Shown: piece after piece, positions 1 to 64,000 of the stretch
Position numbering within the stretch: position 1 is the first letter of the stretch
Layout: each line of letters starts with the position of its first letter
From: an uncultured Flavobacteriaceae bacterium
GTDB taxonomy: Bacteria > Pseudomonadota > Alphaproteobacteria > UBA8366 > Aestuariispiraceae
Assembly (NCBI GenBank): GCA_964352715.1
Contig: CAYGSU010000004.1
Coordinates: 56,888-120,887, forward strand
Reading direction: 5' to 3'
Length of the DNA stretch: 64,000 nt
The notes under the pieces: model-generated
Told to the model about the DNA's origin: nothing
What the model saw: the letters and a program-made list of their open reading frames with translations, nothing else
Database searches by the model: none
Made by a program: the position numbers and the translations under genes

Positions 1-732
1 CGAAACATCCTGCATGCCGAAGTCTTTATCGGATGTCGGGTTGTTGAATTCGGCTGCGTCAATCAGGCCGCTTTTCATGGCAGGCTGAATTTCGCCGCCC
101 GGAAGCTGCACAACAGACATTCCCATTTCCTGCAGAACATCAGCAGCCAGACCAACGGTCCGGTACTTCAGGCCCTGCATCTGCGAGCTGTCCTTGATCT
201 GCTCCTTGAACCAGCCCAGCGGCTGTGCAGGCATCGGGCCCGAGAAGAAGCCGACAAGATCAAGCTTCAGACGGTCATGCATCAGTTCGTAATACAGTTC
301 GCGACCGCCGCCGTAAGCGACCCAGCCCATCATTTCGTTCGCGGTCCAGCCAAAGCAGGGACCGGTGCCGAACAGCGAGGCGACCGGGCTTTTGGAATAC
401 CAGTATGCCGTCACCAGATGTGCGCCATCCAGAACGCCCTTGTGCACGGCGGTCTGCATTTCGGCTGTCTTGACGACAGCATCGACGCTCAGCAGATCGA
501 TTTTCATCGCGCCGCCGGCCATCTTGTTGACCCGGTTCACATAGTCCTGGGCGAATTCAAGGAAAATACCGCCGCCCCAGGCTGCCTGAACCTTCAGAAC
601 GGTCGCTGCCTTGGCGACATGCGGTGCTGCGACAGCTGCGGCTGTGGCGCCGACAGCGGCGCCGGCGGCGCCTTTCAGAAATTTCCGGCGAGCCGGCACG
701 TCATCTTTTGTTGTTACGGTGTTTTTGGCCAT
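1..732 (-). CDS. TRAP transporter solute-binding protein (DctP-type, Tat leader); C-terminal part lies outside the window
   Basis: Own minus-strand translation from ATG (730-732): MAKNTVTTKDDVPARRKFLKGAAGAAVGATAAAVAAPHVAKAATVLKVQAAWGGGIFLEFAQDY... It has a twin-arginine leader and GGAGG at 744-748. The frame is open to base 1, so it is absent from the ORF track. Confidence 0.8.
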   Translation of the reverse strand, partial: MAKNTVTTKDDVPARRKFLKGAAGAAVGATAAAVAAPHVAKAATVLKVQAAWGGGIFLEFAQDYVNRVNKMAGGAMKIDLLSVDAVVKTAEMQTAVHKGVLDGAHLVTAYWYSKSPVASLFGTGPCFGWTANEMMGWVAYGGGRELYYELMHDRLKLDLVGFFSGPMPAQPLGWFKEQIKDSSQMQGLKYRTVGLAADVLQEMGMSVVQLPGGEIQPAMKSGLIDAAEFNNPTSDKDFGMQDVS

Positions 733-1123
733 TTTTTTAGGTTCCTCCACTAAGACATGAGTCTCTGCCCTTTTCCGGGCTGTTGGTGAGAGAGTGCAAG
801 TTGTGGTTTGTTAGGCATCTCTCCCGGTTTTGCCGCTTATTTTTTTTAAACAGCATAATTATCGATTATCCCATTGTCGTGCCAAAAGTATGACCGCCGC
901 AACAAAACAAAAAGTGAAAGACTGATCGACGAGACCTGCTAACCGCGGCCGGACCAACCTGTTGTTTCGATACGCAGCACCTTTCCGCGTCAAATGAAAT
1001 AAATCACATTGGCAATACCAATTGCGCTAAATAGGTCATAAATTCCCACATAGCGCAAGGTTCACTCTACTAGCTTCTTCCGAGCAATTCATCCCTCAAA
1101 GGTAGTTTAGTGTCTGACGCTTG

Positions 1124-2098
1124 TCAGGCAACGCGATCATTCGGCTCATTGCCTGAAAAATAGGCATCCAGATTGTCGAGCGCCCGGTTCCCCATTGCAT
1201 CCCGTGTTTCACGCGTCGCGCTGCCGATATGCGGCATTAGGAAAGTATTCTTCAGATCGCGGTAGCCTGGATGAGCGTTCGGTTCGTTGTTGTAGACATC
1301 CAGACCCGCCGCAGCCAGATGGCCGGACTTCAGGGCCGAGATCACCGCTTCGTCATCGACGACAGCACCACGCGCCGTATTTATCAGAATCGCACCTTTC
1401 GGCAGCAGCGCCAACCGGTCCGCATTCATCAACCCTTTCGATTCCGGCGTCGCCGGGCAATGCAGAGACAGGAAGTCGCACTGCGGCAGCAAATCCTCGA
1501 CGGAGTCGTGAAAGACAGCGCCGGCTTCCTTCTCCGGGCTCAGGCGGCTGCGGTTGTGATAGTGGATTTCCATATCCAGACCGGCCTGTGCGCGGCGGGC
1601 GAACACCTGGCCGACCCGGCCCATGCCGATCAGACCCAGCCGCTTTCCGGTCACCTGGGTGCCGACCATGAAGGCGAGGCTCCAGTCCTTCCACGCGCCG
1701 GCCCGCATGATCGCTTCGCCTTCGCCGGCGCGCCGCGCCGCACCCAGCATCAGCAGCATCGCGATTTCTGCTGTCGCGTCACTCAGGACATCCGGCGTAT
1801 TGGTAACGACAATGCCGTGCTCCTTCGCTGCCGCCAGATCGCAATGGTCGGTACCGACAGAAATATTTGCGATGATCTTTACGGATGACGGCAGTCTGGC
1901 AATGACATCGGCGGTAAAATGTTCGGTGTGACAGCACAGGACGGCGTCTGCGCCGTCGGCCTTCTTCAAAAGGTCGTCGGTGGAATACAGTCGATCGTCG
2001 TCGTTGAGCAGCGCGGTATATGTTTCGGACACGCGTTTGCGAATATTTTCCGGCACCCGCCGCGATACCAGTACCGTCTTGTCTTTCAGCGACGTCAT
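1124..2098 (-). CDS. D-isomer-specific 2-hydroxyacid dehydrogenase (glyoxylate/hydroxypyruvate reductase-like)
   Basis: 324 aa. NAD fold GLIGMGRVGQVFARRA, then NTARGAVVDDEA and catalytic-His region MPHIGSAT. Confidence 0.85.
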   Translation of the reverse strand: MTSLKDKTVLVSRRVPENIRKRVSETYTALLNDDDRLYSTDDLLKKADGADAVLCCHTEHFTADVIARLPSSVKIIANISVGTDHCDLAAAKEHGIVVTNTPDVLSDATAEIAMLLMLGAARRAGEGEAIMRAGAWKDWSLAFMVGTQVTGKRLGLIGMGRVGQVFARRAQAGLDMEIHYHNRSRLSPEKEAGAVFHDSVEDLLPQCDFLSLHCPATPESKGLMNADRLALLPKGAILINTARGAVVDDEAVISALKSGHLAAAGLDVYNNEPNAHPGYRDLKNTFLMPHIGSATRETRDAMGNRALDNLDAYFSGNEPNDRVA

Positions 2099-2257
2099 AC
2101 CTGAATTCTCCCGTTTCTGTTATTACAGCCCTGTATTTCCGATGGTCGAACCTAAGACCGGCACCGGATCGATCAAGTAAAAAAATGCTGACCGGCGGCG
2201 ATCCCTGTGCGAGGGTTCGGCATTGCCCGATCCGGGTGCGAACGGTATATCGCCATT

Positions 2258-2926
2258 ATGCTTTTGTTGTATCACCTCTGGCTCGATCCGCATTGTCGCA
2301 AGGTTCGTCTGGTTCTCGGCGAAAAAAAGCTCGACTACGAAATGCGCGTCGAAAAGGTCTGGGAACGGCGGGCGGATTTCATCGCCCTCAATCCGGCTGG
2401 CGAGGTACCGGTGCTGATCGATGAAGACGGCACCCGGCTGGCCGGGTCACAGCCGATCTGCGAATATCTCGACGAAATGTACGGCAACGACTCCCTGATC
2501 GGTCAGGGTGCCGTGGTGCGGGCCGAGGTGCGCCGGCTGATCGACTGGTTCGACAGCAAGTTCGTTGAGGAAGTGACAGTGAATCTGGTCGATGAAAAGA
2601 TCACCAAGCGGCTGTTGGGCTTCGGCGAACCAAACAGCAAGGCGGTGCTGGCCGGCCTGCGCAACTTGCACACTCATTTGAATTACATTACCTGGCTGAT
2701 CGACCGGCGCTCGTGGCTGGGCGGTGAGGAAATGACGTTGGCCGACCTGGCCGCGGCCGGTCACCTGTCCTGTGTCGACTATCTGGGCGATATTCCATGG
2801 GAAGATTACCCGACCGCCAAGGACTGGTATGCGCGCATCAAGTCGCGCCCGAGTTTCCGGACCTTGCTGGCGGATCATATTCCCGGTGCGCCGCCGCCGT
2901 CGCACTACGCCAATCTGGATTTCTAG
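2258..2926 (+). CDS. glutathione S-transferase family protein
   Basis: Track ORF 2207..2926. The likely start is ATG 2258 (MLLLYHLWLDPHCRKVRLVLGEKKL...), giving a thioredoxin-like N-domain plus a helical C-domain. Confidence 0.75.
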   Translation: MLLLYHLWLDPHCRKVRLVLGEKKLDYEMRVEKVWERRADFIALNPAGEVPVLIDEDGTRLAGSQPICEYLDEMYGNDSLIGQGAVVRAEVRRLIDWFDSKFVEEVTVNLVDEKITKRLLGFGEPNSKAVLAGLRNLHTHLNYITWLIDRRSWLGGEEMTLADLAAAGHLSCVDYLGDIPWEDYPTAKDWYARIKSRPSFRTLLADHIPGAPPPSHYANLDF

Positions 2927-2933
2927 GTCGGCC

Positions 2934-3716
2934 CTATTCGCCCTTGTTGACATCCATGGTTTCGAGATTCCGCTGCGCGTGGTCGGCCGCCGGACGCCCC
3001 TGATGCATTTCGACAAGATGCAGCCAGTCCTTGCGGGCGTCGTCGTCGCGCCCCATCAGGCGATAGATGTTGCCGCGTTCCAGCAAGGCTTCCGGATAAT
3101 CCGGGTCGATTTCGAGCGCGCGGGTCGCGTCGTCCAGCGCCAGCTCCAGCGTATCGACATAGCGGTAGGCGCTGGCCCGCAGGGTCAGGGTTTCGGGACG
3201 GTCGGGCGACACGTCGATGGCCTTGTTCAGATCGTCGATCGCTTCCCAGTACTTGCCACTGAGAAACAGAACAGTAGCCCTGTCGGTCAGAATATCCGGG
3301 TTGGCCGGCGACAGGGCGAGGGCGGATGTCAGCGCGCCATAGGCCCGCGACAGATCGTTCGCCTCCATCCAGGCCAGACCCGCATGAGCGAGAATTTCCG
3401 CAGCGATGCCGGGCGGCGTGTCGTCGGGCAGCGATGTGCTGAGCTTTTCAAGCCGTGTCGCCGCTTCCGGAAACATGCCGAGATTGATCAGGGCGATCGC
3501 CCCGCAATGCAATGCTGCCGGTCCGCCGCCGCCATCGGCCCAGGCCAGCGATTGCTCGAACGCCGCCGATGGTTCCGTGCGCGCCAGATGAATACAGATC
3601 TGGTATTCCCGCTGCTGCAGAAATTCAGGAGCCGATTGCTGCGCCAGGCCTTGACCGGAGGTCATTGCAATACATAAGAAACCTGTCGCGATAGCCGTTT
3701 TCTTCATCGTACCCAT
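2934..3716 (-). CDS. secreted tetratricopeptide-repeat protein
   Basis: Signal-like N-terminus MGTMKKTAIATGFLCIAMTSGQGLA followed by repeated TPR-like helices. The start is uncertain (3716 or 3707). Confidence 0.65.
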   Translation of the reverse strand: MGTMKKTAIATGFLCIAMTSGQGLAQQSAPEFLQQREYQICIHLARTEPSAAFEQSLAWADGGGGPAALHCGAIALINLGMFPEAATRLEKLSTSLPDDTPPGIAAEILAHAGLAWMEANDLSRAYGALTSALALSPANPDILTDRATVLFLSGKYWEAIDDLNKAIDVSPDRPETLTLRASAYRYVDTLELALDDATRALEIDPDYPEALLERGNIYRLMGRDDDARKDWLHLVEMHQGRPAADHAQRNLETMDVNKGE

Positions 3717-3774
3717 GCTTAAGAATACCGCTCCTGCAGTGCAAGACATCGTTTAAGAACAGGAATATGGAACC

Positions 3775-4641
3775 GTGAGTAAAAATATCCTCTTTTGTTT
3801 TGGCTTTGGTTATTCGGCGCAGGCGCTGGCTGCGCGCCTGATCGATCGTGGCTGGTCGATTCGGGGAACCTGCCGGTCTCCGGAAAAAGCCGCCAGGCTT
3901 AAAGAGCAAGGTATCGATCCGTTTCTGTTCGATCGCGATACTCCATTGATCGACGCGCAGGCCGCGCTTTCCGGGGTTACGCATCTGCTGTCATCCGTGC
4001 CGCCCGACGATCTCGGCGATCCGGTTCTGGACAACCATGCGGCGGATATCGCAGCGATCGACCAGCTTGACTGGGTCGGTTACCTGTCGACCACCGGTGT
4101 TTACGGCGACCGGGACGGCGACTGGGTGGATGAAACGTCGCCGCGCGAACCGACGGGCGAACGCGGTCAGCGGCGGGTCGATGCAGAGGATGACTGGCTG
4201 AAGCTTTGGGAAGCGATGGGCGTGCCGGTGCACCTGTTTCGCCTGGCCGGCATCTACGGGCCGGGCCGCAATGCCATCGAAACTGTAAAATCCGGCAAGG
4301 CGCGCCGCGTCGACAAACCCGGTCAGGTGTTCAGCCGTATTCATGTCGATGATATCGCCGCAATTCTCGACGGCTCCATCAACCGGCCGGACCCGGGCGC
4401 CGCCTACAATTGCTGCGACGACAACCCGGCCCCTCCGTCCGAGGTCATCGAATACGCCTGCCGGCTGCTGGGGCAGGAACCGCCGCCGGCCATTCCCTTC
4501 GACGAAGCGGAGCTGTCGCCGATGGCGCGCAGTTTCTATCGCGACAACAAGCGCGTTTCGAACGAACGGATCAAAACCGATCTGGGGGTTACGCTGACAT
4601 GGCCGGATTACCGGTCTGCCCTCAAGGCGCTGATGGACTGA
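3775..4641 (+). CDS. SDR / NAD-dependent epimerase-dehydratase family protein
   Basis: 288 aa with N-terminal Rossmann motif FCFGFGYSAQAL. GTG start. Confidence 0.7.
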   Translation: MSKNILFCFGFGYSAQALAARLIDRGWSIRGTCRSPEKAARLKEQGIDPFLFDRDTPLIDAQAALSGVTHLLSSVPPDDLGDPVLDNHAADIAAIDQLDWVGYLSTTGVYGDRDGDWVDETSPREPTGERGQRRVDAEDDWLKLWEAMGVPVHLFRLAGIYGPGRNAIETVKSGKARRVDKPGQVFSRIHVDDIAAILDGSINRPDPGAAYNCCDDNPAPPSEVIEYACRLLGQEPPPAIPFDEAELSPMARSFYRDNKRVSNERIKTDLGVTLTWPDYRSALKALMD

Positions 4642-5419
4642 CGATTTCCAGCATTTCATCGACCCGGCGGCACAGATGGGCCAGATCGCGTTCGGTCGAC
4701 AGGCGATGGTCGCCGCCCTTGATCACCTCGACAACAAGGTCATCGCTGTCCAGCGCGGCTGCCGCCCGGAAACCATGCGATAGCGGCACATCCGGATCGG
4801 CATCGCCATGCAGAATGCGAACCGGCCCCCGCACCGGAATCGATGGCCCACCCAGCACAGCATGATCTCGTGATTCATCGAGGAACCGACGGGTGATCGG
4901 GTAGGCCGTCTCGCCATAGTCCGACGGCAGGTCGCACTGACCCCGGCGTTGCAGGTCATGACGGTGTTCCGGCGACAGTGACGGTTCGATGAGTTCAGCC
5001 GGAAAGTCCGGCGCCGGGGCAAGCAGGATCAGGCCGGCGATACGCTCGGGGCGGTCACGCGCCAGCATCATCGCCATCCATCCGCCCATCGATGACCCGA
5101 TGACAATCTGCGGCCCGTCGGTGATGTCGTCGAAAACGGCCAGACAATCGGCATACCAGTCACCGATCGTGCCGTCTTCGAATCGGCCGCCGGATGATCC
5201 GTGGCCGCTGTAATCGAACCGCGTGAAATCGCATTGCCGGTGTGTCAGATGGGTATCCAGTCTGCTCGCCTTGGTGCCGGTCATGTCTGAATGAAATCCG
5301 CCGCAGAACAGAATGCCGGGCGTACCCCGAGCCGCGCCGAAGCGGGTTTTCAGGCAGGCGATCGTTGCTGGCTGTTGACCTTCGACAAGACGCTTTTGGA
5401 AGATTTGCTTGCGTTCCAT
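4622..5419 (-). CDS. alpha/beta hydrolase
   Basis: 265 aa with nucleophile elbow GSSMGG. It converges on the previous gene with a 20-nt 3' overlap. Confidence 0.75.
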   Translation of the reverse strand: MERKQIFQKRLVEGQQPATIACLKTRFGAARGTPGILFCGGFHSDMTGTKASRLDTHLTHRQCDFTRFDYSGHGSSGGRFEDGTIGDWYADCLAVFDDITDGPQIVIGSSMGGWMAMMLARDRPERIAGLILLAPAPDFPAELIEPSLSPEHRHDLQRRGQCDLPSDYGETAYPITRRFLDESRDHAVLGGPSIPVRGPVRILHGDADPDVPLSHGFRAAAALDSDDLVVEVIKGGDHRLSTERDLAHLCRRVDEMLEIVSPSAP

Positions 5420-5507
5420 ATATGATTCCGCTGTAACCGTCGCTCATGAAGCTTCCGGGTCCGGCGACTGTGTCGGGCCCGAACCAGTAGGGTATCGTGC
5501 AGCGGCC

Positions 5508-6695
5508 ATGAATGACACGGTGAATCAATCCATCCGTCCGGCTATCGTGCAGGTTTTACCCGCGCTGGTAACAGGCGGCGCGGAACGCGGCGCGATTGAC
5601 GTCGCCGTTGCATCGCTGGAGGCCGGCCTGCAATCGATTGTGATATCGTCGGGCGGGCCGATGGCGCGGGAGTTGTCGCGTGCCGGCGCGACACATGTCG
5701 AACTGCCTGTAGATTCGAAAAATCCGGTTACCATCCGGCGCAATATCAAGCGGATACAGGAAGCTATTCGCCAGCATACCGGCACGGAGTCCGGCCCCGT
5801 ACCCGGCATCGTCCATGCCCGCAGCAGGGCGCCGGCCTGGAGCGCGATTCACGCGGCGAGAGGGCTCGGCATGCGGTTCGTGACAACGTTTCACGCCACT
5901 TACAATTACAACAGCCCGGTCAAGAAGGCCTATAATGCGGTCATGACCAAGGGTGAACGCGTCATCGCGATAAGCAATTTTATCCGCGACCACATGATGA
6001 ACGACTACCAGACTGAATGGGCGCGGATCAGGGTAATTCACCGCGGTATCGATACCGGTATGTTTCATCCCGAAAAGGTCGGTGTCGAGCGCGTCGTGAA
6101 GCTGGCGACCGACTGGCGGCTGCCCGATGGCGTGCCGGTTGTCATGCTGCCGGGCCGCCTGACCCGGTGGAAGGGGCAGATCCTTCTGTTGCGCGCCCTG
6201 GCGAAGGTGAAAGACCGACCGTATCGCTGCCTGCTGGTCGGGTCGGACCAGGGTCGCACCGCCTACCGCGCCGAACTGGAACGCGAAGCTGCATCGTTGG
6301 GTATCGCCGGCCGGGTTCATATCGTCGACGACTGCCGCGACATGCCGGCCGCCTACATGCTGGCCGATGTCGTGGTTTCAGCGTCTACTGACCCCGAGGC
6401 TTTTGGCCGGGTTGCGGTTGAAGGCCAGGCAATGGGAAGGCCGGTGATCGCACCAAACCATGGCGCTGCACCCGAACAGGTGACCCACGGCGTCACCGGC
6501 TTTCTCTTCGATCCCGGCAATGAAGACTCGCTGGCAGCGGAGCTGGGCGAGGCGTTGGCGCTGGGCCCGGAAGAACGGGACCGGCTGCGCGCGGTCGGAA
6601 TCGCCAATGTCGCCGAGAATTTCACCAAGGAAGTGATGTGCGGTAAAACTCTGGAAGTGTACCGGGAAATTCTGGACCGGCACCATATCGCATGA
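5508..6695 (+). CDS. glycosyltransferase family 4 (LPS core-type)
   Basis: Track ORF 5409..6695. The likely start is ATG 5508 (MNDTVNQSIRPAIVQVLPALVTGGAERG). The C-terminal region has the GT-B sequence GRVAVEGQAMGRPVIAPNHGAAPEQV. Confidence 0.8.
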   Translation: MNDTVNQSIRPAIVQVLPALVTGGAERGAIDVAVASLEAGLQSIVISSGGPMARELSRAGATHVELPVDSKNPVTIRRNIKRIQEAIRQHTGTESGPVPGIVHARSRAPAWSAIHAARGLGMRFVTTFHATYNYNSPVKKAYNAVMTKGERVIAISNFIRDHMMNDYQTEWARIRVIHRGIDTGMFHPEKVGVERVVKLATDWRLPDGVPVVMLPGRLTRWKGQILLLRALAKVKDRPYRCLLVGSDQGRTAYRAELEREAASLGIAGRVHIVDDCRDMPAAYMLADVVVSASTDPEAFGRVAVEGQAMGRPVIAPNHGAAPEQVTHGVTGFLFDPGNEDSLAAELGEALALGPEERDRLRAVGIANVAENFTKEVMCGKTLEVYREILDRHHIA

Positions 6696-7651
6696 CCGGG
6701 TCGGGTCAGCCGAAGCAATCGGTCCCCGCAGACCGAATTCTGGTTATCAAGCTTGGAGCGCTGGGCGATTTCATCCAGGCGTTCGGCCCGTTCCAGGCAA
6801 TCAGACAGACCTATCCCGATGCGCGCATCTGCCTGCTGACGACGCCGCCATTCGAGAAACTGGCGCAGCAGTCCGGCTGGTTCGACAAGGTCCTGCTGGA
6901 CCACCGGCCGCGTCTGACTGACATCGCCGGCGTTCTGGATCTGCGCCGTCGCCTGATGCGGGAACGGTTCGATCTTGTTGTCGATCTGCAGACGTCCGGC
7001 AGAAGCAGCGCCTATCGCAGGCTGATCTGGCCGCAGACGCCGCTTTGGTCGGGCATCGCCACCGGGGCGTCGCATCGTCACGAAAATCCCCGCCGGGATG
7101 CAATGCATACGATCGACCGGCAGACGGAACAGTTGGCAATGCTCGGTATCGTGCCTGAAAAAAGGGTTTCGATGCAGTGGCTGACGGCGACGCCGCCGTC
7201 TTTCGCCGGATTGACCGACCGGTTCGCCCTGTTGTTGCCGGGGGGCGCGGCGCACCGGCCGGAAAAGCGCTGGCCGGCCGAAAACTATGCAGACCTTGCG
7301 AAATTGCTGATCGCAAAGGGCGTGCAGCCGGTGGTTCTCGGCACCGAGACCGAGGCACGGGAAGCGAAGACCATCGTGTCTGCCTGTCCGGAAGCGCTCA
7401 GCCTGATCAGCAAGACCGGTCTGCCGGAGCTGGCCGCCCTGGCGACGCGGGCGACGCTGGCCGTCGGTAACGATACCGGGCCGATGCATCTGGCGGCTGT
7501 CTGTGGCTGTCCAAGTGTCGTAATTTTCTCGCATGCGTCCGATCCGGCGCTCTGCGGACAGCGCGGGCCGCATGTCGCCATTCTGCGAAACGAACGGATT
7601 ACGGCGGTTTCCGTGCAACAGGTCGTTGAAGCGGCGGAAGGCTTAGGCTAA
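6692..7651 (+). CDS. glycosyltransferase family 9 (heptosyltransferase-like)
   Basis: 319 aa with signature GNDTGPMHLAA. The ATGA overlap with the upstream GT4 gene suggests translational coupling. Confidence 0.8.
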   Translation: MTGSGQPKQSVPADRILVIKLGALGDFIQAFGPFQAIRQTYPDARICLLTTPPFEKLAQQSGWFDKVLLDHRPRLTDIAGVLDLRRRLMRERFDLVVDLQTSGRSSAYRRLIWPQTPLWSGIATGASHRHENPRRDAMHTIDRQTEQLAMLGIVPEKRVSMQWLTATPPSFAGLTDRFALLLPGGAAHRPEKRWPAENYADLAKLLIAKGVQPVVLGTETEAREAKTIVSACPEALSLISKTGLPELAALATRATLAVGNDTGPMHLAAVCGCPSVVIFSHASDPALCGQRGPHVAILRNERITAVSVQQVVEAAEGLG

Positions 7652-7696
7652 ACATCCGCCTCGCATTCGTAACGCATGTAACCAAGGATCGAGAGA

Positions 7697-9676
7697 ATGG
7701 TCGCTATTTCACTGCCCGACGGAACCACCCGCACCTATGACGGCGCGGTGACGGGCACGACGATTGCCGCCGATATCGGTCCGGGTCTGGCCAAGGCCGC
7801 CATGGTGGTCAAGGTCAACGGCGAATTGTGGGACATGGCGCGGCCTATCGAGGCCGACGCCAAGGTCGAGATCGTCACGGCGAAATCCGATGAATCGCTG
7901 GAAATCATTCGGCACGACGCCGCGCATGTTCTGGCGCAGGCGGTGCAGGAACTGTTTCCCGGCACGCAGATCACCTTCGGTCCATCGACCGAAGACGGGT
8001 TCTATTACGATTTCTATCGTGAAGAACCGTTTTCAACGGACGATTTCGAGAAGATCGAAGCCCGGATGCGCGACATCGTCGATCGCGACGACCCGATCAC
8101 CCGAGAAGTATGGGAGCGGGCGGATGCGGTCGAATATTTCGGCGAGATCGGCGAAACCTTCAAGGCGGAATGGGTCGATGAACTGCCGGCGGACGGCGAC
8201 ATCACGATCTACCGCCAGGGCGAAAGCTGGCTCGACCTTTGCCGTGGGCCGCATCTGGAATCGACGGGCAAGCTGCCGAAAGCCTTCAAGCTGATGAAGC
8301 TGGCCGGCGCCTACTGGCGCGGCGACCCGAAGAACCCGCAGCTTCAGCGCATGTACGGCACGGCCTGGCGGAATGAAAAAGAGCTGAAGGCCTATCTGGT
8401 TCGTCTGGAAGAAGCCGAAAAACGCGACCATCGACGCGTCGGACGCGAGCTGGACCTGTTCCATATGCAGGAAGAGGCGATGGGGTCGGTGTTCTGGCAT
8501 CCGAAGGGCTGGACGGTCTATCGGCTGGCCGAACGTTACATGCGTCAGCGCCTTGAGCAGGCAGATTATGTCGAGGTCAAAACGCCGCAGCTTGTCGACC
8601 GGGTGCTGTGGGAACGGTCGGGACACTGGGAAAAATTCCGCGAGCACATGTTCGTGGCGGAAGTGGATGAAACGGTAGTCGATCAGCCCGGCGATGAAAC
8701 TCAGCATGCCTATAACCGCCGAATGCTGGCACTGAAGCCCATGAACTGCCCGGGCCATGTCCAGATTTTCCGGCAGGGCATCAAGAGTTATCGCGATCTG
8801 CCATTGCGGATGGCGGAATTCGGATCATGCCATCGCTATGAACCATCCGGCGCTTTGCACGGGCTGATGCGGGTGCGCGCTTTCACGCAGGACGACGCGC
8901 ATATTTTCTGCACCGAAGACCAGATCGAATCGGAAACCAAGGAATTCATCGACCTGTTGATGTCGATCTACAGGGATTTCGGGTTCGAGGATGTCGCCGT
9001 CAAGTTTTCCGACCGGCCCGATATTCGCGCCGGCGAGGATCATGTCTGGGACAAGGCCGAAAAGGCGCTGATGGATGCGACCAGGGCGGCCGGAACGGAA
9101 ATGACGCTGAACCCCGGAGAAGGCGCGTTCTACGGGCCGAAGCTTGAATTCGTGCTGCGCGATGCAATTGGTCGTGACTGGCAGTGCGGTACCCTGCAGG
9201 TGGATTTCGTTCTGCCGGAACGGCTGGATGCGACCTACATCGGCGAAGATGGTGCGCGCCACCGGCCGGTCATGTTGCACCGGGCGATCCTCGGGTCGTT
9301 TGAACGGTTCATGGGTATTCTGATCGAACAGTATGCCGGCAAGTTTCCGATGTGGCTGGCGCCGGTGCAGGCCGTTGTCGCCACGATCACGTCTGATGCC
9401 GACGATTATGCCGAACAGGTTGCTGCTGCGGCGCGGGCCGCCGGGCTGCGGGTCGAAGCCGATCTTCGCAACGAAAAGATCAACTACAAGGTTCGCGAGC
9501 ACAGCCACATGAAAGTGCCGGTAATGCTGGTTGTCGGTAAACGTGAGGCGGATGAGCAAACGGTCGCGCTGCGTCGCCTGGGCGGAAAGGATCAGGAGAT
9601 TCTTGCACTGGACGATGCGATTGCGGCATTATCTGCTGAATCCGTGTTGCCGGGCAGCGAACCGCCTCTTAAGTGA
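7697..9676 (+). CDS. thrS: threonine--tRNA ligase
   Basis: 659 aa. TGS-like N-terminus, class II core including [11 protein letters not shown], and a C-terminal anticodon-binding domain. Confidence 0.95.
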
Positions 9677-9725
9677 AGGTCTGCTGGACGCGGACCCCTT
9701 AGTGCGTCTAGGGTTAGCCGGCAGT

Positions 9726-9761
9726 TGAACCAGAAAAGACAACTGAACCAGAGAAGACAAC
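9726..9761 (+). repeat. tandem 18-nt direct repeat in the infC leader
   Basis: TGAACCAGAAAAGACAAC (9726-9743) is followed directly by TGAACCAGAGAAGACAAC (9744-9761), with one mismatch. Confidence 0.85.
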
Positions 9762-9803
9762 GACAGTTTTGAATTACAGGGCGACAGCCCTCAGGAGGAC
9801 ACA

Positions 9804-10340
9804 ATAAGAAGACCCCAATTTGCTCCGCCGCCTGCAAAGGACGGCCCGCGCGTTAACGAGGAGATCGACGTCAAAGAAGTCCGTCTCATCGATCATACCG
9901 GCGACAATGTCGGTGTCGTAACCATACAGGACGCGCTTGACCGCGCGGTTGCGGCTGAACTCGATCTTGTCGAGATTTCGCCCAATGCCTCGCCGCCGGT
10001 CTGTAAGATTCTCGATTACGGCAAGTACAAGTATGAAGCGCAGAAGCGAAAGAACGAAGCGCGGAAGAAACAGAAGATCATCGAGGTCAAGGAAATCAAA
10101 TTCCGCCCGAATATCGAACAGCATGACTATGACGTCAAAATGCGGTCGGTGAACAAGTTCATCGACGAAGGCGACAAGGTCAAAGTCACGCTGCGGTTCC
10201 GGGGGCGCGAAATGGCGCACCAGGAACTGGGTCTCGATGTGCTGTTGCGCGTAAAGGACGACATGGACGAGAAGGCCAAGGTCGAACAGATGCCGTCGAT
10301 GGAAGGCCGCCAGATGACAATGGTTCTGGCCCCCCGTTAG
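9804..10340 (+). CDS. infC: translation initiation factor IF-3 with a non-canonical ATA start
   Basis: Own translation from ATA 9804: (I/M)[38 protein letters not shown]...[16 protein letters not shown]... It joins track ORF 10140..10340. AGGAGG at 9793-9798 lies 5 nt upstream, and there is no in-frame ATG/GTG/TTG near the N-terminus. Confidence 0.88.
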
Positions 10341-10368
10341 ACCGGATAATCGGGAATACCTGAACCTG

Positions 10369-10405
10369 GCCGGTGTCGATTCCACTCGACGCCGGCTTTG
10401 TCTTT
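10369..10405 (+). terminator. rho-independent terminator after infC
   Basis: Stem GCCGGTGTCGA / TCGACGCCGGC (one G-U pair), loop TTCCAC, then TTTGTCTTT. Confidence 0.7.
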
Positions 10406-10446
10406 GGGCATAACGATTCCTGGTCACTTTGGGGGAAGGCCGGAAA

Positions 10447-11136
10447 ATGACATTGTTCAGGACCGGAATAGCTGTTTTGGCGGGCTTTTGCCTGTCTGCG
10501 GCGTGGCTGGAAAAACCGGCTGCGGCGGACGAATCGTCCCATGGCGGGGTCTATATGGGCCTGCGCGCTGTCGGGTCGGTTGCCGAAATGCAGGAAACCG
10601 CATTTACCGGTTTCGCAAACAGCATCATCAACAATGACGAAGACCTGACGGCCGCCGCCGCGGCCTATATCGGCTACCGTTTCGATGAGATTCCCCTGCG
10701 GCTGGACATTGAAGGCGGGCATCGCTTCCGCTTCGACTATGACGCCCGAAATGTCGCCGGCGCGACGGTGACCGGCTACGAGAACAATGTCGATACGACC
10801 TATGCACTGATGAATGTCGGGTGGGAAATCCGGCATTTCGGCGAATTCGTGCCGTATCTCGGCGCATCGGTGGGCTGGGCGCGGAACAATTCCGAAGTCG
10901 AACGCAATCTGCTGGGCACCGGCATTACAAGCACCGAAAACGCCGTCGATAACCTCGCTCTCGGGGCGATGGTGGGAATCGACTGGCATTTCGCCGAAAG
11001 CTGGGGCACCGGCATCGGCTATCGCTATATCAATCTGGGTGAAGTCGATACGGGGCCGCTGGCAGGCGGCGAAAGCTTTTCGACCGACGACTATGTTGCC
11101 CATGACGTGATGCTGTCGCTGGAATTTCGCTACTGA
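10447..11136 (+). CDS. outer-membrane beta-barrel protein (OmpW/OmpA-like porin family)
   Basis: Signal peptide MTLFRTGIAVLAGFCLSAAWLEKPAAA, alternating beta-strand pattern, and an aromatic C-terminal motif LSLEFRY. Confidence 0.75.
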   Translation: MTLFRTGIAVLAGFCLSAAWLEKPAAADESSHGGVYMGLRAVGSVAEMQETAFTGFANSIINNDEDLTAAAAAYIGYRFDEIPLRLDIEGGHRFRFDYDARNVAGATVTGYENNVDTTYALMNVGWEIRHFGEFVPYLGASVGWARNNSEVERNLLGTGITSTENAVDNLALGAMVGIDWHFAESWGTGIGYRYINLGEVDTGPLAGGESFSTDDYVAHDVMLSLEFRY

Positions 11137-11174
11137 TGATGATCGCGACCGGAACGAAGCGGTAGGTCTTTCCC

Positions 11175-12329
11175 ATGGCAATGACAGGGCCGATTTTCCG
11201 ATACAGGGAATTGAAACACAGCGGCGCCCTTCACGAGGATCCCATACAGGAACTGGCTGCGGAAAAGCTGCAGAGCCTGCATCACGCGCTTAACGGCTAC
11301 AAACACCAGACCGGGGCGGTCGGCTGGAAGGAACGGCTGGGCCTTTCCCGGCGCCGGGATGATCCGCCGCAGGGTTTGTACATGTATGGCGGCGTCGGGC
11401 GCGGCAAGTCGATGCTGATGGACCTGCTGTTCGAAACCAGCCCGATCGAGGCGAAGCGCCGGGTGCATTTTCATGAATTCATGATCGAGATCCACAGCAA
11501 GATCCACAAATGGCGTCAGGCGCAAAAGGACCGGGCGACCAAGGAAACCGATCCGCTGCCGAAAATCGCCGCCGAGGTTTCGGAAACGGCGACGGTACTC
11601 TGCTTCGATGAATTCCACGTCACCGATATCGCCGATGCGATGATTCTGGGCCGGCTGTTCGAGGCCTTGTTCGAACACGGGGTTGTCGTGGTTGCGACCT
11701 CCAACTGGGCGCCGGACGATCTCTACAAGGACGGGCTGCAGCGCGATCGTTTTCTGCCGTTCATCAATCTTCTGAAGCAACGTCTGGACGTTCTCCATCT
11801 GGATTCCGAAACCGATTACCGGATGATCCGCCTGAAGGGTTTTCAGGCATACCATTCGCCGCTCGGCGCGGACGCCACGAGGGAACTTGATCAGGCTTTT
11901 CAGGGTCTGACCGAAGGCGCGCGCGTCGAACCCGGCATCATTGAAGTGAAAGGGCGGACCCTGACCATCCCCGAAGCCGCGCGCGGGGTCGCCAAATGCA
12001 CCTTCGCCGATCTGTGCGCCAAGCCGCTCGGCGCGGAAGACTATCTCGCCATCGCATCACGCTACCACACGATGGTGCTGGACGGCGTGCCGAAGCTGAG
12101 CGCGGACAAACGCAACGAAGCCAAACGCTTCATGACGCTGATCGACGCGCTGTACGAAGCCAAGGTCAACCTCATCATGGCGGCCGACGCCGCGCCGCAC
12201 GAGCTGTACAGAGAAGGCAACCACGCCTTTGAATTCGAGCGGTCGGTGTCGCGGCTGATGGAAATGCAGTCCACCGAATACCGCGAGGAACCGCATCGCG
12301 GCGGGGAAGCTGCCGAATTCAAGAAATAG
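11175..12329 (+). CDS. zapE: cell division protein ZapE (AFG1-family ATPase)
   Basis: 384 aa. Walker A GGVGRGKSMLMD and Walker B-like VLCFDEFHV. Confidence 0.85.
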   Translation: MAMTGPIFRYRELKHSGALHEDPIQELAAEKLQSLHHALNGYKHQTGAVGWKERLGLSRRRDDPPQGLYMYGGVGRGKSMLMDLLFETSPIEAKRRVHFHEFMIEIHSKIHKWRQAQKDRATKETDPLPKIAAEVSETATVLCFDEFHVTDIADAMILGRLFEALFEHGVVVVATSNWAPDDLYKDGLQRDRFLPFINLLKQRLDVLHLDSETDYRMIRLKGFQAYHSPLGADATRELDQAFQGLTEGARVEPGIIEVKGRTLTIPEAARGVAKCTFADLCAKPLGAEDYLAIASRYHTMVLDGVPKLSADKRNEAKRFMTLIDALYEAKVNLIMAADAAPHELYREGNHAFEFERSVSRLMEMQSTEYREEPHRGGEAAEFKK

Positions 12330-12396
12330 CGATAACCGGCCTATCGAAAATATTTTACGAAACCGTGCGGTGTGCTAAGGAAGCGACCCTTACAGG

Positions 12397-12483
12397 GCCC
12401 CTGTGGCGGAATTGGTAGACGCGACAGATTCAAAATCTGTTATCCTTACGGGTGTGCGAGTTCGAGTCTCGCTGGGGGCACCA
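12397..12483 (+). tRNA. tRNA-Leu (anticodon CAA)
   Basis: GCCCCTGTGGCGGAATTGGTAGACGCGACAGATTCAAAATCTGTTATCCTTACGGGTGTGCGAGTTCGAGTCTCGCTGGGGGCACCA. Hand-folded as a class II tRNA with a long variable arm, T-loop TTCGAGT and encoded CCA. Confidence 0.9.
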
Positions 12484-12588
12484 TATTTTCCATATAGTTA
12501 GCGGTTTTGAGTCTCATGAGCGAAAAGCTTGATTGAGCCGTGTATGGCATATGTATGGCACGGTGTTTCTTCGTTAGGTCTAGTAGGT

Positions 12589-12850
12589 TTATAAGAGCTT
12601 TCCGGCTGCGTTATTCGTGAATAGTTCACCCGAACGAACGTAACGGGCCAGCATGGCATCTGACTGGTGACCAGTTTGCTGTCTAATGGCAATAGTGCTC
12701 ATGAGATGCTCCCTGTTTTTGGACCACCCAGCTGGATGATTTTCCGGGGTTATGGCTCATGCGGTTGAATGTCAGTATGAACCGGATAGCATGGCTACTG
12801 AAGGGTTGTTGCAGATTGCGCGGTGAGGGCGACCCACATTGCAGTGTCCA
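12589..12850 (-). pseudogene. tyrosine recombinase/integrase C-terminal relic (frameshifted and truncated)
   Basis: Own translation 12702->12589: MSTIAIRQQTGHQSDAMLARYVRSGELFTNNAAGKLL*, which resembles the integrase C-terminus GH-S--M---Y-R with the catalytic Tyr. An upstream fragment in another frame reads PFSSHAIR (HxLR-like box). No intact N-terminal domain is present. Confidence 0.5.
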
Positions 12851-13009
12851 GGCCGCCATCTTTTCGCTTGCTTTCGCAAGTATCAGGGACCAGTGCGCAT
12901 TCTGACGTTGCGGCTTGGCCGGGAAGATCGTGCTGCCAGGAACATTTCCCCGGGAACGCTGCTGCCTTCGTGTTCGATTTCTCTCACCGAGATTGCCCGT
13001 CAGGTATAC

Positions 13010-14326
13010 TTACCCCTCAAGATATCGTCTCCTCTCAGCATTGCTGACTTCCCGAGCAAGACTTTTGCTTTCAACCGTGCAAGTTTTTGCGAAGTGGTCG
13101 ACGAAAGTGTCGCCAAAGATACGGCGAGCATCGACACTGTTCTTTAAACGCTCAGCCGCATCCAGGAGATCGCGGGGGAAAGGTATGACCCCCTCTGCGA
13201 TGTCGTCTGGCCCCCCCGTTTCAGCCGGCGGTACGGCTTCCAATTCACGTTCAATGCCATCCAGGCCCGCTCCCAGCATTAAAGCAAGTGTTAGGTGGGG
13301 GTTGCAATCAGCCCCGGGGACTCGGAACTCAAGCCGAGCGCTGTCATTGTCTCCGGGAGATGAACGCACTGCGGTGGTGAATGTCCATTCTGCCCAGTTC
13401 AGCGATTTCGGAGCCCATGACCCAGGTGCGAAGCGCCGATATGCATTAACAGTGCTTGCACACATCGCAAAGGCATGCGGTACAATTTCAGACATGCCCG
13501 CGATAAAGTTCTTTGCCAGCGCATTGGTTGCACCCGATGGGTCCCGGAACAGATTTTGCCCTGTTCCTGCGTCAACTAGGGATAAATTGATATGTCCCCC
13601 TATTCCGGAATAGCCCGCACCAAGCAGAGGCATGAAGCTTGCCATCATCCCGCATCGACGCGCATAGGCGCGCGTTGCCAGACGGCAAAAGGCGGCGTCA
13701 TCTGCTGAGCGAATTCCGGGCGTCTTGCCAAGCGTTATTTCGAAGCAGCCAGGACCCAACTCTCCCGCAACAGCGAATAGCGCTATATCCATATCAAGGA
13801 TGGCTCGCTCCAGCCCGGTTACAAATTCAGATTGCTCTGCTGCGGTTTGGCCGGACCAGCATTTGTTTTCAGGCACAAACTGCGCTGGTTCCTTAAAATT
13901 GGATGCCCGCATGCTCTCGGGTGTTTCTGTCAGAACTATGGTCTCGAACTCGAAAGCCGATTCCACTTTGAAGCCCATCTTTGCCGCTCGGTCGACTTGA
14001 GCTTTGAGGATACGGCGAGGCATCAGATCCCCCGAGGCGCCAATGTAGTCAGCAATGACTGCTGCAGCGTTCTCCTCAAATCCGTATTTGCGCAGTGAAT
14101 CTCCGTCAACCTCAACTTCTTCACTCAGATACGGCCCATCCCCAAACAGAACTTCGCCCGCATCCCAGTATGGCAAGACATTGGGGAACCTGGGAGCTGC
14201 AGCCCATGCTGCGAACTGATCGAGACGCAATCGTCGTTCACGAAAGGCGCCGGCATAATCGAATTGCCCGACATGAACAGTCTCGACTTTTGCGTCCTTG
14301 AGGGTCTGGGTGATATTGGAATTCAT
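13010..14326 (-). CDS. glutamine synthetase-family ligase (GmaS/PuuA-like gamma-glutamyl-amine synthetase candidate)
   Basis: Start ATG 14326 with GGAGGT 8 nt upstream. GS catalytic-domain motifs YSGIGGHINLSL and RLEFRVPGADCNPHLTLALMLGAGLDGI. Confidence 0.75.
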   Translation of the reverse strand: MNSNITQTLKDAKVETVHVGQFDYAGAFRERRLRLDQFAAWAAAPRFPNVLPYWDAGEVLFGDGPYLSEEVEVDGDSLRKYGFEENAAAVIADYIGASGDLMPRRILKAQVDRAAKMGFKVESAFEFETIVLTETPESMRASNFKEPAQFVPENKCWSGQTAAEQSEFVTGLERAILDMDIALFAVAGELGPGCFEITLGKTPGIRSADDAAFCRLATRAYARRCGMMASFMPLLGAGYSGIGGHINLSLVDAGTGQNLFRDPSGATNALAKNFIAGMSEIVPHAFAMCASTVNAYRRFAPGSWAPKSLNWAEWTFTTAVRSSPGDNDSARLEFRVPGADCNPHLTLALMLGAGLDGIERELEAVPPAETGGPDDIAEGVIPFPRDLLDAAERLKNSVDARRIFGDTFVDHFAKTCTVESKSLAREVSNAERRRYLEG

Positions 14327-14570
14327 TACTGTCTTTACCTCCGAAGCAGATACCAATAGAGACAACTTGTAGTATGGCGGTGCGAGCAATCGCCCGGATC
14401 GAGTCGAACCTTCCCGTCGAGGCCGTCACTACGTTTTTGCGTGAATGTGCAGGTTGATACATAGGCCGGCGAAAACTCTTCTCATGAACGGGAGTATAAT
14501 GCGCCCTAGTCAGAACATACGACGCTGTAGCTGCCTCATTCACAACCCGGACCTTATCGCCTTCCAAACG

Positions 14571-15710
14571 CTATCTCTGCTCCGCAGGGGTAGCCTCCTC
14601 CAAGATTGAGCGAACGTTCGTCTTTACCCTTTCACCTTTCGGATCGTAGAAGCGGTAACTTTTCGCAACGTGAAGATCGACCAAACCGTTTTCGGATTCG
14701 ATATGCAGCAATGTACCCTCATCGGCGAAGTCTACTTTGACCCAGCCGCGGCCGAGGTTTCGCTTCAACACGGGGCTGTTCCATCCAATAGTCGTTTCAC
14801 CGACCTGCTCGCCGTTGTGGAGGATCTTCTGACCCGCTGACAATGCTGTTTCGGCGTTTCTTACTTCGAAACCGACGAGTTTGGTTCTAAGACCGGCTTC
14901 TCTCCGCCTAAGCATTTCATCGCGGCCGAAGAAATCTCCCTTGTCGAAAGCGACGGACCAGCCTAAGCCGTATTCGAGCGGCGTGCCGCCGCTATAGAAA
15001 TCATCGCCAAACAAAAGGCCCGTATCCGTAGAGATGGGAAAAGCCGTCATTAATCCGTACGGACCGCCTCCGTACTCGGCGCAATGATTCGTGAACAAGT
15101 CCCACATTCCCTGCGAGAATTCCGGGGCGAAATGAACTTCATACCCCAGTTCTCCGGAGAACCCGACCCTGGCGATGATAACCGGTACTCCGGCAAGATC
15201 AGCATGGATCAGTCGGTTCCGTCCTAGATCAGCGATATCGACGACCTTCTGAAGAACATGCGCCGACTTGGGCCCCTGTATCGATAGAAATGTATTCGAC
15301 AGGTCCGTGATCCAGGCACTCAGACCTTCAGATTTTTCAAGTAGCCAGTTCCTGCAAGCAACTCTGGCAATGCCGCCATGAATAATGAATCGGTCTTCCG
15401 CCAACCAGAAAACAATGACATCATCTATCAGTTTTGCATGGCTATCCAGAATGCTGGAATAGATCGTGGCACCAGGCGTGATCTTGTTGAGATCCGCTAC
15501 AAGGACGCTTTGGAGGAGCTTGAAAGCGTCGGATCCGCAAACGCCGAAACATCCCTGGAAATGATATTCTGAGAATCCAACCCGCTCGCGAATCATCAAG
15601 TATTCGTTGTCAGTGGAGTCGATGCCCCCTGCGACTTGCCAACCACGAACATCAATAAATCGAGCACCCAATTGCGCATAAATGTGATGGAAGGGGGTTC
15701 TCATTTCCAT
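14571..15710 (-). CDS. GcvT-family aminomethyltransferase-like protein (stand-alone, folate-dependent demethylase candidate)
   Basis: 379 aa. It has the GcvT signature-like RVGFSGELGYEVHF (compare E. coli GcvT TGYTGEAGYE) and a C-terminal barrel domain. Confidence 0.8.
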   Translation of the reverse strand: MEMRTPFHHIYAQLGARFIDVRGWQVAGGIDSTDNEYLMIRERVGFSEYHFQGCFGVCGSDAFKLLQSVLVADLNKITPGATIYSSILDSHAKLIDDVIVFWLAEDRFIIHGGIARVACRNWLLEKSEGLSAWITDLSNTFLSIQGPKSAHVLQKVVDIADLGRNRLIHADLAGVPVIIARVGFSGELGYEVHFAPEFSQGMWDLFTNHCAEYGGGPYGLMTAFPISTDTGLLFGDDFYSGGTPLEYGLGWSVAFDKGDFFGRDEMLRRREAGLRTKLVGFEVRNAETALSAGQKILHNGEQVGETTIGWNSPVLKRNLGRGWVKVDFADEGTLLHIESENGLVDLHVAKSYRFYDPKGERVKTNVRSILEEATPAEQR

Positions 15711-15828
15711 AGATCTGCTCCGTTGGTTTCACTACGGGGTTTCTTCATCACGCAATCGTCCTGGGGTGCTTTCGTTTGCGTATTGTGGATGTGCGTTTTC
15801 TTGGGCGGTCAAGTTAATGCCAAGAATC

Positions 15829-15844
15829 AGCAAAAGCCGTGCCA
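15829..15844 (-). promoter_or_regulatory. sigma54 (-24/-12) promoter for the GcvT-like/GS-like operon
   Basis: The minus strand reads TGGCACGGCTTTTGCT, with exactly 10 nt between GG and GC. It lies about 120 nt upstream of ATG 15710. Confidence 0.8.
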
Positions 15845-15953
15845 GATAAGCGGGTTCAGCTAGTGCCTTGTTTTTGAATGCATATAGATGATGGCGATGA
15901 AGGTACGGTGATAAAGCGGCGGGCCTACAAGGCATAAGTGCGGTGTCGCCAAT

Positions 15954-15965
15954 TGCAAATTTGCA
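15954..15965. promoter_or_regulatory. 12-bp perfect palindrome TGCAAATTTGCA, candidate enhancer (UAS) for the island EBP
   Basis: It lies about 110-120 bp upstream of the 15829-15844 promoter. Its core GCAAATTTGC recurs upstream of the tdm-like promoter (23372-23381). Confidence 0.6.
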
Positions 15966-16323
15966 CAGTCAGTTCACACCGGAACCGTGGATCGTGTTAT
16001 TGAAGCTCCCAATGAAGCTATTCTCCCACGGTCTGCCGGGGTCGACACAGAGGGCCTCCCCCGATGCCGCGGTTTATGTCCGTTGCGGTGAACCGGCCGG
16101 ATATCTTATTGGTATGCTGAAAATTGCAGGCCGGACGCCTGTCCAAGGCCGCTCGCAACACCGAACGATCCCGTAGCCAACACCGACCACTGCAAGGCTG
16201 TCTGCAAGCCCGGCCAGAACGCTGCCGACCCCCGGCAAGAGGCAGACGATCGCCAGCAGCTGGCAGAACCGGGCGCCCAGACTTCAGGTTACTTCGTTTC
16301 AGAAAGCACCATGGCCATGGCGT

Positions 16324-18384
16324 TCACTTCAGCCCCAAAGCCGCCTTACGCCTGTTCGCCCAGGTCCGGATGATCTGATCTGCGGTAAGTGAGATAAAGG
16401 CGACGCAGAGGCCGAGCGTGATCCCTGTGCCCGTACCCTGCGGTTCGGCAATCGCCTTCAAGATGAGCTGGCCGAGATCGATGGTGCCGATAAACGCGCC
16501 GATGATCACCATCATGAGGGCGAAGTTCACCGTCTGATTGACACCCAGCATGATATGGGGGAATGCGATTGGCAGATCGATCGAAACCAGTCGTTGCCAG
16601 CGCGAAACGCCGCACATCGATCCGGCATCCTGCAGAACAGGTGGCACACTCCTGAGTCCTTCAACGGTGAAGCGTATCGCAGGGACGATTGCATAAACCA
16701 GCGACGCGATCAGCACGGAGGTGTCGGTGATGCCGAACAGCATCATTACCGGGATAAGGTAGATGAACGAGGGGAACGTCTGAAAGAAGTCACACAGAAG
16801 CAGAACGCCTTTGCTGGCATTCGAACTTTGCGCGCAGATCGCCCCAATCACGAAGCCGAGGACTCCGGAGACGATAACCGCGAACGTGGCCATGTACATG
16901 GTAATCAGCGCACGATCCCAGTATTCGGAAAGCGCGATGAACAGAAGAAACCCGCCGACGATCAACGCCGAACGCAGCCCGGCGAGAATATAAGCCACCC
17001 CCATGACAAGGACAAAGGTCGCGACGACCGGCATTGCGAGATAGGAATCGCGCATCGGCACCAGGACGCTGACAATCAGCCATTCGTTGAATGCCTTCAG
17101 CGCGAAGAAAAAGGTATCCCAGATCCAGTCGACACCGGCCTGCCAGAACGGCGCCGTCGTCAGCCCCTTGTTTTGTGGTACGATGTAAAAGTAGTTGAAT
17201 CCTTCCTCGAAGATGAAGGAGCCGATATAGGCAAGTACCGTGCCGGCTGCAAATATCGCCAGACAGATAATCAGCGGGCGATGACGCTCGGCAAATGAAA
17301 GATCGGCAAAGTAGTCGGTCGGCTTGTTCGCCCAGGCGAGCGACATCTTGTCGAACAACACGGCGATCAGCACGATGCAGATGCCGATCTCGAGGCCGGT
17401 GCCGATCTTCAGCGAATTCAGCGCGATCAACAGGTTGGAGCCCAGTCCCTGGGCGCCGATGAACGACGCGATGACGGTCATTGACAGACACTGCATGACG
17501 GCCTGATTGACACCGATCAGAACGTCGCGCTTGGCCGTTGGAATAAGTACCCGGAACAGCATTTGAAACTCGTTGCAGCCGCTCATCTTGCCGGCGTCGA
17601 CGACGTCGTCCGGAACGTTCTTGAGCCCAAGCAACGTCAACCGCACCATCGACGGCGTGGCAAAGAGGATCGTCACCAGGACTGCGGCATGGTCGCCAAC
17701 GCCAAACAGCACAATGATCGGCACCAGATACGAATAGTGCGGCATCGTCTGCGCGACATTGAGCAGTGGGTTGATGATCCATTCCGCGATCAATCCCTTG
17801 TAGGCCAGCACGCCAACCGTCAGCCCGAGGAAAACCGAGACAGGCCCGGCAATCAGAATAAAAGACAGCGTCTGCATCGATGGCGACCATTGCCCGAATA
17901 CGGCGATGTAAAGACTGGCGATGCAGGCGAGGATCGCCAGACCCCAGCCCTGAAGCCTGTAGCCAAGAACCATCGCCCAGCCGGTAACAACCGTCCAGGG
18001 CAATGCAGGCCAATGAGCCCACGGATTGTCGCGGATGAAATCCCAGCTTGTGATGGCGGCGATGGTCTTTTGTCCGCCCAGAATGAGCTCGCGGACCGCA
18101 TCGATAATAAACAGGAAGATGCCGGCAATTCCTCGGGAAATCTCGCGGAACAAGGGTTTCTGCTCATACTCCTCGATTGTCGGGTCGTAGACCTCGATCG
18201 GCAACCACTCGAACATCAAGCCGCGCACGAAATCGTTTATCAGACCCGGAATGCTCTTCAGCAGCGGGGGCAACCGCCAAAGATAGTTGTCATCTGCAGG
18301 TTGGATAAAGGCGCATAGCAAGACAAACACGACCAATAGGATCGCGAACTGCATCAGTTTCAAATATAGCGATGACTGCGGCAT
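16324..18384 (-). CDS. tmoV: fused double-domain ABC permease of the glycine betaine/choline family (TmoV-like)
   Basis: About 686 aa and highly hydrophobic, with two tandem permease halves. The likely start is ATG 18384; the track start at 18429 is TTG. Confidence 0.7.
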   Translation of the reverse strand: MPQSSLYLKLMQFAILLVVFVLLCAFIQPADDNYLWRLPPLLKSIPGLINDFVRGLMFEWLPIEVYDPTIEEYEQKPLFREISRGIAGIFLFIIDAVRELILGGQKTIAAITSWDFIRDNPWAHWPALPWTVVTGWAMVLGYRLQGWGLAILACIASLYIAVFGQWSPSMQTLSFILIAGPVSVFLGLTVGVLAYKGLIAEWIINPLLNVAQTMPHYSYLVPIIVLFGVGDHAAVLVTILFATPSMVRLTLLGLKNVPDDVVDAGKMSGCNEFQMLFRVLIPTAKRDVLIGVNQAVMQCLSMTVIASFIGAQGLGSNLLIALNSLKIGTGLEIGICIVLIAVLFDKMSLAWANKPTDYFADLSFAERHRPLIICLAIFAAGTVLAYIGSFIFEEGFNYFYIVPQNKGLTTAPFWQAGVDWIWDTFFFALKAFNEWLIVSVLVPMRDSYLAMPVVATFVLVMGVAYILAGLRSALIVGGFLLFIALSEYWDRALITMYMATFAVIVSGVLGFVIGAICAQSSNASKGVLLLCDFFQTFPSFIYLIPVMMLFGITDTSVLIASLVYAIVPAIRFTVEGLRSVPPVLQDAGSMCGVSRWQRLVSIDLPIAFPHIMLGVNQTVNFALMMVIIGAFIGTIDLGQLILKAIAEPQGTGTGITLGLCVAFISLTADQIIRTWANRRKAALGLK

Positions 18385-18406
18385 GGTCGCCGTACCTGCT
18401 TCGTTG

Positions 18407-19465
18407 TTACGCGTTAACGCTCCGGCCAAACAGAACCTTGATTACATGCGAGGCGTGCAGACTGCCGACGAGATTGTTGTTCTCATCGACGACGCCGACC
18501 GCCTTATCCGCACCAAGGATCTGTTCCGCGACGGTTTCAATGATGGCATCCCTGGAAACTCTTATCTCGCTAAGTTCTTCGGACGGATTCAAGGCGTCCA
18601 TAACCGATTCGATCCTGAGTACCTTTTCCCGTGGCACATCCTGGGTGAATTTTCGGACGTATTCGGTTGCAGGATTCAGAACGATTTTCGACGGCGTATC
18701 GAGCTGTTCGATTATCCCGTCCTTCATGATCGCGATGCGGTCGGCGAGACGCAAAGCTTCGTCGAAATCGTGGGTGACAAACAGGATCGTTTTCCTGAGC
18801 GTCGCCTGAAGCCGCATGAACTCATCCTGCATCTCCTTGCGGATCAGAGGGTCGAGGGCTGAAAACGGCTCGTCAAGGAACCAGATGTCGGGTTCGACGG
18901 CGAGCGACCGGGCTATGCCGACCCGCTGCTGCTGTCCGCCTGAAAGTTCGCGTGGGAAGTAGTTTTCGCGGCCCTGAAGACCAACGAGCTGAGCCATTTG
19001 CCGCGCCCGTTCGACGCTTTCCTTGGTCGTCAGGCCCTTGACCTGCAGTGGAAACGCAATGTTCTCCAGAACCGTCTTGTGCGGCAGCAAGCCGAAGTTC
19101 TGAAAAACCATACCCATCTTGCTGCGCCGGATATCAATGAGTTGCTTGCCGGTCATCGCCGTAAGGTCATGGCCTTCAATGAAGATCTTGCCGCCGGTCG
19201 GGTCGGTCAAGCGCGTGATGCAGCGCAACAGGGTAGATTTGCCGGAGCCCGAAAGCCCCATGATGACCAGAATCTCTCCGGAATGGACATCGAACGTTAC
19301 GTTGTTTACGCCGACGATGCACCCGGCGCCCTTCGCGGTGTCAACATCGATGAAGCCGCTACTTCTTCCAAGCAGGCTCTCGGCGTTCTTGCCAAAAATC
19401 TTGTAGACAGCCTCGCACCTGATGACGGGCTGTTTCCCTTCTGATGAAATCTTCTGAGAAGACAT
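18407..19465 (-). CDS. tmoW: ABC transporter ATPase of the ProV/OpuAA type with a C-terminal CBS-like region (TmoW-like)
   Basis: Walker A GLSGSGKST, signature LSGGQQQRVGIAR and Walker B IWFLDEPFSALD. Confidence 0.8.
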   Translation of the reverse strand: MSSQKISSEGKQPVIRCEAVYKIFGKNAESLLGRSSGFIDVDTAKGAGCIVGVNNVTFDVHSGEILVIMGLSGSGKSTLLRCITRLTDPTGGKIFIEGHDLTAMTGKQLIDIRRSKMGMVFQNFGLLPHKTVLENIAFPLQVKGLTTKESVERARQMAQLVGLQGRENYFPRELSGGQQQRVGIARSLAVEPDIWFLDEPFSALDPLIRKEMQDEFMRLQATLRKTILFVTHDFDEALRLADRIAIMKDGIIEQLDTPSKIVLNPATEYVRKFTQDVPREKVLRIESVMDALNPSEELSEIRVSRDAIIETVAEQILGADKAVGVVDENNNLVGSLHASHVIKVLFGRSVNA

Positions 19466-19585
19466 GGCGTGCCCCCGATCAAAATCCCGTTCTAGGCGAC
19501 CGGTTAACGGTCAGGCTCGCATTGCGAGAAATCCGAGTCAATGTTCGACTTCCGGGTCAAACGAAATCCGATCCGAAAAGAAGAG

Positions 19586-19615
19586 CGGTTCCCCTCAAAA
19601 TCTTGAGGGGAACCG
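19586..19615 (-). terminator. intra-operon hairpin after the binding-protein gene (attenuator or mRNA stabiliser)
   Basis: Perfect 13-bp stem CGGTTCCCCTCAA / TTGAGGGGAACCG with a 4-nt loop. On the minus strand it is followed by CTCTTCTTTTCGG. Confidence 0.5.
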
Positions 19616-19636
19616 GGGTTGAATTCGACAGATGGC

Positions 19637-20620
19637 TTAATTGCTGTCGCCCAGAACCGAGATCGTCCAGGGCTTCCAGACTTCCTCGTTGTCGGCCAGC
19701 CACTTCTTCGCCGCCTCTTCGTGCGTCATTTTTTCAGTGTCAACGAGAGCCGCCATTTCGCCGATCTGCTGCGTGTTGAACGCCAGCTGGGTGAAGGCCC
19801 TGTAAGCATTTGGATGGGACTTCGGCAACTTCCAGTGGGCAGCCTTCTTCAGCCAGCCCTTGGGCGAGCCGCAGCCCGTGGTGTCCATGGTGCCGCCGTC
19901 GGCAAGACGGCAGCCATCGAAATACGGCGGGAAGTCGATGAAAGTGAAGCCTGTCGCATCGGTAAAGTTCGGCGTCCAGTTGAAGATAATCGTGCCACGG
20001 CCTTCCTTCTTGGCCGCTTCTAGTTCGGCCCACAGCGCGTCGGCGCCGCCGCCAAACTTGACGGTCCACAAGTCATCGAGCCCGAGACCCTTGACGCGGT
20101 CCGGCATGGTATCGCCGTGCCAGCTTTGCGGTCCTTCGAGCCAGCGCCCCTTGCCGCCTGAGTCAGGCGTCACGAAGTTTTTCACACAATCGGGGTTCTT
20201 CAGGGCCTCCCAGTTCGGCAATCCCGGGCACAGATTCTGCTCTATTACCCAGTTTGGCACACCCATTTCTTCAAGGGTAACAGCGGGATGGGAACCGGCG
20301 TCGATCAACCCGCCCTTTTCCATGGCATTGTAGAAGGAGTTCTGCATTGTCGACTGCCAGACTTCGTGCGTAATCGAGAGGTCGCCGGTGCGAACGGCCT
20401 CGAAACTGGCCTGAATCTCGACCGGAACATATTCGACATTGTTGCCCATGCTCTCGAAGATGTTGCCGATGACGTAAGCCATGACGATCTGGCTCGACCA
20501 ACTGTGGATCGGAATTTTAATCGGTTCGCTGCTGTCGGCAGCAGATGCATTCGCGCCGAATGCGGCAACGCCGCCCAGCAATGCCAAGGCTGCAATGGCA
20601 TTCTTTATAGTGGATTTCAT
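19637..20620 (-). CDS. tmoX: periplasmic substrate-binding protein, glycine betaine/quaternary-amine family (TmoX-like)
   Basis: Start ATG 20620 with GGGAGA upstream. Signal peptide MKSTIKNAIAALALLGGVAAFGANASA. Trp-rich mature protein typical of OpuAC-type binders. Confidence 0.7.
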   Translation of the reverse strand: MKSTIKNAIAALALLGGVAAFGANASAADSSEPIKIPIHSWSSQIVMAYVIGNIFESMGNNVEYVPVEIQASFEAVRTGDLSITHEVWQSTMQNSFYNAMEKGGLIDAGSHPAVTLEEMGVPNWVIEQNLCPGLPNWEALKNPDCVKNFVTPDSGGKGRWLEGPQSWHGDTMPDRVKGLGLDDLWTVKFGGGADALWAELEAAKKEGRGTIIFNWTPNFTDATGFTFIDFPPYFDGCRLADGGTMDTTGCGSPKGWLKKAAHWKLPKSHPNAYRAFTQLAFNTQQIGEMAALVDTEKMTHEEAAKKWLADNEEVWKPWTISVLGDSN

Positions 20621-20840
20621 TTCTCGTCTCCCTGTTGAGTGGTAATAAACCCTGAACATACAATTGAGAAAACTGATCGACTTACCTCCCCGAAAGACCC
20701 CGCCTCGATCATCCCAGACGTGATCCAACTGCTTCCTCGGCGCCTTGCTTTTTTTTGTTGGAGCACTGCCAAGGCGCCAGGGCAGTACTTCCGTGTCAAA
20801 CTGTAGCTCACCTCACCCATGTCACACTCGCGGGCACCGA

Positions 20841-23177
20841 CTAGGACCGCACCCGAGTTCTCTCCGGGTCGTAGAACGGTAGCGATGTAACCGTGGCGGG
20901 GAGTCTTCTTTGGTGTCCGTCCAGTTTTCCGACCTCTACTTCGGTCCCGGGACCGGAAAACTCCGTCGTGAGACGCGCCATCGCTATGCTCTTCTTCAGA
21001 ATTGGAGATCGGGTGGCGCTTGTAACGATACCGATCTTTGCGCGACCTACGTAGACGCCGTCTCCGTGTCCGACCAGTTCGTTGCCGGTAAACTCAAGGC
21101 CGACCAGTTGCCTTTGGGGGGCATTCATCCGCTTCTCTATTGCATGCTTGCCAACGAAATCTTCGTCCTTTTTGCGGTCGATCACGAAGCCGATTCCCGC
21201 CTCGCAGGGATCCGTCTGATCGTCGAATTCGTGACCGGCAAAAACCAATCCGGCTTCGATACGCAGCATGTCCAGTGCCGCCATGCCCATGGGCGTCAGA
21301 CCGTGGTCTTTGCCAGCCTCCATCAACGCATCCCAAACAACGACCGCGTCCTTGGGATGGCACCAGACTTCATACCCCAACTCGCCCGTATAACCTGTTC
21401 GGGAAACAATCGCGATTGGTCCGTTGAAATCTCCGACGCGTCCGACGACAAAGCGGAACCGCTTTAGATCTCCCACGGATGTTGCACCCTCCGGAGTCCA
21501 GATTGCGGACGCCACGATGTCACGGCTATTGGGCCCTTGTATGGCGAGGTTGTGAAGTTGATCCGTGGCGGTTTTTACATGGACTCTCAGATCCGATGCC
21601 TCTGCCTTTTCACGCAACCAGATGCCTCCGAGATCATTGCCTCCAATCCATCTGAAATTGTTGGCTCCAAACTTGAACAGCGTCCCGTCGTCGATCATGC
21701 CGCCACTTTCGTAACACAGTGCGGTATAACCTACTTGGCCGTCCGACATGCGACGGACATCACGGGGCAGTGTACGCTGCAACAGTTCTTCGGCGTCAGG
21801 ACCGAGAACCTCATATTTTCTCAATGGCGACAGGTCCATGATCGTCGCTTTTTCCCGGCAAGCGTAGTACTCCTTCACAGCACCGAGATTGTTGAACGCG
21901 TTAGGGACCCAGAACCCGTTATACTCGGAAAAGTTCTTCGTAATAGCAGAGGTCCGGGAATGAAATGCTGTCTCTTGGGTCAACTGGGTATCTGAATCAG
22001 GTGTCATGCGATAGCCTATTGCTCTGGAGATTTTGTTTTGTGCCGGGTAAACCCGCACATGAATATCCGTGGGGTTCCATCCGTTCGTCGGGTTGACTTC
22101 GTCGGGGCACGCTGAGGAACTACAGACTAGAGATTTACTTGCGCGCACGAGTACATAGTCGCCTGGACGGGTCCACGGCTCGTCGACGTAAAACTGCAGA
22201 TCGTCCGTGAAGCCCGTGTTCGAAAACAAATTGATGGCCGGCCAACCTGGGCGAGGCGTTACTCCATATGGTGCAAGAACGGCATTCATATTGTCCGTGC
22301 AGTTCACATGGCCCGGGTATCCGATATCCTCATAGCCACGTGCGTTGCATGCGAATGCAAAGGTATCGTGACGCCCGACAGTATCTCGCACGACTTCCAG
22401 AAGAGGCTGCAAATCTGGATCGAGGAACTTCGAATGGAGGCCCGGCCCAGGATACGCAGAACCAATATGTGTACGAGTGGCGGTTGAATCGAACGTGCGT
22501 TCAACGCCTTGCTGAAGCTGCTTCGCGTCAAAGACCAAGAGGTCAGAGCACTGACGACCCGATACATCGATGATCTGGATATATTCCCCCTCTTCCACTT
22601 CGTATGCTTGCGCAGTACGACGATCAATACGAATATCCAATCGCGGTTCGGCGAGCGGCGCAGGAAGAGGTGTGTCTTCGTTATTTCGTCTCCGAGCCCG
22701 TTCTATTGTTAGCTCTAGAGCCGTTGGCGGGGTTTGCTGATCCGGCTCCATAGCCTTGCCTGGCGCGGCTACGATACAGGTTACACTCCGCTCCGCGACA
22801 AATGACTGACTACTGCCTGGGCGTGACGTTCCCCCCATGACCTCGGCCGCCTTCAAGTTCTGCGGATCAACGCCCAGACGACTCAATTCGGCGAGAACAG
22901 GCTGGGCCGCTACGCCGGCATTGCGCAATGTGTCGCACAGCCCTGTGATGGTTTTATCGTTCTTGACGGACAATGCGGCGGCGTCGTCTCGGCCGGATGC
23001 ATCAAGAACTGCAATCTCCGCTGTTTGCCCCCCTTCCGGGTCTCGTACCGAAATTCTATCGCCCGCTTCAACCGAAACCCAAATGACGCCTGATCCCGGA
23101 ACCCTGTAGCGCTCCATCGACGGCGCGAGCCGCGAAAAGCCGTATTCAATCGATCTTGGTCTGCTAATGAGATTCAT
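20841..23177 (-). CDS. tdm: DUF1989-GcvT fusion protein, trimethylamine-N-oxide demethylase (Tdm)-like
   Basis: Start ATG 23177 (MNLISRPRSIEYG) with GAGGGAG upstream; the longer track ORF would begin upstream of the sigma54 promoter. The middle region is DUF1989-like (YIQIIDVSGRQCSDLLVFD...). The C-terminal half is GcvT-like with SRTGYTGELGYEVW. Confidence 0.7.
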   Translation of the reverse strand: MNLISRPRSIEYGFSRLAPSMERYRVPGSGVIWVSVEAGDRISVRDPEGGQTAEIAVLDASGRDDAAALSVKNDKTITGLCDTLRNAGVAAQPVLAELSRLGVDPQNLKAAEVMGGTSRPGSSQSFVAERSVTCIVAAPGKAMEPDQQTPPTALELTIERARRRNNEDTPLPAPLAEPRLDIRIDRRTAQAYEVEEGEYIQIIDVSGRQCSDLLVFDAKQLQQGVERTFDSTATRTHIGSAYPGPGLHSKFLDPDLQPLLEVVRDTVGRHDTFAFACNARGYEDIGYPGHVNCTDNMNAVLAPYGVTPRPGWPAINLFSNTGFTDDLQFYVDEPWTRPGDYVLVRASKSLVCSSSACPDEVNPTNGWNPTDIHVRVYPAQNKISRAIGYRMTPDSDTQLTQETAFHSRTSAITKNFSEYNGFWVPNAFNNLGAVKEYYACREKATIMDLSPLRKYEVLGPDAEELLQRTLPRDVRRMSDGQVGYTALCYESGGMIDDGTLFKFGANNFRWIGGNDLGGIWLREKAEASDLRVHVKTATDQLHNLAIQGPNSRDIVASAIWTPEGATSVGDLKRFRFVVGRVGDFNGPIAIVSRTGYTGELGYEVWCHPKDAVVVWDALMEAGKDHGLTPMGMAALDMLRIEAGLVFAGHEFDDQTDPCEAGIGFVIDRKKDEDFVGKHAIEKRMNAPQRQLVGLEFTGNELVGHGDGVYVGRAKIGIVTSATRSPILKKSIAMARLTTEFSGPGTEVEVGKLDGHQRRLPATVTSLPFYDPERTRVRS

Positions 23178-23277
23178 CCGTATCTCCCTCGAAACATATG
23201 CCTCGCGTTGTAGACATTCCCGGAGTCGCGTATTTGTAGGATGCCGATAGCAACACAAACCTTCTTGGCCAAAAATC

Positions 23278-23293
23278 TGCAATTGACATGCCA
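23278..23293 (-). promoter_or_regulatory. sigma54 (-24/-12) promoter for the tdm-like gene
   Basis: The minus strand reads TGGCATGTCAATTGCA, with exactly 10 nt between GG and GC. It lies about 100 nt upstream of ATG 23177. Confidence 0.8.
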
Positions 23294-23352
23294 AAAGAAC
23301 TTTTTCTCGGAACGTGGCGCAGACTCGGCGCTCCAGCGACCGGCGTCACGCT

Positions 23353-23395
23353 CTGCAATGTGATAGTATAGGCAAATTTGCATATTTTATTGCAG
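23353..23395. promoter_or_regulatory. nested inverted repeats, candidate enhancer for the island EBP
   Basis: CTGCAAT (23353-23359) ... GCAAATTTGC (23372-23381) ... ATTGCAG (23389-23395), lying 60-115 bp upstream of the -24/-12 element. Confidence 0.55.
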
Positions 23396-24161
23396 TTTTG
23401 AGCACATGAAATCTCGCGCCCTCTGTCGTTCAACCCAAGTATGGCGGGGATCGGACCGCTTCGTTTCCTCTGTCATCGGGTCGGGCGCAGGCACATTTTC
23501 CCAATCCATGCTGCCTCACATGCCGGATGCAATCAGCCCATTGCGGGGATCCTTCGCAGCAACCCGACATCCCGCGCAACTATGATGAATTCGTGGACTA
23601 TGCTGCCGGCGCTGTCTTTGCAGACAGTTCGACCCTGTCCTAGAATACGGAGGAACGACAACGGGCAGCGTACTGTCGAACAACAACAGGCAGTGTGCTG
23701 ACGGAGAGAAACGCACACCTCCCGTGGCCTGCTCCCGTTGCCGAGAACCCGGAAATCGAATTCGTGCAACAACATCCCAATCCAAAGGAACTGAGGCATT
23801 GCCGGCACGATCACGGCTTATGGTGCCTGCACGAGGGCACTTCAACCAACCGCTATGTGCTGGATAGTCTCGGCATGAGATTTGCTTGTATAGTCAGGAA
23901 ATCGCGGTCTTTGGCAGGCTAGAATGGATAGTGGCTTATTGGCATTTACTTCCGGATTGTTCTTCGTTTCCGCCAGTTCGATTTGTTGACAGTCAGGGGG
24001 GTCTCACTTTGGAAGCCTCAGCAGAGTGCAAATCTAGACTCTGGGCTGGAAATCGATTGCGGTTTCGATCCCGCCATGTGAAAGACCGGAGCCCGGTCGT
24101 TTTATGTCAAATTGAGTAATAAATCAGCGGTGCGTGAACCCTAAGAGGAGTATGAAGCAGC

Positions 24162-25361
24162 ATGAAGAGCAAGAGCCCAGGATCTGCTGCACTCGAGACG
24201 ATCATCTTCGACGAAAAATTGCGAATACTGGATGAGGCACCTACCCTCATTGATGCCTTCGATTCAAATGGCACATTGTATTTCTGCAATGATCGGCAAG
24301 CCCAGATGTTGGGATACCAGCCTGCAAGCCTTGTCGGCGAATCGATGTCTCGTATCTATACTCAAAGCTCGACAGAAGCCCTGCTGGAGGCAATCGAGGG
24401 AGGCAATTCAGAAAACGCGCTACCGCTGGATCTGGATTTACGGTGTTCGAACGGATCGACGATTTCAGTGATTGGTGACTGGGAAGCCGTCCACTCTGAC
24501 ACAGGGCAACCACTCTATATTGTATCGAAGTTGTTCAGCCAAGGGCGCCGTCGAAGTGACCTTGCTGAAGAGAACGAGATACTGCAATGCTATTCAGACC
24601 TCTCCAAAGATGCCTTTTGGTGCATCGAGTTTGACGAACCGATAGATATTCAATTGCCCCGTCAAGAGATTGTACGGCAGGTCTTTGAAAACCGAAGCCA
24701 CTGGCGTCTATGTAACGCGGCGATTTCCGAAATGTACGGACTACCGACCGGCTTGAGCATCGAATCCAGCCCCGTTTCCGCATTCTTTCAGCGTCGGCCG
24801 GCAAACGAGCGGTTCATCCACCAGTTGCTTGATGCAAACCTCTCTCTAAATGGCGTGGCCGCGATCGACATACACTCTGACAATACACCAATGCTGATCG
24901 AGAATGATGTGCGCGGGCATGTAGTTCACGGTCAACTGAAGAGACTAGTGGGAATCGTAAGGAAAGTTCCAAAGGAACGCTATATCGAGAGATATCTCTC
25001 AGATCGTCTGGACGTGACGCTAGACATATTGAACGCCCTGCCGGATCCGGTCGGTATACTGGATCGCGACGGCCGATTTTTAGCAATCAATCCGGTGCTT
25101 GCACACCTTATAGAGACCCCACCCGTAACCGAGGGACTGAAGTTGCAAGACATCGTGGAGTGGCGAACTGATCGGCACACGTCCGGTCGTCTTGATTGGC
25201 CAATTTTGAAAGCGCCCTTTGTAGAAACTGTCCAATTAAGATTGGAAGGCCAGGCTCCTCGGTACTGCCAAATGTATGTGAATGCAACAGCATGTAACGA
25301 CTTGGAAGACTGCTTCATCGTCATGTTCAGGGAGAGCATGTCAAAGGAGACGGCGAAATGA
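24162..25361 (+). CDS. multi-PAS sensor protein without an output domain
   Basis: 399 aa with about three PAS-like modules (e.g. LDEAPTLIDAFDSNGTLYFCNDRQAQMLGY and ILNALPDPVGILDRDGRFLAINPV). AAGAGGAG lies upstream. The stop overlaps the next start (ATGA). Confidence 0.65.
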   Translation: MKSKSPGSAALETIIFDEKLRILDEAPTLIDAFDSNGTLYFCNDRQAQMLGYQPASLVGESMSRIYTQSSTEALLEAIEGGNSENALPLDLDLRCSNGSTISVIGDWEAVHSDTGQPLYIVSKLFSQGRRRSDLAEENEILQCYSDLSKDAFWCIEFDEPIDIQLPRQEIVRQVFENRSHWRLCNAAISEMYGLPTGLSIESSPVSAFFQRRPANERFIHQLLDANLSLNGVAAIDIHSDNTPMLIENDVRGHVVHGQLKRLVGIVRKVPKERYIERYLSDRLDVTLDILNALPDPVGILDRDGRFLAINPVLAHLIETPPVTEGLKLQDIVEWRTDRHTSGRLDWPILKAPFVETVQLRLEGQAPRYCQMYVNATACNDLEDCFIVMFRESMSKETAK

Positions 25362-26794
25362 TTCTCTCGAAACCAAGTTCTGACTCGTCACAGGCATCAG
25401 ACGAAGCTGATGGCATGGCCGTTCTAACTCAACAGCCATCTTTCCAGAATTTCATCGAGAGCCTTCCCGACGGTGTGACCATTTTGCAAGGCGACGGGAA
25501 GATTTTGAGCATGAATCGAGTGGCGGGCCAGATGAACGGCCTGCCGACCGAATCTATTGTGGGCAACTCTATTGCGGATCTTGTTGCAGCGTCACGGCTC
25601 AACTTGGATCCGGTTCTATCGTCTTTTTACGATCGCCGTCGTATCACCCATGTAAGCCGCACACCTGACGGTACAAGTGTTATGACGTGCCTTGGTGGAG
25701 TGCTCGACGACGAGCGTAGTTTCAAGTTCTCGTTCGTTGTGCAACGTGACCTTGATGTTATTGACGAACAGCGTTCACAAGACAGCCAAGGCGGCCTCAA
25801 CAGACTTCGCAACCGAGAATTCAAGAAACGCGGCGAGAACGAGCTAGCGAACTGGCCGATTTCAGAAAGGATGCGCCGCGCTATTGAGACTGCAAGTCGC
25901 GGGCTTTCAATGAATGAGCCCGTGATTATCACGGGAGAGACAGGGGCTGGGAAGACGTTTGTAGCCCGAAGAGTTCACCAGTTGCTGGAAGCCAGAACGG
26001 GCCCATTCATTCAGGTTAGTTGTGGCAGTATTCCGTCGAGCTTGTTCGAATCTGAGTTCTTTGGTTACGAGCGAGGATCATTCACCGGCGCGTTGAGTCG
26101 TGGGCGAGGCGGATTTGCCGAGGCGGCGCATGGCGGCACCATGTTCCTTGACGAGATCGGAGAAGTGCCACTCGAAGATCAAGCTAAATTGCTTCGTTTC
26201 ATCGAAGATCGGGTAGTGAACCGCATTGGTTCACAACAGGACCGAAAAGTTGATGTGCGAATCATCGCGGCCACTAATCGAGACCTTCCGGCAATGATCA
26301 AAGCGGGCAATTTTCGTTCAGATCTCTTCTATCGCCTAAGTGTCATCAATTTGCCGTTGGCACCATTGCGTGAGCAGAAGGATTTCGTTGGCCAGTTGAT
26401 TGATTTCTATTTCGATCATATGTCAATCAAGACAGGACAAGAAATCAGGATCAGCGACGAGGATCGAGACCTGCTATTGAACTATGAATTCCCCGGCAAC
26501 GTCCGGGAACTCGTCAATATCATCAAGCAGTATTCAATTCTTTTTGGAACTGACAACCAACGGTCGATTGCTTCTTGCTTGCAACCAATGACGCGTTCTG
26601 AAGAAACGGAACAGACATTTCTGACATACGTTCCGCCGCCACATATACGAACTCTGCGCGATCAGGTCGCGTCCTATGAAAGGGCATTGATCACGCACGC
26701 GGTTGCGACGCTGGGCAGCCAACGCAAGGCTGCGGATTTTCTAGAGGTTGATATCAGTACGCTTGGGCGAAAACTCCATCGTCAGGAGAAATAA
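25358..26794 (+). CDS. sigma54-dependent transcriptional activator (PAS - AAA+ - Fis-type HTH)
   Basis: Walker A GETGAGKT, sigma54-contact loop ESEFFGYERGSFTGA (a GAFTGA variant), Walker B GGTMFLDEIGE and C-terminal HTH QRKAADFLEVDISTLGRKL. Confidence 0.85.
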   Translation: MILSKPSSDSSQASDEADGMAVLTQQPSFQNFIESLPDGVTILQGDGKILSMNRVAGQMNGLPTESIVGNSIADLVAASRLNLDPVLSSFYDRRRITHVSRTPDGTSVMTCLGGVLDDERSFKFSFVVQRDLDVIDEQRSQDSQGGLNRLRNREFKKRGENELANWPISERMRRAIETASRGLSMNEPVIITGETGAGKTFVARRVHQLLEARTGPFIQVSCGSIPSSLFESEFFGYERGSFTGALSRGRGGFAEAAHGGTMFLDEIGEVPLEDQAKLLRFIEDRVVNRIGSQQDRKVDVRIIAATNRDLPAMIKAGNFRSDLFYRLSVINLPLAPLREQKDFVGQLIDFYFDHMSIKTGQEIRISDEDRDLLLNYEFPGNVRELVNIIKQYSILFGTDNQRSIASCLQPMTRSEETEQTFLTYVPPPHIRTLRDQVASYERALITHAVATLGSQRKAADFLEVDISTLGRKLHRQEK

Positions 26795-26913
26795 GGGTCG
26801 CCCGATACTCCGGCGGCACCGGAGATTTTCATCCGCATGGATGACAAAAGGTCAACGCACCAACAATCAAACCGGACCGGTCGCAGGGGCAGGTCAAGAA
26901 GTGGAGGTAAGCA

Positions 26914-27270
26914 ATGGAAAGGTCAGTGATCAACGTCGAAGAAGCCGATTGGAAGACCTATAGTCTGCAAGGTCGTCCACAAGAAGACATCTCATGGCAC
27001 AACATCAGCTGGTCAGACGCGGATGACACAGGGTTTTTCCTCCTGAAGTTCAAGCCCGGCGGCGAATCGATCGCGCACGAACATCTCGGTTTCGAGGAGT
27101 TCATTGTCCTCAAAGGTGAACTCATTGATCATGACGGGTATGTTTATCGGCAAGGCGACTGTGTTTCGCTGTCTGCCGGTTCCAGGCATTTCACCCGTTC
27201 AGAGCAGGAAACGATTGTCGGCGTGTTCGTTAGAGGAGGCTTTCGGACAATCAGTAAAGTAGCGTTGTAA
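26914..27270 (+). CDS. cupin-domain protein (ChrR-like cupin)
   Basis: 118 aa. Cupin motifs GESIAHEHLGFEEFIVLKGEL and GDCVSLSAGSRH. Confidence 0.6.
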   Translation: MERSVINVEEADWKTYSLQGRPQEDISWHNISWSDADDTGFFLLKFKPGGESIAHEHLGFEEFIVLKGELIDHDGYVYRQGDCVSLSAGSRHFTRSEQETIVGVFVRGGFRTISKVAL

Positions 27271-27348
27271 GCTAATTTTGACGCACGGTGAGAGGCCGGC
27301 CACGTGAGTGGGACCATGCGATGCATGAGCAGGAAACGGATAGCCTAG

Positions 27349-27384
27349 TTCAATACCTGTTATCCTTACCGGTGTGCGAGTCCG
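27349..27384 (+). repeat. degenerate direct copy of the tRNA-Leu 3' half (att-like scar)
   Basis: Hand alignment of 27349-27384 against tRNA positions 12429-12464 (anticodon loop to T-stem) gives 32 of 36 identical, in the same orientation. The last 19 nt of the tRNA are not copied. Confidence 0.65.
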
Positions 27385-28091
27385 CACTCTCAAGCGACCG
27401 CCATCCGGCATCGCATGAATGGCGTTGACCAACAGGTTGACAAGAATCTGTTGCAGTTCGGTCCGATTCATCGCGATCTGCCTGTTTGCCGCATCGTCGC
27501 GCTCGACGGATATGTCACCCTTCTGAAGCAGATGTTTGACCAAAGGCAGGTAATCGGAAACGACGTCCTGTGGCTTGTGGCTCGCCACGTAGTCCGCATA
27601 TTCCTCAGGCTTCGCGAATTGCTGCAGTTTGGTGACGATGATGTTGATCCGGTGAATCTGTTCGTCAAGCAGCGTAAGTTCGGTGTCGACCGATTCAGCC
27701 CTGTCGCCAATACTGCTGCGAAGAACGTCAAGGTTGCCCTGCATCACTGCAATGGGATTGTTGATTTCGTGGGCGACACCGGCAGTGAACTCGCCGATCG
27801 CGGCGAGCTTCTCCGACATGATCAACTGCTTCGTCGTCGCTTCAAGTTGCAGATTTGCCTGCTTTAGTTCGCGCGTACATTCGTCAACCCGTTTGTCCAG
27901 TTCGTCGTTCAAGTCGCGAAGCTGCCGATCTCGGCGTCGGATGCAACGATACCGGTGCGTGCGCTCAGATCGCCGCCTTCTATCCGATAGGTGCGGTTGC
28001 CCTTTTGCGATTGGAGAACATCTGCACGGTCCATGGCGGACCAAAACCTGTACGAATCAAATTTCTGAATGAAGACTGTTGAAGGTCGCAT
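27385..28091 (-). pseudogene. histidine kinase relic (HAMP end + HisKA + start of HATPase; frameshifted, both ends missing)
   Basis: HisKA FTAGVAHEINNPIAVMQGNL and N-box LVNLLVNAIHAMPDGGRL, after which the frame runs into the tRNA-like scar. The HAMP-like IEGGDLSARTGIVASDAEIGS sits in a different frame (shift near 27925). No TM or sensor region and no G1/G2 boxes. Confidence 0.65.
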
Positions 28092-28987
28092 CAGGATACA
28101 TCGCTTCTCTGCATCTCGTCGATCAGCCAGTCGCGGAAAACCTGCGCCGCGCCGGACAGGCTTCGGTGCGACGGGGTCAGCACGTAATAGGCTTCCGATT
28201 TCGGCCGCAGGGCATCCGAGAACGGCCGCACCAGGGTGCCGGAGGCTAGGTCCTGCGTCAGGGTAACGTTGTCGCCCATGGCGATCCCCAGACCGGCGCG
28301 CGCGGCGGCGAGCGTGTGGTTGAAGTCGGAAAAACACAGACGTCGGAACCGGCTCGACGCCTCCTGCCCCACCATGGCGAACCATTCGATCCAGTGGGTT
28401 TTCTCGACATCGTCCAGCAGGGTGAAGTGTTTCAGGTCAGCAGGCCGGCGGATCTTGCTGGGCCCGTTCAACAGAACCGGGCTGCACACCGGGAAAAACT
28501 CGATGTGCCGCAGAAGACGCAAATTGACGTCTGGCCAGCTCGGGCGGCCGAACAGGATGGCCAGATCGACGCTGGCGTCGCGGAAAGGGTTGGCGTGCAG
28601 CGCTGGCACGATGGTCAAGCTGATATCGGCAAACCGGGCGTTGAACCGGCCAAGCTTCTGTACCAGCCAGTTGGTGACGAAGGCGGTTGCGCAGGCGACC
28701 TTCACACCGCCGACGACATCGCCCCGGCGGACATTCCGCACGGCGACCGACAGATTGTCGAATGTCTGGGACAACTGGTCGAACAGCGTCTGGCCTTCCG
28801 GCGTCAGAACCATGCCGCCCTGGCCGCGCACGCTGACCGTTCGGCCAAGATGTTCTTCCAGCAGCTTGATCTGCTTGCTGACAGCGCCCGGTGTGACGTT
28901 CAGTTCAGCCGCCGCAGCCGACAGATTCAGGTTGCGGCCAACGGCTTCGAAAGCCCGCAGGGCGTTCAGCGGCGGTAGAGACGTCAT
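28091..28987 (-). CDS. LysR-family transcriptional regulator
   Basis: Start ATG 28987 with GAGGAG upstream. HTH MTSLPPLNALRAFEAVGRNLNLSAAAAELNVTPGAVSKQIKLLE. Confidence 0.85.
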   Translation of the reverse strand: MTSLPPLNALRAFEAVGRNLNLSAAAAELNVTPGAVSKQIKLLEEHLGRTVSVRGQGGMVLTPEGQTLFDQLSQTFDNLSVAVRNVRRGDVVGGVKVACATAFVTNWLVQKLGRFNARFADISLTIVPALHANPFRDASVDLAILFGRPSWPDVNLRLLRHIEFFPVCSPVLLNGPSKIRRPADLKHFTLLDDVEKTHWIEWFAMVGQEASSRFRRLCFSDFNHTLAAARAGLGIAMGDNVTLTQDLASGTLVRPFSDALRPKSEAYYVLTPSHRSLSGAAQVFRDWLIDEMQRSDVS

Positions 28988-29137
28988 GCGTGGCTCCTCA
29001 GGTGAGTGCTGAATATAGTGTGTACCGATTTTACAAAAACTCAAAGTATGCAGGAATATTATTCCTTAGGGAGAAAAATTTTCTTCTTTTACAATGCCAT
29101 CGCCTATCAGGACAATAATCCACAGGGAGACCAGAAA

Positions 29138-30688
29138 ATGTCCATGTTTGACTTTACACGCCGTGGCCTTCTGCGGGCTGGCGCTGCTGCCGGTATGGCT
29201 GCGGGGCTGCCAGTCATCTCGGCCAGGGCAGCGACGCCCAAAAAGGGCGGCACGCTGCGGATGGGGAACAGCACCGGTTCAACGTCGGATGTTCTGGATC
29301 CGTCGCTGGCGGGCGATCCGTTCACCATTCCGATGGTCTACGGCTATGCCAACAATCTGACAGAAATCGGCGCGGACGGAAGCCTGAAGCCGGAACTCGC
29401 CGAAAGCTGGGAAGCAACGAACAAGGCGTCGGTCTGGACGTTCCAGATTCGCAAGGGCGTCGAATTCCACAACGGCAAGACCCTGGATGCGGACGATGTC
29501 GTCGCGACGTTCAATTACCATCGCGGTGAAGACTCCAAATCCAAGGTGAAGAGCATTGCAAACACCATCAAGTCCGTAACCGCCGACGGCAAGAATACGG
29601 TCGTATTCGAACTCACCAGCGGCAATGCGGACTTCGCTTACATCGTCAGCGATTATCACTTCGCGATTTTGCCGTCCAAAGACGGCGGGGTCGATGCGCT
29701 GGGGGGTATCGGCACCGGGCCGTATGCGGTCGATCTGTTCGATCCGGGTGTCCGCATTGAAATGACGCGCAATCCTAACTACTGGAAATCGGATGCCGCG
29801 TATTTCGACGCAGTCAATATGCTGGTGATTACGGATACCACGGCGCGGACGAATGCATTGACGACAGGTGAAGTCGACATGATGGACCGTGTCGAACTGA
29901 AGACCGCCAGCCTGCTAGGCAAGAACCCCAATCTCGTTGTTGAGGAAAAAACAGGGACACAGCATTACACCCTGCCGATGCGGTGCGATACGGCACCGTT
30001 CGGCGACGTTAATGTGCGAATGGCGCTGAAGCTTCTGGTCGACCGGGAAGCGATGCTGAAAACAGTTCTGCGCGGCCATGGCGCCGTCGGTAACGATCAT
30101 CCGATCTCGCCGGCAAACCAGTATTTCGATGCCAGCATTCCGCAGCGTGTCTACGACCCCGAAAAGGCGAAGTACCATCTGAAACAGGCCGGCCTCGATT
30201 CGCTGACGGTGAAATTGCACGTGTCGGACGCGGGTTTTGTCGGCGCTGTCGATGCCGCGGTTCTGCTGGCCGAATCGGCCAAGAAAGCCAATGTTTCGAT
30301 TGAAATCGTCCGCGAGCCGGCCGACGGATACTGGGACCAGGTGTGGATGCAGAAACCATGGACGGCGTCATACTGGGGCGGGCGTCCGACCGAAGACTGG
30401 ATGTTTTCCACGGCCTACGATTCCAACGCGGCGTGGAATGAATCCTTCTGGAAAAACGAACGGTTCGACAAGTTGCTGCTGGAAGCCCGCGTCGAGCTCG
30501 ACCGGGCCAAGCGTGCCGACATGTACGGTGAAATGCAGCGTCTGGTTCGTGATGACGGCGGCGCCATCGTGCCGATCTTCGCGAACTATGTCTGGGCGAC
30601 CTCAACCAAGATCGCGCATGACAGTCAGGTTGCATCGAACTGGGATATGGACGGCTCCAAGTTCATGGAACGCTGGTGGTTTGCCTGA
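29138..30688 (+). CDS. ABC transporter substrate-binding protein, family 5 (peptide/opine/nickel type), Tat leader
   Basis: Start ATG 29138 (MSMFDFTRRGLLRAGAAAGMAAGLPVISARA). No adjacent permease or ATPase genes. Confidence 0.8.
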   Translation: MSMFDFTRRGLLRAGAAAGMAAGLPVISARAATPKKGGTLRMGNSTGSTSDVLDPSLAGDPFTIPMVYGYANNLTEIGADGSLKPELAESWEATNKASVWTFQIRKGVEFHNGKTLDADDVVATFNYHRGEDSKSKVKSIANTIKSVTADGKNTVVFELTSGNADFAYIVSDYHFAILPSKDGGVDALGGIGTGPYAVDLFDPGVRIEMTRNPNYWKSDAAYFDAVNMLVITDTTARTNALTTGEVDMMDRVELKTASLLGKNPNLVVEEKTGTQHYTLPMRCDTAPFGDVNVRMALKLLVDREAMLKTVLRGHGAVGNDHPISPANQYFDASIPQRVYDPEKAKYHLKQAGLDSLTVKLHVSDAGFVGAVDAAVLLAESAKKANVSIEIVREPADGYWDQVWMQKPWTASYWGGRPTEDWMFSTAYDSNAAWNESFWKNERFDKLLLEARVELDRAKRADMYGEMQRLVRDDGGAIVPIFANYVWATSTKIAHDSQVASNWDMDGSKFMERWWFA

Positions 30689-30730
30689 CCGGGAAATTCC
30701 TGACCTTGCAACCGTCCCTGTGACTGTTCC

Positions 30731-30760
30731 GGGGGGCATCTTCGGATGCCCCCGTTTTTT
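30731..30760 (+). terminator. rho-independent terminator
   Basis: GGGGGCATC-TTCG-GATGCCCCC followed by GTTTTTT. Confidence 0.85.
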
Positions 30761-30806
30761 CCCGGATGGGTGTTGCTGTAAACTTCAAAACTGACGGAGC
30801 AATATT

Positions 30807-31841
30807 ATGAGTGCCGCGCCGGATAACGATCCGACCAAACCGAAGTCGAAGAACAGGGATATCTATTCGGCGACCATGAAGCTGTTCGGCTCGCAGCCGG
30901 AACCGGCTTTCGATCATCCGGACCGGATGAAAACGGTGTGGGGCCGCGAATGGGGTTGCGACAACGATGTCGGCCAGATCCGCACTGTGATGGTTCATCG
31001 GCCAGGGCCGGAATTCGGTGTCATCGACCCGTCGAAATATATCGAGGAAACCGGCGGTTTCGGCGATGTCGAATCCGGCTGGTACTGGCAGTCGGAGGAA
31101 ATACCGCCGCTTGAGGAAATGCAGGCACAACATGATGGCATGGTGCAGGCGCTGAAGGATGATGGGATTCAGGTCATCTATCTTGAAGGTGTCGAAGGCA
31201 ACCGGTTCAAATCCTGCTACACGCGTGATTCCTCATTTGCCGTAAAGGGTGGGGCGATCGTCAACCGGCTTGCCCCCCGGCTGCGGCATGGAGAGGAGCG
31301 GGATGTCAGCCGGACACTCGCCAATCTCGGCGTGCCGATCCTCGCCACGATCACCGGCACCGGCATGATGGAAGGGGGCAGTTTCGCCTGGCTGAATTCC
31401 AAAACCGCCGTGGTTGGCCGGGGCATCCGCGTCAACGACGAGGCTATCGAACAATTGTCGGAGGTCCTGCGCCGGCAGGGGGTGGATCTGCTTGTCGTCG
31501 ATCTGCCCGGCTACAGCATCCATATAGACGGTCATTTCGTGATGGTCGATGTCGATCTCGCGCTGGTCGACCCGCGCGGCCTTTCCTACACGTTCCTTCA
31601 GAAACTGAAGGAACTTGGTATCCGCACAGTCGAAATCACGCCGGACGACAATTCGTGGATCATCAACGGGCTTGCGCTCCGCCCCGGAAAGTATCTGATG
31701 CCGCATGGTATTTCGGACCGAACCCGCGATGAGCTTATGCAGCAGGGTCTGGAATTGATCGAGATTCCGTATGACAAGATGCAGCTCAACGGTGGCGGCA
31801 TCCACTGTTCCACCTGCCCGCTCATTCGCGACAAGGTCTGA
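30807..31841 (+). CDS. amidinotransferase / dimethylarginine dimethylaminohydrolase / arginine deiminase-superfamily enzyme
   Basis: 344 aa with a C-terminal nucleophile motif GGGIHCSTCPL, typical of guanidino-group-modifying enzymes. Confidence 0.7.
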   Translation: MSAAPDNDPTKPKSKNRDIYSATMKLFGSQPEPAFDHPDRMKTVWGREWGCDNDVGQIRTVMVHRPGPEFGVIDPSKYIEETGGFGDVESGWYWQSEEIPPLEEMQAQHDGMVQALKDDGIQVIYLEGVEGNRFKSCYTRDSSFAVKGGAIVNRLAPRLRHGEERDVSRTLANLGVPILATITGTGMMEGGSFAWLNSKTAVVGRGIRVNDEAIEQLSEVLRRQGVDLLVVDLPGYSIHIDGHFVMVDVDLALVDPRGLSYTFLQKLKELGIRTVEITPDDNSWIINGLALRPGKYLMPHGISDRTRDELMQQGLELIEIPYDKMQLNGGGIHCSTCPLIRDKV

Positions 31842-31939
31842 ACATCACGCCGGAAGTCCGTCAGTCCCACGGGCGAAATCTTTCAGATTGCTGTATAATT
31901 GCCTTTGCACCATGTCGTATCGCATGATGCAGGTGCAAA

Positions 31940-33478
31940 ATGGCGTGTGATCTGATGAAAAAGAACGCAGACCTCAAGAGCCGGCTAACGCCCGACATGC
32001 TGATGCAGCTCGTCGCTGATGTCGGCGTCGGTGTCTATGTGACGGATAGCGAAGGCACGGTCGTCTACGCAAACGCCACGCTTGCGGATATGATGGGGTA
32101 TGACACACCCGACGGGCTGATCGGTATCAAGTCGGGCTCAAGAAAGCATTATGTCGATTCCTCCGATCACGAGCGGATCAGAAGAACAAACGATTCCGGC
32201 GAAACGGTATCCGGCCGGGTCTGGCAGGCGCGTCGTTGTGATGACTCGACCTTCTGGGCAAGCGAGCACGCCAATCCGATCAGGGATGATGACGGTTCAG
32301 CAATCGGCTATTTCGGCACGATTGTCGATGCCAGCGATCTTATCGAGACCCAGGAGAAACTGGCCGAAGCTGAATCCAGCTACCGGCGCATATTCGAACG
32401 GGTGACGGAAGGCATTTACCGGTCCTCGCTGGATGGCAAGCAGTTGCGGTCCAACCCGGCCCTCTACAAACTTAATGGCTATAATTCCGAGGAAGAACAT
32501 CTGAACGCGGTTAAAGACATCGCGACGGAATGGTATGTCGATCCCGGTCGGCGGACGGAGTTCGAGAAACGGCTCGAACGGGACGGCAGCGTGGAAAACT
32601 TTGAGAGCGAAATTTACTGCCACGGGTCGCGCAAGCGGATATGGATTTCGGAAAACGCCTATCTGGTGCGTGATGCCGCCGGCAATCCGCTCTACTACGA
32701 AGGAACCGTTCGCGACATTACCGACCAGAAGGCTGTGAACAGCCATATCAGACAGGCGCTGGAGCGCGCGGAAGCCGCCAATCGGGCGAAGACGGATTTT
32801 CTGGCGCATATGAGCCATGAATTGCGAACGCCGCTGAATGCGATCATCGGGTTCTCCGATCTTCTAAGTCAGACCGCCGCCACCTTGCCGACAGAAAAAG
32901 TGCAGGAATACGCAACCGATATTCTAAAAAGCGGTTCGTATCTGCTTGAACTGATCAACGATGTTCTCGACCTGTCGCGCATCGAAAGCGGTGGCCTCCG
33001 CCTTGAAAGATCAAGCATAGACCTGAAGGAGTGTCTTTCGGCCTCGCTGGAAACCATCCGACCGATGGCCGAGGAACGCGGTCTTGCGCTGGAATGCGGT
33101 TGCGAAAGCAACTGCATGATCGAGGCAGACAAGCGTGCCGTTCAGCAATGTCTGCTCAATCTGCTGTCGAACGCGGTGAAATTCTCCCCTCAGGGTTCGA
33201 CAGTAACGATCGGGCTCGACCGGCCGGAGCCACAGCGCGTGCGGCTCAGCGTAAAGAACGACGGGTCGGGCTTTCCGCAGTCCACCCTGGATCATCTGGG
33301 CGAGCCGTTTGTTTCCTCCAAGGCGGCCGTGCCTTTCAGCAAACAGTCCGGCACCGGCCTTGGCCTGGCGATCACCCATTCCCTGATGGTCCGGATGGAC
33401 GGTACGCTTGAGGCGGAAAATCTGCCCGGCGGTGGAGCGGCTGTTTGTCTGACATTCAGGGAAGCATCGGAAACCTGA
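31940..33478 (+). CDS. PAS-domain sensor histidine kinase (cytoplasmic, orphan)
   Basis: Two PAS modules, H-box FLAHMSHELRTPLNAI, N-box LLNLLSNAVKF and G-box GTGLGLAI. Confidence 0.85.
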   Translation: MACDLMKKNADLKSRLTPDMLMQLVADVGVGVYVTDSEGTVVYANATLADMMGYDTPDGLIGIKSGSRKHYVDSSDHERIRRTNDSGETVSGRVWQARRCDDSTFWASEHANPIRDDDGSAIGYFGTIVDASDLIETQEKLAEAESSYRRIFERVTEGIYRSSLDGKQLRSNPALYKLNGYNSEEEHLNAVKDIATEWYVDPGRRTEFEKRLERDGSVENFESEIYCHGSRKRIWISENAYLVRDAAGNPLYYEGTVRDITDQKAVNSHIRQALERAEAANRAKTDFLAHMSHELRTPLNAIIGFSDLLSQTAATLPTEKVQEYATDILKSGSYLLELINDVLDLSRIESGGLRLERSSIDLKECLSASLETIRPMAEERGLALECGCESNCMIEADKRAVQQCLLNLLSNAVKFSPQGSTVTIGLDRPEPQRVRLSVKNDGSGFPQSTLDHLGEPFVSSKAAVPFSKQSGTGLGLAITHSLMVRMDGTLEAENLPGGGAAVCLTFREASET

Positions 33479-33590
33479 CCTTCGGTCGCTGGCTTTTTGG
33501 CCAAAAACAGGAGAAATTTCATAGACTTTCCCGTTCTGCCGGACTAGGGGTACTGTCGTTTGCGACGTGTTGAACGGTTAACTGGTTCCC

Positions 33591-34241
33591 ATGCCGGCCA
33601 AAAAAACAGAATGGCGGAGATGGAATGTGACGATTCATCTTTATAAAAATGATTTGCCGGAAGATCTGGTTCTGGATGGCGATATAGCCGTCGATACGGA
33701 AACACAGGGGCTGAACCTGCATCGCGACCGGCTGTGCCTGATACAGATTTCGACCGGCGATGGCGTCTGCCATATGGTTCATTTTCCGGACGCGACATAT
33801 GACGCGCCGAACCTCAAAAAACTTCTGGCCGACCCGCAGCGCCGGAAAATCCTGCATTTCGCCCGATTTGACGTCGCCATCGTGCAGCGCGATCTGGGCG
33901 TCACGATGACACCGCTTTTCTGTACGAAAATAGCCTCCAAGCTTGTCCGCACCTATACGGACCGCCATGGCCTTTCCAATCTGGTCAAGGAAATCCTGGA
34001 TGTTGACATGTCGAAGCAGCAGCAGTCGTCCGACTGGGCCAACCCTGACCTCAGCGAGGCCCAGTTGACCTATGCGGCAAGCGACGTTCTGTATCTGCAC
34101 CGGCTGCGCGACGCGCTGACCACCATGCTGGTTCGCGAAAACCGTCAGGACCTGGCGGAATCCTGTTTCGCGTTTCTTCCGGTCCGCACGGCGCTCGATC
34201 TCGCCGGCTGGGAAGATACCGACATTTTCGCACACTCCTAG
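33591..34241 (+). CDS. rnd: ribonuclease D-like 3'-5' exonuclease (short form)
   Basis: DEDD motifs AVDTETQGL, HFARFDV and YAASDVLYL. It occupies the conserved position upstream of kdsD-lptCAB. Confidence 0.8.
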   Translation: MPAKKTEWRRWNVTIHLYKNDLPEDLVLDGDIAVDTETQGLNLHRDRLCLIQISTGDGVCHMVHFPDATYDAPNLKKLLADPQRRKILHFARFDVAIVQRDLGVTMTPLFCTKIASKLVRTYTDRHGLSNLVKEILDVDMSKQQQSSDWANPDLSEAQLTYAASDVLYLHRLRDALTTMLVRENRQDLAESCFAFLPVRTALDLAGWEDTDIFAHS

Positions 34242-34326
34242 GGCGGCAACGACGCGGTTGAATAAAGGCTGAATCCGTTGGCGATTCAGCATAAGCTGCC
34301 CCCGGAACCTGTGAAGGGAGAACTTT

Positions 34327-35337
34327 GTGGAAACGGCGAAACATTCCCTCGCCGCCGGGGCATTTAGCGGCGATGCTGCGGCGCCGGACGATATCGAGGC
34401 GGCGCGGCGGGTGCTGAAATTGCAGTGCGACGCGCTGTCGGCGCTGGCGAATGGTCTGGACGGCAAATTTACGGCGGCTGTCGAAATCCTGATCGGCATC
34501 AAGGGGCGGGTTACCGTCACCGGGATGGGCAAAAGCGGTCATATCGGGCGCAAGATCGCCGCGACGTTGTCCTCCACCGGCACACCCGCGCAGTTCGTTC
34601 ACCCCGGCGAGGCAAGCCACGGCGACATGGGAATGATCACCCAGGACGATGCGATTATAGCGTTGTCAAACTCCGGCGAAACCAAGGAACTCAGCGATAT
34701 CGTCAGCTATTCCCGGCGCTTTTCAATTCCGCTGATTGCCATCACCGGCGGGCGCGACAGTGCGCTTGTGAAAAACGCGGATGTTGCGTTGCTGCTGCCC
34801 GATATGCCGGAAGCCGGCACCCTTGCCCTTGCGCCGACCACGACAACAACCATGACGCTGGCGCTCGGCGACGCGCTGGCGGTCGCCCTGCTGGAACGCA
34901 ACAAGGCCTTCACGGCGGAAGCCTTCCGGCTGTTCCATCCCGGCGGCAAGCTGGGCCAGCAACTGATGCAGGTGCGCGATCTGATGCATACGGGCGGCGA
35001 AATGCCGCTGGTGCCGCATGAGACTATGATGCGGGAAGCCTTGATAAACATGGCGGGCAAGCCATTTGGGACAATTGGCGTTGTCGATGAGAAGAGCCGG
35101 TTGCTTGGAATCATCACCGATGGCGATCTCAGGCGACATCTTCTGGAAGATGTCCTGAACGAACCTGTAACGGCGGTGATGACCAAAAAACCGATTGTCG
35201 CGCCGCCGGATTTGTTGGCGATGGAACTGCTGGCCATTTTCAACAAGAACAAGATCAACGCCGCCTTCATTGTCGAAGACGGCAAACCAATCGGTATTGT
35301 GCATGTTCATGACCTGCTACGGGCCGGCATTGCCTGA
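34327..35337 (+). CDS. kdsD: arabinose-5-phosphate isomerase (KpsF/GutQ/KdsD; SIS + CBS pair)
   Basis: SIS motif VTGMGKSGHIGRKIAATLSSTGTP and a C-terminal CBS pair. GTG start. Confidence 0.88.
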   Translation: METAKHSLAAGAFSGDAAAPDDIEAARRVLKLQCDALSALANGLDGKFTAAVEILIGIKGRVTVTGMGKSGHIGRKIAATLSSTGTPAQFVHPGEASHGDMGMITQDDAIIALSNSGETKELSDIVSYSRRFSIPLIAITGGRDSALVKNADVALLLPDMPEAGTLALAPTTTTTMTLALGDALAVALLERNKAFTAEAFRLFHPGGKLGQQLMQVRDLMHTGGEMPLVPHETMMREALINMAGKPFGTIGVVDEKSRLLGIITDGDLRRHLLEDVLNEPVTAVMTKKPIVAPPDLLAMELLAIFNKNKINAAFIVEDGKPIGIVHVHDLLRAGIA

Positions 35338-35362
35338 CCGTCGGCCGCACCGGCGCTGATTG

Positions 35363-36034
35363 ATGGCGACCGCTGAACCGACATCTTCACCGGCGAAACC
35401 GTCGCGCATACCACTAGGTGCGCGAAGCGGCAGTTTTAGCCCGACTTATGGGCGAATCGTAAATTTCCTGAAGATATTGCTGCCGACCCTGGCGGTCGTG
35501 CTGATCAGCCTTGTGGTTGCGTGGCCGCTGCTTGATGAACAGGTGAAACTGCTCAACCAGGCGCTGATGGATGCGGTCAAACCGACACCGGATTCAATGC
35601 AGATCACCAATGCGCGCTATGCCGGGCGGGACGACAAGAATCAGCCCTTCACGGTGACGGCGGAAACCATCCGCCAGCCCAACATCGACGAACCCTTTAT
35701 CGGTCTGACCCTGCCGAAGGCCGATATCATGATGGCGGATGAAACCTGGGCCGCCCTGACTGCTGTCGACGGCACCTATGACCGCGAGCTGCAGATTTTG
35801 ACGCTACAGGGCGATGTTAGTTTTTTTCATGATCTGGGTTATGAGTTCAAAACCCAAAGCGCCCGGGTCGATCTTCAGGCCGGCGGCGCTGCCGGTGACG
35901 AACCGATTTTCGGGCAGGGGCCGTTTGGGCTTGTAGAAGCACAGGGATTCCGCATCTATGAGCGCGGCGCGCGGGTCAGACTGCTCGGCAAATCGAAGCT
36001 CGTGATTTATCAGGATGTGGAGGATCAGCAATGA
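35363..36034 (+). CDS. lptC: LPS export system protein LptC
   Basis: N-terminal TM anchor (LLPTLAVVLISLVVAWPLL), size, and position between kdsD and lptA. Confidence 0.75.
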   Translation: MATAEPTSSPAKPSRIPLGARSGSFSPTYGRIVNFLKILLPTLAVVLISLVVAWPLLDEQVKLLNQALMDAVKPTPDSMQITNARYAGRDDKNQPFTVTAETIRQPNIDEPFIGLTLPKADIMMADETWAALTAVDGTYDRELQILTLQGDVSFFHDLGYEFKTQSARVDLQAGGAAGDEPIFGQGPFGLVEAQGFRIYERGARVRLLGKSKLVIYQDVEDQQ

Positions 36035-36831
36035 CATACCGCCGGATGGTTATGACGGTTGTCTGTCTTGCCGGTCTGCTGGGTGCGGTGGCGCTTCCGG
36101 CCGGCGCGCAGTCGATTGCGACCGGATCGAGCGATAACGGGCCGATTGAAATAGAAGCCGATGACGGCATCGAATGGCTGCGCGATTCCAAGCGGTATAT
36201 CGCCCGTGGCAATGCGACGGCCAGCCAGGGTGGCCTGACGGTTCGCTCCGATACGCTCACCGCCTTCTATCGGGGTGGCGAGAATGGCGAACGGCAGCAG
36301 ATTTTCCGCATGGATGCCGACCGGAATGTGGTCATTACTGCTGAAGACGCGGAAGCGACCGGCGACAAGGCTGTCTATCACGTTGATAAGCAGGTCGCTG
36401 TGCTGGTCGGTGAAAATCTTCAGCTTGTCACCAAGGAGGCCAGCATTACGGCAGAGGAATCACTGGAATTCTGGCAGGCGCGCAGTCTGGCGGTGGCGCG
36501 TGGCGAAGCGACAATCATTCAGAACGGCAACCGGCTCGTTGCCGGGGTGCTGACGGCCTATATCCAGGAAGGCGCGGACGGCAAACGGGCGGTGCAGCGC
36601 ATCGATGCTCTTGACGGCGTACATATTTCAACCGAAACCGAAATCGTACGGGGCCGGGAAGGCGTTTATGACGTACCAAAAGAAATAGCGACCGTTTGCG
36701 GTGATGTAAAAATCACACGCGGTGAAAACCAGTTGAACGGAAACTGTGCCGTTGTTGATATGAAAACAGGCCGATCAAAGATAACGGGCGGTGGAAGCAA
36801 AGTAAAAGGCCTGATATTAAGCACTGAGTAA
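36031..36831 (+). CDS. lptA: LPS transport periplasmic protein LptA (OstA-like)
   Basis: Signal peptide, OstA-like beta-jellyroll repeats, and an ATGA overlap with lptC. Confidence 0.8.
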   Translation: MTYRRMVMTVVCLAGLLGAVALPAGAQSIATGSSDNGPIEIEADDGIEWLRDSKRYIARGNATASQGGLTVRSDTLTAFYRGGENGERQQIFRMDADRNVVITAEDAEATGDKAVYHVDKQVAVLVGENLQLVTKEASITAEESLEFWQARSLAVARGEATIIQNGNRLVAGVLTAYIQEGADGKRAVQRIDALDGVHISTETEIVRGREGVYDVPKEIATVCGDVKITRGENQLNGNCAVVDMKTGRSKITGGGSKVKGLILSTE

Positions 36832-37022
36832 GCCCCTTTTATTTCGCCAACAGATCGAATGCCTTACCTATACAGTGCAATTTGATTGAATTGTTTGTTA
36901 TGCGGTGTCACTGCAATTTTCATTCCTTTTTCGCGATGCTTCTGTATGATTACAGCTGGAATGTTGAAAACCGGTAACCGGGCCCGCTTGCAGACAGAGC
37001 CGCTTGCGCAGGACCACCAGAT

Positions 37023-38609
37023 ATGACCGACGATCGAGACGACGATAAAAAGAGCCCTGACGACCGCCGTGAACCGCGATTGCCGTCTGCGTCCGGTCGC
37101 GAGGATCCCAGGCCGATCAAGCGGGGTGATTCCGCTGCGCCGCCGCTGCGCCCGTCCGCGGCGATGCGGACATATATGCGTCCCGCAAAACTTCAGCCGC
37201 GACTCGATCAGGAAGCCGAAAAGACCGCTGACACCCCCGAACAGAAACACCGAGTGGAAAAGCCGCAAGGCGAGCGCCTGACGGCTGACAAGCCATCCCG
37301 CGATGAAGCGCCGTCGCCGCGCGTGCAGCGCATGTCGGAACCGCGTGCGGCGAACGATAGCCAGACCGGCCCGACAGCGCCCCCGCCGCCGCTTCCTCCC
37401 TCCGTTGCCGGGGCAGAACCGCACCGGCCGAAACCCACAATGCGGGCTGACCCGCCCTCGACGACCAAGGAACAGGCTGCGGTACAACGGAATATTCGCA
37501 AACCGGAGGCGCAACAGCCCTCTGTGACAAGAACAACCGCCAGCCCGCCGGTGCCGTCGGCCGCGACGCGAACGCCCGATCAGCCATCGCCGCTGACAGA
37601 ACCGAAAGAACCAACCAAGCCGCCCGTGCCGCCGGCCGATCCGCCGGCCGCTGCAGAAGCGACGCCGCTGGAACCGAAACGGAAGAAGCCGGGTCTTGCA
37701 GCGCGCCTGTTTGGCCGGGGCAGGAAACTAAAGGCGGAACGCCTTAAAGCTGAAGCGCCATCTGGCGAAGCAAAGCCGGTTGCTGAAAATCCGGTGCGCA
37801 CAACCCTGCCGCCATCCGACACCAATGTCGAAGCGCTGCCGGCCCGGCCGGTCAAGGTCAAGCCGCAGCCGCGCCTGGTTCTTGAAAATGTTGGACTGGA
37901 AATCCGGTCGCTCGGCAAGCATTTCAAGAAACGGCCTGTTCTGCGGGATGTCTCGCTGCGGGTTCAGCGCGGCGAAGCGGTCGGTCTGCTGGGGCCGAAC
38001 GGCGCTGGTAAAACGACCTGCTTTTACATCGTGACCGGGCTGATTCCGGCCGATTACGGCGAAATTTTCCTTGATGGCCAGGACATCACGAGCCTGCCGA
38101 TGTATCGCCGTGCCCGCATGGGCATCGGCTATTTGCCACAGGAAGCGTCCATTTTCCGGGGCCTTACGGTGGAACAGAACATTCGGGCGGTGCTGGAGCT
38201 GGTTGAAAAAGACCTTGAGCGACGCGAAACCGCGCTCGAATCCCTGCTGGCGGAATTTTCGATCAGCCATCTACGGCGTACCCCGGCGATTGCACTGTCT
38301 GGCGGCGAACGCCGGCGTCTTGAAATTGCCCGTGCGCTCGCCAGCCAGCCGAATTTCATTCTGCTCGATGAACCTCTGGCAGGTATCGACCCGATTGCGG
38401 TTCGTGATATTCGCGATCTTGTCAGCCACCTCAAGGATCGCGGAATCGGTGTGCTTATTACCGACCACAATGTGCGCGAAACCCTGGAAATCGTCGACCG
38501 GGCTTACATTCTGCACGACGGCAATGTGTTGATGGAGGGGCCGCCGGCAGAAATCGTCGCCAATCAGGAAGTCCGGCGGGTTTACCTGGGCGATCGCTTT
38601 ACGCTTTGA
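37023..38609 (+). CDS. lptB: LPS export ABC ATPase LptB, in a frame carrying a Pro/Ala/Lys/Glu-rich N-terminal extension of about 284 codons (start uncertain)
   Basis: The ABC core begins near 37875 ([17 protein letters not shown]...[11 protein letters not shown]...[15 protein letters not shown]). The same frame is open back to ATG 37023. The only near-core start candidate is GTG 37794, which has no clear SD. Confidence 0.8.
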
Positions 38610-38622
38610 GGCCGGGAATGCG

Positions 38623-40167
38623 ATGGCGCTGACACCGCGACTGGACCTTCGCCAATCACAATCGCTGGTGATGACGCCTCAGTTGCAGCAGGCGATCAAG
38701 CTTCTGCAATACAACAATGTCGAACTGGCGCAATTCGTCGAAACCGAGCTTGAGCGTAACCCGATGCTGGAGCGCGACGAGGGGCAGGGCGATCCTGCAC
38801 GAGGTGAAACGGCGGAGCAGTCAACCTCCCTCGAATCCAGCGAGCGGCCGGACGAATTCAACGGCGATTCCGCCGAATTGCTGAAGCCGGACGGCATGGC
38901 CGATGGCGACAATGCACCCCTCGATGTCGACTACGGCAATCAATACGACTCCGATATCGTTGGCGGTGGCGCTGGTGGTGAGGCGCCCGATACGCTGGGT
39001 GGCGCGCACTGGTCCGGCGTCAGGGGCGGCGGTTCCGGTTTTGACGATATCGACGCCAATCTAGAAGCAACGCTTTCAGAACATGTCAGTCTGCGCGACC
39101 ATCTGATGGATCAGATGCAGATGGATATTGCCGATCCGGCCGACAGGCTGATCGCGGTTCATCTGATCGACCAACTGGACGGGTCAGGCTGGCTTTCCGG
39201 CGATCTTTCTTTTATCGCCGAAATGCTGGGCTGCACGCCGGATGATATCGAGCGGGTTCTGATCAAGTTACAGGGGCTTGATCCGGTCGGTGTCTTCGCC
39301 CGCGATCTCAAGGAATGCCTTGCGTTGCAGCTCGCCGAGCTGGACCGGCTTGACCCCGCCATGCAGACCATGCTCGACAATCTGGAAATGCTGGCGGCCC
39401 ATGACGCCAAGGGCCTGATGAAGAAATGCGGTGTCGACGAGGAAGACCTGCGTGAGATGGTTTCTGAAATCAGGGCGCTGAACCCGAAACCTGCCCTGGC
39501 CTTCAATACCGACATCATCGAACCGGTGGTTCCCGATATTCTGATGCGCCGGGCGCAGGATGGCGACTGGACGATCGAACTGAACCCGGAAACCCTGCCC
39601 CGTGTTCTGGTGAACGAGACCTATTTCGCCCGGATTTCGAAGGATATCCGAAAAAAACCGGAAACCGAATACCTGAACGAACAGTTCCAGTCGGCCAACT
39701 GGCTGGTCAAATCGCTGCATCAGCGGGCAACGACCATCATCAAGGTCGCAGGCGAGATCGTTCGGCAGCAGAACGCGTTTTTCGACAGGGGCGTCGCGCA
39801 TCTGCGCCCGTTGGTGCTGCGCGACATCGCAGAGGCCATCGAAATGCATGAAAGCACAGTCAGCCGGGTGACCACAAACAAGTACATTCACACGCCGCGC
39901 GGCCTGTTCGAGCTTAAGTTCTTCTTCACCTCGGCCATCAGCGGTACCGGTGGCGATTCATCCTATTCGGCCGAATCGGTTCGCCACCGGATCCGTACTC
40001 TGATCGACGCAGAGCCGCCGAAAGCCATCCTGTCGGACGACCAGATTGTTGAAATGCTGAAGACGGAAGGCATCGATATTGCCCGCCGCACGGTCGCTAA
40101 ATACCGCGAGGCGATGAAAATCCCATCTTCTGTACAGCGCCGGCGCCAGAAACAGCATGCAATCTAA
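38623..40167 (+). CDS. rpoN: RNA polymerase sigma-54 factor
   Basis: 514 aa. N-terminal Gln/Leu-rich region I, an acidic region II, and the C-terminal RpoN box ARRTVAKYRE. Confidence 0.95.
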   Translation: MALTPRLDLRQSQSLVMTPQLQQAIKLLQYNNVELAQFVETELERNPMLERDEGQGDPARGETAEQSTSLESSERPDEFNGDSAELLKPDGMADGDNAPLDVDYGNQYDSDIVGGGAGGEAPDTLGGAHWSGVRGGGSGFDDIDANLEATLSEHVSLRDHLMDQMQMDIADPADRLIAVHLIDQLDGSGWLSGDLSFIAEMLGCTPDDIERVLIKLQGLDPVGVFARDLKECLALQLAELDRLDPAMQTMLDNLEMLAAHDAKGLMKKCGVDEEDLREMVSEIRALNPKPALAFNTDIIEPVVPDILMRRAQDGDWTIELNPETLPRVLVNETYFARISKDIRKKPETEYLNEQFQSANWLVKSLHQRATTIIKVAGEIVRQQNAFFDRGVAHLRPLVLRDIAEAIEMHESTVSRVTTNKYIHTPRGLFELKFFFTSAISGTGGDSSYSAESVRHRIRTLIDAEPPKAILSDDQIVEMLKTEGIDIARRTVAKYREAMKIPSSVQRRRQKQHAI

Positions 40168-40418
40168 GGATTTTTTAAGGTTTCTACACACGCCTTGACT
40201 TCGGCTATGGCGATGGATAGCTTCCGCCACCGCTTGCGAGGGCAGGATATTCTACCCCGTCGGCAAGTTGAACATGGGGTGACGAGACGCCGTTTCGGAA
40301 TCGGAAATCGGCCTTACTCGGAAAAATTTAGGCGAACAGGCGGGGCAAAGTTATCATCGTCCCTTGCATTTCCTGTTCATGGCGGCATTCTTGAGGTTTA
40401 CGAGGGCTATATAATAAA

Positions 40419-41009
40419 ATGCAGCTATCGATTACCGGTAAAGGTATGGATATTGGCGCGGCGTTGCAGGAGTATGTCGAAAACCTGCTCCCCCCTGCGG
40501 TCACAAAGTACTTCGATAACACAACAGATGCGCAGGTAACCTTTTACAAGGAAGCCCATGAGTTTCGCGCCGATATCAAGGTGCACGTTTCCCGCCCTGT
40601 ATTCGTTCAGGGTTCTGGCAAGGGCGGTGATGCTCATTCGGCCTTCGACGAAGCCCTGCAGCATGTTGCAAAGCGGCTTCGCCGGAACAAGCGCAAGCTT
40701 CGCGACCAGAAACATCGCGGTGATGAAGATTCGCTGCCGGCCCTGCAGTATGTGATCGCGGCAGAGCCCGACCCTGTTGAAGGTGACGAGACCGAGAACG
40801 ATATCGTTAATAGCGATCCGGTAATCGTTGCTGAAATGCCCGGCAGCATTGACACGCTTTCGGTCAGCGAGGCCGTCATGCGGATGGACCTGTCCGGACA
40901 GAACGCCCTGATGTTTCGCAGTTCGAAACACGGTGGCTTGAACATGGTGTATCAGCGCGACGATGGAAACATCGGATGGGTTGACCCGAATACGACGTCA
41001 GAATCGTAA
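40419..41009 (+). CDS. hpf: ribosome hibernation promoting factor (long form)
   Basis: MQLSITGKGMDIGAALQEYV... and a C-terminal dimerisation domain. It is in the conserved position after rpoN. Confidence 0.88.
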   Translation: MQLSITGKGMDIGAALQEYVENLLPPAVTKYFDNTTDAQVTFYKEAHEFRADIKVHVSRPVFVQGSGKGGDAHSAFDEALQHVAKRLRRNKRKLRDQKHRGDEDSLPALQYVIAAEPDPVEGDETENDIVNSDPVIVAEMPGSIDTLSVSEAVMRMDLSGQNALMFRSSKHGGLNMVYQRDDGNIGWVDPNTTSES

Positions 41010-41102
41010 GAATGGCTTGGCTGGCGACCAGAGAGCGCCGGAAGAAAGCCCGGTTTAGACAATACTGATCAGTTTTTAAATTGCTTCTTTGAGGTTGCTA
41101 CC

Positions 41103-41567
41103 ATGGAGATTGCAGATCTTTTATCGCCGGACGCGATCGTTCCCGCCCTTAGCGTTTCTTCCAAGAAGCAGACGCTGACGGAACTTGCGCGGCGCGCGGC
41201 TGAACATCTCGGCCTGGATCAGCGCGAAGTGTTCGAAACGCTACTGGAACGGGAGCGGCTGGGTACGACCGGCGTCGGCAATGGCATTGCCATCCCGCAC
41301 GGCAAACTGAACAGCGTTTCCCGGCCGGTCGGCCTGTTTGCGCGGCTGGAAAAGCCGGTCGATTTCGATTCCGTCGATGATATGCCTGTCGACCTGATCT
41401 TTCTTCTGCTGGCGCCTGAAACCGCCGGTGCGGACCATCTGAAAGCGCTGGCGCGGGTATCCCGCGTGCTGCGCGATCAGGCGGTTTGCAAGAAACTTCG
41501 CGGTTCCACAGAAAAAGACGCGATTTACGCGCTGCTCATCGACAACGCGCACAGCCACGCAGCCTGA
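41103..41567 (+). CDS. ptsN: PTS-Ntr enzyme IIA (PtsN)
   Basis: 154 aa with phospho-His motif GNGIAIPHGK. Confidence 0.88.
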   Translation: MEIADLLSPDAIVPALSVSSKKQTLTELARRAAEHLGLDQREVFETLLERERLGTTGVGNGIAIPHGKLNSVSRPVGLFARLEKPVDFDSVDDMPVDLIFLLLAPETAGADHLKALARVSRVLRDQAVCKKLRGSTEKDAIYALLIDNAHSHAA

Positions 41568-41593
41568 CAGGCGGCACCCGCCAGCACTCAATT

Positions 41594-42013
41594 CTAGTCG
41601 TCCGGTGTTGTGATCGGAATTGTCTCGACAGCATCTTCTGCGGTCGGGTGATCGATATCGATATGCAGCAGCCCGTTAGCCAGCAAGGCCGATCTGACGC
41701 GCATGCCTTCGGCCAGCAGGAAGCTCCGCTGGAACTGTCGCGCCGCAATGCCGCGGTGAAGAAACTGCTTGGTGTCGTTTTCTTCCGCCTGTCGACCCAG
41801 AATGGTCAGTTGCGGCCCGTGTCGTTCGACGGAGAGCTGGCTTTCACGAAACCCGGCGACAGCCAGCGTGATTCGGGTCAGCCCGCCGTCGAGCTGTTCG
41901 ATATTGTAGGGCGGATACCCTTCCGCCGTCATTTTCGATACCCGCTCCAATGTGGCTTCCAGGTCATCGAAACCCAACATCAGCGGACTGTTGAAATAGC
42001 GCATGCGTGGCAT
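41594..42013 (-). CDS. Hsp20/alpha-crystallin small heat-shock protein
   Basis: Alpha-crystallin domain YPPYNIEQLDGGLTRITLAVAGF...GLLHIDI. The start is ambiguous (42025 GTG, 42013 or 42004 ATG). Confidence 0.85.
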   Translation of the reverse strand: MPRMRYFNSPLMLGFDDLEATLERVSKMTAEGYPPYNIEQLDGGLTRITLAVAGFRESQLSVERHGPQLTILGRQAEENDTKQFLHRGIAARQFQRSFLLAEGMRVRSALLANGLLHIDIDHPTAEDAVETIPITTPDD

Positions 42014-42078
42014 GATCGTTTTCACCGAACCTGTTGCGGGCGTCAGTGTAGTTTGATGAGGCGACGGAGAAAAGAACC

Positions 42079-42537
42079 TCAGACGTCGAGTCTGAATTTC
42101 AGCTCAAGACGGTTCTCGCCGTCAACGCGCCGGTAGCCTGTGATCGAACAATAATGCAGGATCAACGGCCAGCCGAGCCGACCGACCGGACGATCCTCAA
42201 GCTGGTCGTCCCGGCTGTCAGGCGGCAGGTCCGTGGCAGGGTTGAAGGCCGCGCCGCTGTCCCGGAAGCTGATCGCGATGCCGTCGGTCAGGACCGCCAG
42301 TTTCAAGCCGATCTCGGAATTCGGTTGGGCCTGGCTATGCATGACCATGTTCGCCAGCAGTTCCTCCAGGATGAGCTGCAATGCCATCCGGTTGCGCATC
42401 GTCAGCGTTTCCTGCCGGTCGAGCCATGTATCGAGCGGCTGCAACACATCGTCCATAACCGAGTCCGTAAACGGTACGGTGATCTGCAATGCGCCATCGG
42501 GCTCTGTATTTTCTGTCTGTTTACCAGAATTCGTCAT
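42079..42537 (-). CDS. RsbW/SpoIIAB-like anti-sigma-type serine kinase (HATPase_c_2)
   Basis: 152 aa. N-box LEELLANMVMHS, G1 DSGAAFNP and G2 GRLGWPLI. Confidence 0.7.
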   Translation of the reverse strand: MTNSGKQTENTEPDGALQITVPFTDSVMDDVLQPLDTWLDRQETLTMRNRMALQLILEELLANMVMHSQAQPNSEIGLKLAVLTDGIAISFRDSGAAFNPATDLPPDSRDDQLEDRPVGRLGWPLILHYCSITGYRRVDGENRLELKFRLDV

Positions 42538-42606
42538 TTGTACTCGCCTATCACCGGTCTGATGACGTAGTCTTGGGAACAGTCGCGGGAAACAGGAGAT
42601 TTTGGA

Positions 42607-43056
42607 ATGCGAATATCATTCGGGCCTTTAACCCAGATCGCCGGGTTTGTTTTGGTGCTTTCGCTGGGTACTGCGCATGCGGAAGAGATCGGACGCATCA
42701 AAGGCGCGGTCGGTGATGCTACCATCGAACGATCAGGCGAAACCATCAAACCGAAACCCGGCCAGATTCTGGAACAGTCAGATGTCCTGCAAACCGGGCC
42801 GACAGGCCGTGTCGCGGCAACTTTTGTCGATAACAGCCGGTTTTCGGCCGGCCCTAACAGCCGGGTGGAACTGTCGAAATTCGCATATGACCCGACAACC
42901 CAGGAAGGCGAATTCCTCGCTTCGGTCGAAAAGGGGTCGCTGGCGATCGTGTCCGGCAAGATTGCCAAATCGACACCTGACGCCATGAAGGTCAAGCTGC
43001 CATCCGCGATCCTCGGCGTTCGCGGCACCCGTTTTGTTGTAGAGGTGTCGCAGTGA
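42607..43056 (+). CDS. FecR-domain periplasmic protein
   Basis: AGGAGA SD and a signal peptide. FecR-like beta-rich domain GRIKGAVGDATIERSGETIKPKPGQILEQSDVLQTGPTGRVAATFVDNSRF. Confidence 0.7.
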   Translation: MRISFGPLTQIAGFVLVLSLGTAHAEEIGRIKGAVGDATIERSGETIKPKPGQILEQSDVLQTGPTGRVAATFVDNSRFSAGPNSRVELSKFAYDPTTQEGEFLASVEKGSLAIVSGKIAKSTPDAMKVKLPSAILGVRGTRFVVEVSQ

Positions 43057-43643
43057 TTCGCCATATTCTCCTTTGCATGGCGCTTGCTGTTTCGCTGGCC
43101 GCCTGTTCCAGCGACAAGATTGTGTTGCTGCCTGACGGCGAAGGACATACCGGTGCTGTTGCTGTTCTGTCCGATGACGGGCAGGAAAGGGCGCTGATTA
43201 CCGAAGCCTACGAGACGGCGTCTGTCAGTTCTTCTTCCGTGAGCATCAATACACAGAATGAAGAAACGGTTTCTGCCGCCTACGGAGAACTGCTGGATGG
43301 CCTGCCGCCGGAACCGAAATCGTTTCTGCTGTATTTCGTTCGCGGCACGTCCCGACTGATTGAGTCGTCGAAAACGGTCCTGCCGTCGATTTTTTCGGAA
43401 ATCGAAAGTCGGCCAGGCGCCCAGGTTCAGGTTACCGGCCATACCGATACGGTCGGCACGATCGCGGACAATGACAGGCTGTCGCGCGAACGCGCGATTG
43501 TCATCAGGGACTGGCTCATCGAACAGGGCATGGATGCTGAACTGGTCAGCGCGGTCGGTCGCGGCGAACGGGAATTGCTTATCGAAACCGGTGACGAAAC
43601 CTCGGAACCGGCGAATCGGCGGGTTCAGATTATCGTTCGGTAG
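43053..43643 (+). CDS. OmpA-family peptidoglycan-binding lipoprotein
   Basis: Lipobox LAAC. C-terminal OmpA_C motif VTGHTDTVGTIADNDRLSRERAIVIRDWL...NRRVQI. It overlaps the fecR-like gene by 4 nt. Confidence 0.8.
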   Translation: MIRHILLCMALAVSLAACSSDKIVLLPDGEGHTGAVAVLSDDGQERALITEAYETASVSSSSVSINTQNEETVSAAYGELLDGLPPEPKSFLLYFVRGTSRLIESSKTVLPSIFSEIESRPGAQVQVTGHTDTVGTIADNDRLSRERAIVIRDWLIEQGMDAELVSAVGRGERELLIETGDETSEPANRRVQIIVR

Positions 43644-43663
43644 TCGATCTGATGGCTGCCCTG

Positions 43664-45820
43664 TCATGTTGCCTGTTCCGGCCCCTTGTACCGGACGGCC
43701 ATTACGGTAACGTCATCAACCGGATCCCCGCCGTCTTCAAAGGCCCGAACGCTATCGACGACATTGCGCACGACAGCGTATGAATCGCCCGAATTGGCCT
43801 TGGCGATGGCCTTTACCAGGCGATCCCGGCCGAACAGTTCGTCGTCAAGGCTGCGGGCTTCTGTAACACCGTCGGTTACGATGATCAGCGTATCGCCCGG
43901 TTCAAGCGTGATCGTTTCCTGAAAATACGGGAAATCGTCCATCACACATAAAGGCAACCCGCCGTCGGAATTAATATCGACGACGTCACCATTCGGCTTC
44001 AGAATTTGCGGGTCTTCATGGCCGGCATTGCAGTATTCAACAAGGCCGGTGTTGCAATGCAGGATGCCGGCGAAAGCCGTGACGAAGAGCGATGCCGGGT
44101 TTTCACGCGACAGTTCCATGTTTGCCTGGGTCATCAGTTCGGCCACCTGACCCTGCAGGCGCAAAGCGGCGCTTTTGCACAGCGCTTTCGACAGGGCCAT
44201 GAACAGGGCCGCCGGCACGCCCTTGCCGGTGACGTCGCCGACGACAAAGTAAATCCGGTCATCATCAAGCGTGAAGGCGTCAAACAGGTCGCCGCCGACC
44301 TCCTTTGCGGAAATCAGAACCGCACCGACATCGACCGTGACGGGCAAAGCGCGCAGACTGTCAGTATCCGGCAGGATGCCAAGCTGGATTTCGCGCGCCG
44401 CTTTCAGTTCACCGGCGATCCGCGCCGCTTGCAGCCGTTCGTTTTCAAGCTCCGTCTGCAATGCTTTCCTGCGCCGGACATTCTGGGCTAGCAGCGACGA
44501 CAGCATCGTTGCGTAGACCAGCACGATGCCACCCGACGGCAGGATCGGATCGATCAGCAGGCCGGATGAAACGAACCCGGCGTATCCCAGCGCACCGTTG
44601 ATCAGCACAAAGCCGGCCGCCAGCACCAGTCCGACAAACTGCGGAAGCATCGGCATTGTTACGATCAACAGCAGTGCACCAAAGGCCATCATCGCGACTT
44701 CGGCATAGACCATCCAGTGCGGTCGCTGAATGCGGACACCCGACAGCAACTGTTCGATGGCCTGGGCCTGTATTTCAACCGCCGTCATTCGTTCGCCCAG
44801 CGGCGTCGCCGTCCTGTCGGCAATCCCGACGGCTGTCGCACCGATCAGCACGACCTGATTTTCAAATCGGTCAGCCGCTATTGTTCCGGCGAGAACGTCT
44901 TTGGCGGAAACGAACCTGTTTGCATCCGACGGGGTAAAATACAGATCCATCGACCCGTCCCGGTTGGTCTGCAGCGGATCGCCGTCAAGGCCCAGCCGGA
45001 TCGACGATATACCGCTTTCCGTACCGTCCATTTCCAGCCAGATGTCATTGGTGACAAGCCGCAGGACCTCGACGGAAAATGCCGGGGCGGGTTTTCCGTT
45101 GATATTGAGCATCAGGGGCACCCGCCGGACGATGCCGTCCAGCTCAGGCGCGGCATTCAGATATCCGCGTCCCTGTGCAACCGATTCCAGCAGCTCGAGA
45201 TTGGTTATCCGGCTGTTATAGGCCGGCAGAAAGCCCACCAGGGACGGATCCTTGCTGGCGACCGAGGTTTCCGGAAGCGTGTCCGGCGCTGCCACAATGT
45301 TACTGTTCACGGCGGCGCGGCCCAGGGCGACCGGCACACTACCGAGTGATTCCGCCAGGATGGAATCCGTCGATTCCAGGGTCGCCAGCGCCGCTGCCAG
45401 ATCTTCCGGCAGGCCGGGATAGGTCGACAGGGCTCTAGACGGTGAAAGCCGGTCTTCTTCCGGCATGATCATCGTCAGGCCGATGGACAGAGAGCCACTG
45501 AAAAACGTGTTGAGAACCAGATCGGCCAGTTGGGTGCGCGGCCAGGGCCATTGACCGTATTCTTCAAGGCTGGCGTCGTCGATGGCGACAATAACAACCG
45601 GATAGGTTTCCTGCTGGCGCGGATGCAGACGCTGGTAGGTGTCGAAAACGGTTGACCGCAAAGGGGCGAAGACATGGTCGGGCAACAGCATCGATACCGC
45701 AATGATCGCTACCAGAATGGCGCTGGCGACAATCCTGCCGGTGTCGAGGCGCATCATGTCAGCGAAGAATCCGTTCGGCTGTGCCGATTTTCTGTCAGAC
45801 AACGTGCGGGCGCGTTGCAT
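43664..45820 (-). CDS. CHASE2 sensor - transmembrane - PP2C (SpoIIE/RsbU-type) phosphatase
   Basis: 718 aa. CHASE2 hallmark YGQWPWPR, three or four TM helices around residues 400-470, and PP2C motifs GGDLFD, GDVTGKGVPAAL and TDGVTEA. Confidence 0.85.
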   Translation of the reverse strand: MQRARTLSDRKSAQPNGFFADMMRLDTGRIVASAILVAIIAVSMLLPDHVFAPLRSTVFDTYQRLHPRQQETYPVVIVAIDDASLEEYGQWPWPRTQLADLVLNTFFSGSLSIGLTMIMPEEDRLSPSRALSTYPGLPEDLAAALATLESTDSILAESLGSVPVALGRAAVNSNIVAAPDTLPETSVASKDPSLVGFLPAYNSRITNLELLESVAQGRGYLNAAPELDGIVRRVPLMLNINGKPAPAFSVEVLRLVTNDIWLEMDGTESGISSIRLGLDGDPLQTNRDGSMDLYFTPSDANRFVSAKDVLAGTIAADRFENQVVLIGATAVGIADRTATPLGERMTAVEIQAQAIEQLLSGVRIQRPHWMVYAEVAMMAFGALLLIVTMPMLPQFVGLVLAAGFVLINGALGYAGFVSSGLLIDPILPSGGIVLVYATMLSSLLAQNVRRRKALQTELENERLQAARIAGELKAAREIQLGILPDTDSLRALPVTVDVGAVLISAKEVGGDLFDAFTLDDDRIYFVVGDVTGKGVPAALFMALSKALCKSAALRLQGQVAELMTQANMELSRENPASLFVTAFAGILHCNTGLVEYCNAGHEDPQILKPNGDVVDINSDGGLPLCVMDDFPYFQETITLEPGDTLIIVTDGVTEARSLDDELFGRDRLVKAIAKANSGDSYAVVRNVVDSVRAFEDGGDPVDDVTVMAVRYKGPEQAT

Positions 45821-45829
45821 GCATCCAGC

Positions 45830-46795
45830 CTAGACCGACAGTTCCAGGCCGTCGTACGAGCAGGTGATCTCAAGGGGCGTGCCGCCGCCGCGCATGATTT
45901 CCTCATACCGCAGGGTTTCGCCATGAACCTTGAAAATCATTTCGTCATCATAGACCGGCTCGTGATGGAACATCGCCAGATGCTTCACCCCGGCCTGGTG
46001 GCACAGATCGACAGCCACGATATTACTTGAATGCCCCCAGTCTTCCTTGATCGAGATTGCATCGGCCAGCGAATACATCGTGTCCATGATCAGCAGGTCA
46101 GCGTCTTTGAAGAAGTTCACGACGGAATCGATTTCTTCCGGGTCTTCCAGTTTGTGTTCGGCATCGGTTGAATAAACCAGCACGTGGCCGTCTTTTTCAA
46201 AGCGATAACCAAAGGAATCGCCGTGGTGATGCTGTTTTTTCGCTGTGACCGTCATGCCGGCGATTTCATAGGTCCGGTTCAGCTCAAGCTGCACGAATTC
46301 ACGCTTTGCGCCCATGAATTCGAGCGGAACCGGGAAGCTGGGATTCTCCTGCTGCCGCCGCAGAACGCCCTCGATATCCGCATGCCCGCCGTAAAACTTG
46401 ATCGTGTTGTTCGGGTTGAAGGCAGGCACGAAGAAGGGGAAGCCCATTATGTGGTCCCAGTGCGGATGTGACAGAAAGATATGGTAGGTACCTTCCCGTC
46501 CGTCCTCGCCGATCCGGCGCAGGGAATCGAGACCGAACTCGCGCAGGCCCGACCCCATATCGCAAACCACGAATTCGTTGCTACCGGATTCGATTTCGAC
46601 ACAGGAAGAGGCGCCGCCATAGGTCCCTCTTTGCGGAAAAGACAGTTCGTCGCGCACGAAACCCTGCGCCGCTGCATCGTCATCGAAGCGGCGACCCGAG
46701 GCGGCCTTGACCGCAGCAACAATCTTTTCCTCGACAGTAGCCGCTTTCATGGCCTTTGGCAGCGAACCGCGTGTACCCCAGAACCGTACCTGCAT
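45830..46795 (-). CDS. MBL-fold metallo-hydrolase
   Basis: Metal motif LSHPHWDH (HxHxDH). The start is ATG 46795, 2 nt after the STAS stop (or an overlapping GTG 46798). The stop lies 9 nt before the phosphatase start. Confidence 0.8.
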   Translation of the reverse strand: MQVRFWGTRGSLPKAMKAATVEEKIVAAVKAASGRRFDDDAAAQGFVRDELSFPQRGTYGGASSCVEIESGSNEFVVCDMGSGLREFGLDSLRRIGEDGREGTYHIFLSHPHWDHIMGFPFFVPAFNPNNTIKFYGGHADIEGVLRRQQENPSFPVPLEFMGAKREFVQLELNRTYEIAGMTVTAKKQHHHGDSFGYRFEKDGHVLVYSTDAEHKLEDPEEIDSVVNFFKDADLLIMDTMYSLADAISIKEDWGHSSNIVAVDLCHQAGVKHLAMFHHEPVYDDEMIFKVHGETLRYEEIMRGGGTPLEITCSYDGLELSV

Positions 46796-46797
46796 CA

Positions 46798-47142
46798 CTA
46801 AGGCCTCGTTGCCGCGATGGCGTCATCCAGTCCGCCATGCACCGTGAACAGTTTGTCGAACCGGCTGATCTGGAAAATTTCGGTCAGGGTTTCGCCAAGC
46901 CGGCAGACGGATATCGGTGTCGATCCCTGTTTCGCCGCTTTCGCCGCCAACATCAGAACCCGCAACCCGACGGAACTCATATAATCGACGCCATCCATGT
47001 CGATTACGACGCCGCTTGTAGCACCTGCTTCGTCGATCGCCGGCAGCAACGCTACTTCAAACGTCGCCGCCGTGTTGTGGTCGATCGAACCCTTGGGTGC
47101 AATTACGATTGTATCTGCATTGACCGTCTTTTCGACGTCCAT
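46798..47142 (-). CDS. STAS-domain anti-sigma-factor antagonist (RsbV/SpoIIAA-like)
   Basis: 114 aa with a phosphorylatable-Ser motif, DGVDYMSSVGLRVL. Confidence 0.8.
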   Translation of the reverse strand: MDVEKTVNADTIVIAPKGSIDHNTAATFEVALLPAIDEAGATSGVVIDMDGVDYMSSVGLRVLMLAAKAAKQGSTPISVCRLGETLTEIFQISRFDKLFTVHGGLDDAIAATRP

Positions 47143-47341
47143 TGCCAGACTCCCTTCCAGCCGTATCCATTATTAACGGAACATTCCGCTGCGCGCACAG
47201 TAACAACCAATCGGACCAAGCGGAAGCCATGCCGCGGCCTATAAAGGGCAATCCGCTTCAAATCGTGTCGCGAACGCTGCAACAAGGTTAACGGCTGTTG
47301 ATTGTTTTGGTTTCCAGCGATGTTACCGGGTTTTTGCCGGG

Positions 47342-47788
47342 TTATTCGTGCCGCGCTTGGCAGGTGAAGAATTCCAGGCTGAGGGACCCGCCACCGGGCG
47401 ACGGCGCCATGATCAGGGCGTTTTCGCCGTCGACATGCATTGTCGCCGTCCGCTCGCCACCAAGCACTAGAATGGTCTGCGAGGAATGCCTGTCGTGATA
47501 TCGCGCAGCAATCGGCAGATAACTGCGTCCGAAGGATGTTTCCCGTTGCACGTTGTTTTCGTTGAAGTCCAGCACCAGGGTATCGGGATTGTTGACGGTC
47601 TTTGGCCGACAGCCCTGTGTTTCACTTGACGAGCAGAGCGCGGTGTAGTCGCCCTGCTGGCATTCCCAAACAACGGCTTCTTTCCACATAGACTGTGAAC
47701 CGCTCTCGCTGGAGGCTGCGAGAACTTCTCCAATGGCAAAAATTGCAATAATAACCAGCAACACAATGACAAGTTTTGGGACTTTCAC
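47342..47788 (-). CDS. hypothetical secreted or membrane-anchored Cys-containing protein
   Basis: N-terminal hydrophobic helix MKVPKLVIVLLVIIAIFAIGEVLA and four Cys in the mature part. I recognise no family. Confidence 0.5.
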   Translation of the reverse strand: MKVPKLVIVLLVIIAIFAIGEVLAASSESGSQSMWKEAVVWECQQGDYTALCSSSETQGCRPKTVNNPDTLVLDFNENNVQRETSFGRSYLPIAARYHDRHSSQTILVLGGERTATMHVDGENALIMAPSPGGGSLSLEFFTCQARHE

Positions 47789-47862
47789 GAGCCTTCACCC
47801 CTGATTTTTACTTTTGACCCTGTTAGTCGTAAACCGGAAGATAGCCTGTCTCAAGTGGCTAT

Positions 47863-48411
47863 ATGTCTGTGAAAGAACTAATTATTCAGCATTTTAAAGG
47901 TTTGGGAGGTCCAGCTTTGGTTACGATATACGTGGATGCCGATGCCTGCCCGGTAAAGGCGGAGGTTGAACGTGTCGCAGACCGGCACGGGTTGAAGACA
48001 GTTCTGGTCAGCGATGGCGGAATCCGGCCGAGCCCGCATCCGCTGATCAAAGTCGTCACCGTGGCGCGCGGTGCAGACGCCGCCGACGACTGGATTGCCG
48101 ATGCCATCGATGCGGACGATATCTGTGTCACCAACGATATTCCGCTGGCGGCACGGTGTCTGAAGAAGGACGCCCGCGCCATCAGACCGAACGGCGAACC
48201 CTTCACCCAGGCTGGAATCGGCATGACTCTGGCGACACGGGACCTGATGCATGGCCTGCGCGAAACCGGCGCCATCACCGGCGGTCCGAAACCGTTCTCG
48301 AAAGCCGACCGGTCTGCCTTTCTCAACAGATTTGAAACCATGGTGCAGGCCGCCAAACGCTCGGCCGCCGACAGGCCGGCCGGGGTCGACATCAAATCTT
48401 CACAAAAATAG
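47863..48411 (+). CDS. YaiI/YqxD family protein (UPF0178, DUF188)
   Basis: Conserved N-terminus IYVDADACPVK and TNDIPLAA. The start is uncertain. Confidence 0.7.
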   Translation: MSVKELIIQHFKGLGGPALVTIYVDADACPVKAEVERVADRHGLKTVLVSDGGIRPSPHPLIKVVTVARGADAADDWIADAIDADDICVTNDIPLAARCLKKDARAIRPNGEPFTQAGIGMTLATRDLMHGLRETGAITGGPKPFSKADRSAFLNRFETMVQAAKRSAADRPAGVDIKSSQK

Positions 48412-48420
48412 CATTTCAAT

Positions 48421-48440
48421 AGTTCAACAAGTATTGAACT
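48421..48440. promoter_or_regulatory. inverted repeat AGTTCAA-N6-TTGAACT, candidate ArsR operator
   Basis: Perfect 7-bp arms ending 8 nt upstream of the arsR ATG. TATAAAT follows immediately at 48441-48447. Confidence 0.55.
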
Positions 48441-48448
48441 ATAAATCC

Positions 48449-48802
48449 ATGACTGAAGATGATGCTGTTATCAGGCTTGCGGCGTTGGCAAACGCCAATC
48501 GCCTTTCCGTATTCCGGCTGCTGGCGGCGGCGGGCGAGGATGGGCTTCTGGCCGGCGACATCGCATCACAATGCGGCATGCAGCCGTCCAACCTGTCGTT
48601 CCACCTGGCGCATCTGGTCCGCGCCAAACTGATCGCGCCGGATCGTGAAGGGCGCAATATCCGATATCGTCTTATTCTTGCAGAGACCCGCGACACGCTC
48701 GATTTCCTGATCGGCGACTGTTGCGGCGGCCACCCGGAACTCTGCCTGCCGACGCAGGAATCCTGCCTGCCGGCGACCACACTAAGAGCGAAAAGGAGCT
48801 GA
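48449..48802 (+). CDS. arsR: ArsR/SmtB-family metalloregulator
   Basis: [29 protein letters not shown]...[15 protein letters not shown], a winged HTH. C-terminal Cys cluster [11 protein letters not shown]. Confidence 0.85.
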
Positions 48803-48803
48803 C

Positions 48804-49823
48804 ATGACCGTGCGCGTTGCAATCAACGGAATGGGCCGTATGGGCCGGCTTGGTATCCGCGCCGGGTTCGGCAATCCGGCCTTCCGGTTCGTCGGTGCGA
48901 ACGAATTGCATGGCGATGCCGAAACCGTGGCGCATCTGATCGAATTCGACAGCGTTCATGGCCGATGGACAGGACCGGTATCGCACAGAGCCGGGACGTT
49001 GCTTCTGGGTGAGGATGAATTGCCGCTCGGCAGGGCGGCGTCGCCGGAAGATATCCCGTGGACAGGCGACGATGTCGATATCGTTCTCGAATGTACCGGC
49101 GCGTTCAAAACGGCGGAGAAACTGCAGCCCTATTTCGACAGGGGAATCCGCAAGGTCATCGTATCCGCGCCGGTGAAAGACGCCGAGGCGCTGAATATCG
49201 TGATGGGCGTCAACGATGACCGGTATGACCCGGCGACGCACCGGATTGTCACGGCGGCGTCCTGCACCACCAACTGCCTTGCTCCGGTCGTGAAGGTCAT
49301 TCACGAAAGTCTGGGCATCGTGCACGGCACGATGACAACGGTTCACGATGTCACCAACACCCAGGTGATCATCGATGCCCCGAAGAAAGACCTGCGCCGG
49401 TCGCGGTCCGCCCTCAACTCGCTGATTCCGACGACAACGGGGTCGGCGACTGCAATCACGATGATCTATCCGGAACTCAAGGGGCGGCTGAACGGCCATG
49501 CCATTCGTGTGCCGCTGCTGAACGCCTCGCTGACCGACTGTGTGTTTGAAGTTGGCAAGGATACCGATGTCGATACCGTGAACGGGCTGTTTGAAGCCGC
49601 CGCCGCGACCGGGCCGCTGAAGGGGATTCTGGGCTATGAAACCCGGCCGCTCGTTTCGGTCGATTTCCTTGATGATGACAGGTCAGCCATTATCGATGCG
49701 CCGTCGACCATGGTCGTTGACAAGCGGATGGTGAAGATCTTCGCCTGGTATGACAATGAATGGGCGTACATGAAGCGGATGATGGACCTGACCGCCATGG
49801 TCGCCCGTGGTCTTTCCCGGTAA
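48804..49823 (+). CDS. ArsJ-associated glyceraldehyde-3-phosphate dehydrogenase
   Basis: 339 aa, with INGMGRMGR and active site ASCTTNC. It sits directly upstream of arsJ. Confidence 0.85.
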
Positions 49824-49845
49824 CCGGTGGCGCAGGGCAAACGGC

Positions 49846-51102
49846 ATGACATCGATGCGTGACTACGGAACGGTAACCGCTGCCTACTGGGCTTTCACCC
49901 TGACGGACGGTGCATTGCGCATGCTGGTGCTGCTGCATTTCCACAGACTGGGATATTCGCCGCTGGATATCGCCGTTCTGTTTCTGATGTACGAGGCGAT
50001 GGGTGTTGCGACCAATTTTATCGGCGGCTGGATCGGCTCCCGCTTCGGCCTGCGCATCACGCTGTTTTCGGGTTTGGCGGTGCAGATCGCGGCGCTGACC
50101 ATGCTGTCCTTTGTTGACCCCGGCTGGGTCGCAGCGGTTTCGGTCGCCTATGTGATGGTGTCCCAGGCGCTGTCCGGCATCGCCAAGGACCTGACGAAAA
50201 TGAGTTCGAAATCGGCCGTCAAGCTGGTGGTTGCGGCCGGCGATCAGGGCGGCCTGTTCAAATGGGTGGCGATCCTGACCGGGTCGAAAAACGCGCTGAA
50301 GGGCATCGGATTTCTGCTCGGCGGGGTGTTGCTGCAAACCTTCGGGTTTCAGATTTCCCTGTGGGGGATGGCCAGCATGCTGGCCCTGGTTCTTACCGGG
50401 ACGACTCTGCTGGTGCAGGCCGATCTGGGCCGAGCCAAAACCAAGATCAAATCCCGCGAGCTGTTTTCGAAAACACGGGATATCAACTTCCTGTCGGCGG
50501 CACGGATATTCCTGTTCGCGTCCCGGGATGTCTGGTTTGTCGTCGGCGTGCCGATTTTCCTGTACGAGCAGGCAGGCTGGCGGTTTGATGAAGTGGGCGC
50601 GTTCATGGCGGTCTGGGTTGTCGGTTACGGCATCGTCCAGGCACTGGCCCCGGGCCTGCTGGGCAGAAGGGCATCCGCCGCTGCGGTGCAGGCAAAGCTC
50701 TGGAGCGTGATCCTGATGGTTCTGCCCGTCCTGCTGGCAGTGGCGCTGATGCCGGGCGGACCGGTCGCGGTTTCCGGTGCGGCTGATACGATGGTGCTTG
50801 TTGCCGGATTGCTGGTGTTCGGCGCTGTTTTTGCGATCAACTCGTCGCTGCATTCCTATCTGATCGTCGCCTATTCCGATGCCGACAAGATCGCGATGAA
50901 TGTCGGCTTCTACTATATGGCCAATGCCGTGGGCCGTTTCGGCGGCACGTTCCTTTCCGGATATCTCTACCAATTGCATGGCCTGTCTGGCACGTTGTGG
51001 GCTTCTGCGATTCTGATCGGTCTGGCTGTGATCTTCACGCTGCCTCTGGGCCGGCCGGACGGCGCAAAGACAGCAAGCCACGAAACGGGTAAAAAGGCAT
51101 GA
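49846..51102 (+). CDS. arsJ: MFS transporter ArsJ (1-arseno-3-phosphoglycerate efflux type)
   Basis: Start ATG 49846. N-terminus [33 protein letters not shown]. It has 12-TM character. Confidence 0.75.
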
Positions 51103-52181
51103 CAAAAGCTGTTGCAGACAGGGAAGGGTTGGCCGCGCCCGGAATCGGATTCTTCGAAAAATTTCTGTCGGTATGGGTCGCGCTCTGCATTGCGGCTGGG
51201 ATAAGTCTTGGCAGCGTTCTGCCCGGCCTGTTTCAGACGCTGGCCGGCTGGGAATATGCGAATGTCAATCTGGTCGTCGCGGTTCTGATCTGGGGCATGG
51301 TCTACCCGATGATGGTGAATGTTGATTTCGCCAGCCTCCGCCATATCGGCGACCGGCCCAAAGGCCTCGTCATCACCGTTATCGTAAACTGGCTGATCAA
51401 ACCATTCACCATGGTCGCGCTGGGCATCCTGTTTTTTGAAGGGCTGTTCAAGGATTTCATCGCGCCGGCGGATGCGCAGCAATACATTGCCGGCATGATC
51501 CTGCTCGGCGCTGCGCCCTGCACGGCGATGGTGTTCGTCTGGTCGCATCTGACCAGGGGCGACTCCACCTATACCCTGGTGCAGGTATCGCTGAACGACG
51601 TCATCATGATTTTCGCCTTTGCGCCGCTTGTGGCCGTGCTGCTGGGTGTCACCGATATCGTTGTGCCGTGGGAAACCCTGCTTTTGTCGGTCGGCCTCTA
51701 TGTCGTGATTCCGCTTGTCGCCGGCATCGTGACGCGAAAGATACTTGTTGGACGCGCTGGCGGCACCGCTGAAGGCGCGGCTGCGGTCGAGCGCTTTACG
51801 GCGCGCATCAAGCCGCTATCCGTCCTTTCGCTGCTTACGACGGTGGTTTTGCTGTTCGGGTTTCAGGGGCATGTCATTCTCGACCGGCCGCTGCTGATCG
51901 GCCTGATCGCCGTGCCGCTGCTGGTGCAGTCCTACGGCATTTTCGCCATCGCCTATGGCGCCGCCTGGCTGTGGCGGGTGCCGTTCAATGTCGCTGCACC
52001 CTGTGCGCTGATCGGCACGTCGAACTTTTTCGAGCTGGCGGTGGCGGTGGCGATCAGCCTGTTCGGGCTGAATTCCGGCGCGGCGCTGACCACGGTTGTC
52101 GGCGTGCTGGTCGAAGTGCCGGTCATGCTGTCGCTCGTCGCCTTCGCCAACAGAACCCGGCACCGCTTTCCGGTGGCGTGA
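51099..52181 (+). CDS. acr3: ACR3-family arsenite efflux permease
   Basis: 360 aa. [17 protein letters not shown]...[26 protein letters not shown] overlap with arsJ. Confidence 0.85.
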
Positions 52182-52212
52182 CAAACCGACCCGACCGACA
52201 TTCAGGCAAAAC

Positions 52213-52240
52213 AAAACCCCTTGGTTTCCCAAGGGGTTTT
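52213..52240. terminator. bidirectional rho-independent terminator
   Basis: AAAA-CCCCTTGG-TTTC-CCAAGGGG-TTTT, lying between the acr3 stop and the tRNA-Ala 3' end. Confidence 0.85.
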
Positions 52241-52242
52241 GA

Positions 52243-52318
<76 letters not shown>

Positions 52319-52425
52319 TGATGCCCGCTGCGGCGCGGATTTTCCTTGCCGGACGGGCGAGGGTTATACGCGCGGGCGGCGATCAGGCAAGAAAATTCTG
52401 GCCCGTCGCCTGTCCGCACGGCGTT

Positions 52426-52749
52426 CTAGTCGTCGTCGGTCGGTTTCACGACCGGTGGCACGTCGTCGTCTTCGTCCAGGTCGCTGGTATCTTCCAGCAT
52501 CGTATCGTCGTCATCATCGACATCGTCGTCATCATCGTCATCGCTGACATCGTCGACTTCCGCTTCCTTGGCCTTTTTCTTGGCGTCGTCATTGGCCGGT
52601 GCGCCGCGTCCGCGCTTCAGTTTTGTCGCCGCTTCCGGATCGAACGTCTCCGAGCAGGCGGGACACACGATCGGGTCGCTTTGCAGATCATAGAACTTCG
52701 CGCCGCAGCTGAGGCAGATGCGCTTGATGCCGAGTTCCGGTTTGGCCAC
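52426..52749 (-). CDS. TIGR02300-type FYDLN_acid zinc-ribbon protein with a poly-Asp tail
   Basis: GTG 52749 with AAGGAG upstream. VAKPELGIKRICLSCGAKFYDLQSDPIVCPACSETF, followed by a D/E-rich C-terminus. Confidence 0.8.
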   Translation of the reverse strand: MAKPELGIKRICLSCGAKFYDLQSDPIVCPACSETFDPEAATKLKRGRGAPANDDAKKKAKEAEVDDVSDDDDDDDVDDDDDTMLEDTSDLDEDDDVPPVVKPTDDD

Positions 52750-52929
52750 GGGCCATCTCCTTAGGATATGGGACATATGCGTATGAGTGGCGCGAAATGC
52801 CAAATTCAGCCGGTTCTGTCAAAGCTTATTACCATTACCGGCCTCGAAATCGATGCTTTGATGGGCGTGACGCGGTGGATTGGTCATGATAGACACGCGC
52901 GATCAAATTCTGGCTGAAAGGTTTCCCCG

Positions 52930-54270
52930 GTGTCGAACCCGTCAAAACGCCCGATGATTGCCCGCTCCGGGTCGTCGCTTTCGGGGCTGGCCGATGTGCC
53001 GGGCGACAAGTCGATTTCGCATCGCGCCCTGATGTTTGGCGCGCTTACGGCCGGTCGTACGGAAATTTCCGGCCTGTTGACCGGCGAGGATGTGCTGGCG
53101 ACCGCGGCGGCGTTCCGGGCGATGGGGGCCAGGATTGAAACCGGAGACGACGGTATATGGCGAGTCGACGGCGTCGGCATCGGCGGCCTGACCGAACCTG
53201 CCGACCTTCTGGACATGGGCAACAGCGGCACGGCGGCACGCCTGATCCTGGGAGTTCTGGCGGGGCATGGCATGACCGCCTTTCTGACCGGCGACGCCTC
53301 GTTGCGCAGCCGGCCGATGAACCGGGTCATCACACCGCTGGAACAGATGGGCGCTATATTTACGTGCCGCTCGGGCGGCCGGCTGCCGCTGGCGATTACC
53401 GGAAGGGTCGAACCAATGCCGATCCGCTACGATCTGCCGGTTGCATCCGCCCAGGTGAAATCTGCGGTTCTGCTGGCCGGGTTGGCGGCGCGCGGGGCAA
53501 CGACGGTGATCGAACATGCACCGACCCGTGATCATACGGAAAACATGCTGCGCCATTTCGGCGCAGTGGTTGAGGTTGAGGAAGCGGAAGACGGCGGCCG
53601 CATCGTTACCGTTCAGGGGCAGCCGGAACTGGTAGCCGCGCCGATCGCCGTGCCGTCCGACCCCAGCTCCGCCGCCTTTCCGATGGTGGCGGCAGCTCTG
53701 GTGGACGGGTCTGACGTGTCTCTGCCGGGTATCTGCCTGAACCCGACCCGCACCGGCCTGATGACCTGCCTGCAGGAAATGGGTGCGAATCTGACAATCG
53801 GTAACGAACGGGTCGAAGGCGGCGAACCGGTCGGCGACGTTGTTATCCGGGCCGGTAGTCTGAAAGGGATAGAGGTGCCGCCGGACCGCGCCCCCAGCAT
53901 GATCGATGAATATCCGATCCTGGCGGTTGCGGCCGCTCACGCCGAAGGCGAAACCCTGATGACCGGTATCGGCGAATTGCGGGTCAAGGAATCCGACCGC
54001 CTCGCCGCCGTCGTTGCCGGCCTGCGGGCGAACGGCGTTGCGGTTGAAGATGGCGAGGACTGGATGAAGGTAACCGGCACCGGCGGCGCGATCCCTGGCG
54101 GCGGCATGGTGGAAACCCATTTTGACCATCGCATCGCCATGAGTTTTCTGGTCATGGGGTTGGCCGCAATGAAACCGGTGACAGTGGATGACGGCACGGC
54201 TATCGCCACCAGCTTCCCCGATTTTCTGGATATCATGACTGGCCTTGGCGCCGATATGGGGGCCGCATGA
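52930..54270 (+). CDS. aroA: 3-phosphoshikimate 1-carboxyvinyltransferase (EPSP synthase)
   Basis: 446 aa, with VPGDKSISHRALMFGAL. The start is GTG 52930 or ATG 52954. Confidence 0.92.
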   Translation: MSNPSKRPMIARSGSSLSGLADVPGDKSISHRALMFGALTAGRTEISGLLTGEDVLATAAAFRAMGARIETGDDGIWRVDGVGIGGLTEPADLLDMGNSGTAARLILGVLAGHGMTAFLTGDASLRSRPMNRVITPLEQMGAIFTCRSGGRLPLAITGRVEPMPIRYDLPVASAQVKSAVLLAGLAARGATTVIEHAPTRDHTENMLRHFGAVVEVEEAEDGGRIVTVQGQPELVAAPIAVPSDPSSAAFPMVAAALVDGSDVSLPGICLNPTRTGLMTCLQEMGANLTIGNERVEGGEPVGDVVIRAGSLKGIEVPPDRAPSMIDEYPILAVAAAHAEGETLMTGIGELRVKESDRLAAVVAGLRANGVAVEDGEDWMKVTGTGGAIPGGGMVETHFDHRIAMSFLVMGLAAMKPVTVDDGTAIATSFPDFLDIMTGLGADMGAA

Positions 54271-54911
54271 CCGTTATCGCTGTCGATGGGCCTGCCGCCA
54301 GCGGCAAGGGCACGGTATCGCGCATGCTGGCGAATGAACTGGGTTTTGCCTATCTCGACACCGGCAAGCTGTACCGCGCCGTCGGTCTGGCGGTTCTGAA
54401 GGCCGGTGGTGATCCGTCAGAGCCTGCCGATGCGGAACCCGCCGCGAGGTCCCTCGACCCGGCCGGACTGGACGATCCGGCCCTGAAAAGCGACGAAGCG
54501 GCGTCGGCGGCCTCGAAAGTAGCGGCGATCAACGGGGTTCGGGCAGCCCTTTTGCAGTTCCAACGTGAGTTCGCGGCCCGGCCGCCGAACGGCGAACCGG
54601 GGGCTGTGCTGGATGGCCGCGACATCGGCACGGTCGTGTGTCCGGATGCCGATGTGAAGCTTTTTGTGACCGCTTCGGTAGAGATTCGTGCCGAAAGACG
54701 GCACAAAGAGTTGCTTGGACGGGGCGATACCAGTATATACGCGCGCGTCTTGCAGGATTTGCAGGAACGGGACGCCCGTGATTCAGCGCGCTCAGTTGCG
54801 CCGATGAAGCCGGCGGAAGATGCCTTCGAGCTCGATACGACCTCGCTCAGCATCGACCAGGCCCTTGAAGCCGCCCTGACCCTGACAAAAGCGACCTTGG
54901 CCAAGCGGTGA
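54267..54911 (+). CDS. cmk: cytidylate kinase
   Basis: P-loop IAVDGPAASGKGT. ATGA overlap with aroA. Confidence 0.92.
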   Translation: MTVIAVDGPAASGKGTVSRMLANELGFAYLDTGKLYRAVGLAVLKAGGDPSEPADAEPAARSLDPAGLDDPALKSDEAASAASKVAAINGVRAALLQFQREFAARPPNGEPGAVLDGRDIGTVVCPDADVKLFVTASVEIRAERRHKELLGRGDTSIYARVLQDLQERDARDSARSVAPMKPAEDAFELDTTSLSIDQALEAALTLTKATLAKR

Positions 54912-55091
54912 TCCGCAGCTTTCAGGTTATCCATTGCAAGCGCATCGCAGGACGGTGAAGCCTCACGCCGCCCTGCACCCGTTCCGGGATTTATTGAAAC
55001 AAACGGGGCTAGACCGCCGGAGACAACCGGACGGCATGAATACGATGAGAAGACTGAAAGGATTTTTAGACACATGGGTTCTGAACCTGCA

Positions 55092-56771
55092 ATGAGCGAA
55101 AATTTCGCCGATCTTTTGGAAGAAAGCCTCGGCGGCCGCGATAGCCTGGAAGGCACCGTGGTAACCGGTACCGTCGTTTCCGTAGATAACGACATGGCGA
55201 TGATCGATGTCGGCCTGAAGGCCGAAGGTCGTGTAGCCCTCAAGGAATTCGGCTCTCCCGGTCAGCCGGCCAACATCAAGGCGGGCGACACGGTTGAAGT
55301 CTTCGTCGAACGGATGGAAGACAAGAACGGTGAAGCCATGCTGTCGCGCGAACGCGCGAAGCGGGAAGAAGCCTGGACCAAGCTGGAACAGGATTTCAAC
55401 AAGGAAGCCCGTGTCACCGGTTCGATCTTCGGCCGGGTCAAGGGCGGTTTCACGGTGGATCTGGGCGGCGCGGTTGCGTTCCTGCCCGGCAGCCAGGTCG
55501 ATATCCGTCCGGTTCGCGACATCACCCCGCTGATGAACACGCCGCAGCCTTTCCAGATCCTGAAAATGGACCGGGCGCGCGGCAACATCGTCGTTTCCCG
55601 CCGGGCGGTTCTGGAAGAAACCCGCGCCGAACAGCGGTCGGAACTGATCGAGAACCTCAAGGAAGGCATGGTGCTGGACGGTGTGGTCAAGAACATCACC
55701 GATTACGGCGCGTTCGTCGATCTCGGCGGCGTCGATGGCCTGCTGCATGTCACCGACATTTCCTGGAAGCGCATTAACCATCCGTCGGAAGTGCTGCAGT
55801 TCGGCCAGAACGTGAAGGTTCAGGTTATCCGCTTCAATTCGGAAACCCAGCGCATTTCGCTTGGCATGAAGCAGCTTGAAGCCGATCCGTGGGATGCGGT
55901 CGAAAGCAAGTATCCTTTGGGCGCCAAGTTCTCCGGCACGGTCACGAACATCACCGATTACGGCGCGTTCGTTGAACTTGAGGCAGGCATCGAAGGTCTG
56001 GTTCACGTATCGGAAATGAGCTGGACCAAGAAAAACGTGCATCCGGGCAAGATCATTTCGACCAGCCAGGATGTCGATGTCATGGTGCTGGACGTGGATT
56101 CGCAGAAGCGGCGGATCTCGCTGGGCATCAAGCAGTGTGCCGACAACCCGTGGGAAGCGTTTGCCGCCGAACACCCGGTCGGTACCGAAATCGAAGGCGA
56201 AGTGAAGAACGTGACCGAATTCGGCATGTTCGTCGGTCTGCAGGGCGACATCGACGGCATGGTTCACATGTCCGATATCTCCTGGGACAAGTCTTCGGAA
56301 GAAGCCCTGCAGGACTTCGAAAAGGGACAGATGGTAAAGGCCAAGGTCCTGGATATCGATGTCGACAAGGAACGCATCTCGCTTGGCGTCAAGCAATTGT
56401 CGGACGACCCGTTCCAGGGTGCGACCGATGGTGTCAAGAAAGGCGATGTGGTTACCTGCGAAGTCTCGAAAGTCACCGATGGCGGTATCGAAGTCACCGT
56501 CAACGGCGCGCCGGGCTTCATCCGCAAGGCCGACCTGTCGCGGGATCGTTCGGAACAGCGTCCGGACCGCTTCGCAGCCGGCGAGAAGGTTGATGCCAAG
56601 GTTACCGCCGTCGATCGGTCGAGCCGCAAGCTGACCCTCTCGATCAAGGCCTATGAACAGGCTGAAGAGAAAGAGGCGATGGCCAATTTCGGGTCTTCCG
56701 ATTCAGGCGCATCGCTGGGCGATATTCTCGGCGCTGCCTTGCAGAAACGCGAGAACGAAGAAAAAGAATAG
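55092..56771 (+). CDS. rpsA: 30S ribosomal protein S1
   Basis: Six S1 repeats (e.g. GTVVSVDNDMAMIDVGLKAEG). Start ATG 55092 (MSENFADLLEESL). Confidence 0.95.
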   Translation: MSENFADLLEESLGGRDSLEGTVVTGTVVSVDNDMAMIDVGLKAEGRVALKEFGSPGQPANIKAGDTVEVFVERMEDKNGEAMLSRERAKREEAWTKLEQDFNKEARVTGSIFGRVKGGFTVDLGGAVAFLPGSQVDIRPVRDITPLMNTPQPFQILKMDRARGNIVVSRRAVLEETRAEQRSELIENLKEGMVLDGVVKNITDYGAFVDLGGVDGLLHVTDISWKRINHPSEVLQFGQNVKVQVIRFNSETQRISLGMKQLEADPWDAVESKYPLGAKFSGTVTNITDYGAFVELEAGIEGLVHVSEMSWTKKNVHPGKIISTSQDVDVMVLDVDSQKRRISLGIKQCADNPWEAFAAEHPVGTEIEGEVKNVTEFGMFVGLQGDIDGMVHMSDISWDKSSEEALQDFEKGQMVKAKVLDIDVDKERISLGVKQLSDDPFQGATDGVKKGDVVTCEVSKVTDGGIEVTVNGAPGFIRKADLSRDRSEQRPDRFAAGEKVDAKVTAVDRSSRKLTLSIKAYEQAEEKEAMANFGSSDSGASLGDILGAALQKRENEEKE

Positions 56772-56810
56772 ACCGTCACGGCCCAGGCCGACCGATGGCA
56801 AGAAAGACAG

Positions 56811-56847
56811 ACGCCCGGTGGTTCATTCTGCCGGGCGTTTTCCTTTT
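56811..56847 (+). terminator. rho-independent terminator after rpsA
   Basis: Stem ACGCCCGG / CCGGGCGT, a 12-nt loop, then TTTCCTTTT. Confidence 0.7.
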
Positions 56848-57113
56848 GCGGCGGCGCCTTTTTCAATGCCGGTGCGGCGGCGAATCCGCAGCGCCGTTTC
56901 TGTCGTGTTTGAGACTCTGGCGCGACATTCGGGTCCGCTCGCCGCATCCGGGTGACGCCGCGGGGCGTAAATCCTGAAATTTGAGGGCGAATCCGGCATG
57001 CTGGCGCTTGACGCTCGCGTCAATCTGGGCAACCTTTTCAACGGTCTAACCCGTAGGCATGCGCTGACGGGCGAAGAATTTCGGTCGATGGACGACCTTT
57101 GAGGGGGAATCAG

Positions 57114-57410
57114 ATGACACGCTCGGAGCTGATCGCACGGATCGCCCAGCAGAAACAGGAAGAGGGTCTCGACCTGAAACAGCGCGATATCGAACGAATC
57201 GTTGCGACGATTTTCGACGAAATTTCGGCGGCGCTGGCGCGGGGAGACCGGGTCGAACTTCGCGGCTTCGGCGCCTTTTCCGTCAAGCATCGAGACGCCC
57301 GTGTCGGCCGCAACCCGCGCACCGGCGCGTCGGTCGAAGTCGGCTCGAAGGCGATCCCGTTTTTCAAGACCGGCAAGCAACTGCGCGACCGTCTCAACGC
57401 AGGCAGTTGA
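57114..57410 (+). CDS. ihfB: integration host factor beta subunit
   Basis: [12 protein letters not shown]...[31 protein letters not shown]. Confidence 0.92.
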
Positions 57411-57496
57411 CAATAACGCAGACGAATTGCATGTCGAAGCGAAGGTTTCGCCGGACGGGGCTGCCGTCCATTCGTTGACGTTGAGGTCGCCTCAGA

Positions 57497-57898
57497 ATGA
57501 ACTGGATTTCGTGGATACTGGTTGGCGTGGTCGGGACGATCATCGCGATCTTCGCGGTGAACAACCGCGACGTGATAGAGCTTACCCTGTGGCCGTCGCC
57601 ATTTGTGGTTACCCTGCCGGCCTATCTGCTGATCCTCGGGCCGTTTGTCGGCGGGGTTCTGATCGGCTGGATATGGTCGTGGCTGGTGGCCGGCAAAACG
57701 CGCGCGCGGGCGCGCCGGGCCGAATATTCCGCCAAGGTCAAACAACGTGATCTGGATGTATTGTACCAGAAGCTGAAAGTCGCCGAGACGGCAAAGCAGG
57801 AAGCCGAAGAGCAGGCTGAAGCCATTCAGATTGAGAACGACAACGCGGCCAAGGCGCTGACCGGGCCTGAACAAGCAAAGAAAGCCAGTAATGCCTGA
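57497..57898 (+). CDS. lapA: LapA-family (DUF1049) inner-membrane protein
   Basis: Two TM helices followed by a coiled-coil tail. It is in the conserved position after ihfB. Confidence 0.75.
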   Translation: MNWISWILVGVVGTIIAIFAVNNRDVIELTLWPSPFVVTLPAYLLILGPFVGGVLIGWIWSWLVAGKTRARARRAEYSAKVKQRDLDVLYQKLKVAETAKQEAEEQAEAIQIENDNAAKALTGPEQAKKASNA

Positions 57899-59210
57899 CA
57901 CATATGATGCGATTATTATCGGCGCCGGGGTCATCGGCGCCGCCATCGGGTTCGAACTCGCCAAGAAGGGCAAGAAAACAATCAACATCGATATGGGGCC
58001 GGAAGCGGGCTACGGCTCCACCGCCGCCAGTTGCGCCATCATCCGTGTCCATTATTCGACCTATGACGGCTGCGCCATCGCCTGGGAAGGCTATCACTAC
58101 TGGAAGAAGTGGGAAGACTATCTGGGCGTAGCAGACGAATCCGGTATGGCGAAGTTCGTCGAATGCGGCGCGATGGTCTACAAGACCGAGGTGAACAACT
58201 ACCTCGACAAGGTGATGGCGAATGCGTCAGCCCTGAACATTCCTTTCGACAATCTGGACGCCGCCGGCATCGAGGCCAAGCTGCCGATCGCACAGACCGC
58301 CAGCGTCGGCCCGCCGAAGGCGATGGACGACCCTGATTTCGACAAGAAAGGCGACCCGGTACGCGGCGCGGTGTATTTCCCGACCGCCGGTTATGTTACC
58401 GACCCGAAACTGTCGGCCCATAACCTGCAGCGTGCGGCCGAAGCGAAAGGCGCTACCTTCCGCTTCCGCAGCAAGATCGTCGAAATTCTGGTGGAAGACG
58501 GCAAGACCGCCGGCGTGAAACTGGAAGATGGCTCGGAAATCCGCGCACCTGTGGTGGTCAATGTCGCCGGCCCGCATTCCTTCAAGGTCAACCAGATGGC
58601 GAAGCTGCCGGACGGTTCCACTGTTGAAGATCACTGCAATATCAAGACCAAGGCGCTGAAGGTGGAAGTGGCGCATGTGCCGCCGCCGCCGGGCTTCAAC
58701 TACGAAAAGGATGCCTTCGTGACATCCGACAGCGATATCGGCTGTTACACGCGGCCGGAACACGGCAACCACATTCTGATCGGATCGGAAGACCCGGAAT
58801 GCGACCCGCGGATTTTTGTTGATCCGGACAATTGGGATGACAGCTTTTCCGACCAGTGGAAGGCGCAGGTCTATCGTCTGGGTCTGCGGTATCCGGACCT
58901 GCCGGTAACCTCACCCGTCAAGGGCGTCGTTTCGCTGTATGATGCAGCCGATGACTGGATTCCGATCTATGACAAGTCTGATCTGCCGGGCTTCTACATG
59001 GCCATCGGCACCAGCGGTAACCAGTACAAGAACGCCCCGGTCGCCGGCGCGCTGATGGCGGAACTGATCGAACGGGTTGAGGCCGGGCAGGACCATGACA
59101 ACGACCCGGTTCAGTTCAATCTGAAACATATCGGCAAGTCGATCTCGCTGGGCTTCTATTCCCGCAACCGGCAGATCAATACTGAAAGCTCGATGAGCGT
59201 GATCGGGTAA
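57891..59210 (+). CDS. FAD-dependent oxidoreductase (DAO family, sarcosine-oxidase-beta-like)
   Basis: N-terminal dinucleotide motif YDAIIIGAGVIGAAIGFELAKKG. 439 aa. Confidence 0.75.
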   Translation: MPDTYDAIIIGAGVIGAAIGFELAKKGKKTINIDMGPEAGYGSTAASCAIIRVHYSTYDGCAIAWEGYHYWKKWEDYLGVADESGMAKFVECGAMVYKTEVNNYLDKVMANASALNIPFDNLDAAGIEAKLPIAQTASVGPPKAMDDPDFDKKGDPVRGAVYFPTAGYVTDPKLSAHNLQRAAEAKGATFRFRSKIVEILVEDGKTAGVKLEDGSEIRAPVVVNVAGPHSFKVNQMAKLPDGSTVEDHCNIKTKALKVEVAHVPPPPGFNYEKDAFVTSDSDIGCYTRPEHGNHILIGSEDPECDPRIFVDPDNWDDSFSDQWKAQVYRLGLRYPDLPVTSPVKGVVSLYDAADDWIPIYDKSDLPGFYMAIGTSGNQYKNAPVAGALMAELIERVEAGQDHDNDPVQFNLKHIGKSISLGFYSRNRQINTESSMSVIG

Positions 59211-59230
59211 TCGAACGAAGAGAGAAGACG

Positions 59231-60007
59231 TTGACCGCCCTATCCCCGCAAACCCCGTCCCAGCGCATTCTGGTGGCGCTCGATACGCCGGATGTGGCGA
59301 AGGCGCGGGATCTGTCGCTGTCGCTGGCCGGGCATGTCGGCGGGGTGAAGCTGGGGCTGGAATTCTTCAACGCCAACGGGCCGGACGGCGTGCGCAAGGT
59401 GGTGCGGGGCGATCTGGATGAAACGCCGCGCGGCGAACCTGTCGCCCAGCAGCCGTTCTTCCTCGACCTCAAGTATCACGATATCCCGAACACGGTGGCG
59501 GGCGCGGTGCGCTCTGCCATGCCTTTGGGCCCGATGATCATGAACGTTCATGCCGCCGGCGGGACAGCGATGATGAAAGCGGCGCTGGATGCCGCGCATT
59601 TCGCGGCGGAACCGCTTGGCGTTGTGCGGCCGTTGATGATCGCCGTCACGGTTCTGACCAGCATGGACGATGCCGACCTTGATGCTGTCGGGCAGCGCGG
59701 GCCTTCGAGCGACCAGGTCGTGCGGCTGGCGGAACTGACCCGGAAGGCCGGGCTGGACGGTGTTGTCTGTTCAGCGATGGAGATTGCCCGTATCCGTGAG
59801 GCCTGCGGGCCGGATTTTCGGCTGATCGTCCCCGGCATTCGCCCGGCAGGATCGGCTGTCGGCGATCAGAAACGGGTGATGACGCCGCTTGAGGCCGTGA
59901 AGGCCGGCGCGGACTGGCTGGTCATCGGCCGGCCGATCACCGGCGCAGACGACCCGGTCGCAGCCGCCGGCGCAATTGCACGCGAACTCGATGCGGAGGC
60001 GGCATAG
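59231..60007 (+). CDS. pyrF: orotidine-5'-phosphate decarboxylase
   Basis: ILVALDTPD and FLDLKYHDIPNTV motifs. TTG start. Confidence 0.88.
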   Translation: MTALSPQTPSQRILVALDTPDVAKARDLSLSLAGHVGGVKLGLEFFNANGPDGVRKVVRGDLDETPRGEPVAQQPFFLDLKYHDIPNTVAGAVRSAMPLGPMIMNVHAAGGTAMMKAALDAAHFAAEPLGVVRPLMIAVTVLTSMDDADLDAVGQRGPSSDQVVRLAELTRKAGLDGVVCSAMEIARIREACGPDFRLIVPGIRPAGSAVGDQKRVMTPLEAVKAGADWLVIGRPITGADDPVAAAGAIARELDAEAA

Positions 60008-60008
60008 G

Positions 60009-60668
60009 ATGGATGATATCGGCAGCAAGGAAGCCGACGCGTTTCGCAAAATTCATGTCGATATGCACAGCCATCTGCCAAGCGACCCGGCGCTTCGGGT
60101 CAAATCCCTGGAAAGCCTGTTGGTCGACAAAGGGTTGCTGGACCCCACCGCTATCGACGCCTTCATCGATTTGTTCCAGAACAGGATTGGCCCGCAGATC
60201 GGCGCTTCGGTCGTCGCGCGCGCCTGGACCGATCCGGACTTCAAATCGGCCCTGCTGACCGACGCCACGAAAGCGCTGGACGAAGGTGGCTTTACCGGCT
60301 TCGAAGGATCGCATTACACGGTCGTGGAAAATACCGACGGCGTGCACAACATGGTCGTTTGCACCCTGTGTTCCTGTTATCCGTATCCGCTGTTGGGCCT
60401 GCCGCCGGCCTGGTACAAATCCGCCCCGTATCGGGCGCGGGCGGTGCGGGATCCGCGCGGTGTGTTGCGGGAATTCGGCGTTACCCTGCCGGCGGAAACC
60501 GAAATCCGGGTCTGGGATTCAACAGCGGAAATCCGGTATCTCGTGCTGCCGCAGCGGCCGGCCGGCACCGACCGCCTGTCACAGGCTGCGCTGGCGGCTC
60601 TGGTGACGCGCGACAGCATGGTCGGTACCGGCTTCGCCAGACAACCGGTGGGCCAGGGGCTTGGGTGA
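60009..60668 (+). CDS. nthA: nitrile hydratase alpha subunit, cobalt type
   Basis: Metal-binding claw VCTLCSCYPYP (Thr as in Co-type enzymes; Fe-type has CSLCSC). GGAGG lies 10 nt upstream of ATG 60009. Confidence 0.88.
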   Translation: MDDIGSKEADAFRKIHVDMHSHLPSDPALRVKSLESLLVDKGLLDPTAIDAFIDLFQNRIGPQIGASVVARAWTDPDFKSALLTDATKALDEGGFTGFEGSHYTVVENTDGVHNMVVCTLCSCYPYPLLGLPPAWYKSAPYRARAVRDPRGVLREFGVTLPAETEIRVWDSTAEIRYLVLPQRPAGTDRLSQAALAALVTRDSMVGTGFARQPVGQGLG

Positions 60669-61342
60669 TGGATGGCATTCATGATATGGGCGGCAAGCAG
60701 GGGTTCGGCCCGATAGAATTTTCCGACGCGGAAGCGCTGGGCATCTACGATCCGTTCCCGACGCCGGAAGGCGCGCGGGCCTGGGCCGCTGCCATGGGCA
60801 CGGTCAATCCGGACACCAGCCGGGTCGGTGGATTCTTCCGGTTCGTGCGTGAATGCATTCCGCCGGTCGACTACCTTGAACGCCCCTATGCGGAACAATG
60901 GCTGACCGTCACGGCGGCGATGCTGGCGTTTCACGGCACCCTGTCATCATCGGAAATCAACACCGGCAAGGCGGTTTCAAAATGGCAGGGCGACCCGCCG
61001 ATGCCTGGCAGCGAGGCGGCAACGGCAATCAGGCACCGCGATATCTATGACCGGCCAACAGAAACCACGCCGTCGTTTTCCGCCGGCGATGCCGTCACCG
61101 CGAACCCGATGGGGTCGACCGGGCACACGCGGCTGCCGGCCTATGTGCAGGGAAGGCCGGGGGTTGTCCACGCGCATCACGGCGCGCATGTCCTGCCCGA
61201 TACGGGTGTGCACGGCCTGGGCGAGCAGCCGACGCATCTCTATACGGTCGCCTTCCGTGCGGCCGATCTGTGGCCGGAACGCGCCGGCTCCAACGACAAA
61301 ATCTTTCTCGATCTTTGGGAATGTTACCTGAAAAATGAATGA
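60668..61342 (+). CDS. nthB: nitrile hydratase beta subunit
   Basis: MDGIHDMGGKQGFGPI... and the C-terminal ...LYTVAFRAADLWPE...DLWECYL. The ATG overlaps the alpha-subunit stop (TGATG). Confidence 0.85.
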   Translation: MDGIHDMGGKQGFGPIEFSDAEALGIYDPFPTPEGARAWAAAMGTVNPDTSRVGGFFRFVRECIPPVDYLERPYAEQWLTVTAAMLAFHGTLSSSEINTGKAVSKWQGDPPMPGSEAATAIRHRDIYDRPTETTPSFSAGDAVTANPMGSTGHTRLPAYVQGRPGVVHAHHGAHVLPDTGVHGLGEQPTHLYTVAFRAADLWPERAGSNDKIFLDLWECYLKNE

Positions 61343-61691
61343 CATCGCCGATGATCCCTCGCTGCGGCCGATCCCGCGCGATCCGGAAGGCCCGCTGTTC
61401 AAGGAGCCGTGGGAAGCGCAGGCGCTGGCGATTGCCTATCGCCTGATCGAGGAAGGCCGGATCACGAAACAGGAATGGGCGGATGCGCTGGGGGCGGCGA
61501 TTGCGAAGGCGCAGGCTGAGGGCGATCCTGATGAAGGCGGCACCTACTACCACCATGTGCTGGCCGCCATCGAGGCGCTGACGGTGGAAAAGGGCCTGAC
61601 CGACGCGACGGAACTTTCAACCCGCAAACAGGACTGGAAAGACGCCTATCTGTCCACGCCGCACGGCCAGCCGGTGGAACTGAAAAAGTAA
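61335..61691 (+). CDS. nitrile hydratase accessory (activator/metallochaperone-like) protein
   Basis: 118 aa. FKEPWEAQALAIAYRLIEEG...YYHHVLAAIEALTVEKG. 8-nt overlap with nthB. Confidence 0.75.
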   Translation: MNDIADDPSLRPIPRDPEGPLFKEPWEAQALAIAYRLIEEGRITKQEWADALGAAIAKAQAEGDPDEGGTYYHHVLAAIEALTVEKGLTDATELSTRKQDWKDAYLSTPHGQPVELKK

Positions 61692-61694
61692 CGC

Positions 61695-62555
61695 CTACCG
61701 CACCATCCGGTATTTCACGACCCGGTCATTGCCGGAATCCGAAATCCAGACGATATCGCCGCGCGTTTCCACCCCTTCCGGCGTGCGGAATTTGTTCGGC
61801 CCCTTGCCCGGGTTGCCGTCGCCCATGACATGCAGCAGCGCGCCGTTCGGCGCGATAATCAGCACCCGGTGGCTGTTCTTGTCGGCGGCGATCACCGTGC
61901 CGTCGGGCAGAACGTCCTGATACCGCACACCGTTGAAATTGTAGGGCGCGCCCGACCATTCGCGGATGACATCGAGATCCGGCGTCAGCAGCAGCATCCG
62001 GTCGTTGCCCGCATCGGCCAGCCAGATCGACCCATCCGGCGCAAGTTCCAGATCATGCGGCGACTGCAGTCCGGTCAGTTCGTTCATCACACTGCCTTTG
62101 TCGTTGTAGGCGACGACATTGCCGGACCAAGCGCCGGCGACATAGACTAGCCCGTTAGGATGCACAAGCACGCCTTCCGGCCCACGCATGCCGCCCTGCA
62201 GCTCGTCGACCTGCAAGGCTGCGACACCGGCGGTCTTGTAGACCGTGACCCGGTTGTTGTGGGTGTCGGCAACATAGGCATTTCCCTCGTCATCGAAATC
62301 GACGTCATGCGTACCGCGCTGATGGTCGTCGCCGAAATCGGCGAGCAGATCGAGGGTTTCGGGATCCAGGATGGCGACCCGGTTGTTACCGACATCGGCA
62401 ACGTAGAGGTACTTTCCGTCTGGAGACAGTTTGAGATCGTGCGGATTGCCGAGGCTGGCGGTACTCGCGCCGAGAAACTCCATGCGTATATCCTGCGCCT
62501 GGACCGCGGCCGAAACACACAGGAAGGCGGCGACAAGGGTCAGAAATCTGGCCAT
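61695..62555 (-). CDS. secreted NHL-repeat beta-propeller protein
   Basis: Signal peptide MARFLTLVAAFLCVSAAVQA, and repeated G-PHD/GV--D--G--YVAD--NNRV units. Confidence 0.8.
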   Translation of the reverse strand: MARFLTLVAAFLCVSAAVQAQDIRMEFLGASTASLGNPHDLKLSPDGKYLYVADVGNNRVAILDPETLDLLADFGDDHQRGTHDVDFDDEGNAYVADTHNNRVTVYKTAGVAALQVDELQGGMRGPEGVLVHPNGLVYVAGAWSGNVVAYNDKGSVMNELTGLQSPHDLELAPDGSIWLADAGNDRMLLLTPDLDVIREWSGAPYNFNGVRYQDVLPDGTVIAADKNSHRVLIIAPNGALLHVMGDGNPGKGPNKFRTPEGVETRGDIVWISDSGNDRVVKYRMVR

Positions 62556-62619
62556 GGTGTTGCTCCTTTGTTACCCGAAGCGATCTAACCCGGAAGGCTA
62601 GGCCGTCAAGACCGGCCTT

Positions 62620-63510
62620 CTAGCCGCCGGTTGCGTTGTCGGTCAGGGGCCGGAACCGGTCTTTCGCCGTGATCCGCACAACCGGCAGGTTGGGCAGGCG
62701 ACCATCGTAGATGGTGTCTTTCAGCCAGTCCTGCTCCGCGTCAAGGTCTTCCGTCACGGTCCACCAGACGCGGCCGGCATTGTCCCATCGATAGCCCCTG
62801 GCCTTCAGAACGTCCTTGGTTTCAAACGGGGAATTCACCGCGCGGATCAACGCCCGCGTCTTGCGCGCTGATTCCAGCAACACAGCCAAAGCCGACTGTT
62901 CATCCGGCAGCGGCGCGGCCAGCAGGGCGATGCCGGCCAGACAATCTATCTTGGCGCGGTGCCCTTCATAGAACAGACCCTGTTTCATCAACAGGTATTC
63001 CAGACTGTTCGACCCGAAGCCGCGTTCCTTCCAGGCAACGTCCTCAATGGAACAGGCCCAGTTGAGGGTGCGGAACACGGGCCAGGTCTTTTCCGCCATC
63101 GGTCGGTCGAAAGACGCACTGTGGGCGATCACCAGCCCGACACCGTCAAGAAAGGCCTCGACATCCGCCTCGGCGATGGTTTTGCCGGCGACCATGTCGT
63201 CGGTGATATTGTTGACGCGGCTTGCTTCCGGCGGGATCGGCCGGCCCGGATCGCGCAACTCGTCGAAGGCGTCCGCCTCGTGCACCGCCGTGATGACGCC
63301 GGTTTCCGCATCGTAGTCGAACGCCATCATCGACAGTTCGATCACCTCGTCCCGGGTGACGTCGGTGCCAGTGGTTTCGGTGTCCAGAAAGACCGCGCGA
63401 CGGGGTATGCCGGCCGATGTTCCCGTATGGACAAGGGCGGCGTCGAGTCGTCGCAGCACGCGGTAGGTGTCGCTGTTGGCAAGCAGCGCCGCTGCTTCGT
63501 CTTCCGTCAT
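62620..63510 (-). CDS. DEDDh 3'-5' exonuclease (DnaQ-like) with an uncharacterised C-terminal domain
   Basis: ExoI FLDTETTG, ExoII IAHSASFD and ExoIII HRAKIDC. Confidence 0.75.
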   Translation of the reverse strand: MTEDEAAALLANSDTYRVLRRLDAALVHTGTSAGIPRRAVFLDTETTGTDVTRDEVIELSMMAFDYDAETGVITAVHEADAFDELRDPGRPIPPEASRVNNITDDMVAGKTIAEADVEAFLDGVGLVIAHSASFDRPMAEKTWPVFRTLNWACSIEDVAWKERGFGSNSLEYLLMKQGLFYEGHRAKIDCLAGIALLAAPLPDEQSALAVLLESARKTRALIRAVNSPFETKDVLKARGYRWDNAGRVWWTVTEDLDAEQDWLKDTIYDGRLPNLPVVRITAKDRFRPLTDNATGG

Positions 63511-63573
63511 GAACGCCTCTCCCGGATCGCTCCGTTAAGGTAATCACGTATCCCGCCGGAAGTCATCCCGCCG

Positions 63574-64000
63574 TCAAGCCGGCGTGCCTTCCTCGCCGGC
63601 CTGCCCGAAGGCCATCAGCAGAAACGTGTACTCCTCCGCGACTTCCCGCAGCGCTTCGAAGCGGCCGGATTTGCCGGCGTGACCGGCCCCCATATTGGTT
63701 TTCAGCATTAGCACGTTAGCATCGGTTTTCAGCGCTCGCAGTTTCGCCGCCCATTTCGCCGGTTCCCAGTAGGTTACCCTGGGGTCCGACAGGCCGGCGG
63801 TGATCAGGATCGGCGGGTAGGCTTTGGCGATTGTCTGGTCATACGGTGAATACGACTGGATGTAGCGGTAATCCTCCTCAGAGGCGATCGGGTTTCCCCA
63901 TTCCGGCCATTCGATGGGGGTCAGCGGCAATGTGTCGTCCAGCATCGTGTTCAGCACATCGACAAACGGTACATGCGCGACCGCCGCCCGCCACAGGTCC
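63574..64000 (-). CDS. ptrB: S9 serine peptidase, oligopeptidase B-like; only the C-terminal part is in the window
   Basis: EWGNPIASEEDYRYIQSYSPYDQ...GLSDPRVTYWEPAKWAAKLR...MGAGHAGKSGRF. The frame stays open to the window end. Confidence 0.8.
   Translation of the reverse strand, partial: DLWRAAVAHVPFVDVLNTMLDDTLPLTPIEWPEWGNPIASEEDYRYIQSYSPYDQTIAKAYPPILITAGLSDPRVTYWEPAKWAAKLRALKTDANVLMLKTNMGAGHAGKSGRFEALREVAEEYTFLLMAFGQAGEEGTPA

Follow-up and report, generated by a model that had tools for sequence, protein, structure and literature searches.

A mobile TMAO island at tRNA-Leu(CAA) carries a predicted sigma54-dependent operon pairing a stand-alone GcvT-like protein with a GS-like protein

We analyzed a 64-kb stretch of DNA (the window) and found that its genes for TMAO import and demethylation lie on a mobile island of about 14.9 kb, inserted at a tRNA-Leu(CAA) gene, which also carries an operon predicted to encode a stand-alone GcvT-like protein and a GS-like protein of a clade that we call GS438. 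The joint job of these two proteins may be new. Our preferred reading, to which we give a probability of roughly 40%, is that they capture an amine by gamma-glutamylation and a C1 unit on folate, with the oxidizing partner supplied in trans. The edges of the island and its TMAO module are as follows.

12397 to 12483, plus strand: tRNA-Leu(CAA), the integration site and left island edge (ARAGORN and Rfam)
27357 to 27384, plus strand: partial direct repeat of tRNA-Leu positions 41 to 68 (26/28 bases), the likely right island edge
20841 to 23177, minus strand: TMAO demethylase Tdm with DUF1989 and GcvT domains (NF053776 and 9q59 matches)
19637 to 20620, minus strand: TmoX-like TMAO-binding protein (Pfam OpuAC; 273 bits to PDB 4xz6)
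18407 to 19465, minus strand: tmoV-like ABC ATPase (TIGR01186 proV subfamily, 339.6 bits versus a cutoff of 326.6)
16324 to 18384, minus strand: tmoW-like fused double permease of the ABC transporter (two BPD_transp_1 stretches; gene call of 686 aa)

The tRNA-Leu gene at one end, the repeat near the other, a GC content below that of the flanks, and the occupation of this tRNA-Leu by another integrative element in a sister MAG all argue that the island is a single mobile unit. A 14.4-kb Logan contig carries the same island. Horizontal acquisition of a self-contained TMAO-utilization unit is the best explanation for these observations. Tdm exceeded the NCBIfam equivalog cutoff of NF053776 (1143.3 bits versus 1100) and matched the solved Tdm 9q59 with 845 bits. 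The TmoX-like protein matched 4xz6, which we take to be the R. pomeroyi TmoX-TMAO complex, far better than it matched other betaine-binding proteins (≤28 bits).

The GcvT-like and GS-like genes form a unit of their own, and the control elements and regulators of the island lie around this unit and the tdm operon.

13010 to 14326, minus strand: GS-like protein of the GS438 clade, 438 aa (Pfam Gln-synt_C, 228 bits)
14327 to 14570, minus strand: spacer between the GcvT-like and GS-like genes, 244 nt
14571 to 15710, minus strand: stand-alone GcvT-family protein, 379 aa (Pfam GCV_T, 143.9 bits; GCV_T_C, 49.5 bits)
15829 to 15844, minus strand: sigma54 -24/-12 promoter of the GcvT-like/GS operon, exact match TGGCACggcttTTGCT
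15954 to 15965, no strand assigned: upstream activator palindrome TGCAAATTTGCA, a perfect palindrome, on the GcvT-like/GS side
23278 to 23293, minus strand: sigma54 promoter of tdm-tmoXVW, TGGCATgtcaaTTGCA, 100 nt upstream of the called tdm start at 23177
23371 to 23382, no strand assigned: second palindrome copy GGCAAATTTGCA, on the tdm side
24162 to 25361, plus strand: PAS-domain partner protein, 399 aa (PAS-family Pfam matches)
25358 to 26794, plus strand: sigma54 enhancer-binding protein (PAS-AAA+-HTH), 478 aa (Sigma54_activat, 205 bits; HTH_50)

These positions agree with the original prediction of a two-gene unit on the minus strand with its own sigma54 promoter. The promoter sequence TGGCACggcttTTGCT was the sole exact TGGCAC-N5-TTGCW match in 64 kb and precedes the GcvT-like ATG by 118 nt. 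The coding strand of the spacer contained no terminator and no promoter or sigma70 match, and the spacer gave no Rfam match at the gathering threshold and no stable fold (z-score, +1.29), which together suggest that the two genes are cotranscribed. An RNA element in the spacer was rejected on these results. The gap had been singled out as unexplained; its size was confirmed, and nothing special was found in it.

The -24 GG/-12 GC elements at a suitable distance, the upstream site, a cognate activator, and an rpoN gene in the window (38623 to 40167) are all present, and on these features the pair is a predicted sigma54-dependent operon. The window held two matches to the palindrome with at most one mismatch, TGCAAATTTGCA and GGCAAATTTGCA; shuffled sequences gave a mean of 0.07 matches, and two matches occurred in 1 of 60 shuffles. 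The palindrome centers lie 115.5 nt (GcvT-like/GS) and 83.5 nt (tdm) upstream of the respective promoters. In an Ensifer locus (L005), divergent sigma54 promoters flank an exact copy of the 12-mer, and a copy with one mismatch occurs in another locus (L012); in both, the palindrome is 104 to 132 nt upstream of sigma54 promoters, and homologous PAS/activator pairs are present. Since the two island units have this site in common and two unrelated loci with homologous regulators show the same arrangement of palindrome and promoter, the proposal that the pair and tdm belong to one regulon is well founded. A literature search on sigma54 control of tdm returned nothing directly relevant.

The GcvT-like protein has the stand-alone GCV_T plus GCV_T_C architecture, a catalytic Asp that aligns with D96 of T. 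maritima GcvT, and a GELGYE motif. It scored below the NCBIfam cutoffs for GcvT, Tdm, SoxA, and DmdA, and we rejected it as a true glycine cleavage T protein (TIGR00528, 176.2 versus 235.85; NF001567, 183.4 versus 300). DmmD orthology was likewise rejected: the protein is 25 to 26% identical to two DmmDs encoded adjacent to dmmABC, and these DmmDs, from P. aminophilus and Rhizobium, share 63% identity and fall with the Tdm C-domain in a different clade. In a neighbor-joining tree, the window protein instead belongs to a monophyletic clade of DAO-linked T-like proteins, with 63 to 66% identity to Mesorhizobium and Phyllobacterium members and 38 to 46% identity to Chloroflexota and Pseudomonadota members. 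A DAO-family FAD oxidoreductase adjoins the clade member in all seven other loci examined (L008, L009/L014, L015, L016, L017, L096, and L097), which speaks for a protein that accepts C1 units from an oxidase and against a lone demethylase. Several of these loci also encode ETF, and the Phyllobacterium locus additionally encodes FolD and PurU; pairing with FAD amine oxidoreductases, ETF, FolD, and PurU fits a tetrahydrofolate (THF) C1-acceptor role, for which the window protein is a candidate. Inspection of the neighborhood and tblastn found no DAO oxidoreductase beside the GcvT-like gene. The only DAO gene in the window (57891 to 59210) lies among housekeeping genes and was rejected as the missing partner, its product being 23 to 25% identical to the partner DAOs.

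The GS-like protein also stands apart from characterized families. It scored below the NCBIfam cutoffs for the GmaS, PuuA, and GlnA types, reaching 166.3 bits with TIGR03105 ("type III glutamate--ammonia ligase") against a cutoff of 469.6. Our GmaS reference was glnT of Rhizobium sp. CCGE532, taken from a complete tmm-tdm-dmm-gmaS-mgs cluster, to which the window protein is 24% identical (102 bits) while occupying a separate branch of the neighbor-joining tree; membership in GmaS and orthology to it were both rejected. The simplest explanation, that the pair are ordinary GmaS and DmmD orthologues with the other canonical genes elsewhere in the genome, draws on the shared superfamilies and on the genomic theme common to the Rhizobium sp. 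CCGE532 and Paracoccus aminophilus plasmid clusters. The placement of both proteins, at 24% and at 25 to 26% identity, already contradicts it on orthology, and we consider it highly improbable.

The GS438 proteins are 57 to 74% identical to the window protein and form a GS-like clade that lacks the canonical catalytic arginine and appears to be uncharacterized. All residues invariant across 19 aligned clade members (alignment A3) are kept in the window copy, as are six of six metal ligands and R321, R344, and R359, and a W occupies the E327 flap position, as in genuine GmaS. However, Arg339, a phosphoryl-transfer residue, is replaced by Phe or Tyr throughout the clade (motif NRS to TFT; F in the window copy), and we count this loss against a ligase. 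Elsewhere, GS438 nearly always lies beside an oxygenase (usually a P450, with AlkB-type enzymes also found) and a second GS-like gene. The latter was present in 22 of the 25 metagenome loci with enough flank (20 immediately downstream of GS438 and 2 nearby on the opposite strand) and in all other GS438 loci examined. Arg339 is kept in this second protein, so GS438 itself may not be a catalytic ligase. The surrounding modules are of a gamma-glutamylation type, with GATase/PuuD-like hydrolases and aldehyde dehydrogenases, and one GS438 relative carries the UniRef label "glutamate--isopropylamine ligase." We treat GS438 as a candidate gamma-glutamyl-amine ligase.

The same residue raises another reading, in which GS438 would serve the regulatory circuit instead of bulk catabolism. 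It would produce or detect a gamma-glutamyl-amine that is the actual inducer for the PAS partner and activator, with the GcvT-like protein as an independent formaldehyde-handling accessory. GS438, the PAS partner, and the activator are the only genes common to the TMAO island and the P450/GS modules (28 to 33% identity between partner proteins and 33 to 39% between activators), and the palindrome is common to the island and two of these modules (L005 and L012). However, the metal ligands are conserved as for an enzyme, and GS438 also occurs in modules with no PAS/activator pair within 10 kb of flank (for example, Roseovarius L002 and Paracoccus TOH L095), the Roseovarius locus having AsnC and LysR regulators and no sigma54 promoter. 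We regard a regulatory GS438 as quite unlikely.

Consistent with the original prediction, none of dmmABC, mgsABC, and mgdABCD lies beside Tdm. We searched most of the larger ORFs with Pfam and the whole window by tblastn with reference proteins, and the 64-kb window contained no dmmABC, mgs, mgd, P450, ETF, or second GS gene; DmmA, DmmB, and DmmC gave no tblastn match, and the result for mgsABC and mgdABCD, including their absence beside GS438, comes from the Pfam scans of the larger ORFs, as the tblastn set held no Mgs or Mgd queries. By tblastn over the window, GS438 here has neither an upstream oxygenase nor a downstream second GS, and no oxidase is encoded within the island. None of the 31 metagenome loci and none of the 7 other GS438 loci showed the pairing itself, and GS438 was absent from every other GcvT-clade locus examined. 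Outside this lineage, the pairing was absent from a 5.8-billion-protein collection, GTDB representative genomes (one scan), JGI metagenome contigs (one scan), and PLSDB plasmids.

These results bear on whether the pair is a self-contained short circuit, in which the two proteins alone gamma-glutamylate the amine and then demethylate it directly onto folate with no oxidase. The two genes are adjacent under one promoter with no further enzyme, and other GcvT-family proteins, DmdA and LigM, move methyl groups to THF without an oxidase. However, the GcvT-like protein is far below the cutoffs for DmdA (106 versus 410) and LigM/DesA (26 to 37 versus 580 to 800), and its entire clade is DAO-linked. 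On chemical grounds, an N-methyl amide would be a poor methyl donor, with no activated methyl group. With the pairing restricted to one lineage, no oxidase on the island, and the ligase activity of a clade without Arg339 being a prediction, this original proposal is not supported, and we consider it very unlikely.

Each gene of the pair is parted from its otherwise conserved partner, which could mean that both are recombination passengers, brought from a P450/GS module and an N-methyl dehydrogenase module with an inherited promoter and no joint function. The mobility and lower GC of the island and the uniqueness of the pairing are in keeping with such a patchwork. However, both ORFs are intact, and the GcvT-like protein, like GS438, keeps every residue invariant in its clade alignment. 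The GS-like gene, for which an independent gene call was made, starts at the ATG at 14326 with a good ribosome-binding site (GGAGG, 11 nt upstream), and the operon has a perfect consensus promoter and a perfect palindrome. Remnants of P450-module or DAO genes were sought by blastx of the spacer, of the 530 nt downstream of the GS gene, and of both promoter regions, and no match was better than E = 0.1. On balance, a patchwork without joint function seems unlikely.

For our preferred reading, amine and C1 capture with an oxidant in trans, we infer the following substrates and division of labor. The pair would be the second transcription unit of the TMAO island, tdm-tmoXVW being the other, and the PAS-partner/enhancer-binding-protein pair most likely activates both units via TGCAAATTTGCA. 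GS438 would use ATP and glutamate to gamma-glutamylate one or more small amines downstream of Tdm, monomethylamine and possibly dimethylamine, and would thus fill the job of GmaS without being GmaS. The GcvT-like protein would put formaldehyde-level C1 units on tetrahydrofolate, taking the role of DmmD without being DmmD. Because the usual oxidizing partners are absent from the island, the oxidizing enzyme would be provided in trans by the host, for example, as Dmm or a DAO flavoprotein, or, alternatively, the GcvT-like protein would mop up formaldehyde from Tdm.

A trans-oxidase route can be drawn in which GS438 makes a gamma-glutamyl-(di)methylamide whose N-methyl group or groups are oxidized by a flavoprotein or oxygenase from another part of the genome, and the GcvT-like protein takes up the C1 unit as methylene-THF, leaving glutamine. 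Such a route would bypass DmmABC, MgsABC, and MgdABCD for TMAO-derived amines, the oxidant being a host enzyme or an unexpected island activity. Both families are otherwise tied to oxidizing partners (P450 or AlkB-type enzymes for GS438 and DAO for the GcvT-like clade), and a self-contained mobile island suggests that its genes act jointly. In Mesorhizobium sophorae, both copies of a GcvT-like/DAO pair lie within a few kilobases of a different GS-like ligase and amidohydrolases, but that GS-like protein is in a PuuA-like clade (28% identity), and we rejected it as a further example of the pairing. The missing oxidase, the single lineage, and the doubt that R339F casts on ligase activity also count against this route, and we know of no GS-like enzyme that takes a secondary amine. 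We judge the route in this form to be improbable.

The TMAO island brings together TMAO uptake, Tdm, a dedicated sigma54 regulator, and two further enzymes in a transferable 15-kb unit and offers a compact test bed for whether, and how, two extra proteins extend the TMAO pathway. For nitrogen and C1 cycling in the sea and in soil, it is an open question what becomes of dimethylamine in tdm+ bacteria without dmmDABC (PMC5520151), and the trans-oxidase route, if true, would offer an answer to this "dimethylamine bottleneck" in tdm+ dmm- bacteria. If the pair merely duplicates the roles of GmaS and DmmD, it would be a modest case of nonorthologous replacement. The analysis also points to a widespread, apparently uncharacterized amine-catabolic module, in which GS438 and another GS-like protein are combined with an oxygenase, hydrolases, and an aldehyde dehydrogenase; the module often has a PAS-partner/sigma54 activator and a defined palindromic site for it.

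Among known systems, GmaS resembles GS438 in superfamily, metal ligands, the Trp at the Glu327 flap, a methylated-amine locus, and predicted chemistry, whereas GS438 is 24% identical to it, forms a separate clade, has Phe for Arg339, and has no mgsABC beside its gene. Gamma-glutamylation-dependent amine oxygenation modules are known from the Ipu isopropylamine pathway, the GS-like component of aniline dioxygenase, and the Puu pathway. GS438 relatives are similarly found with P450 or AlkB-type oxygenases, GATase/PuuD-like hydrolases, and aldehyde dehydrogenases, whereas none of these three enzyme types, nor a second GS, accompanies the window copy; a literature search on IpuC or P450-coupled gamma-glutamylation found nothing directly relevant. 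The split DAO plus T-protein-like amine dehydrogenases are two-gene counterparts of the fused dimethylglycine/sarcosine dehydrogenases and SoxA; in the window, a GS-like gene takes the place of the adjoining DAO (and ETF). DmmD, the precedent for a stand-alone accessory T-like protein in a methylated-amine pathway (PMC5520151), is like the window protein in size (∼377 aa), GCV_T plus GCV_T_C architecture, TMAO/methylamine locus, and probable role as a THF formaldehyde acceptor, but the window protein is 25 to 26% identical to it, groups with DAO-linked T-like proteins, and has no adjacent dmmABC. Canonical Tdm/TmoXVW TMAO clusters are under the AraC-type regulator TmaR (PMC13390433) and have Tdm, a TmoX-like binding protein, an ATPase, and a permease in common with the island. 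Unlike those clusters, the island carries no tmm, dmm, gmaS, mgs, or mgd, is small and tRNA-linked, and is predicted to be controlled through sigma54, a PAS-partner/activator pair, and an upstream palindrome.

The GcvT-like gene and the glutamine-synthetase-like (GS-like) gene, here called the pair, lie in an island with the following features.

12397-27384: island of ~14.9 kb, with tRNA-Leu(CAA) at one edge and a partial tRNA repeat at the other
20841-23177, minus: tdm, assigned by an NCBIfam equivalog and a match to the solved Tdm
20617-20820, minus: 67-aa ORF between tdm and tmoX, called as a gene in the Logan copy of the island; no Pfam match
19637-20620, minus: TmoX-like binding protein, assigned by its score to PDB 4xz6
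18407-19465, minus: ABC ATPase (tmoV)
16324-18384, minus: fused double permease (tmoW)
Between the permease gene and the GcvT-like gene: 613-nt non-coding stretch
14571-15710, minus: GcvT-family gene, 379 aa
14327-14570: 244-nt spacer between the GcvT-like and GS-like genes
13010-14326, minus: GS-like gene, 438 aa
24162-26794, opposite strand, upstream of tdm: PAS protein (399 aa) and sigma54 enhancer-binding protein (478 aa)

Tdm scored 1143 bits against an equivalog cutoff of 1100, and its score to the solved Tdm was 845 bits. For the binding protein, PDB 4xz6, the R. pomeroyi TmoX-TMAO complex, gave 273 bits, and other betaine-binding proteins gave 28 bits or less. These scores show that the locus is a unit for TMAO uptake and demethylation.

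The tRNA-Leu(CAA) gene (12397-12483) abuts the GS-like gene, and a 28-nt copy of its positions 41 to 68 lies at 27357-27384, with 26 of 28 bases matching. GC content is 0.50 to 0.58 within the island versus 0.58 to 0.63 outside it, and at this tRNA a sister MAG (L130), syntenic in the flanks, has another element instead (serine recombinase, TraG). No integrase gene was visible in the island. Besides the 67-aa ORF, it holds exactly eight substantial genes (those of the GS-like and GcvT-like proteins, tmoW, tmoV, tmoX, tdm, the PAS partner, and the activator); their occurrence on one mobile unit speaks for a contribution of the pair to the TMAO phenotype. The pairing is confined to one lineage, represented by the window and by a Logan contig of 14.4 kb that carries this island, and a patchwork in which the pair has no joint function is an unlikely reading. 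At the island edge, a 281-aa ORF (27199-28044, minus) with HisKA but without HATPase_c spans the partial tRNA repeat and may be a truncated histidine kinase. Just outside, 28091-31841 encodes a LysR regulator, a family-5 solute-binding protein, and an amidinotransferase-fold protein (arginine deiminase/DDAH-like).

The sigma54 promoter of the pair, TGGCACggcttTTGCT (15829-15844, minus), is the sole exact match to TGGCAC-N5-TTGCW in the window and precedes the start codon of the GcvT-like gene by 118 nt; that of tdm, TGGCATgtcaaTTGCA (23278-23293, minus), lies 100 nt upstream of its gene. A perfect palindrome, TGCAAATTTGCA, is found at 15954-15965 and a one-mismatch copy at 23371-23382, centered 115.5 nt and 83.5 nt upstream of the pair and tdm promoters, respectively. 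With up to one mismatch allowed, these are the only two matches in 64 kb, and shuffled sequence averages 0.07. An Ensifer locus (L005) has the identical 12-mer, flanked by two divergent sigma54 promoters, and another comparison locus (L012) has a copy with one mismatch, 104 nt upstream of a sigma54 promoter. Across loci with homologous regulator pairs, the activators are 33 to 39% identical to the window activator and the PAS partners 28 to 33%. The window also carries rpoN (38623-40167). The original prediction that the pair and tdm form one regulon is therefore well supported, by rpoN, by the promoters and palindrome present at both, and by the parallels in L005 and L012 with their homologous regulators. 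An unusually long non-coding region (23178-24161, ~980 nt) separates tdm from the divergent PAS gene, and the sigma54 promoter and palindrome are the sole elements identified in it. The 244-nt spacer showed neither a terminator nor a promoter match, had no match in Rfam, and did not fold unusually (z = +1.29); we infer that the two genes are co-transcribed across it.

Two genuine DmmD proteins, from P. aminophilus pAMI6 and Rhizobium sp. CCGE532, are encoded beside dmmABC. They share 63% identity with each other and 33 to 35% with the Tdm C-domain but only 25 to 26% with the window GcvT-like protein, and they group with Tdm C-domains in a neighbor-joining tree. The window protein, which has the catalytic Asp of T proteins, also fell under the model cutoffs for GcvT, SoxA, DmdA, and LigM/DesA. 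The GS-like protein was under every curated cutoff: 166 bits versus 469.6 for the GmaS-type TIGR03105, 140 versus 650 for the PuuA-type model, and 134 versus 429 for GlnA. Its identity to glnT from a Rhizobium plasmid with the full tmm-tdm-dmmDABC-glnT-mgs cluster is 24%. It falls instead in a large alphaproteobacterial clade (55 to 74% identity), which we call GS438; the references in this comparison were of the GmaS, PuuA, and GlnA types. Thus, the pair does not consist of ordinary DmmD and GmaS homologues, as had been one proposal.

By alignment to E. coli GlnA, GS438 retains all six metal ligands plus R321, R344, and R359 and has Trp at the Glu327 position, like GmaS. In every aligned member, TFT (or a Tyr variant) replaces the NRS motif, making Arg339, the phosphoryl-transfer residue, Phe or Tyr; His271 is also replaced. 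Arg339 is kept in GS495, the longer paralogue that accompanies GS438, in GmaS, and in one PuuA-like protein. Because the metal ligands are kept but Arg339 is lost, these residues make ligase activity of GS438 plausible but not certain; were it to act on DMA, this would be without precedent.

The GcvT-like clade is rare, with 48 proteins (P0121-P0168) at 36% identity or more among 5.8 billion, and all of the other loci examined have a DAO-family FAD amine oxidoreductase next to the gene. This partner is MSOX/MTOX-like in Mesorhizobium sophorae (two loci), M. amorphae, and Phyllobacterium zundukense and ThiO-like in a Pseudomonadota MAG, which also has ETF, and in two Chloroflexota loci. ETF genes lie beside the GcvT-like/DAO pair in M. 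sophorae L008 and in Phyllobacterium, whose locus additionally has FolD, PurU, and malyl-CoA (serine-cycle) genes. The GcvT-like/DAO gene pair represents the fused DAO-GcvT dehydrogenases in split form, and the T-like protein of this clade fits a candidate tetrahydrofolate C1 acceptor for flavin-dependent N-demethylation. The Rhizobiales clusters (L008 and L016 of M. sophorae, L015, and L014) look like catabolism of some N-methylated compound: they carry a PuuA-like GS, FGase-family and isochorismatase-family hydrolases, ETF (L008 and L014), an HsaA-like flavin monooxygenase and reductase, a Liv-type ABC transporter, and a GbdR-like AraC/DJ-1 regulator. In P. zundukense L014, a transposase-like insertion (15122-17562; IS, ORF translations only) directly downstream of the GcvT-like gene may have displaced a neighboring gene.

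In the window no such DAO adjoins the GcvT-like gene, and the sole DAO (57891-59210) is 23 to 25% identical to the partner DAOs. This weakly N-methyltryptophan-oxidase-like protein is followed by pyrF and nitrile hydratase alpha and beta subunits (57891-61342); nothing was found that connects these genes to the island. A bypass of Dmm, Mgs, and Mgd based on gamma-glutamylation would require an oxidase that is absent from the island, and we regard it as improbable. The self-contained short circuit originally proposed, gamma-glutamylation followed by folate-dependent demethylation by the pair alone, would dispense with an oxidase; both chemical and comparative support for it are missing, and we consider it highly improbable.

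We compared GS438 settings in 7 loci from genomes or plasmids and 31 metagenome loci, 25 of the latter with enough flank to be counted. The setting is highly conserved: the gene comes after a cytochrome P450 (present in 18 of the 25) and once after an AlkB-type oxygenase. A second, longer GS-like gene (GS495-528) is directly downstream in 20/25 and nearby on the opposite strand in 2 more. Frequent neighbors are aldehyde dehydrogenases and GATase/PuuD-like hydrolases; a GcvT-like gene, Tdm, TmoX, DAO, and DmmC were each found in none of the 25. This widespread module of oxygenase, GS438, second GS (494 to 528 aa), hydrolases, and aldehyde dehydrogenase (L001, L002, L004, L005, L012, L095, and L098-L128) ranges over Rhodobacterales, Hyphomicrobiales, and metagenomes, often with a PAS-partner/sigma54 activator pair and sigma54 promoters; no characterization was found in the literature searched. 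A regulatory or inducer-forming role for GS438 would suit the loss of Arg339, the regulator pair and GS438 being the genes common to island and modules, and the response of R. pomeroyi TmaR to a catabolite downstream of MMA (PMC13390433). However, GS438 also occurs without the PAS/activator pair within the flanks examined (these regulators lie within 6 kb in 12/25), and such a role seems distinctly unlikely.

Each gene of the pair is thus split from its relatives' usual partner, the DAO in every GcvT-clade locus examined and, for almost all GS438 loci, the oxygenase plus second GS. They then came together under the control of a regulator and operator that derive from modules of the GS438 type. 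The simplest reading, favored tentatively at a probability of about 0.42, is that the pair takes over the roles of GmaS and DmmD by non-orthologous replacement, with oxidation in trans. GS438 would capture the amine by gamma-glutamylation, the GcvT-like protein would capture C1 units on folate, and the oxidizing enzyme would be supplied from elsewhere. Ipu, aniline dioxygenase, and Puu pathways are amine routes that depend on gamma-glutamylation, and the GS438 module resembles the gamma-glutamylation-dependent amine oxygenation of these systems.

Follow-up and report, generated by a model that had tools for sequence, protein, structure and literature searches.

Six genes lie between positions 42079 and 47142 of the window (the whole stretch of 64,000 nucleotides analysed here), and Pfam and NCBIfam scans bore out the coordinates and strands that the initial annotation had assigned to them; the phospho-serine motif that it named is present too. 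Three genes on the minus strand form an operon. The first (46798-47142) encodes a STAS protein of 114 aa (PF01740, 1.1e-15; TIGR00377, 1.4e-21), the second (45830-46795) an MBL-fold hydrolase of 321 aa (Lactamase_B_2, 1.4e-17) and the third (43664-45820) a sensor phosphatase of 718 aa which combines a CHASE2 (PF05226, 1e-47) with a SpoIIE/PP2C domain (3e-47). These genes are tightly packed: TAGTGATG is common to STAS and MBL, and 9 nt lie between the MBL gene and the phosphatase gene that comes next. Two genes on the plus strand, overlapping each other by 4 nt, converge on the 3' end of the phosphatase gene across a gap of 20 nt. They encode a FecR-domain protein of 149 aa (42607-43056; Pfam FecR, 3.3e-9; signal peptide) and an OmpA_C-like lipoprotein of 196 aa (43053-43643; Pfam OmpA, 6.8e-18; lipobox LAAC|S). 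The sixth gene (42079-42537, minus strand) specifies an RsbW/SpoIIAB-like GHKL serine kinase of 152 aa (HATPase_c_2, 2.3e-10).

The kinase gene is monocistronic and divergent from that of FecR. The 69-bp region between the two (42538-42606) presumably harbours a bidirectional promoter; the corresponding gap is 42 bp in Tsuneonella and 119 bp in Hwanghaeella. At the kinase stop codon, a pattern match in a consensus scan identified a terminator-like hairpin with a T-run (42078-42096, minus strand), which stands between the kinase and the downstream hsp20. The non-coding region upstream of the STAS-MBL-PP2C operon (47143-47341, minus strand) includes neither an EcfG-type promoter (GGAAC-N15-18-CGTT), for which the match count equals chance, nor a sigma-54 promoter (TGGCAC-N5-TTGC), for which the match count in the window equals chance expectation. 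A minus-strand ORF of 377 aa (42534-43667) is antisense to the FecR and OmpA genes, has no Pfam match and was discarded as a shadow ORF. Among PADLOC defence models, the cassette gave a single, weak match, that of the OmpA domain to ZorB (MotB-like), and no other.

Components of the switch

The sensor phosphatase has the architecture of CHASE2 sensors: one TM segment lies N-terminal to the extracytoplasmic CHASE2 domain and three lie C-terminal to it, ahead of the output domain. TM1 (residues ~28-48) precedes the periplasmic CHASE2 domain (~50-367), three further TM segments (~368-445), a coiled linker and the PP2C/SpoIIE domain (519-711); in hydropathy analysis, residues 24-54 and 368-445 stand out as hydrophobic. 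Between the last TM segment and PP2C there is no domain, such as PAS, that could bind a ligand in the cytoplasm. Across 17 homologues, the catalytic, metal-binding aspartates of the PP2C domain (D511, D529, D650 and D702/703) do not vary. In plasmids (PLSDB) there is no full-length CHASE2-PP2C protein, and only the CHASE2 part finds matches, with ~33% identity to rhizobial adenylate cyclases.

The two proteins encoded on the opposite strand are of envelope type. NCBIfam places the OmpA-like lipoprotein near YiaD/YfiB/Pal, a peptidoglycan-binding type, and the closest named model for the FecR-domain protein is of the LipL45 type. The latter does not belong to the anti-sigma class of the FecI-FecR-FecA systems: its FecR domain is preceded only by a signal peptide, there is neither an N-terminal anti-sigma domain nor a TM anchor, and no ECF sigma gene is located nearby.

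The STAS protein is a single-domain protein of the anti-sigma-antagonist type and scores above the TIGR00377 cut-off. Its motif YMSSVGL carries Ser57, which aligns with Ser58 of SpoIIAA and is at least 90% conserved in 75 homologues. Its sequence matches in the PDB are anti-sigma antagonists, SpoIIAA and RsfB. The kinase scores 41 bits with HATPase_c_2, for which the Pfam cut-off is 27.4, and its N-box (E58/E59/N63/H67), G1 (D93/G95/F98) and G2 (G119/G122) motifs are invariant. An AF2 model (pLDDT 84.5) has UsfX, SpoIIAB and RsbW as top Foldseek matches, with TM scores of 0.6-0.7. The kinase is also the fastest-evolving component, with a median pairwise identity of 33%, and this accounts for the mere 14 matches that it returned in a word-index homology search. 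All three proteins of a partner switch are thus represented: a PP2C phosphatase with its metal-binding aspartates, a single-domain STAS protein with its serine and a GHKL kinase with its N, G1 and G2 boxes. In the genomes examined, no gene for a cognate sigma factor, or for some other protein that the kinase might sequester, accompanies the module.

Conservation of the cassette and sigma factors nearby

Neighbourhoods were compared in 65 GTDB species-level genomes with enough DNA flanking the CHASE2-PP2C gene. Co-conservation of the six genes was strong: STAS, MBL and FecR genes each neighbour CHASE2-PP2C at 61 loci, OmpA at 60 and the RsbW-like kinase at 58. At 51 of the 65 loci the genes stand in the canonical order, and these 51 are spread over Alpha-, Beta-, Gamma- and Deltaproteobacteria, Rokubacteria, Eisenbacteria and others. 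Deltaproteobacteria also include loci at which the kinase gene adjoins that of STAS. At least 550 species-level genomes from several phyla include the cassette. Distance matrices of the components are congruent for all pairs (mirror-tree, r = 0.80-0.91), which shows co-inheritance only, since no interacting pair was singled out, STAS-MBL included. Neither an all-versus-all clustering of 5,835 ORFs nor the Pfam domains of 131 flanking genes revealed a conserved seventh neighbour, and flanking genes are unrelated from one genome to the next. Two ORFs of 580-591 aa downstream of PP2C (loci L044 and L061) were considered as a new partner and rejected, since they are shadow ORFs that run antisense to an ADH-like gene and to proC. 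The six-gene cluster is a real signalling cassette and not a chance assembly.

The initial annotation had stated that no sigma factor lies nearby. This holds for the sigma-70 family, of which the window contains no gene, but not for sigma-54: rpoN occupies 38623-40167, at a distance of four genes, or 1.9 kb, from the kinase. It belongs to a lineage-specific lptB-rpoN-hpf-ptsN block which, together with hsp20, reaches to 53 bp from that gene. In Hwanghaeella, where rpoN is ~7 kb from the kinase, and at one further locus (L001), the same block with hsp20 is no more than ~5 kb away from the module; this adjacency is absent in Tsuneonella and at nearly all other loci. The proximity of rpoN is lineage-specific synteny. 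No sigma-70-family domain occurs among the 25 most frequent families of the 131 flanking genes, the largest of which has 5 members. A cognate sigma factor adjacent to the module was also sought in relatives, and no sigma-70-family gene lies inside or abuts it in the isolates Tsuneonella dongtanensis and Hwanghaeella grinnelliae. These observations support the initial view of a partner-switching-type module without a cognate sigma factor of the SigB/SigF type.

The MBL-fold enzyme and its fusions

MBL is the most conserved component, with a median pairwise identity of 57% compared to 33-48% for the others, and its gene always sits between those of STAS and PP2C. The metal ligands, HxHxDH (H110, H112, D114, H115), H190, D211, H255 and H277/278, are invariant. 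Structure and profile comparisons match the protein to the phosphodiesterase fold class of RNase Z, ElaC, YhfI, PhnP and PDE1; Foldseek matches of the AF2 model (pLDDT 81) are an ElaC homologue (1zkp), RNase Z (1y44), YhfI (6kns) and PhnP (3g1p). With RNase Z/ElaC, YhfI and PhnP, its best matches in both kinds of comparison, it shares the HxHxDH binuclear-metal fold and the N-terminal motif GT.G..P, but its family differs from them by an N-terminal helical insertion (residues ~14-55) and a conserved YSLAD..S.KEDWGHSS loop. The relationship is remote: profile-to-PDB E-values are ~1e-6, TM scores range from 0.5 to 0.6 (0.59 to 1y44), and the score with the RNase Z model TIGR02651 is 67.6 bits, short of the equivalog cut-off of 292.95. 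Similarity to models of cyclic-nucleotide phosphodiesterases likewise remains far under the family cut-offs, and the secondary-structure summary of the model includes no flexible tRNA-binding arm. A precomputed PF23023 tag on MBL homologues was not reproduced in our Pfam scan and was set aside. Hydropathy analysis detected neither a TM segment nor a signal peptide. The protein is read as a predicted cytoplasmic phosphodiesterase of the RNase Z/PhnP/YhfI type.

Among the 150 top-ranking representatives of the family, drawn from 1.84 billion proteins, 45 combine MBL and a STAS domain in one polypeptide. Both domain orders occur (STAS-MBL and MBL-STAS), as does the larger arrangement MBL-STAS-Ser/Thr kinase-AAA-TPR. 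Ala/Pro linkers join the domains, and most of the fusions keep the serine. A kinase of another type replaces the RsbW-like one in the MBL-STAS-Pkinase fusions, which argues that STAS and MBL are the constant pair. In comparison, fusion of MBL to the phosphatase was seen once, in an apparent MBL-CHASE2/PP2C fragment (P0359).

The fusions make MBL the leading explanation for the target of STAS. The switch had initially been described as an orphan of unknown output, with MBL listed as one possible target; to call its output unknown understates the data, since with MBL as the leading target the output is probably part of the module itself.

Output of the switch

Partner switching is generally presented as a means of controlling sigma factors and, to our knowledge, only a few cases are known in which the output is an enzyme, SiaABCD being one example. 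In SiaABCD of Pseudomonas aeruginosa, the phosphatase SiaA, the kinase SiaB and the switch protein SiaC control the enzyme SiaD (PMC7647112, PMC8457831, PMC7278518). Taken together, the conservation of MBL, its invariant ligands and its fusions to STAS lead us to read the module described here as SiaABCD-like, with an internal enzymatic output. Both combine a PP2C phosphatase in the membrane with a small kinase of the GHKL type and a small switch protein phosphorylated on Ser/Thr; in both, the output (here a proposed one) is an enzyme encoded in the cluster, and no sigma factor is involved. They differ in the sensor, here a periplasmic CHASE2 domain with FecR and OmpA partners, in the switch protein, here a PF01740 STAS rather than a SiaC family member, and in the proposed output, an MBL-fold phosphodiesterase rather than the GGDEF cyclase SiaD. 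The NCBIfam SiaA model gives the sensor phosphatase 29.9 bits with a cut-off of 700. The module probably works like SiaABCD yet is not a member.

We slightly favour, over all other readings combined, a self-contained, envelope-sensing switch in which the phosphorylation state of STAS controls the adjacent MBL phosphodiesterase and no sigma factor takes part. In the periplasm, the secreted FecR protein and the peptidoglycan-bound OmpA-like lipoprotein would pass an envelope-derived signal to CHASE2. The cytoplasmic PP2C domain, whose catalytic residues are conserved, would then dephosphorylate Ser57 of STAS, as its family is known to do, and the RsbW-like GHKL kinase, with its ATP-binding motifs and fold, would re-phosphorylate it. 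The phosphorylation state of STAS may control MBL by direct binding, with either sign, as gene fusions and co-conservation suggest. With MBL as the enzyme under STAS control, the output would be the cleavage of a phosphodiester, be it in a nucleotide second messenger or at the end of an RNA, and the scheme would involve no release of a sigma factor. MBL is probably the regulated output of the switch and the most likely target of STAS.

A classical partner switch, in which the kinase sequesters a remote sigma factor or regulator that dephosphorylated STAS releases, MBL being accessory or co-regulated, seems to us rather unlikely. The RsbU-RsbV-RsbW/SigB and SpoIIE-SpoIIAA-SpoIIAB/SigF systems share the three protein families, the conserved phospho-serine and the kinase fold with the cassette; the anti-sigma-antagonist type of STAS and the nearest structural neighbours of the kinase, all anti-sigma factors, are in keeping with such a scheme. 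In the cassette, however, no cognate sigma gene recurs as a neighbour, an enzyme gene lies between those of STAS and the phosphatase, and the kinase is transcribed separately. There are precedents for distant targets in HsbA/FlgM, BtrUVW, chlamydial Rsb and RbaVWY (PMC3999984; reviewed in PMC8256260). In the group formed by HsbR-HsbA (HptB pathway), BtrUVW, SypE-SypA and chlamydial RsbU/V/W, the phosphorylation state of STAS selects partners other than an anti-sigma factor of the SigB type, and some members have periplasmic sensor phosphatases (PMC8256260, PMC4552016), but none includes CHASE2, FecR/OmpA partners or an MBL hydrolase, and their phosphatases are linked to REC or other domains. 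CHASE2-PP2C occurs without MBL at 4 of the 65 loci (L062, L072, L075 and L077). Two of these, L072 and L062, retain the kinase, and L072 also STAS, so that the switch can exist without the MBL enzyme. Against a remote sigma factor are the very different sigma repertoires of the host phyla and the rapid evolution of the kinase, a poor fit to the binding of a conserved RNA-polymerase subunit. It would also leave the STAS-MBL fusions unexplained. Since the closest structural relatives of the kinase are true anti-sigma factors, a second, distant target may nevertheless exist beside MBL.

Less probable still is a role for MBL at the input, where it would produce or degrade a small molecule or otherwise activate the phosphatase upstream of STAS, the output lying elsewhere. 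The model for this is RsbQ-RsbP, in which a hydrolase is co-transcribed with, and needed by, a PP2C phosphatase (PMC3183031), and both the position of the MBL gene immediately 5' of the phosphatase gene and the fusion fragment P0359 would agree with it. The phosphatase lacks a PAS-like domain through which a cytoplasmic ligand could act, and the fusions to STAS far outnumber that single fragment. A role of the module in regulating sigma-54, or the PTS-Ntr/HPF functions of the neighbouring genes, is very improbable: the rpoN block invites the idea, but it is not adjacent in Tsuneonella or at nearly all other loci, the operon has no sigma-54-type promoter and we know of no RsbW-type protein that targets sigma-54.

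In line with the favoured reading, a STAS-gated phosphodiesterase, the pairing of FecR with CHASE2 has precedents elsewhere. The 'BiofilmReg' operon combines a LysM-FecR protein with a CHASE2 histidine kinase (PMC5192318) and another cluster a CHASE2 adenylate cyclase with FecR, a cAMP phosphodiesterase and a TPR protein (PMC9239204). As in the cassette, the sensor gene adjoins one for a secreted FecR-domain protein, and a module that binds peptidoglycan (LysM there, OmpA_C here) goes with it; the cyclase clusters also co-encode a phosphodiesterase; the transmitter, in contrast, is here a PP2C domain acting via STAS and not a histidine kinase or cyclase. In the open-access literature and bioRxiv we found no paper joining CHASE2 to partner switching, or STAS and partner switching to MBL, and no experimentally studied member of the cassette.

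The cassette joins three poorly understood elements: CHASE2, the recurring FecR and peptidoglycan-binding partners, and a highly conserved MBL family. An 'orphan switch' becomes a specific hypothesis, that of STAS gating a phosphodiesterase, which is accessible in cultured hosts such as Tsuneonella dongtanensis, Hwanghaeella grinnelliae, Duganella spp. and Dechloromonas spp. More tentatively, and at clearly less than even confidence, STAS and MBL together could form an output device, so far unrecognised and in wide use: a phosphodiesterase or nuclease that serine phosphorylation of STAS turns on or off, driven by the CHASE2/FecR/OmpA cassette here and within giant MBL-STAS-Ser/Thr kinase-AAA-TPR proteins elsewhere. 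If STAS does gate the enzyme, and if the enzyme acts on a nucleotide second messenger or on tRNA/RNA, the cassette would provide a new route from envelope signals to messenger clearance or growth arrest.

Organization and conservation of the module

The six genes described in the initial annotation are all present in the window, as judged from ORF listing and Pfam/NCBIfam scans. Those on the reverse strand encode a STAS protein (114 aa, 46798-47142), a metallo-beta-lactamase-fold (MBL) hydrolase (321 aa, 45830-46795), a CHASE2-PP2C protein (718 aa, 43664-45820) and a HATPase_c_2 kinase (152 aa, 42079-42537). A FecR-domain protein (149 aa, 42607-43056) and an OmpA-like lipoprotein (196 aa, 43053-43643) are encoded on the forward strand, convergent with the phosphatase gene. 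Both the stop codon of STAS and the start of MBL fall in TAGTGATG, 9 bases separate the MBL and phosphatase genes, and the FecR and OmpA genes overlap by 4 bases. The FecR and kinase genes start divergently, 69 bp apart, and a terminator-like hairpin, identified by pattern matching, overlies the kinase stop codon. A 377-aa ORF on the reverse strand over FecR/OmpA (42534-43667), without family match, was rejected as an antisense shadow ORF. Reverse-strand ORFs of this kind also overlie real genes in two related loci, L044 (12018-13760) and L061 (11986-13761). All three (377-591 aa) are Arg/His/Gly-rich and lack family matches, and a gene caller that picks the longest ORF would be misled by them.

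Database homologues of the CHASE2-PP2C architecture number more than 1,100. Scanning one genome per GTDB species yielded at least 550 relatives, of which the best 80 were taken with 10-kb flanks and searched with the window proteins, then with HMMs built from the matches; counts refer to the 65 loci that have sufficient sequence on either side. The six genes proved to be co-conserved, as their initial reading as one module implied: STAS, MBL and FecR are each present in 61/65 loci, OmpA in 60/65 and the kinase in 58/65, and the exact order STAS-MBL-PP2C> <OmpA-FecR kinase> is found in 51/65. Hosts include Alpha-, Beta-, Gamma- and Deltaproteobacteria, Rokubacteria/Methylomirabilota, Eisenbacteria and others, and gene calls place the same six genes in the isolates Tsuneonella dongtanensis (CP016591.1) and Hwanghaeella grinnelliae. 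The distance matrices of the components are pairwise congruent (r = 0.80-0.91), so its genes are inherited together.

Variants occur. The kinase lies beside STAS in some Deltaproteobacteria, the STAS-MBL-PP2C trio stands alone in three loci (L042, L044, L061) and four lack MBL (L062, L072, L075, L077). In L072, from a Methylophaga MAG, OmpA-FecR is followed by a glutaminase gene, which might be a substitute output, and then by CHASE2-PP2C-STAS-kinase on the other strand (7309-12805). Clustering of all flanking ORFs revealed no further conserved gene, the next cluster occurring in 14 loci. The STAS operon is immediately preceded, on its own strand, by a 148-aa ORF (47342-47788, reverse) with an N-terminal hydrophobic segment and a sub-threshold DUF6520 match, which is not kept beside the module in other genomes. 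Elsewhere in the window, a YaiI/YqxD-family ORF and an ArsR-family regulator ORF (47863-48802, forward) share about 160 nt in the ORF listing, and the true start of the latter is probably further downstream. A tandem repeat of 9-nt period and about six copies (52500-52555, TCGTCATCG) falls inside the limits of a 147-aa ORF and next to tRNA-Ala(GGC) (52243-52318).

Switch proteins and envelope components

The motif YMSSVGL of the STAS protein includes Ser57, the counterpart in alignment of the SpoIIAA phospho-acceptor Ser58; among 75 homologues, both serines of the motif are conserved to at least 90%. The kinase retains an invariant N-box (E58, E59, N63, H67), G1 (D93, G95, F98) and G2 (G119, G122), and the nearest structures to its AlphaFold model (pLDDT 84.5) are the anti-sigma kinases UsfX, SpoIIAB and RsbW. 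The metal-binding aspartates of the phosphatase are retained and invariant, as are HxHxDH and the remaining ligands of MBL. Nothing here suggests that any of the four cytoplasmic components, whether catalytic or switch, is a pseudo-protein. Hydropathy analysis detected no membrane segments in STAS, MBL or the kinase; in the CHASE2 protein it placed one TM segment N-terminal of CHASE2 and a hydrophobic block C-terminal of it (368-445).

The FecR protein has a signal peptide and the OmpA protein a lipobox (LAAC). FecR-domain proteins, together with a peptidoglycan-binding module, recur as companions of CHASE2 sensors: in Burkholderia a CHASE2 histidine kinase is paired with a LysM-FecR protein (PMC5192318), and in Campylobacterota CHASE2 adenylate cyclases occur with a FecR protein, a cAMP phosphodiesterase and a TPR protein (PMC9239204). 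In the present module, the FecR and OmpA_C domains sit on two separate, translationally coupled proteins. We infer that FecR, OmpA and CHASE2 form a trans-envelope sensing complex. In one locus (L036, 3389-5705) the single CHASE2-PP2C gene has two OmpA-FecR gene pairs in tandem downstream of it. In PLSDB, the CHASE2 part of the phosphatase shares about 33% identity with CHASE2 adenylate cyclases of rhizobial megaplasmids/chromids, and the full CHASE2-PP2C architecture was found on no plasmid.

The MBL enzyme and its fusions to STAS domains

MBL is nearly constant in the module, always lying between the STAS and phosphatase genes. It is also the most conserved component, with a median pairwise identity of 57% (PP2C 48%, FecR 46%, STAS 45%, OmpA 42%, CHASE2 37%, kinase 33%), which suggests a universal substrate. 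Its AlphaFold model (pLDDT 81) matches, at TM 0.5-0.6, the B. anthracis ElaC homologue 1zkp, RNase Z 1y44, YhfI 6kns, PhnP 3g1p, PqqB and yeast PDE1 and, more weakly, the anti-Pycsar nuclease Apyc1. A PDB profile search retrieved RNase Z, BA1088 and YhfI with E-values of only ~1e-6, and the NCBIfam models for RNase Z and for cyclic-nucleotide phosphodiesterase give scores far below their cut-offs. On these grounds the enzyme is predicted to be of phosphodiesterase type, without a characterised close relative; as substrate, the obvious candidates are a nucleotide second messenger or RNA ends. It includes a family-specific N-terminal helical insertion (about residues 14-55) and a strictly conserved loop, modelled with low confidence (242-255, YSLAD..S.KEDWGHSS).

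A search of 1.84 billion representative proteins gave 652 MBL relatives at E <= 1e-30. The best 150 of these, which were inspected, all match across essentially the whole of MBL, and in 45 of them a STAS domain is part of the same chain: 7 as STAS-MBL (about 450 aa) and 38 as MBL-STAS, 28 of the latter exceeding 1,000 aa. Since the fusions occur in either domain order, with Ala/Pro-rich linkers, and most keep the serine (FMTSAGLR, YTSSMGLR, YISSAGLR), they are not gene-calling artefacts of the operon. They provide classical Rosetta-stone evidence that the MBL family would work in physical contact with a STAS domain. Three large fusions that were scanned (1,202-1,607 aa) read MBL-STAS-Ser/Thr protein kinase-AAA_16(-TPR). 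A Hanks-type kinase thus stands in place of the RsbW-like one, so that STAS and MBL appear as the invariant functional pair and kinases and sensors as interchangeable. The giant proteins (representatives P0271, P0274, P0279 and about 25 more; 1,200-1,660 aa), whose N-terminal MBL shares 37-45% identity with the enzyme of the window, look like an undescribed signalling family reusing the STAS-MBL unit. In one STAS-MBL fusion, P0369, HxHxDH has degenerated to SDLRWDH; this may be a catalytically dead member retained for binding.

Output of the switch and the sigma factor question

We propose that a periplasmic FecR/OmpA/CHASE2 assembly would set PP2C activity, that PP2C and the RsbW-like kinase would oppose each other in setting the phosphorylation state of Ser57, and that STAS would gate the MBL phosphodiesterase through direct binding, a sigma factor playing no part. 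We hold this model as a whole to be somewhat better than an even bet. The initial annotation had left the output between MBL and a distant target; position, conservation and, above all, the 45/150 STAS fusions now point to MBL. That the kinase instead targets a remote sigma factor or regulator is rather improbable. No recurrent sigma-70 gene was found in the flanks: Pfam scanning of the 131 genes directly flanking the module in relatives gave no family with more than 5 members. Because sigma-70 domains are absent from the 25 most frequent of these families, the reading of a switch with no adjacent cognate sigma gene stands. An RsbQ-like input role for MBL (PMC3183031) is less likely still.

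The claim that no sigma factor lies nearby must however be narrowed, since the window contains rpoN (sigma-54; 38623-40167), after which come hpf, ptsN and an hsp20 gene whose end is 53 bp from the kinase gene. This lptB-rpoN-hpf-ptsN block with its opposite-strand IbpA-like hsp20 occupies 37023-42025; the 528-aa 'lptB' ORF is probably an over-extended call, its ABC domain beginning at residue 307. A functional tie between module and block is very improbable: the two are at most about 5 kb apart in Hwanghaeella (L082) and one other locus (L001) but not in Tsuneonella or most other loci, a pattern that we read as lineage-specific synteny. Consensus searches upstream of the STAS operon found neither a sigma-54 nor an EcfG-type promoter.

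A partner-switching-type phospho-switch with an enzyme output has precedent. SiaABCD (PMC7647112, PMC8457831) follows the switch logic proposed here with parts that are non-orthologous, and the module would therefore work like SiaABCD without being a member. Full-text searches of open-access papers and bioRxiv returned no description of the CHASE2-PP2C/STAS/MBL module or of STAS-MBL proteins. The module is widespread and, as far as these searches show, unstudied, and it yields a sharp, testable hypothesis.
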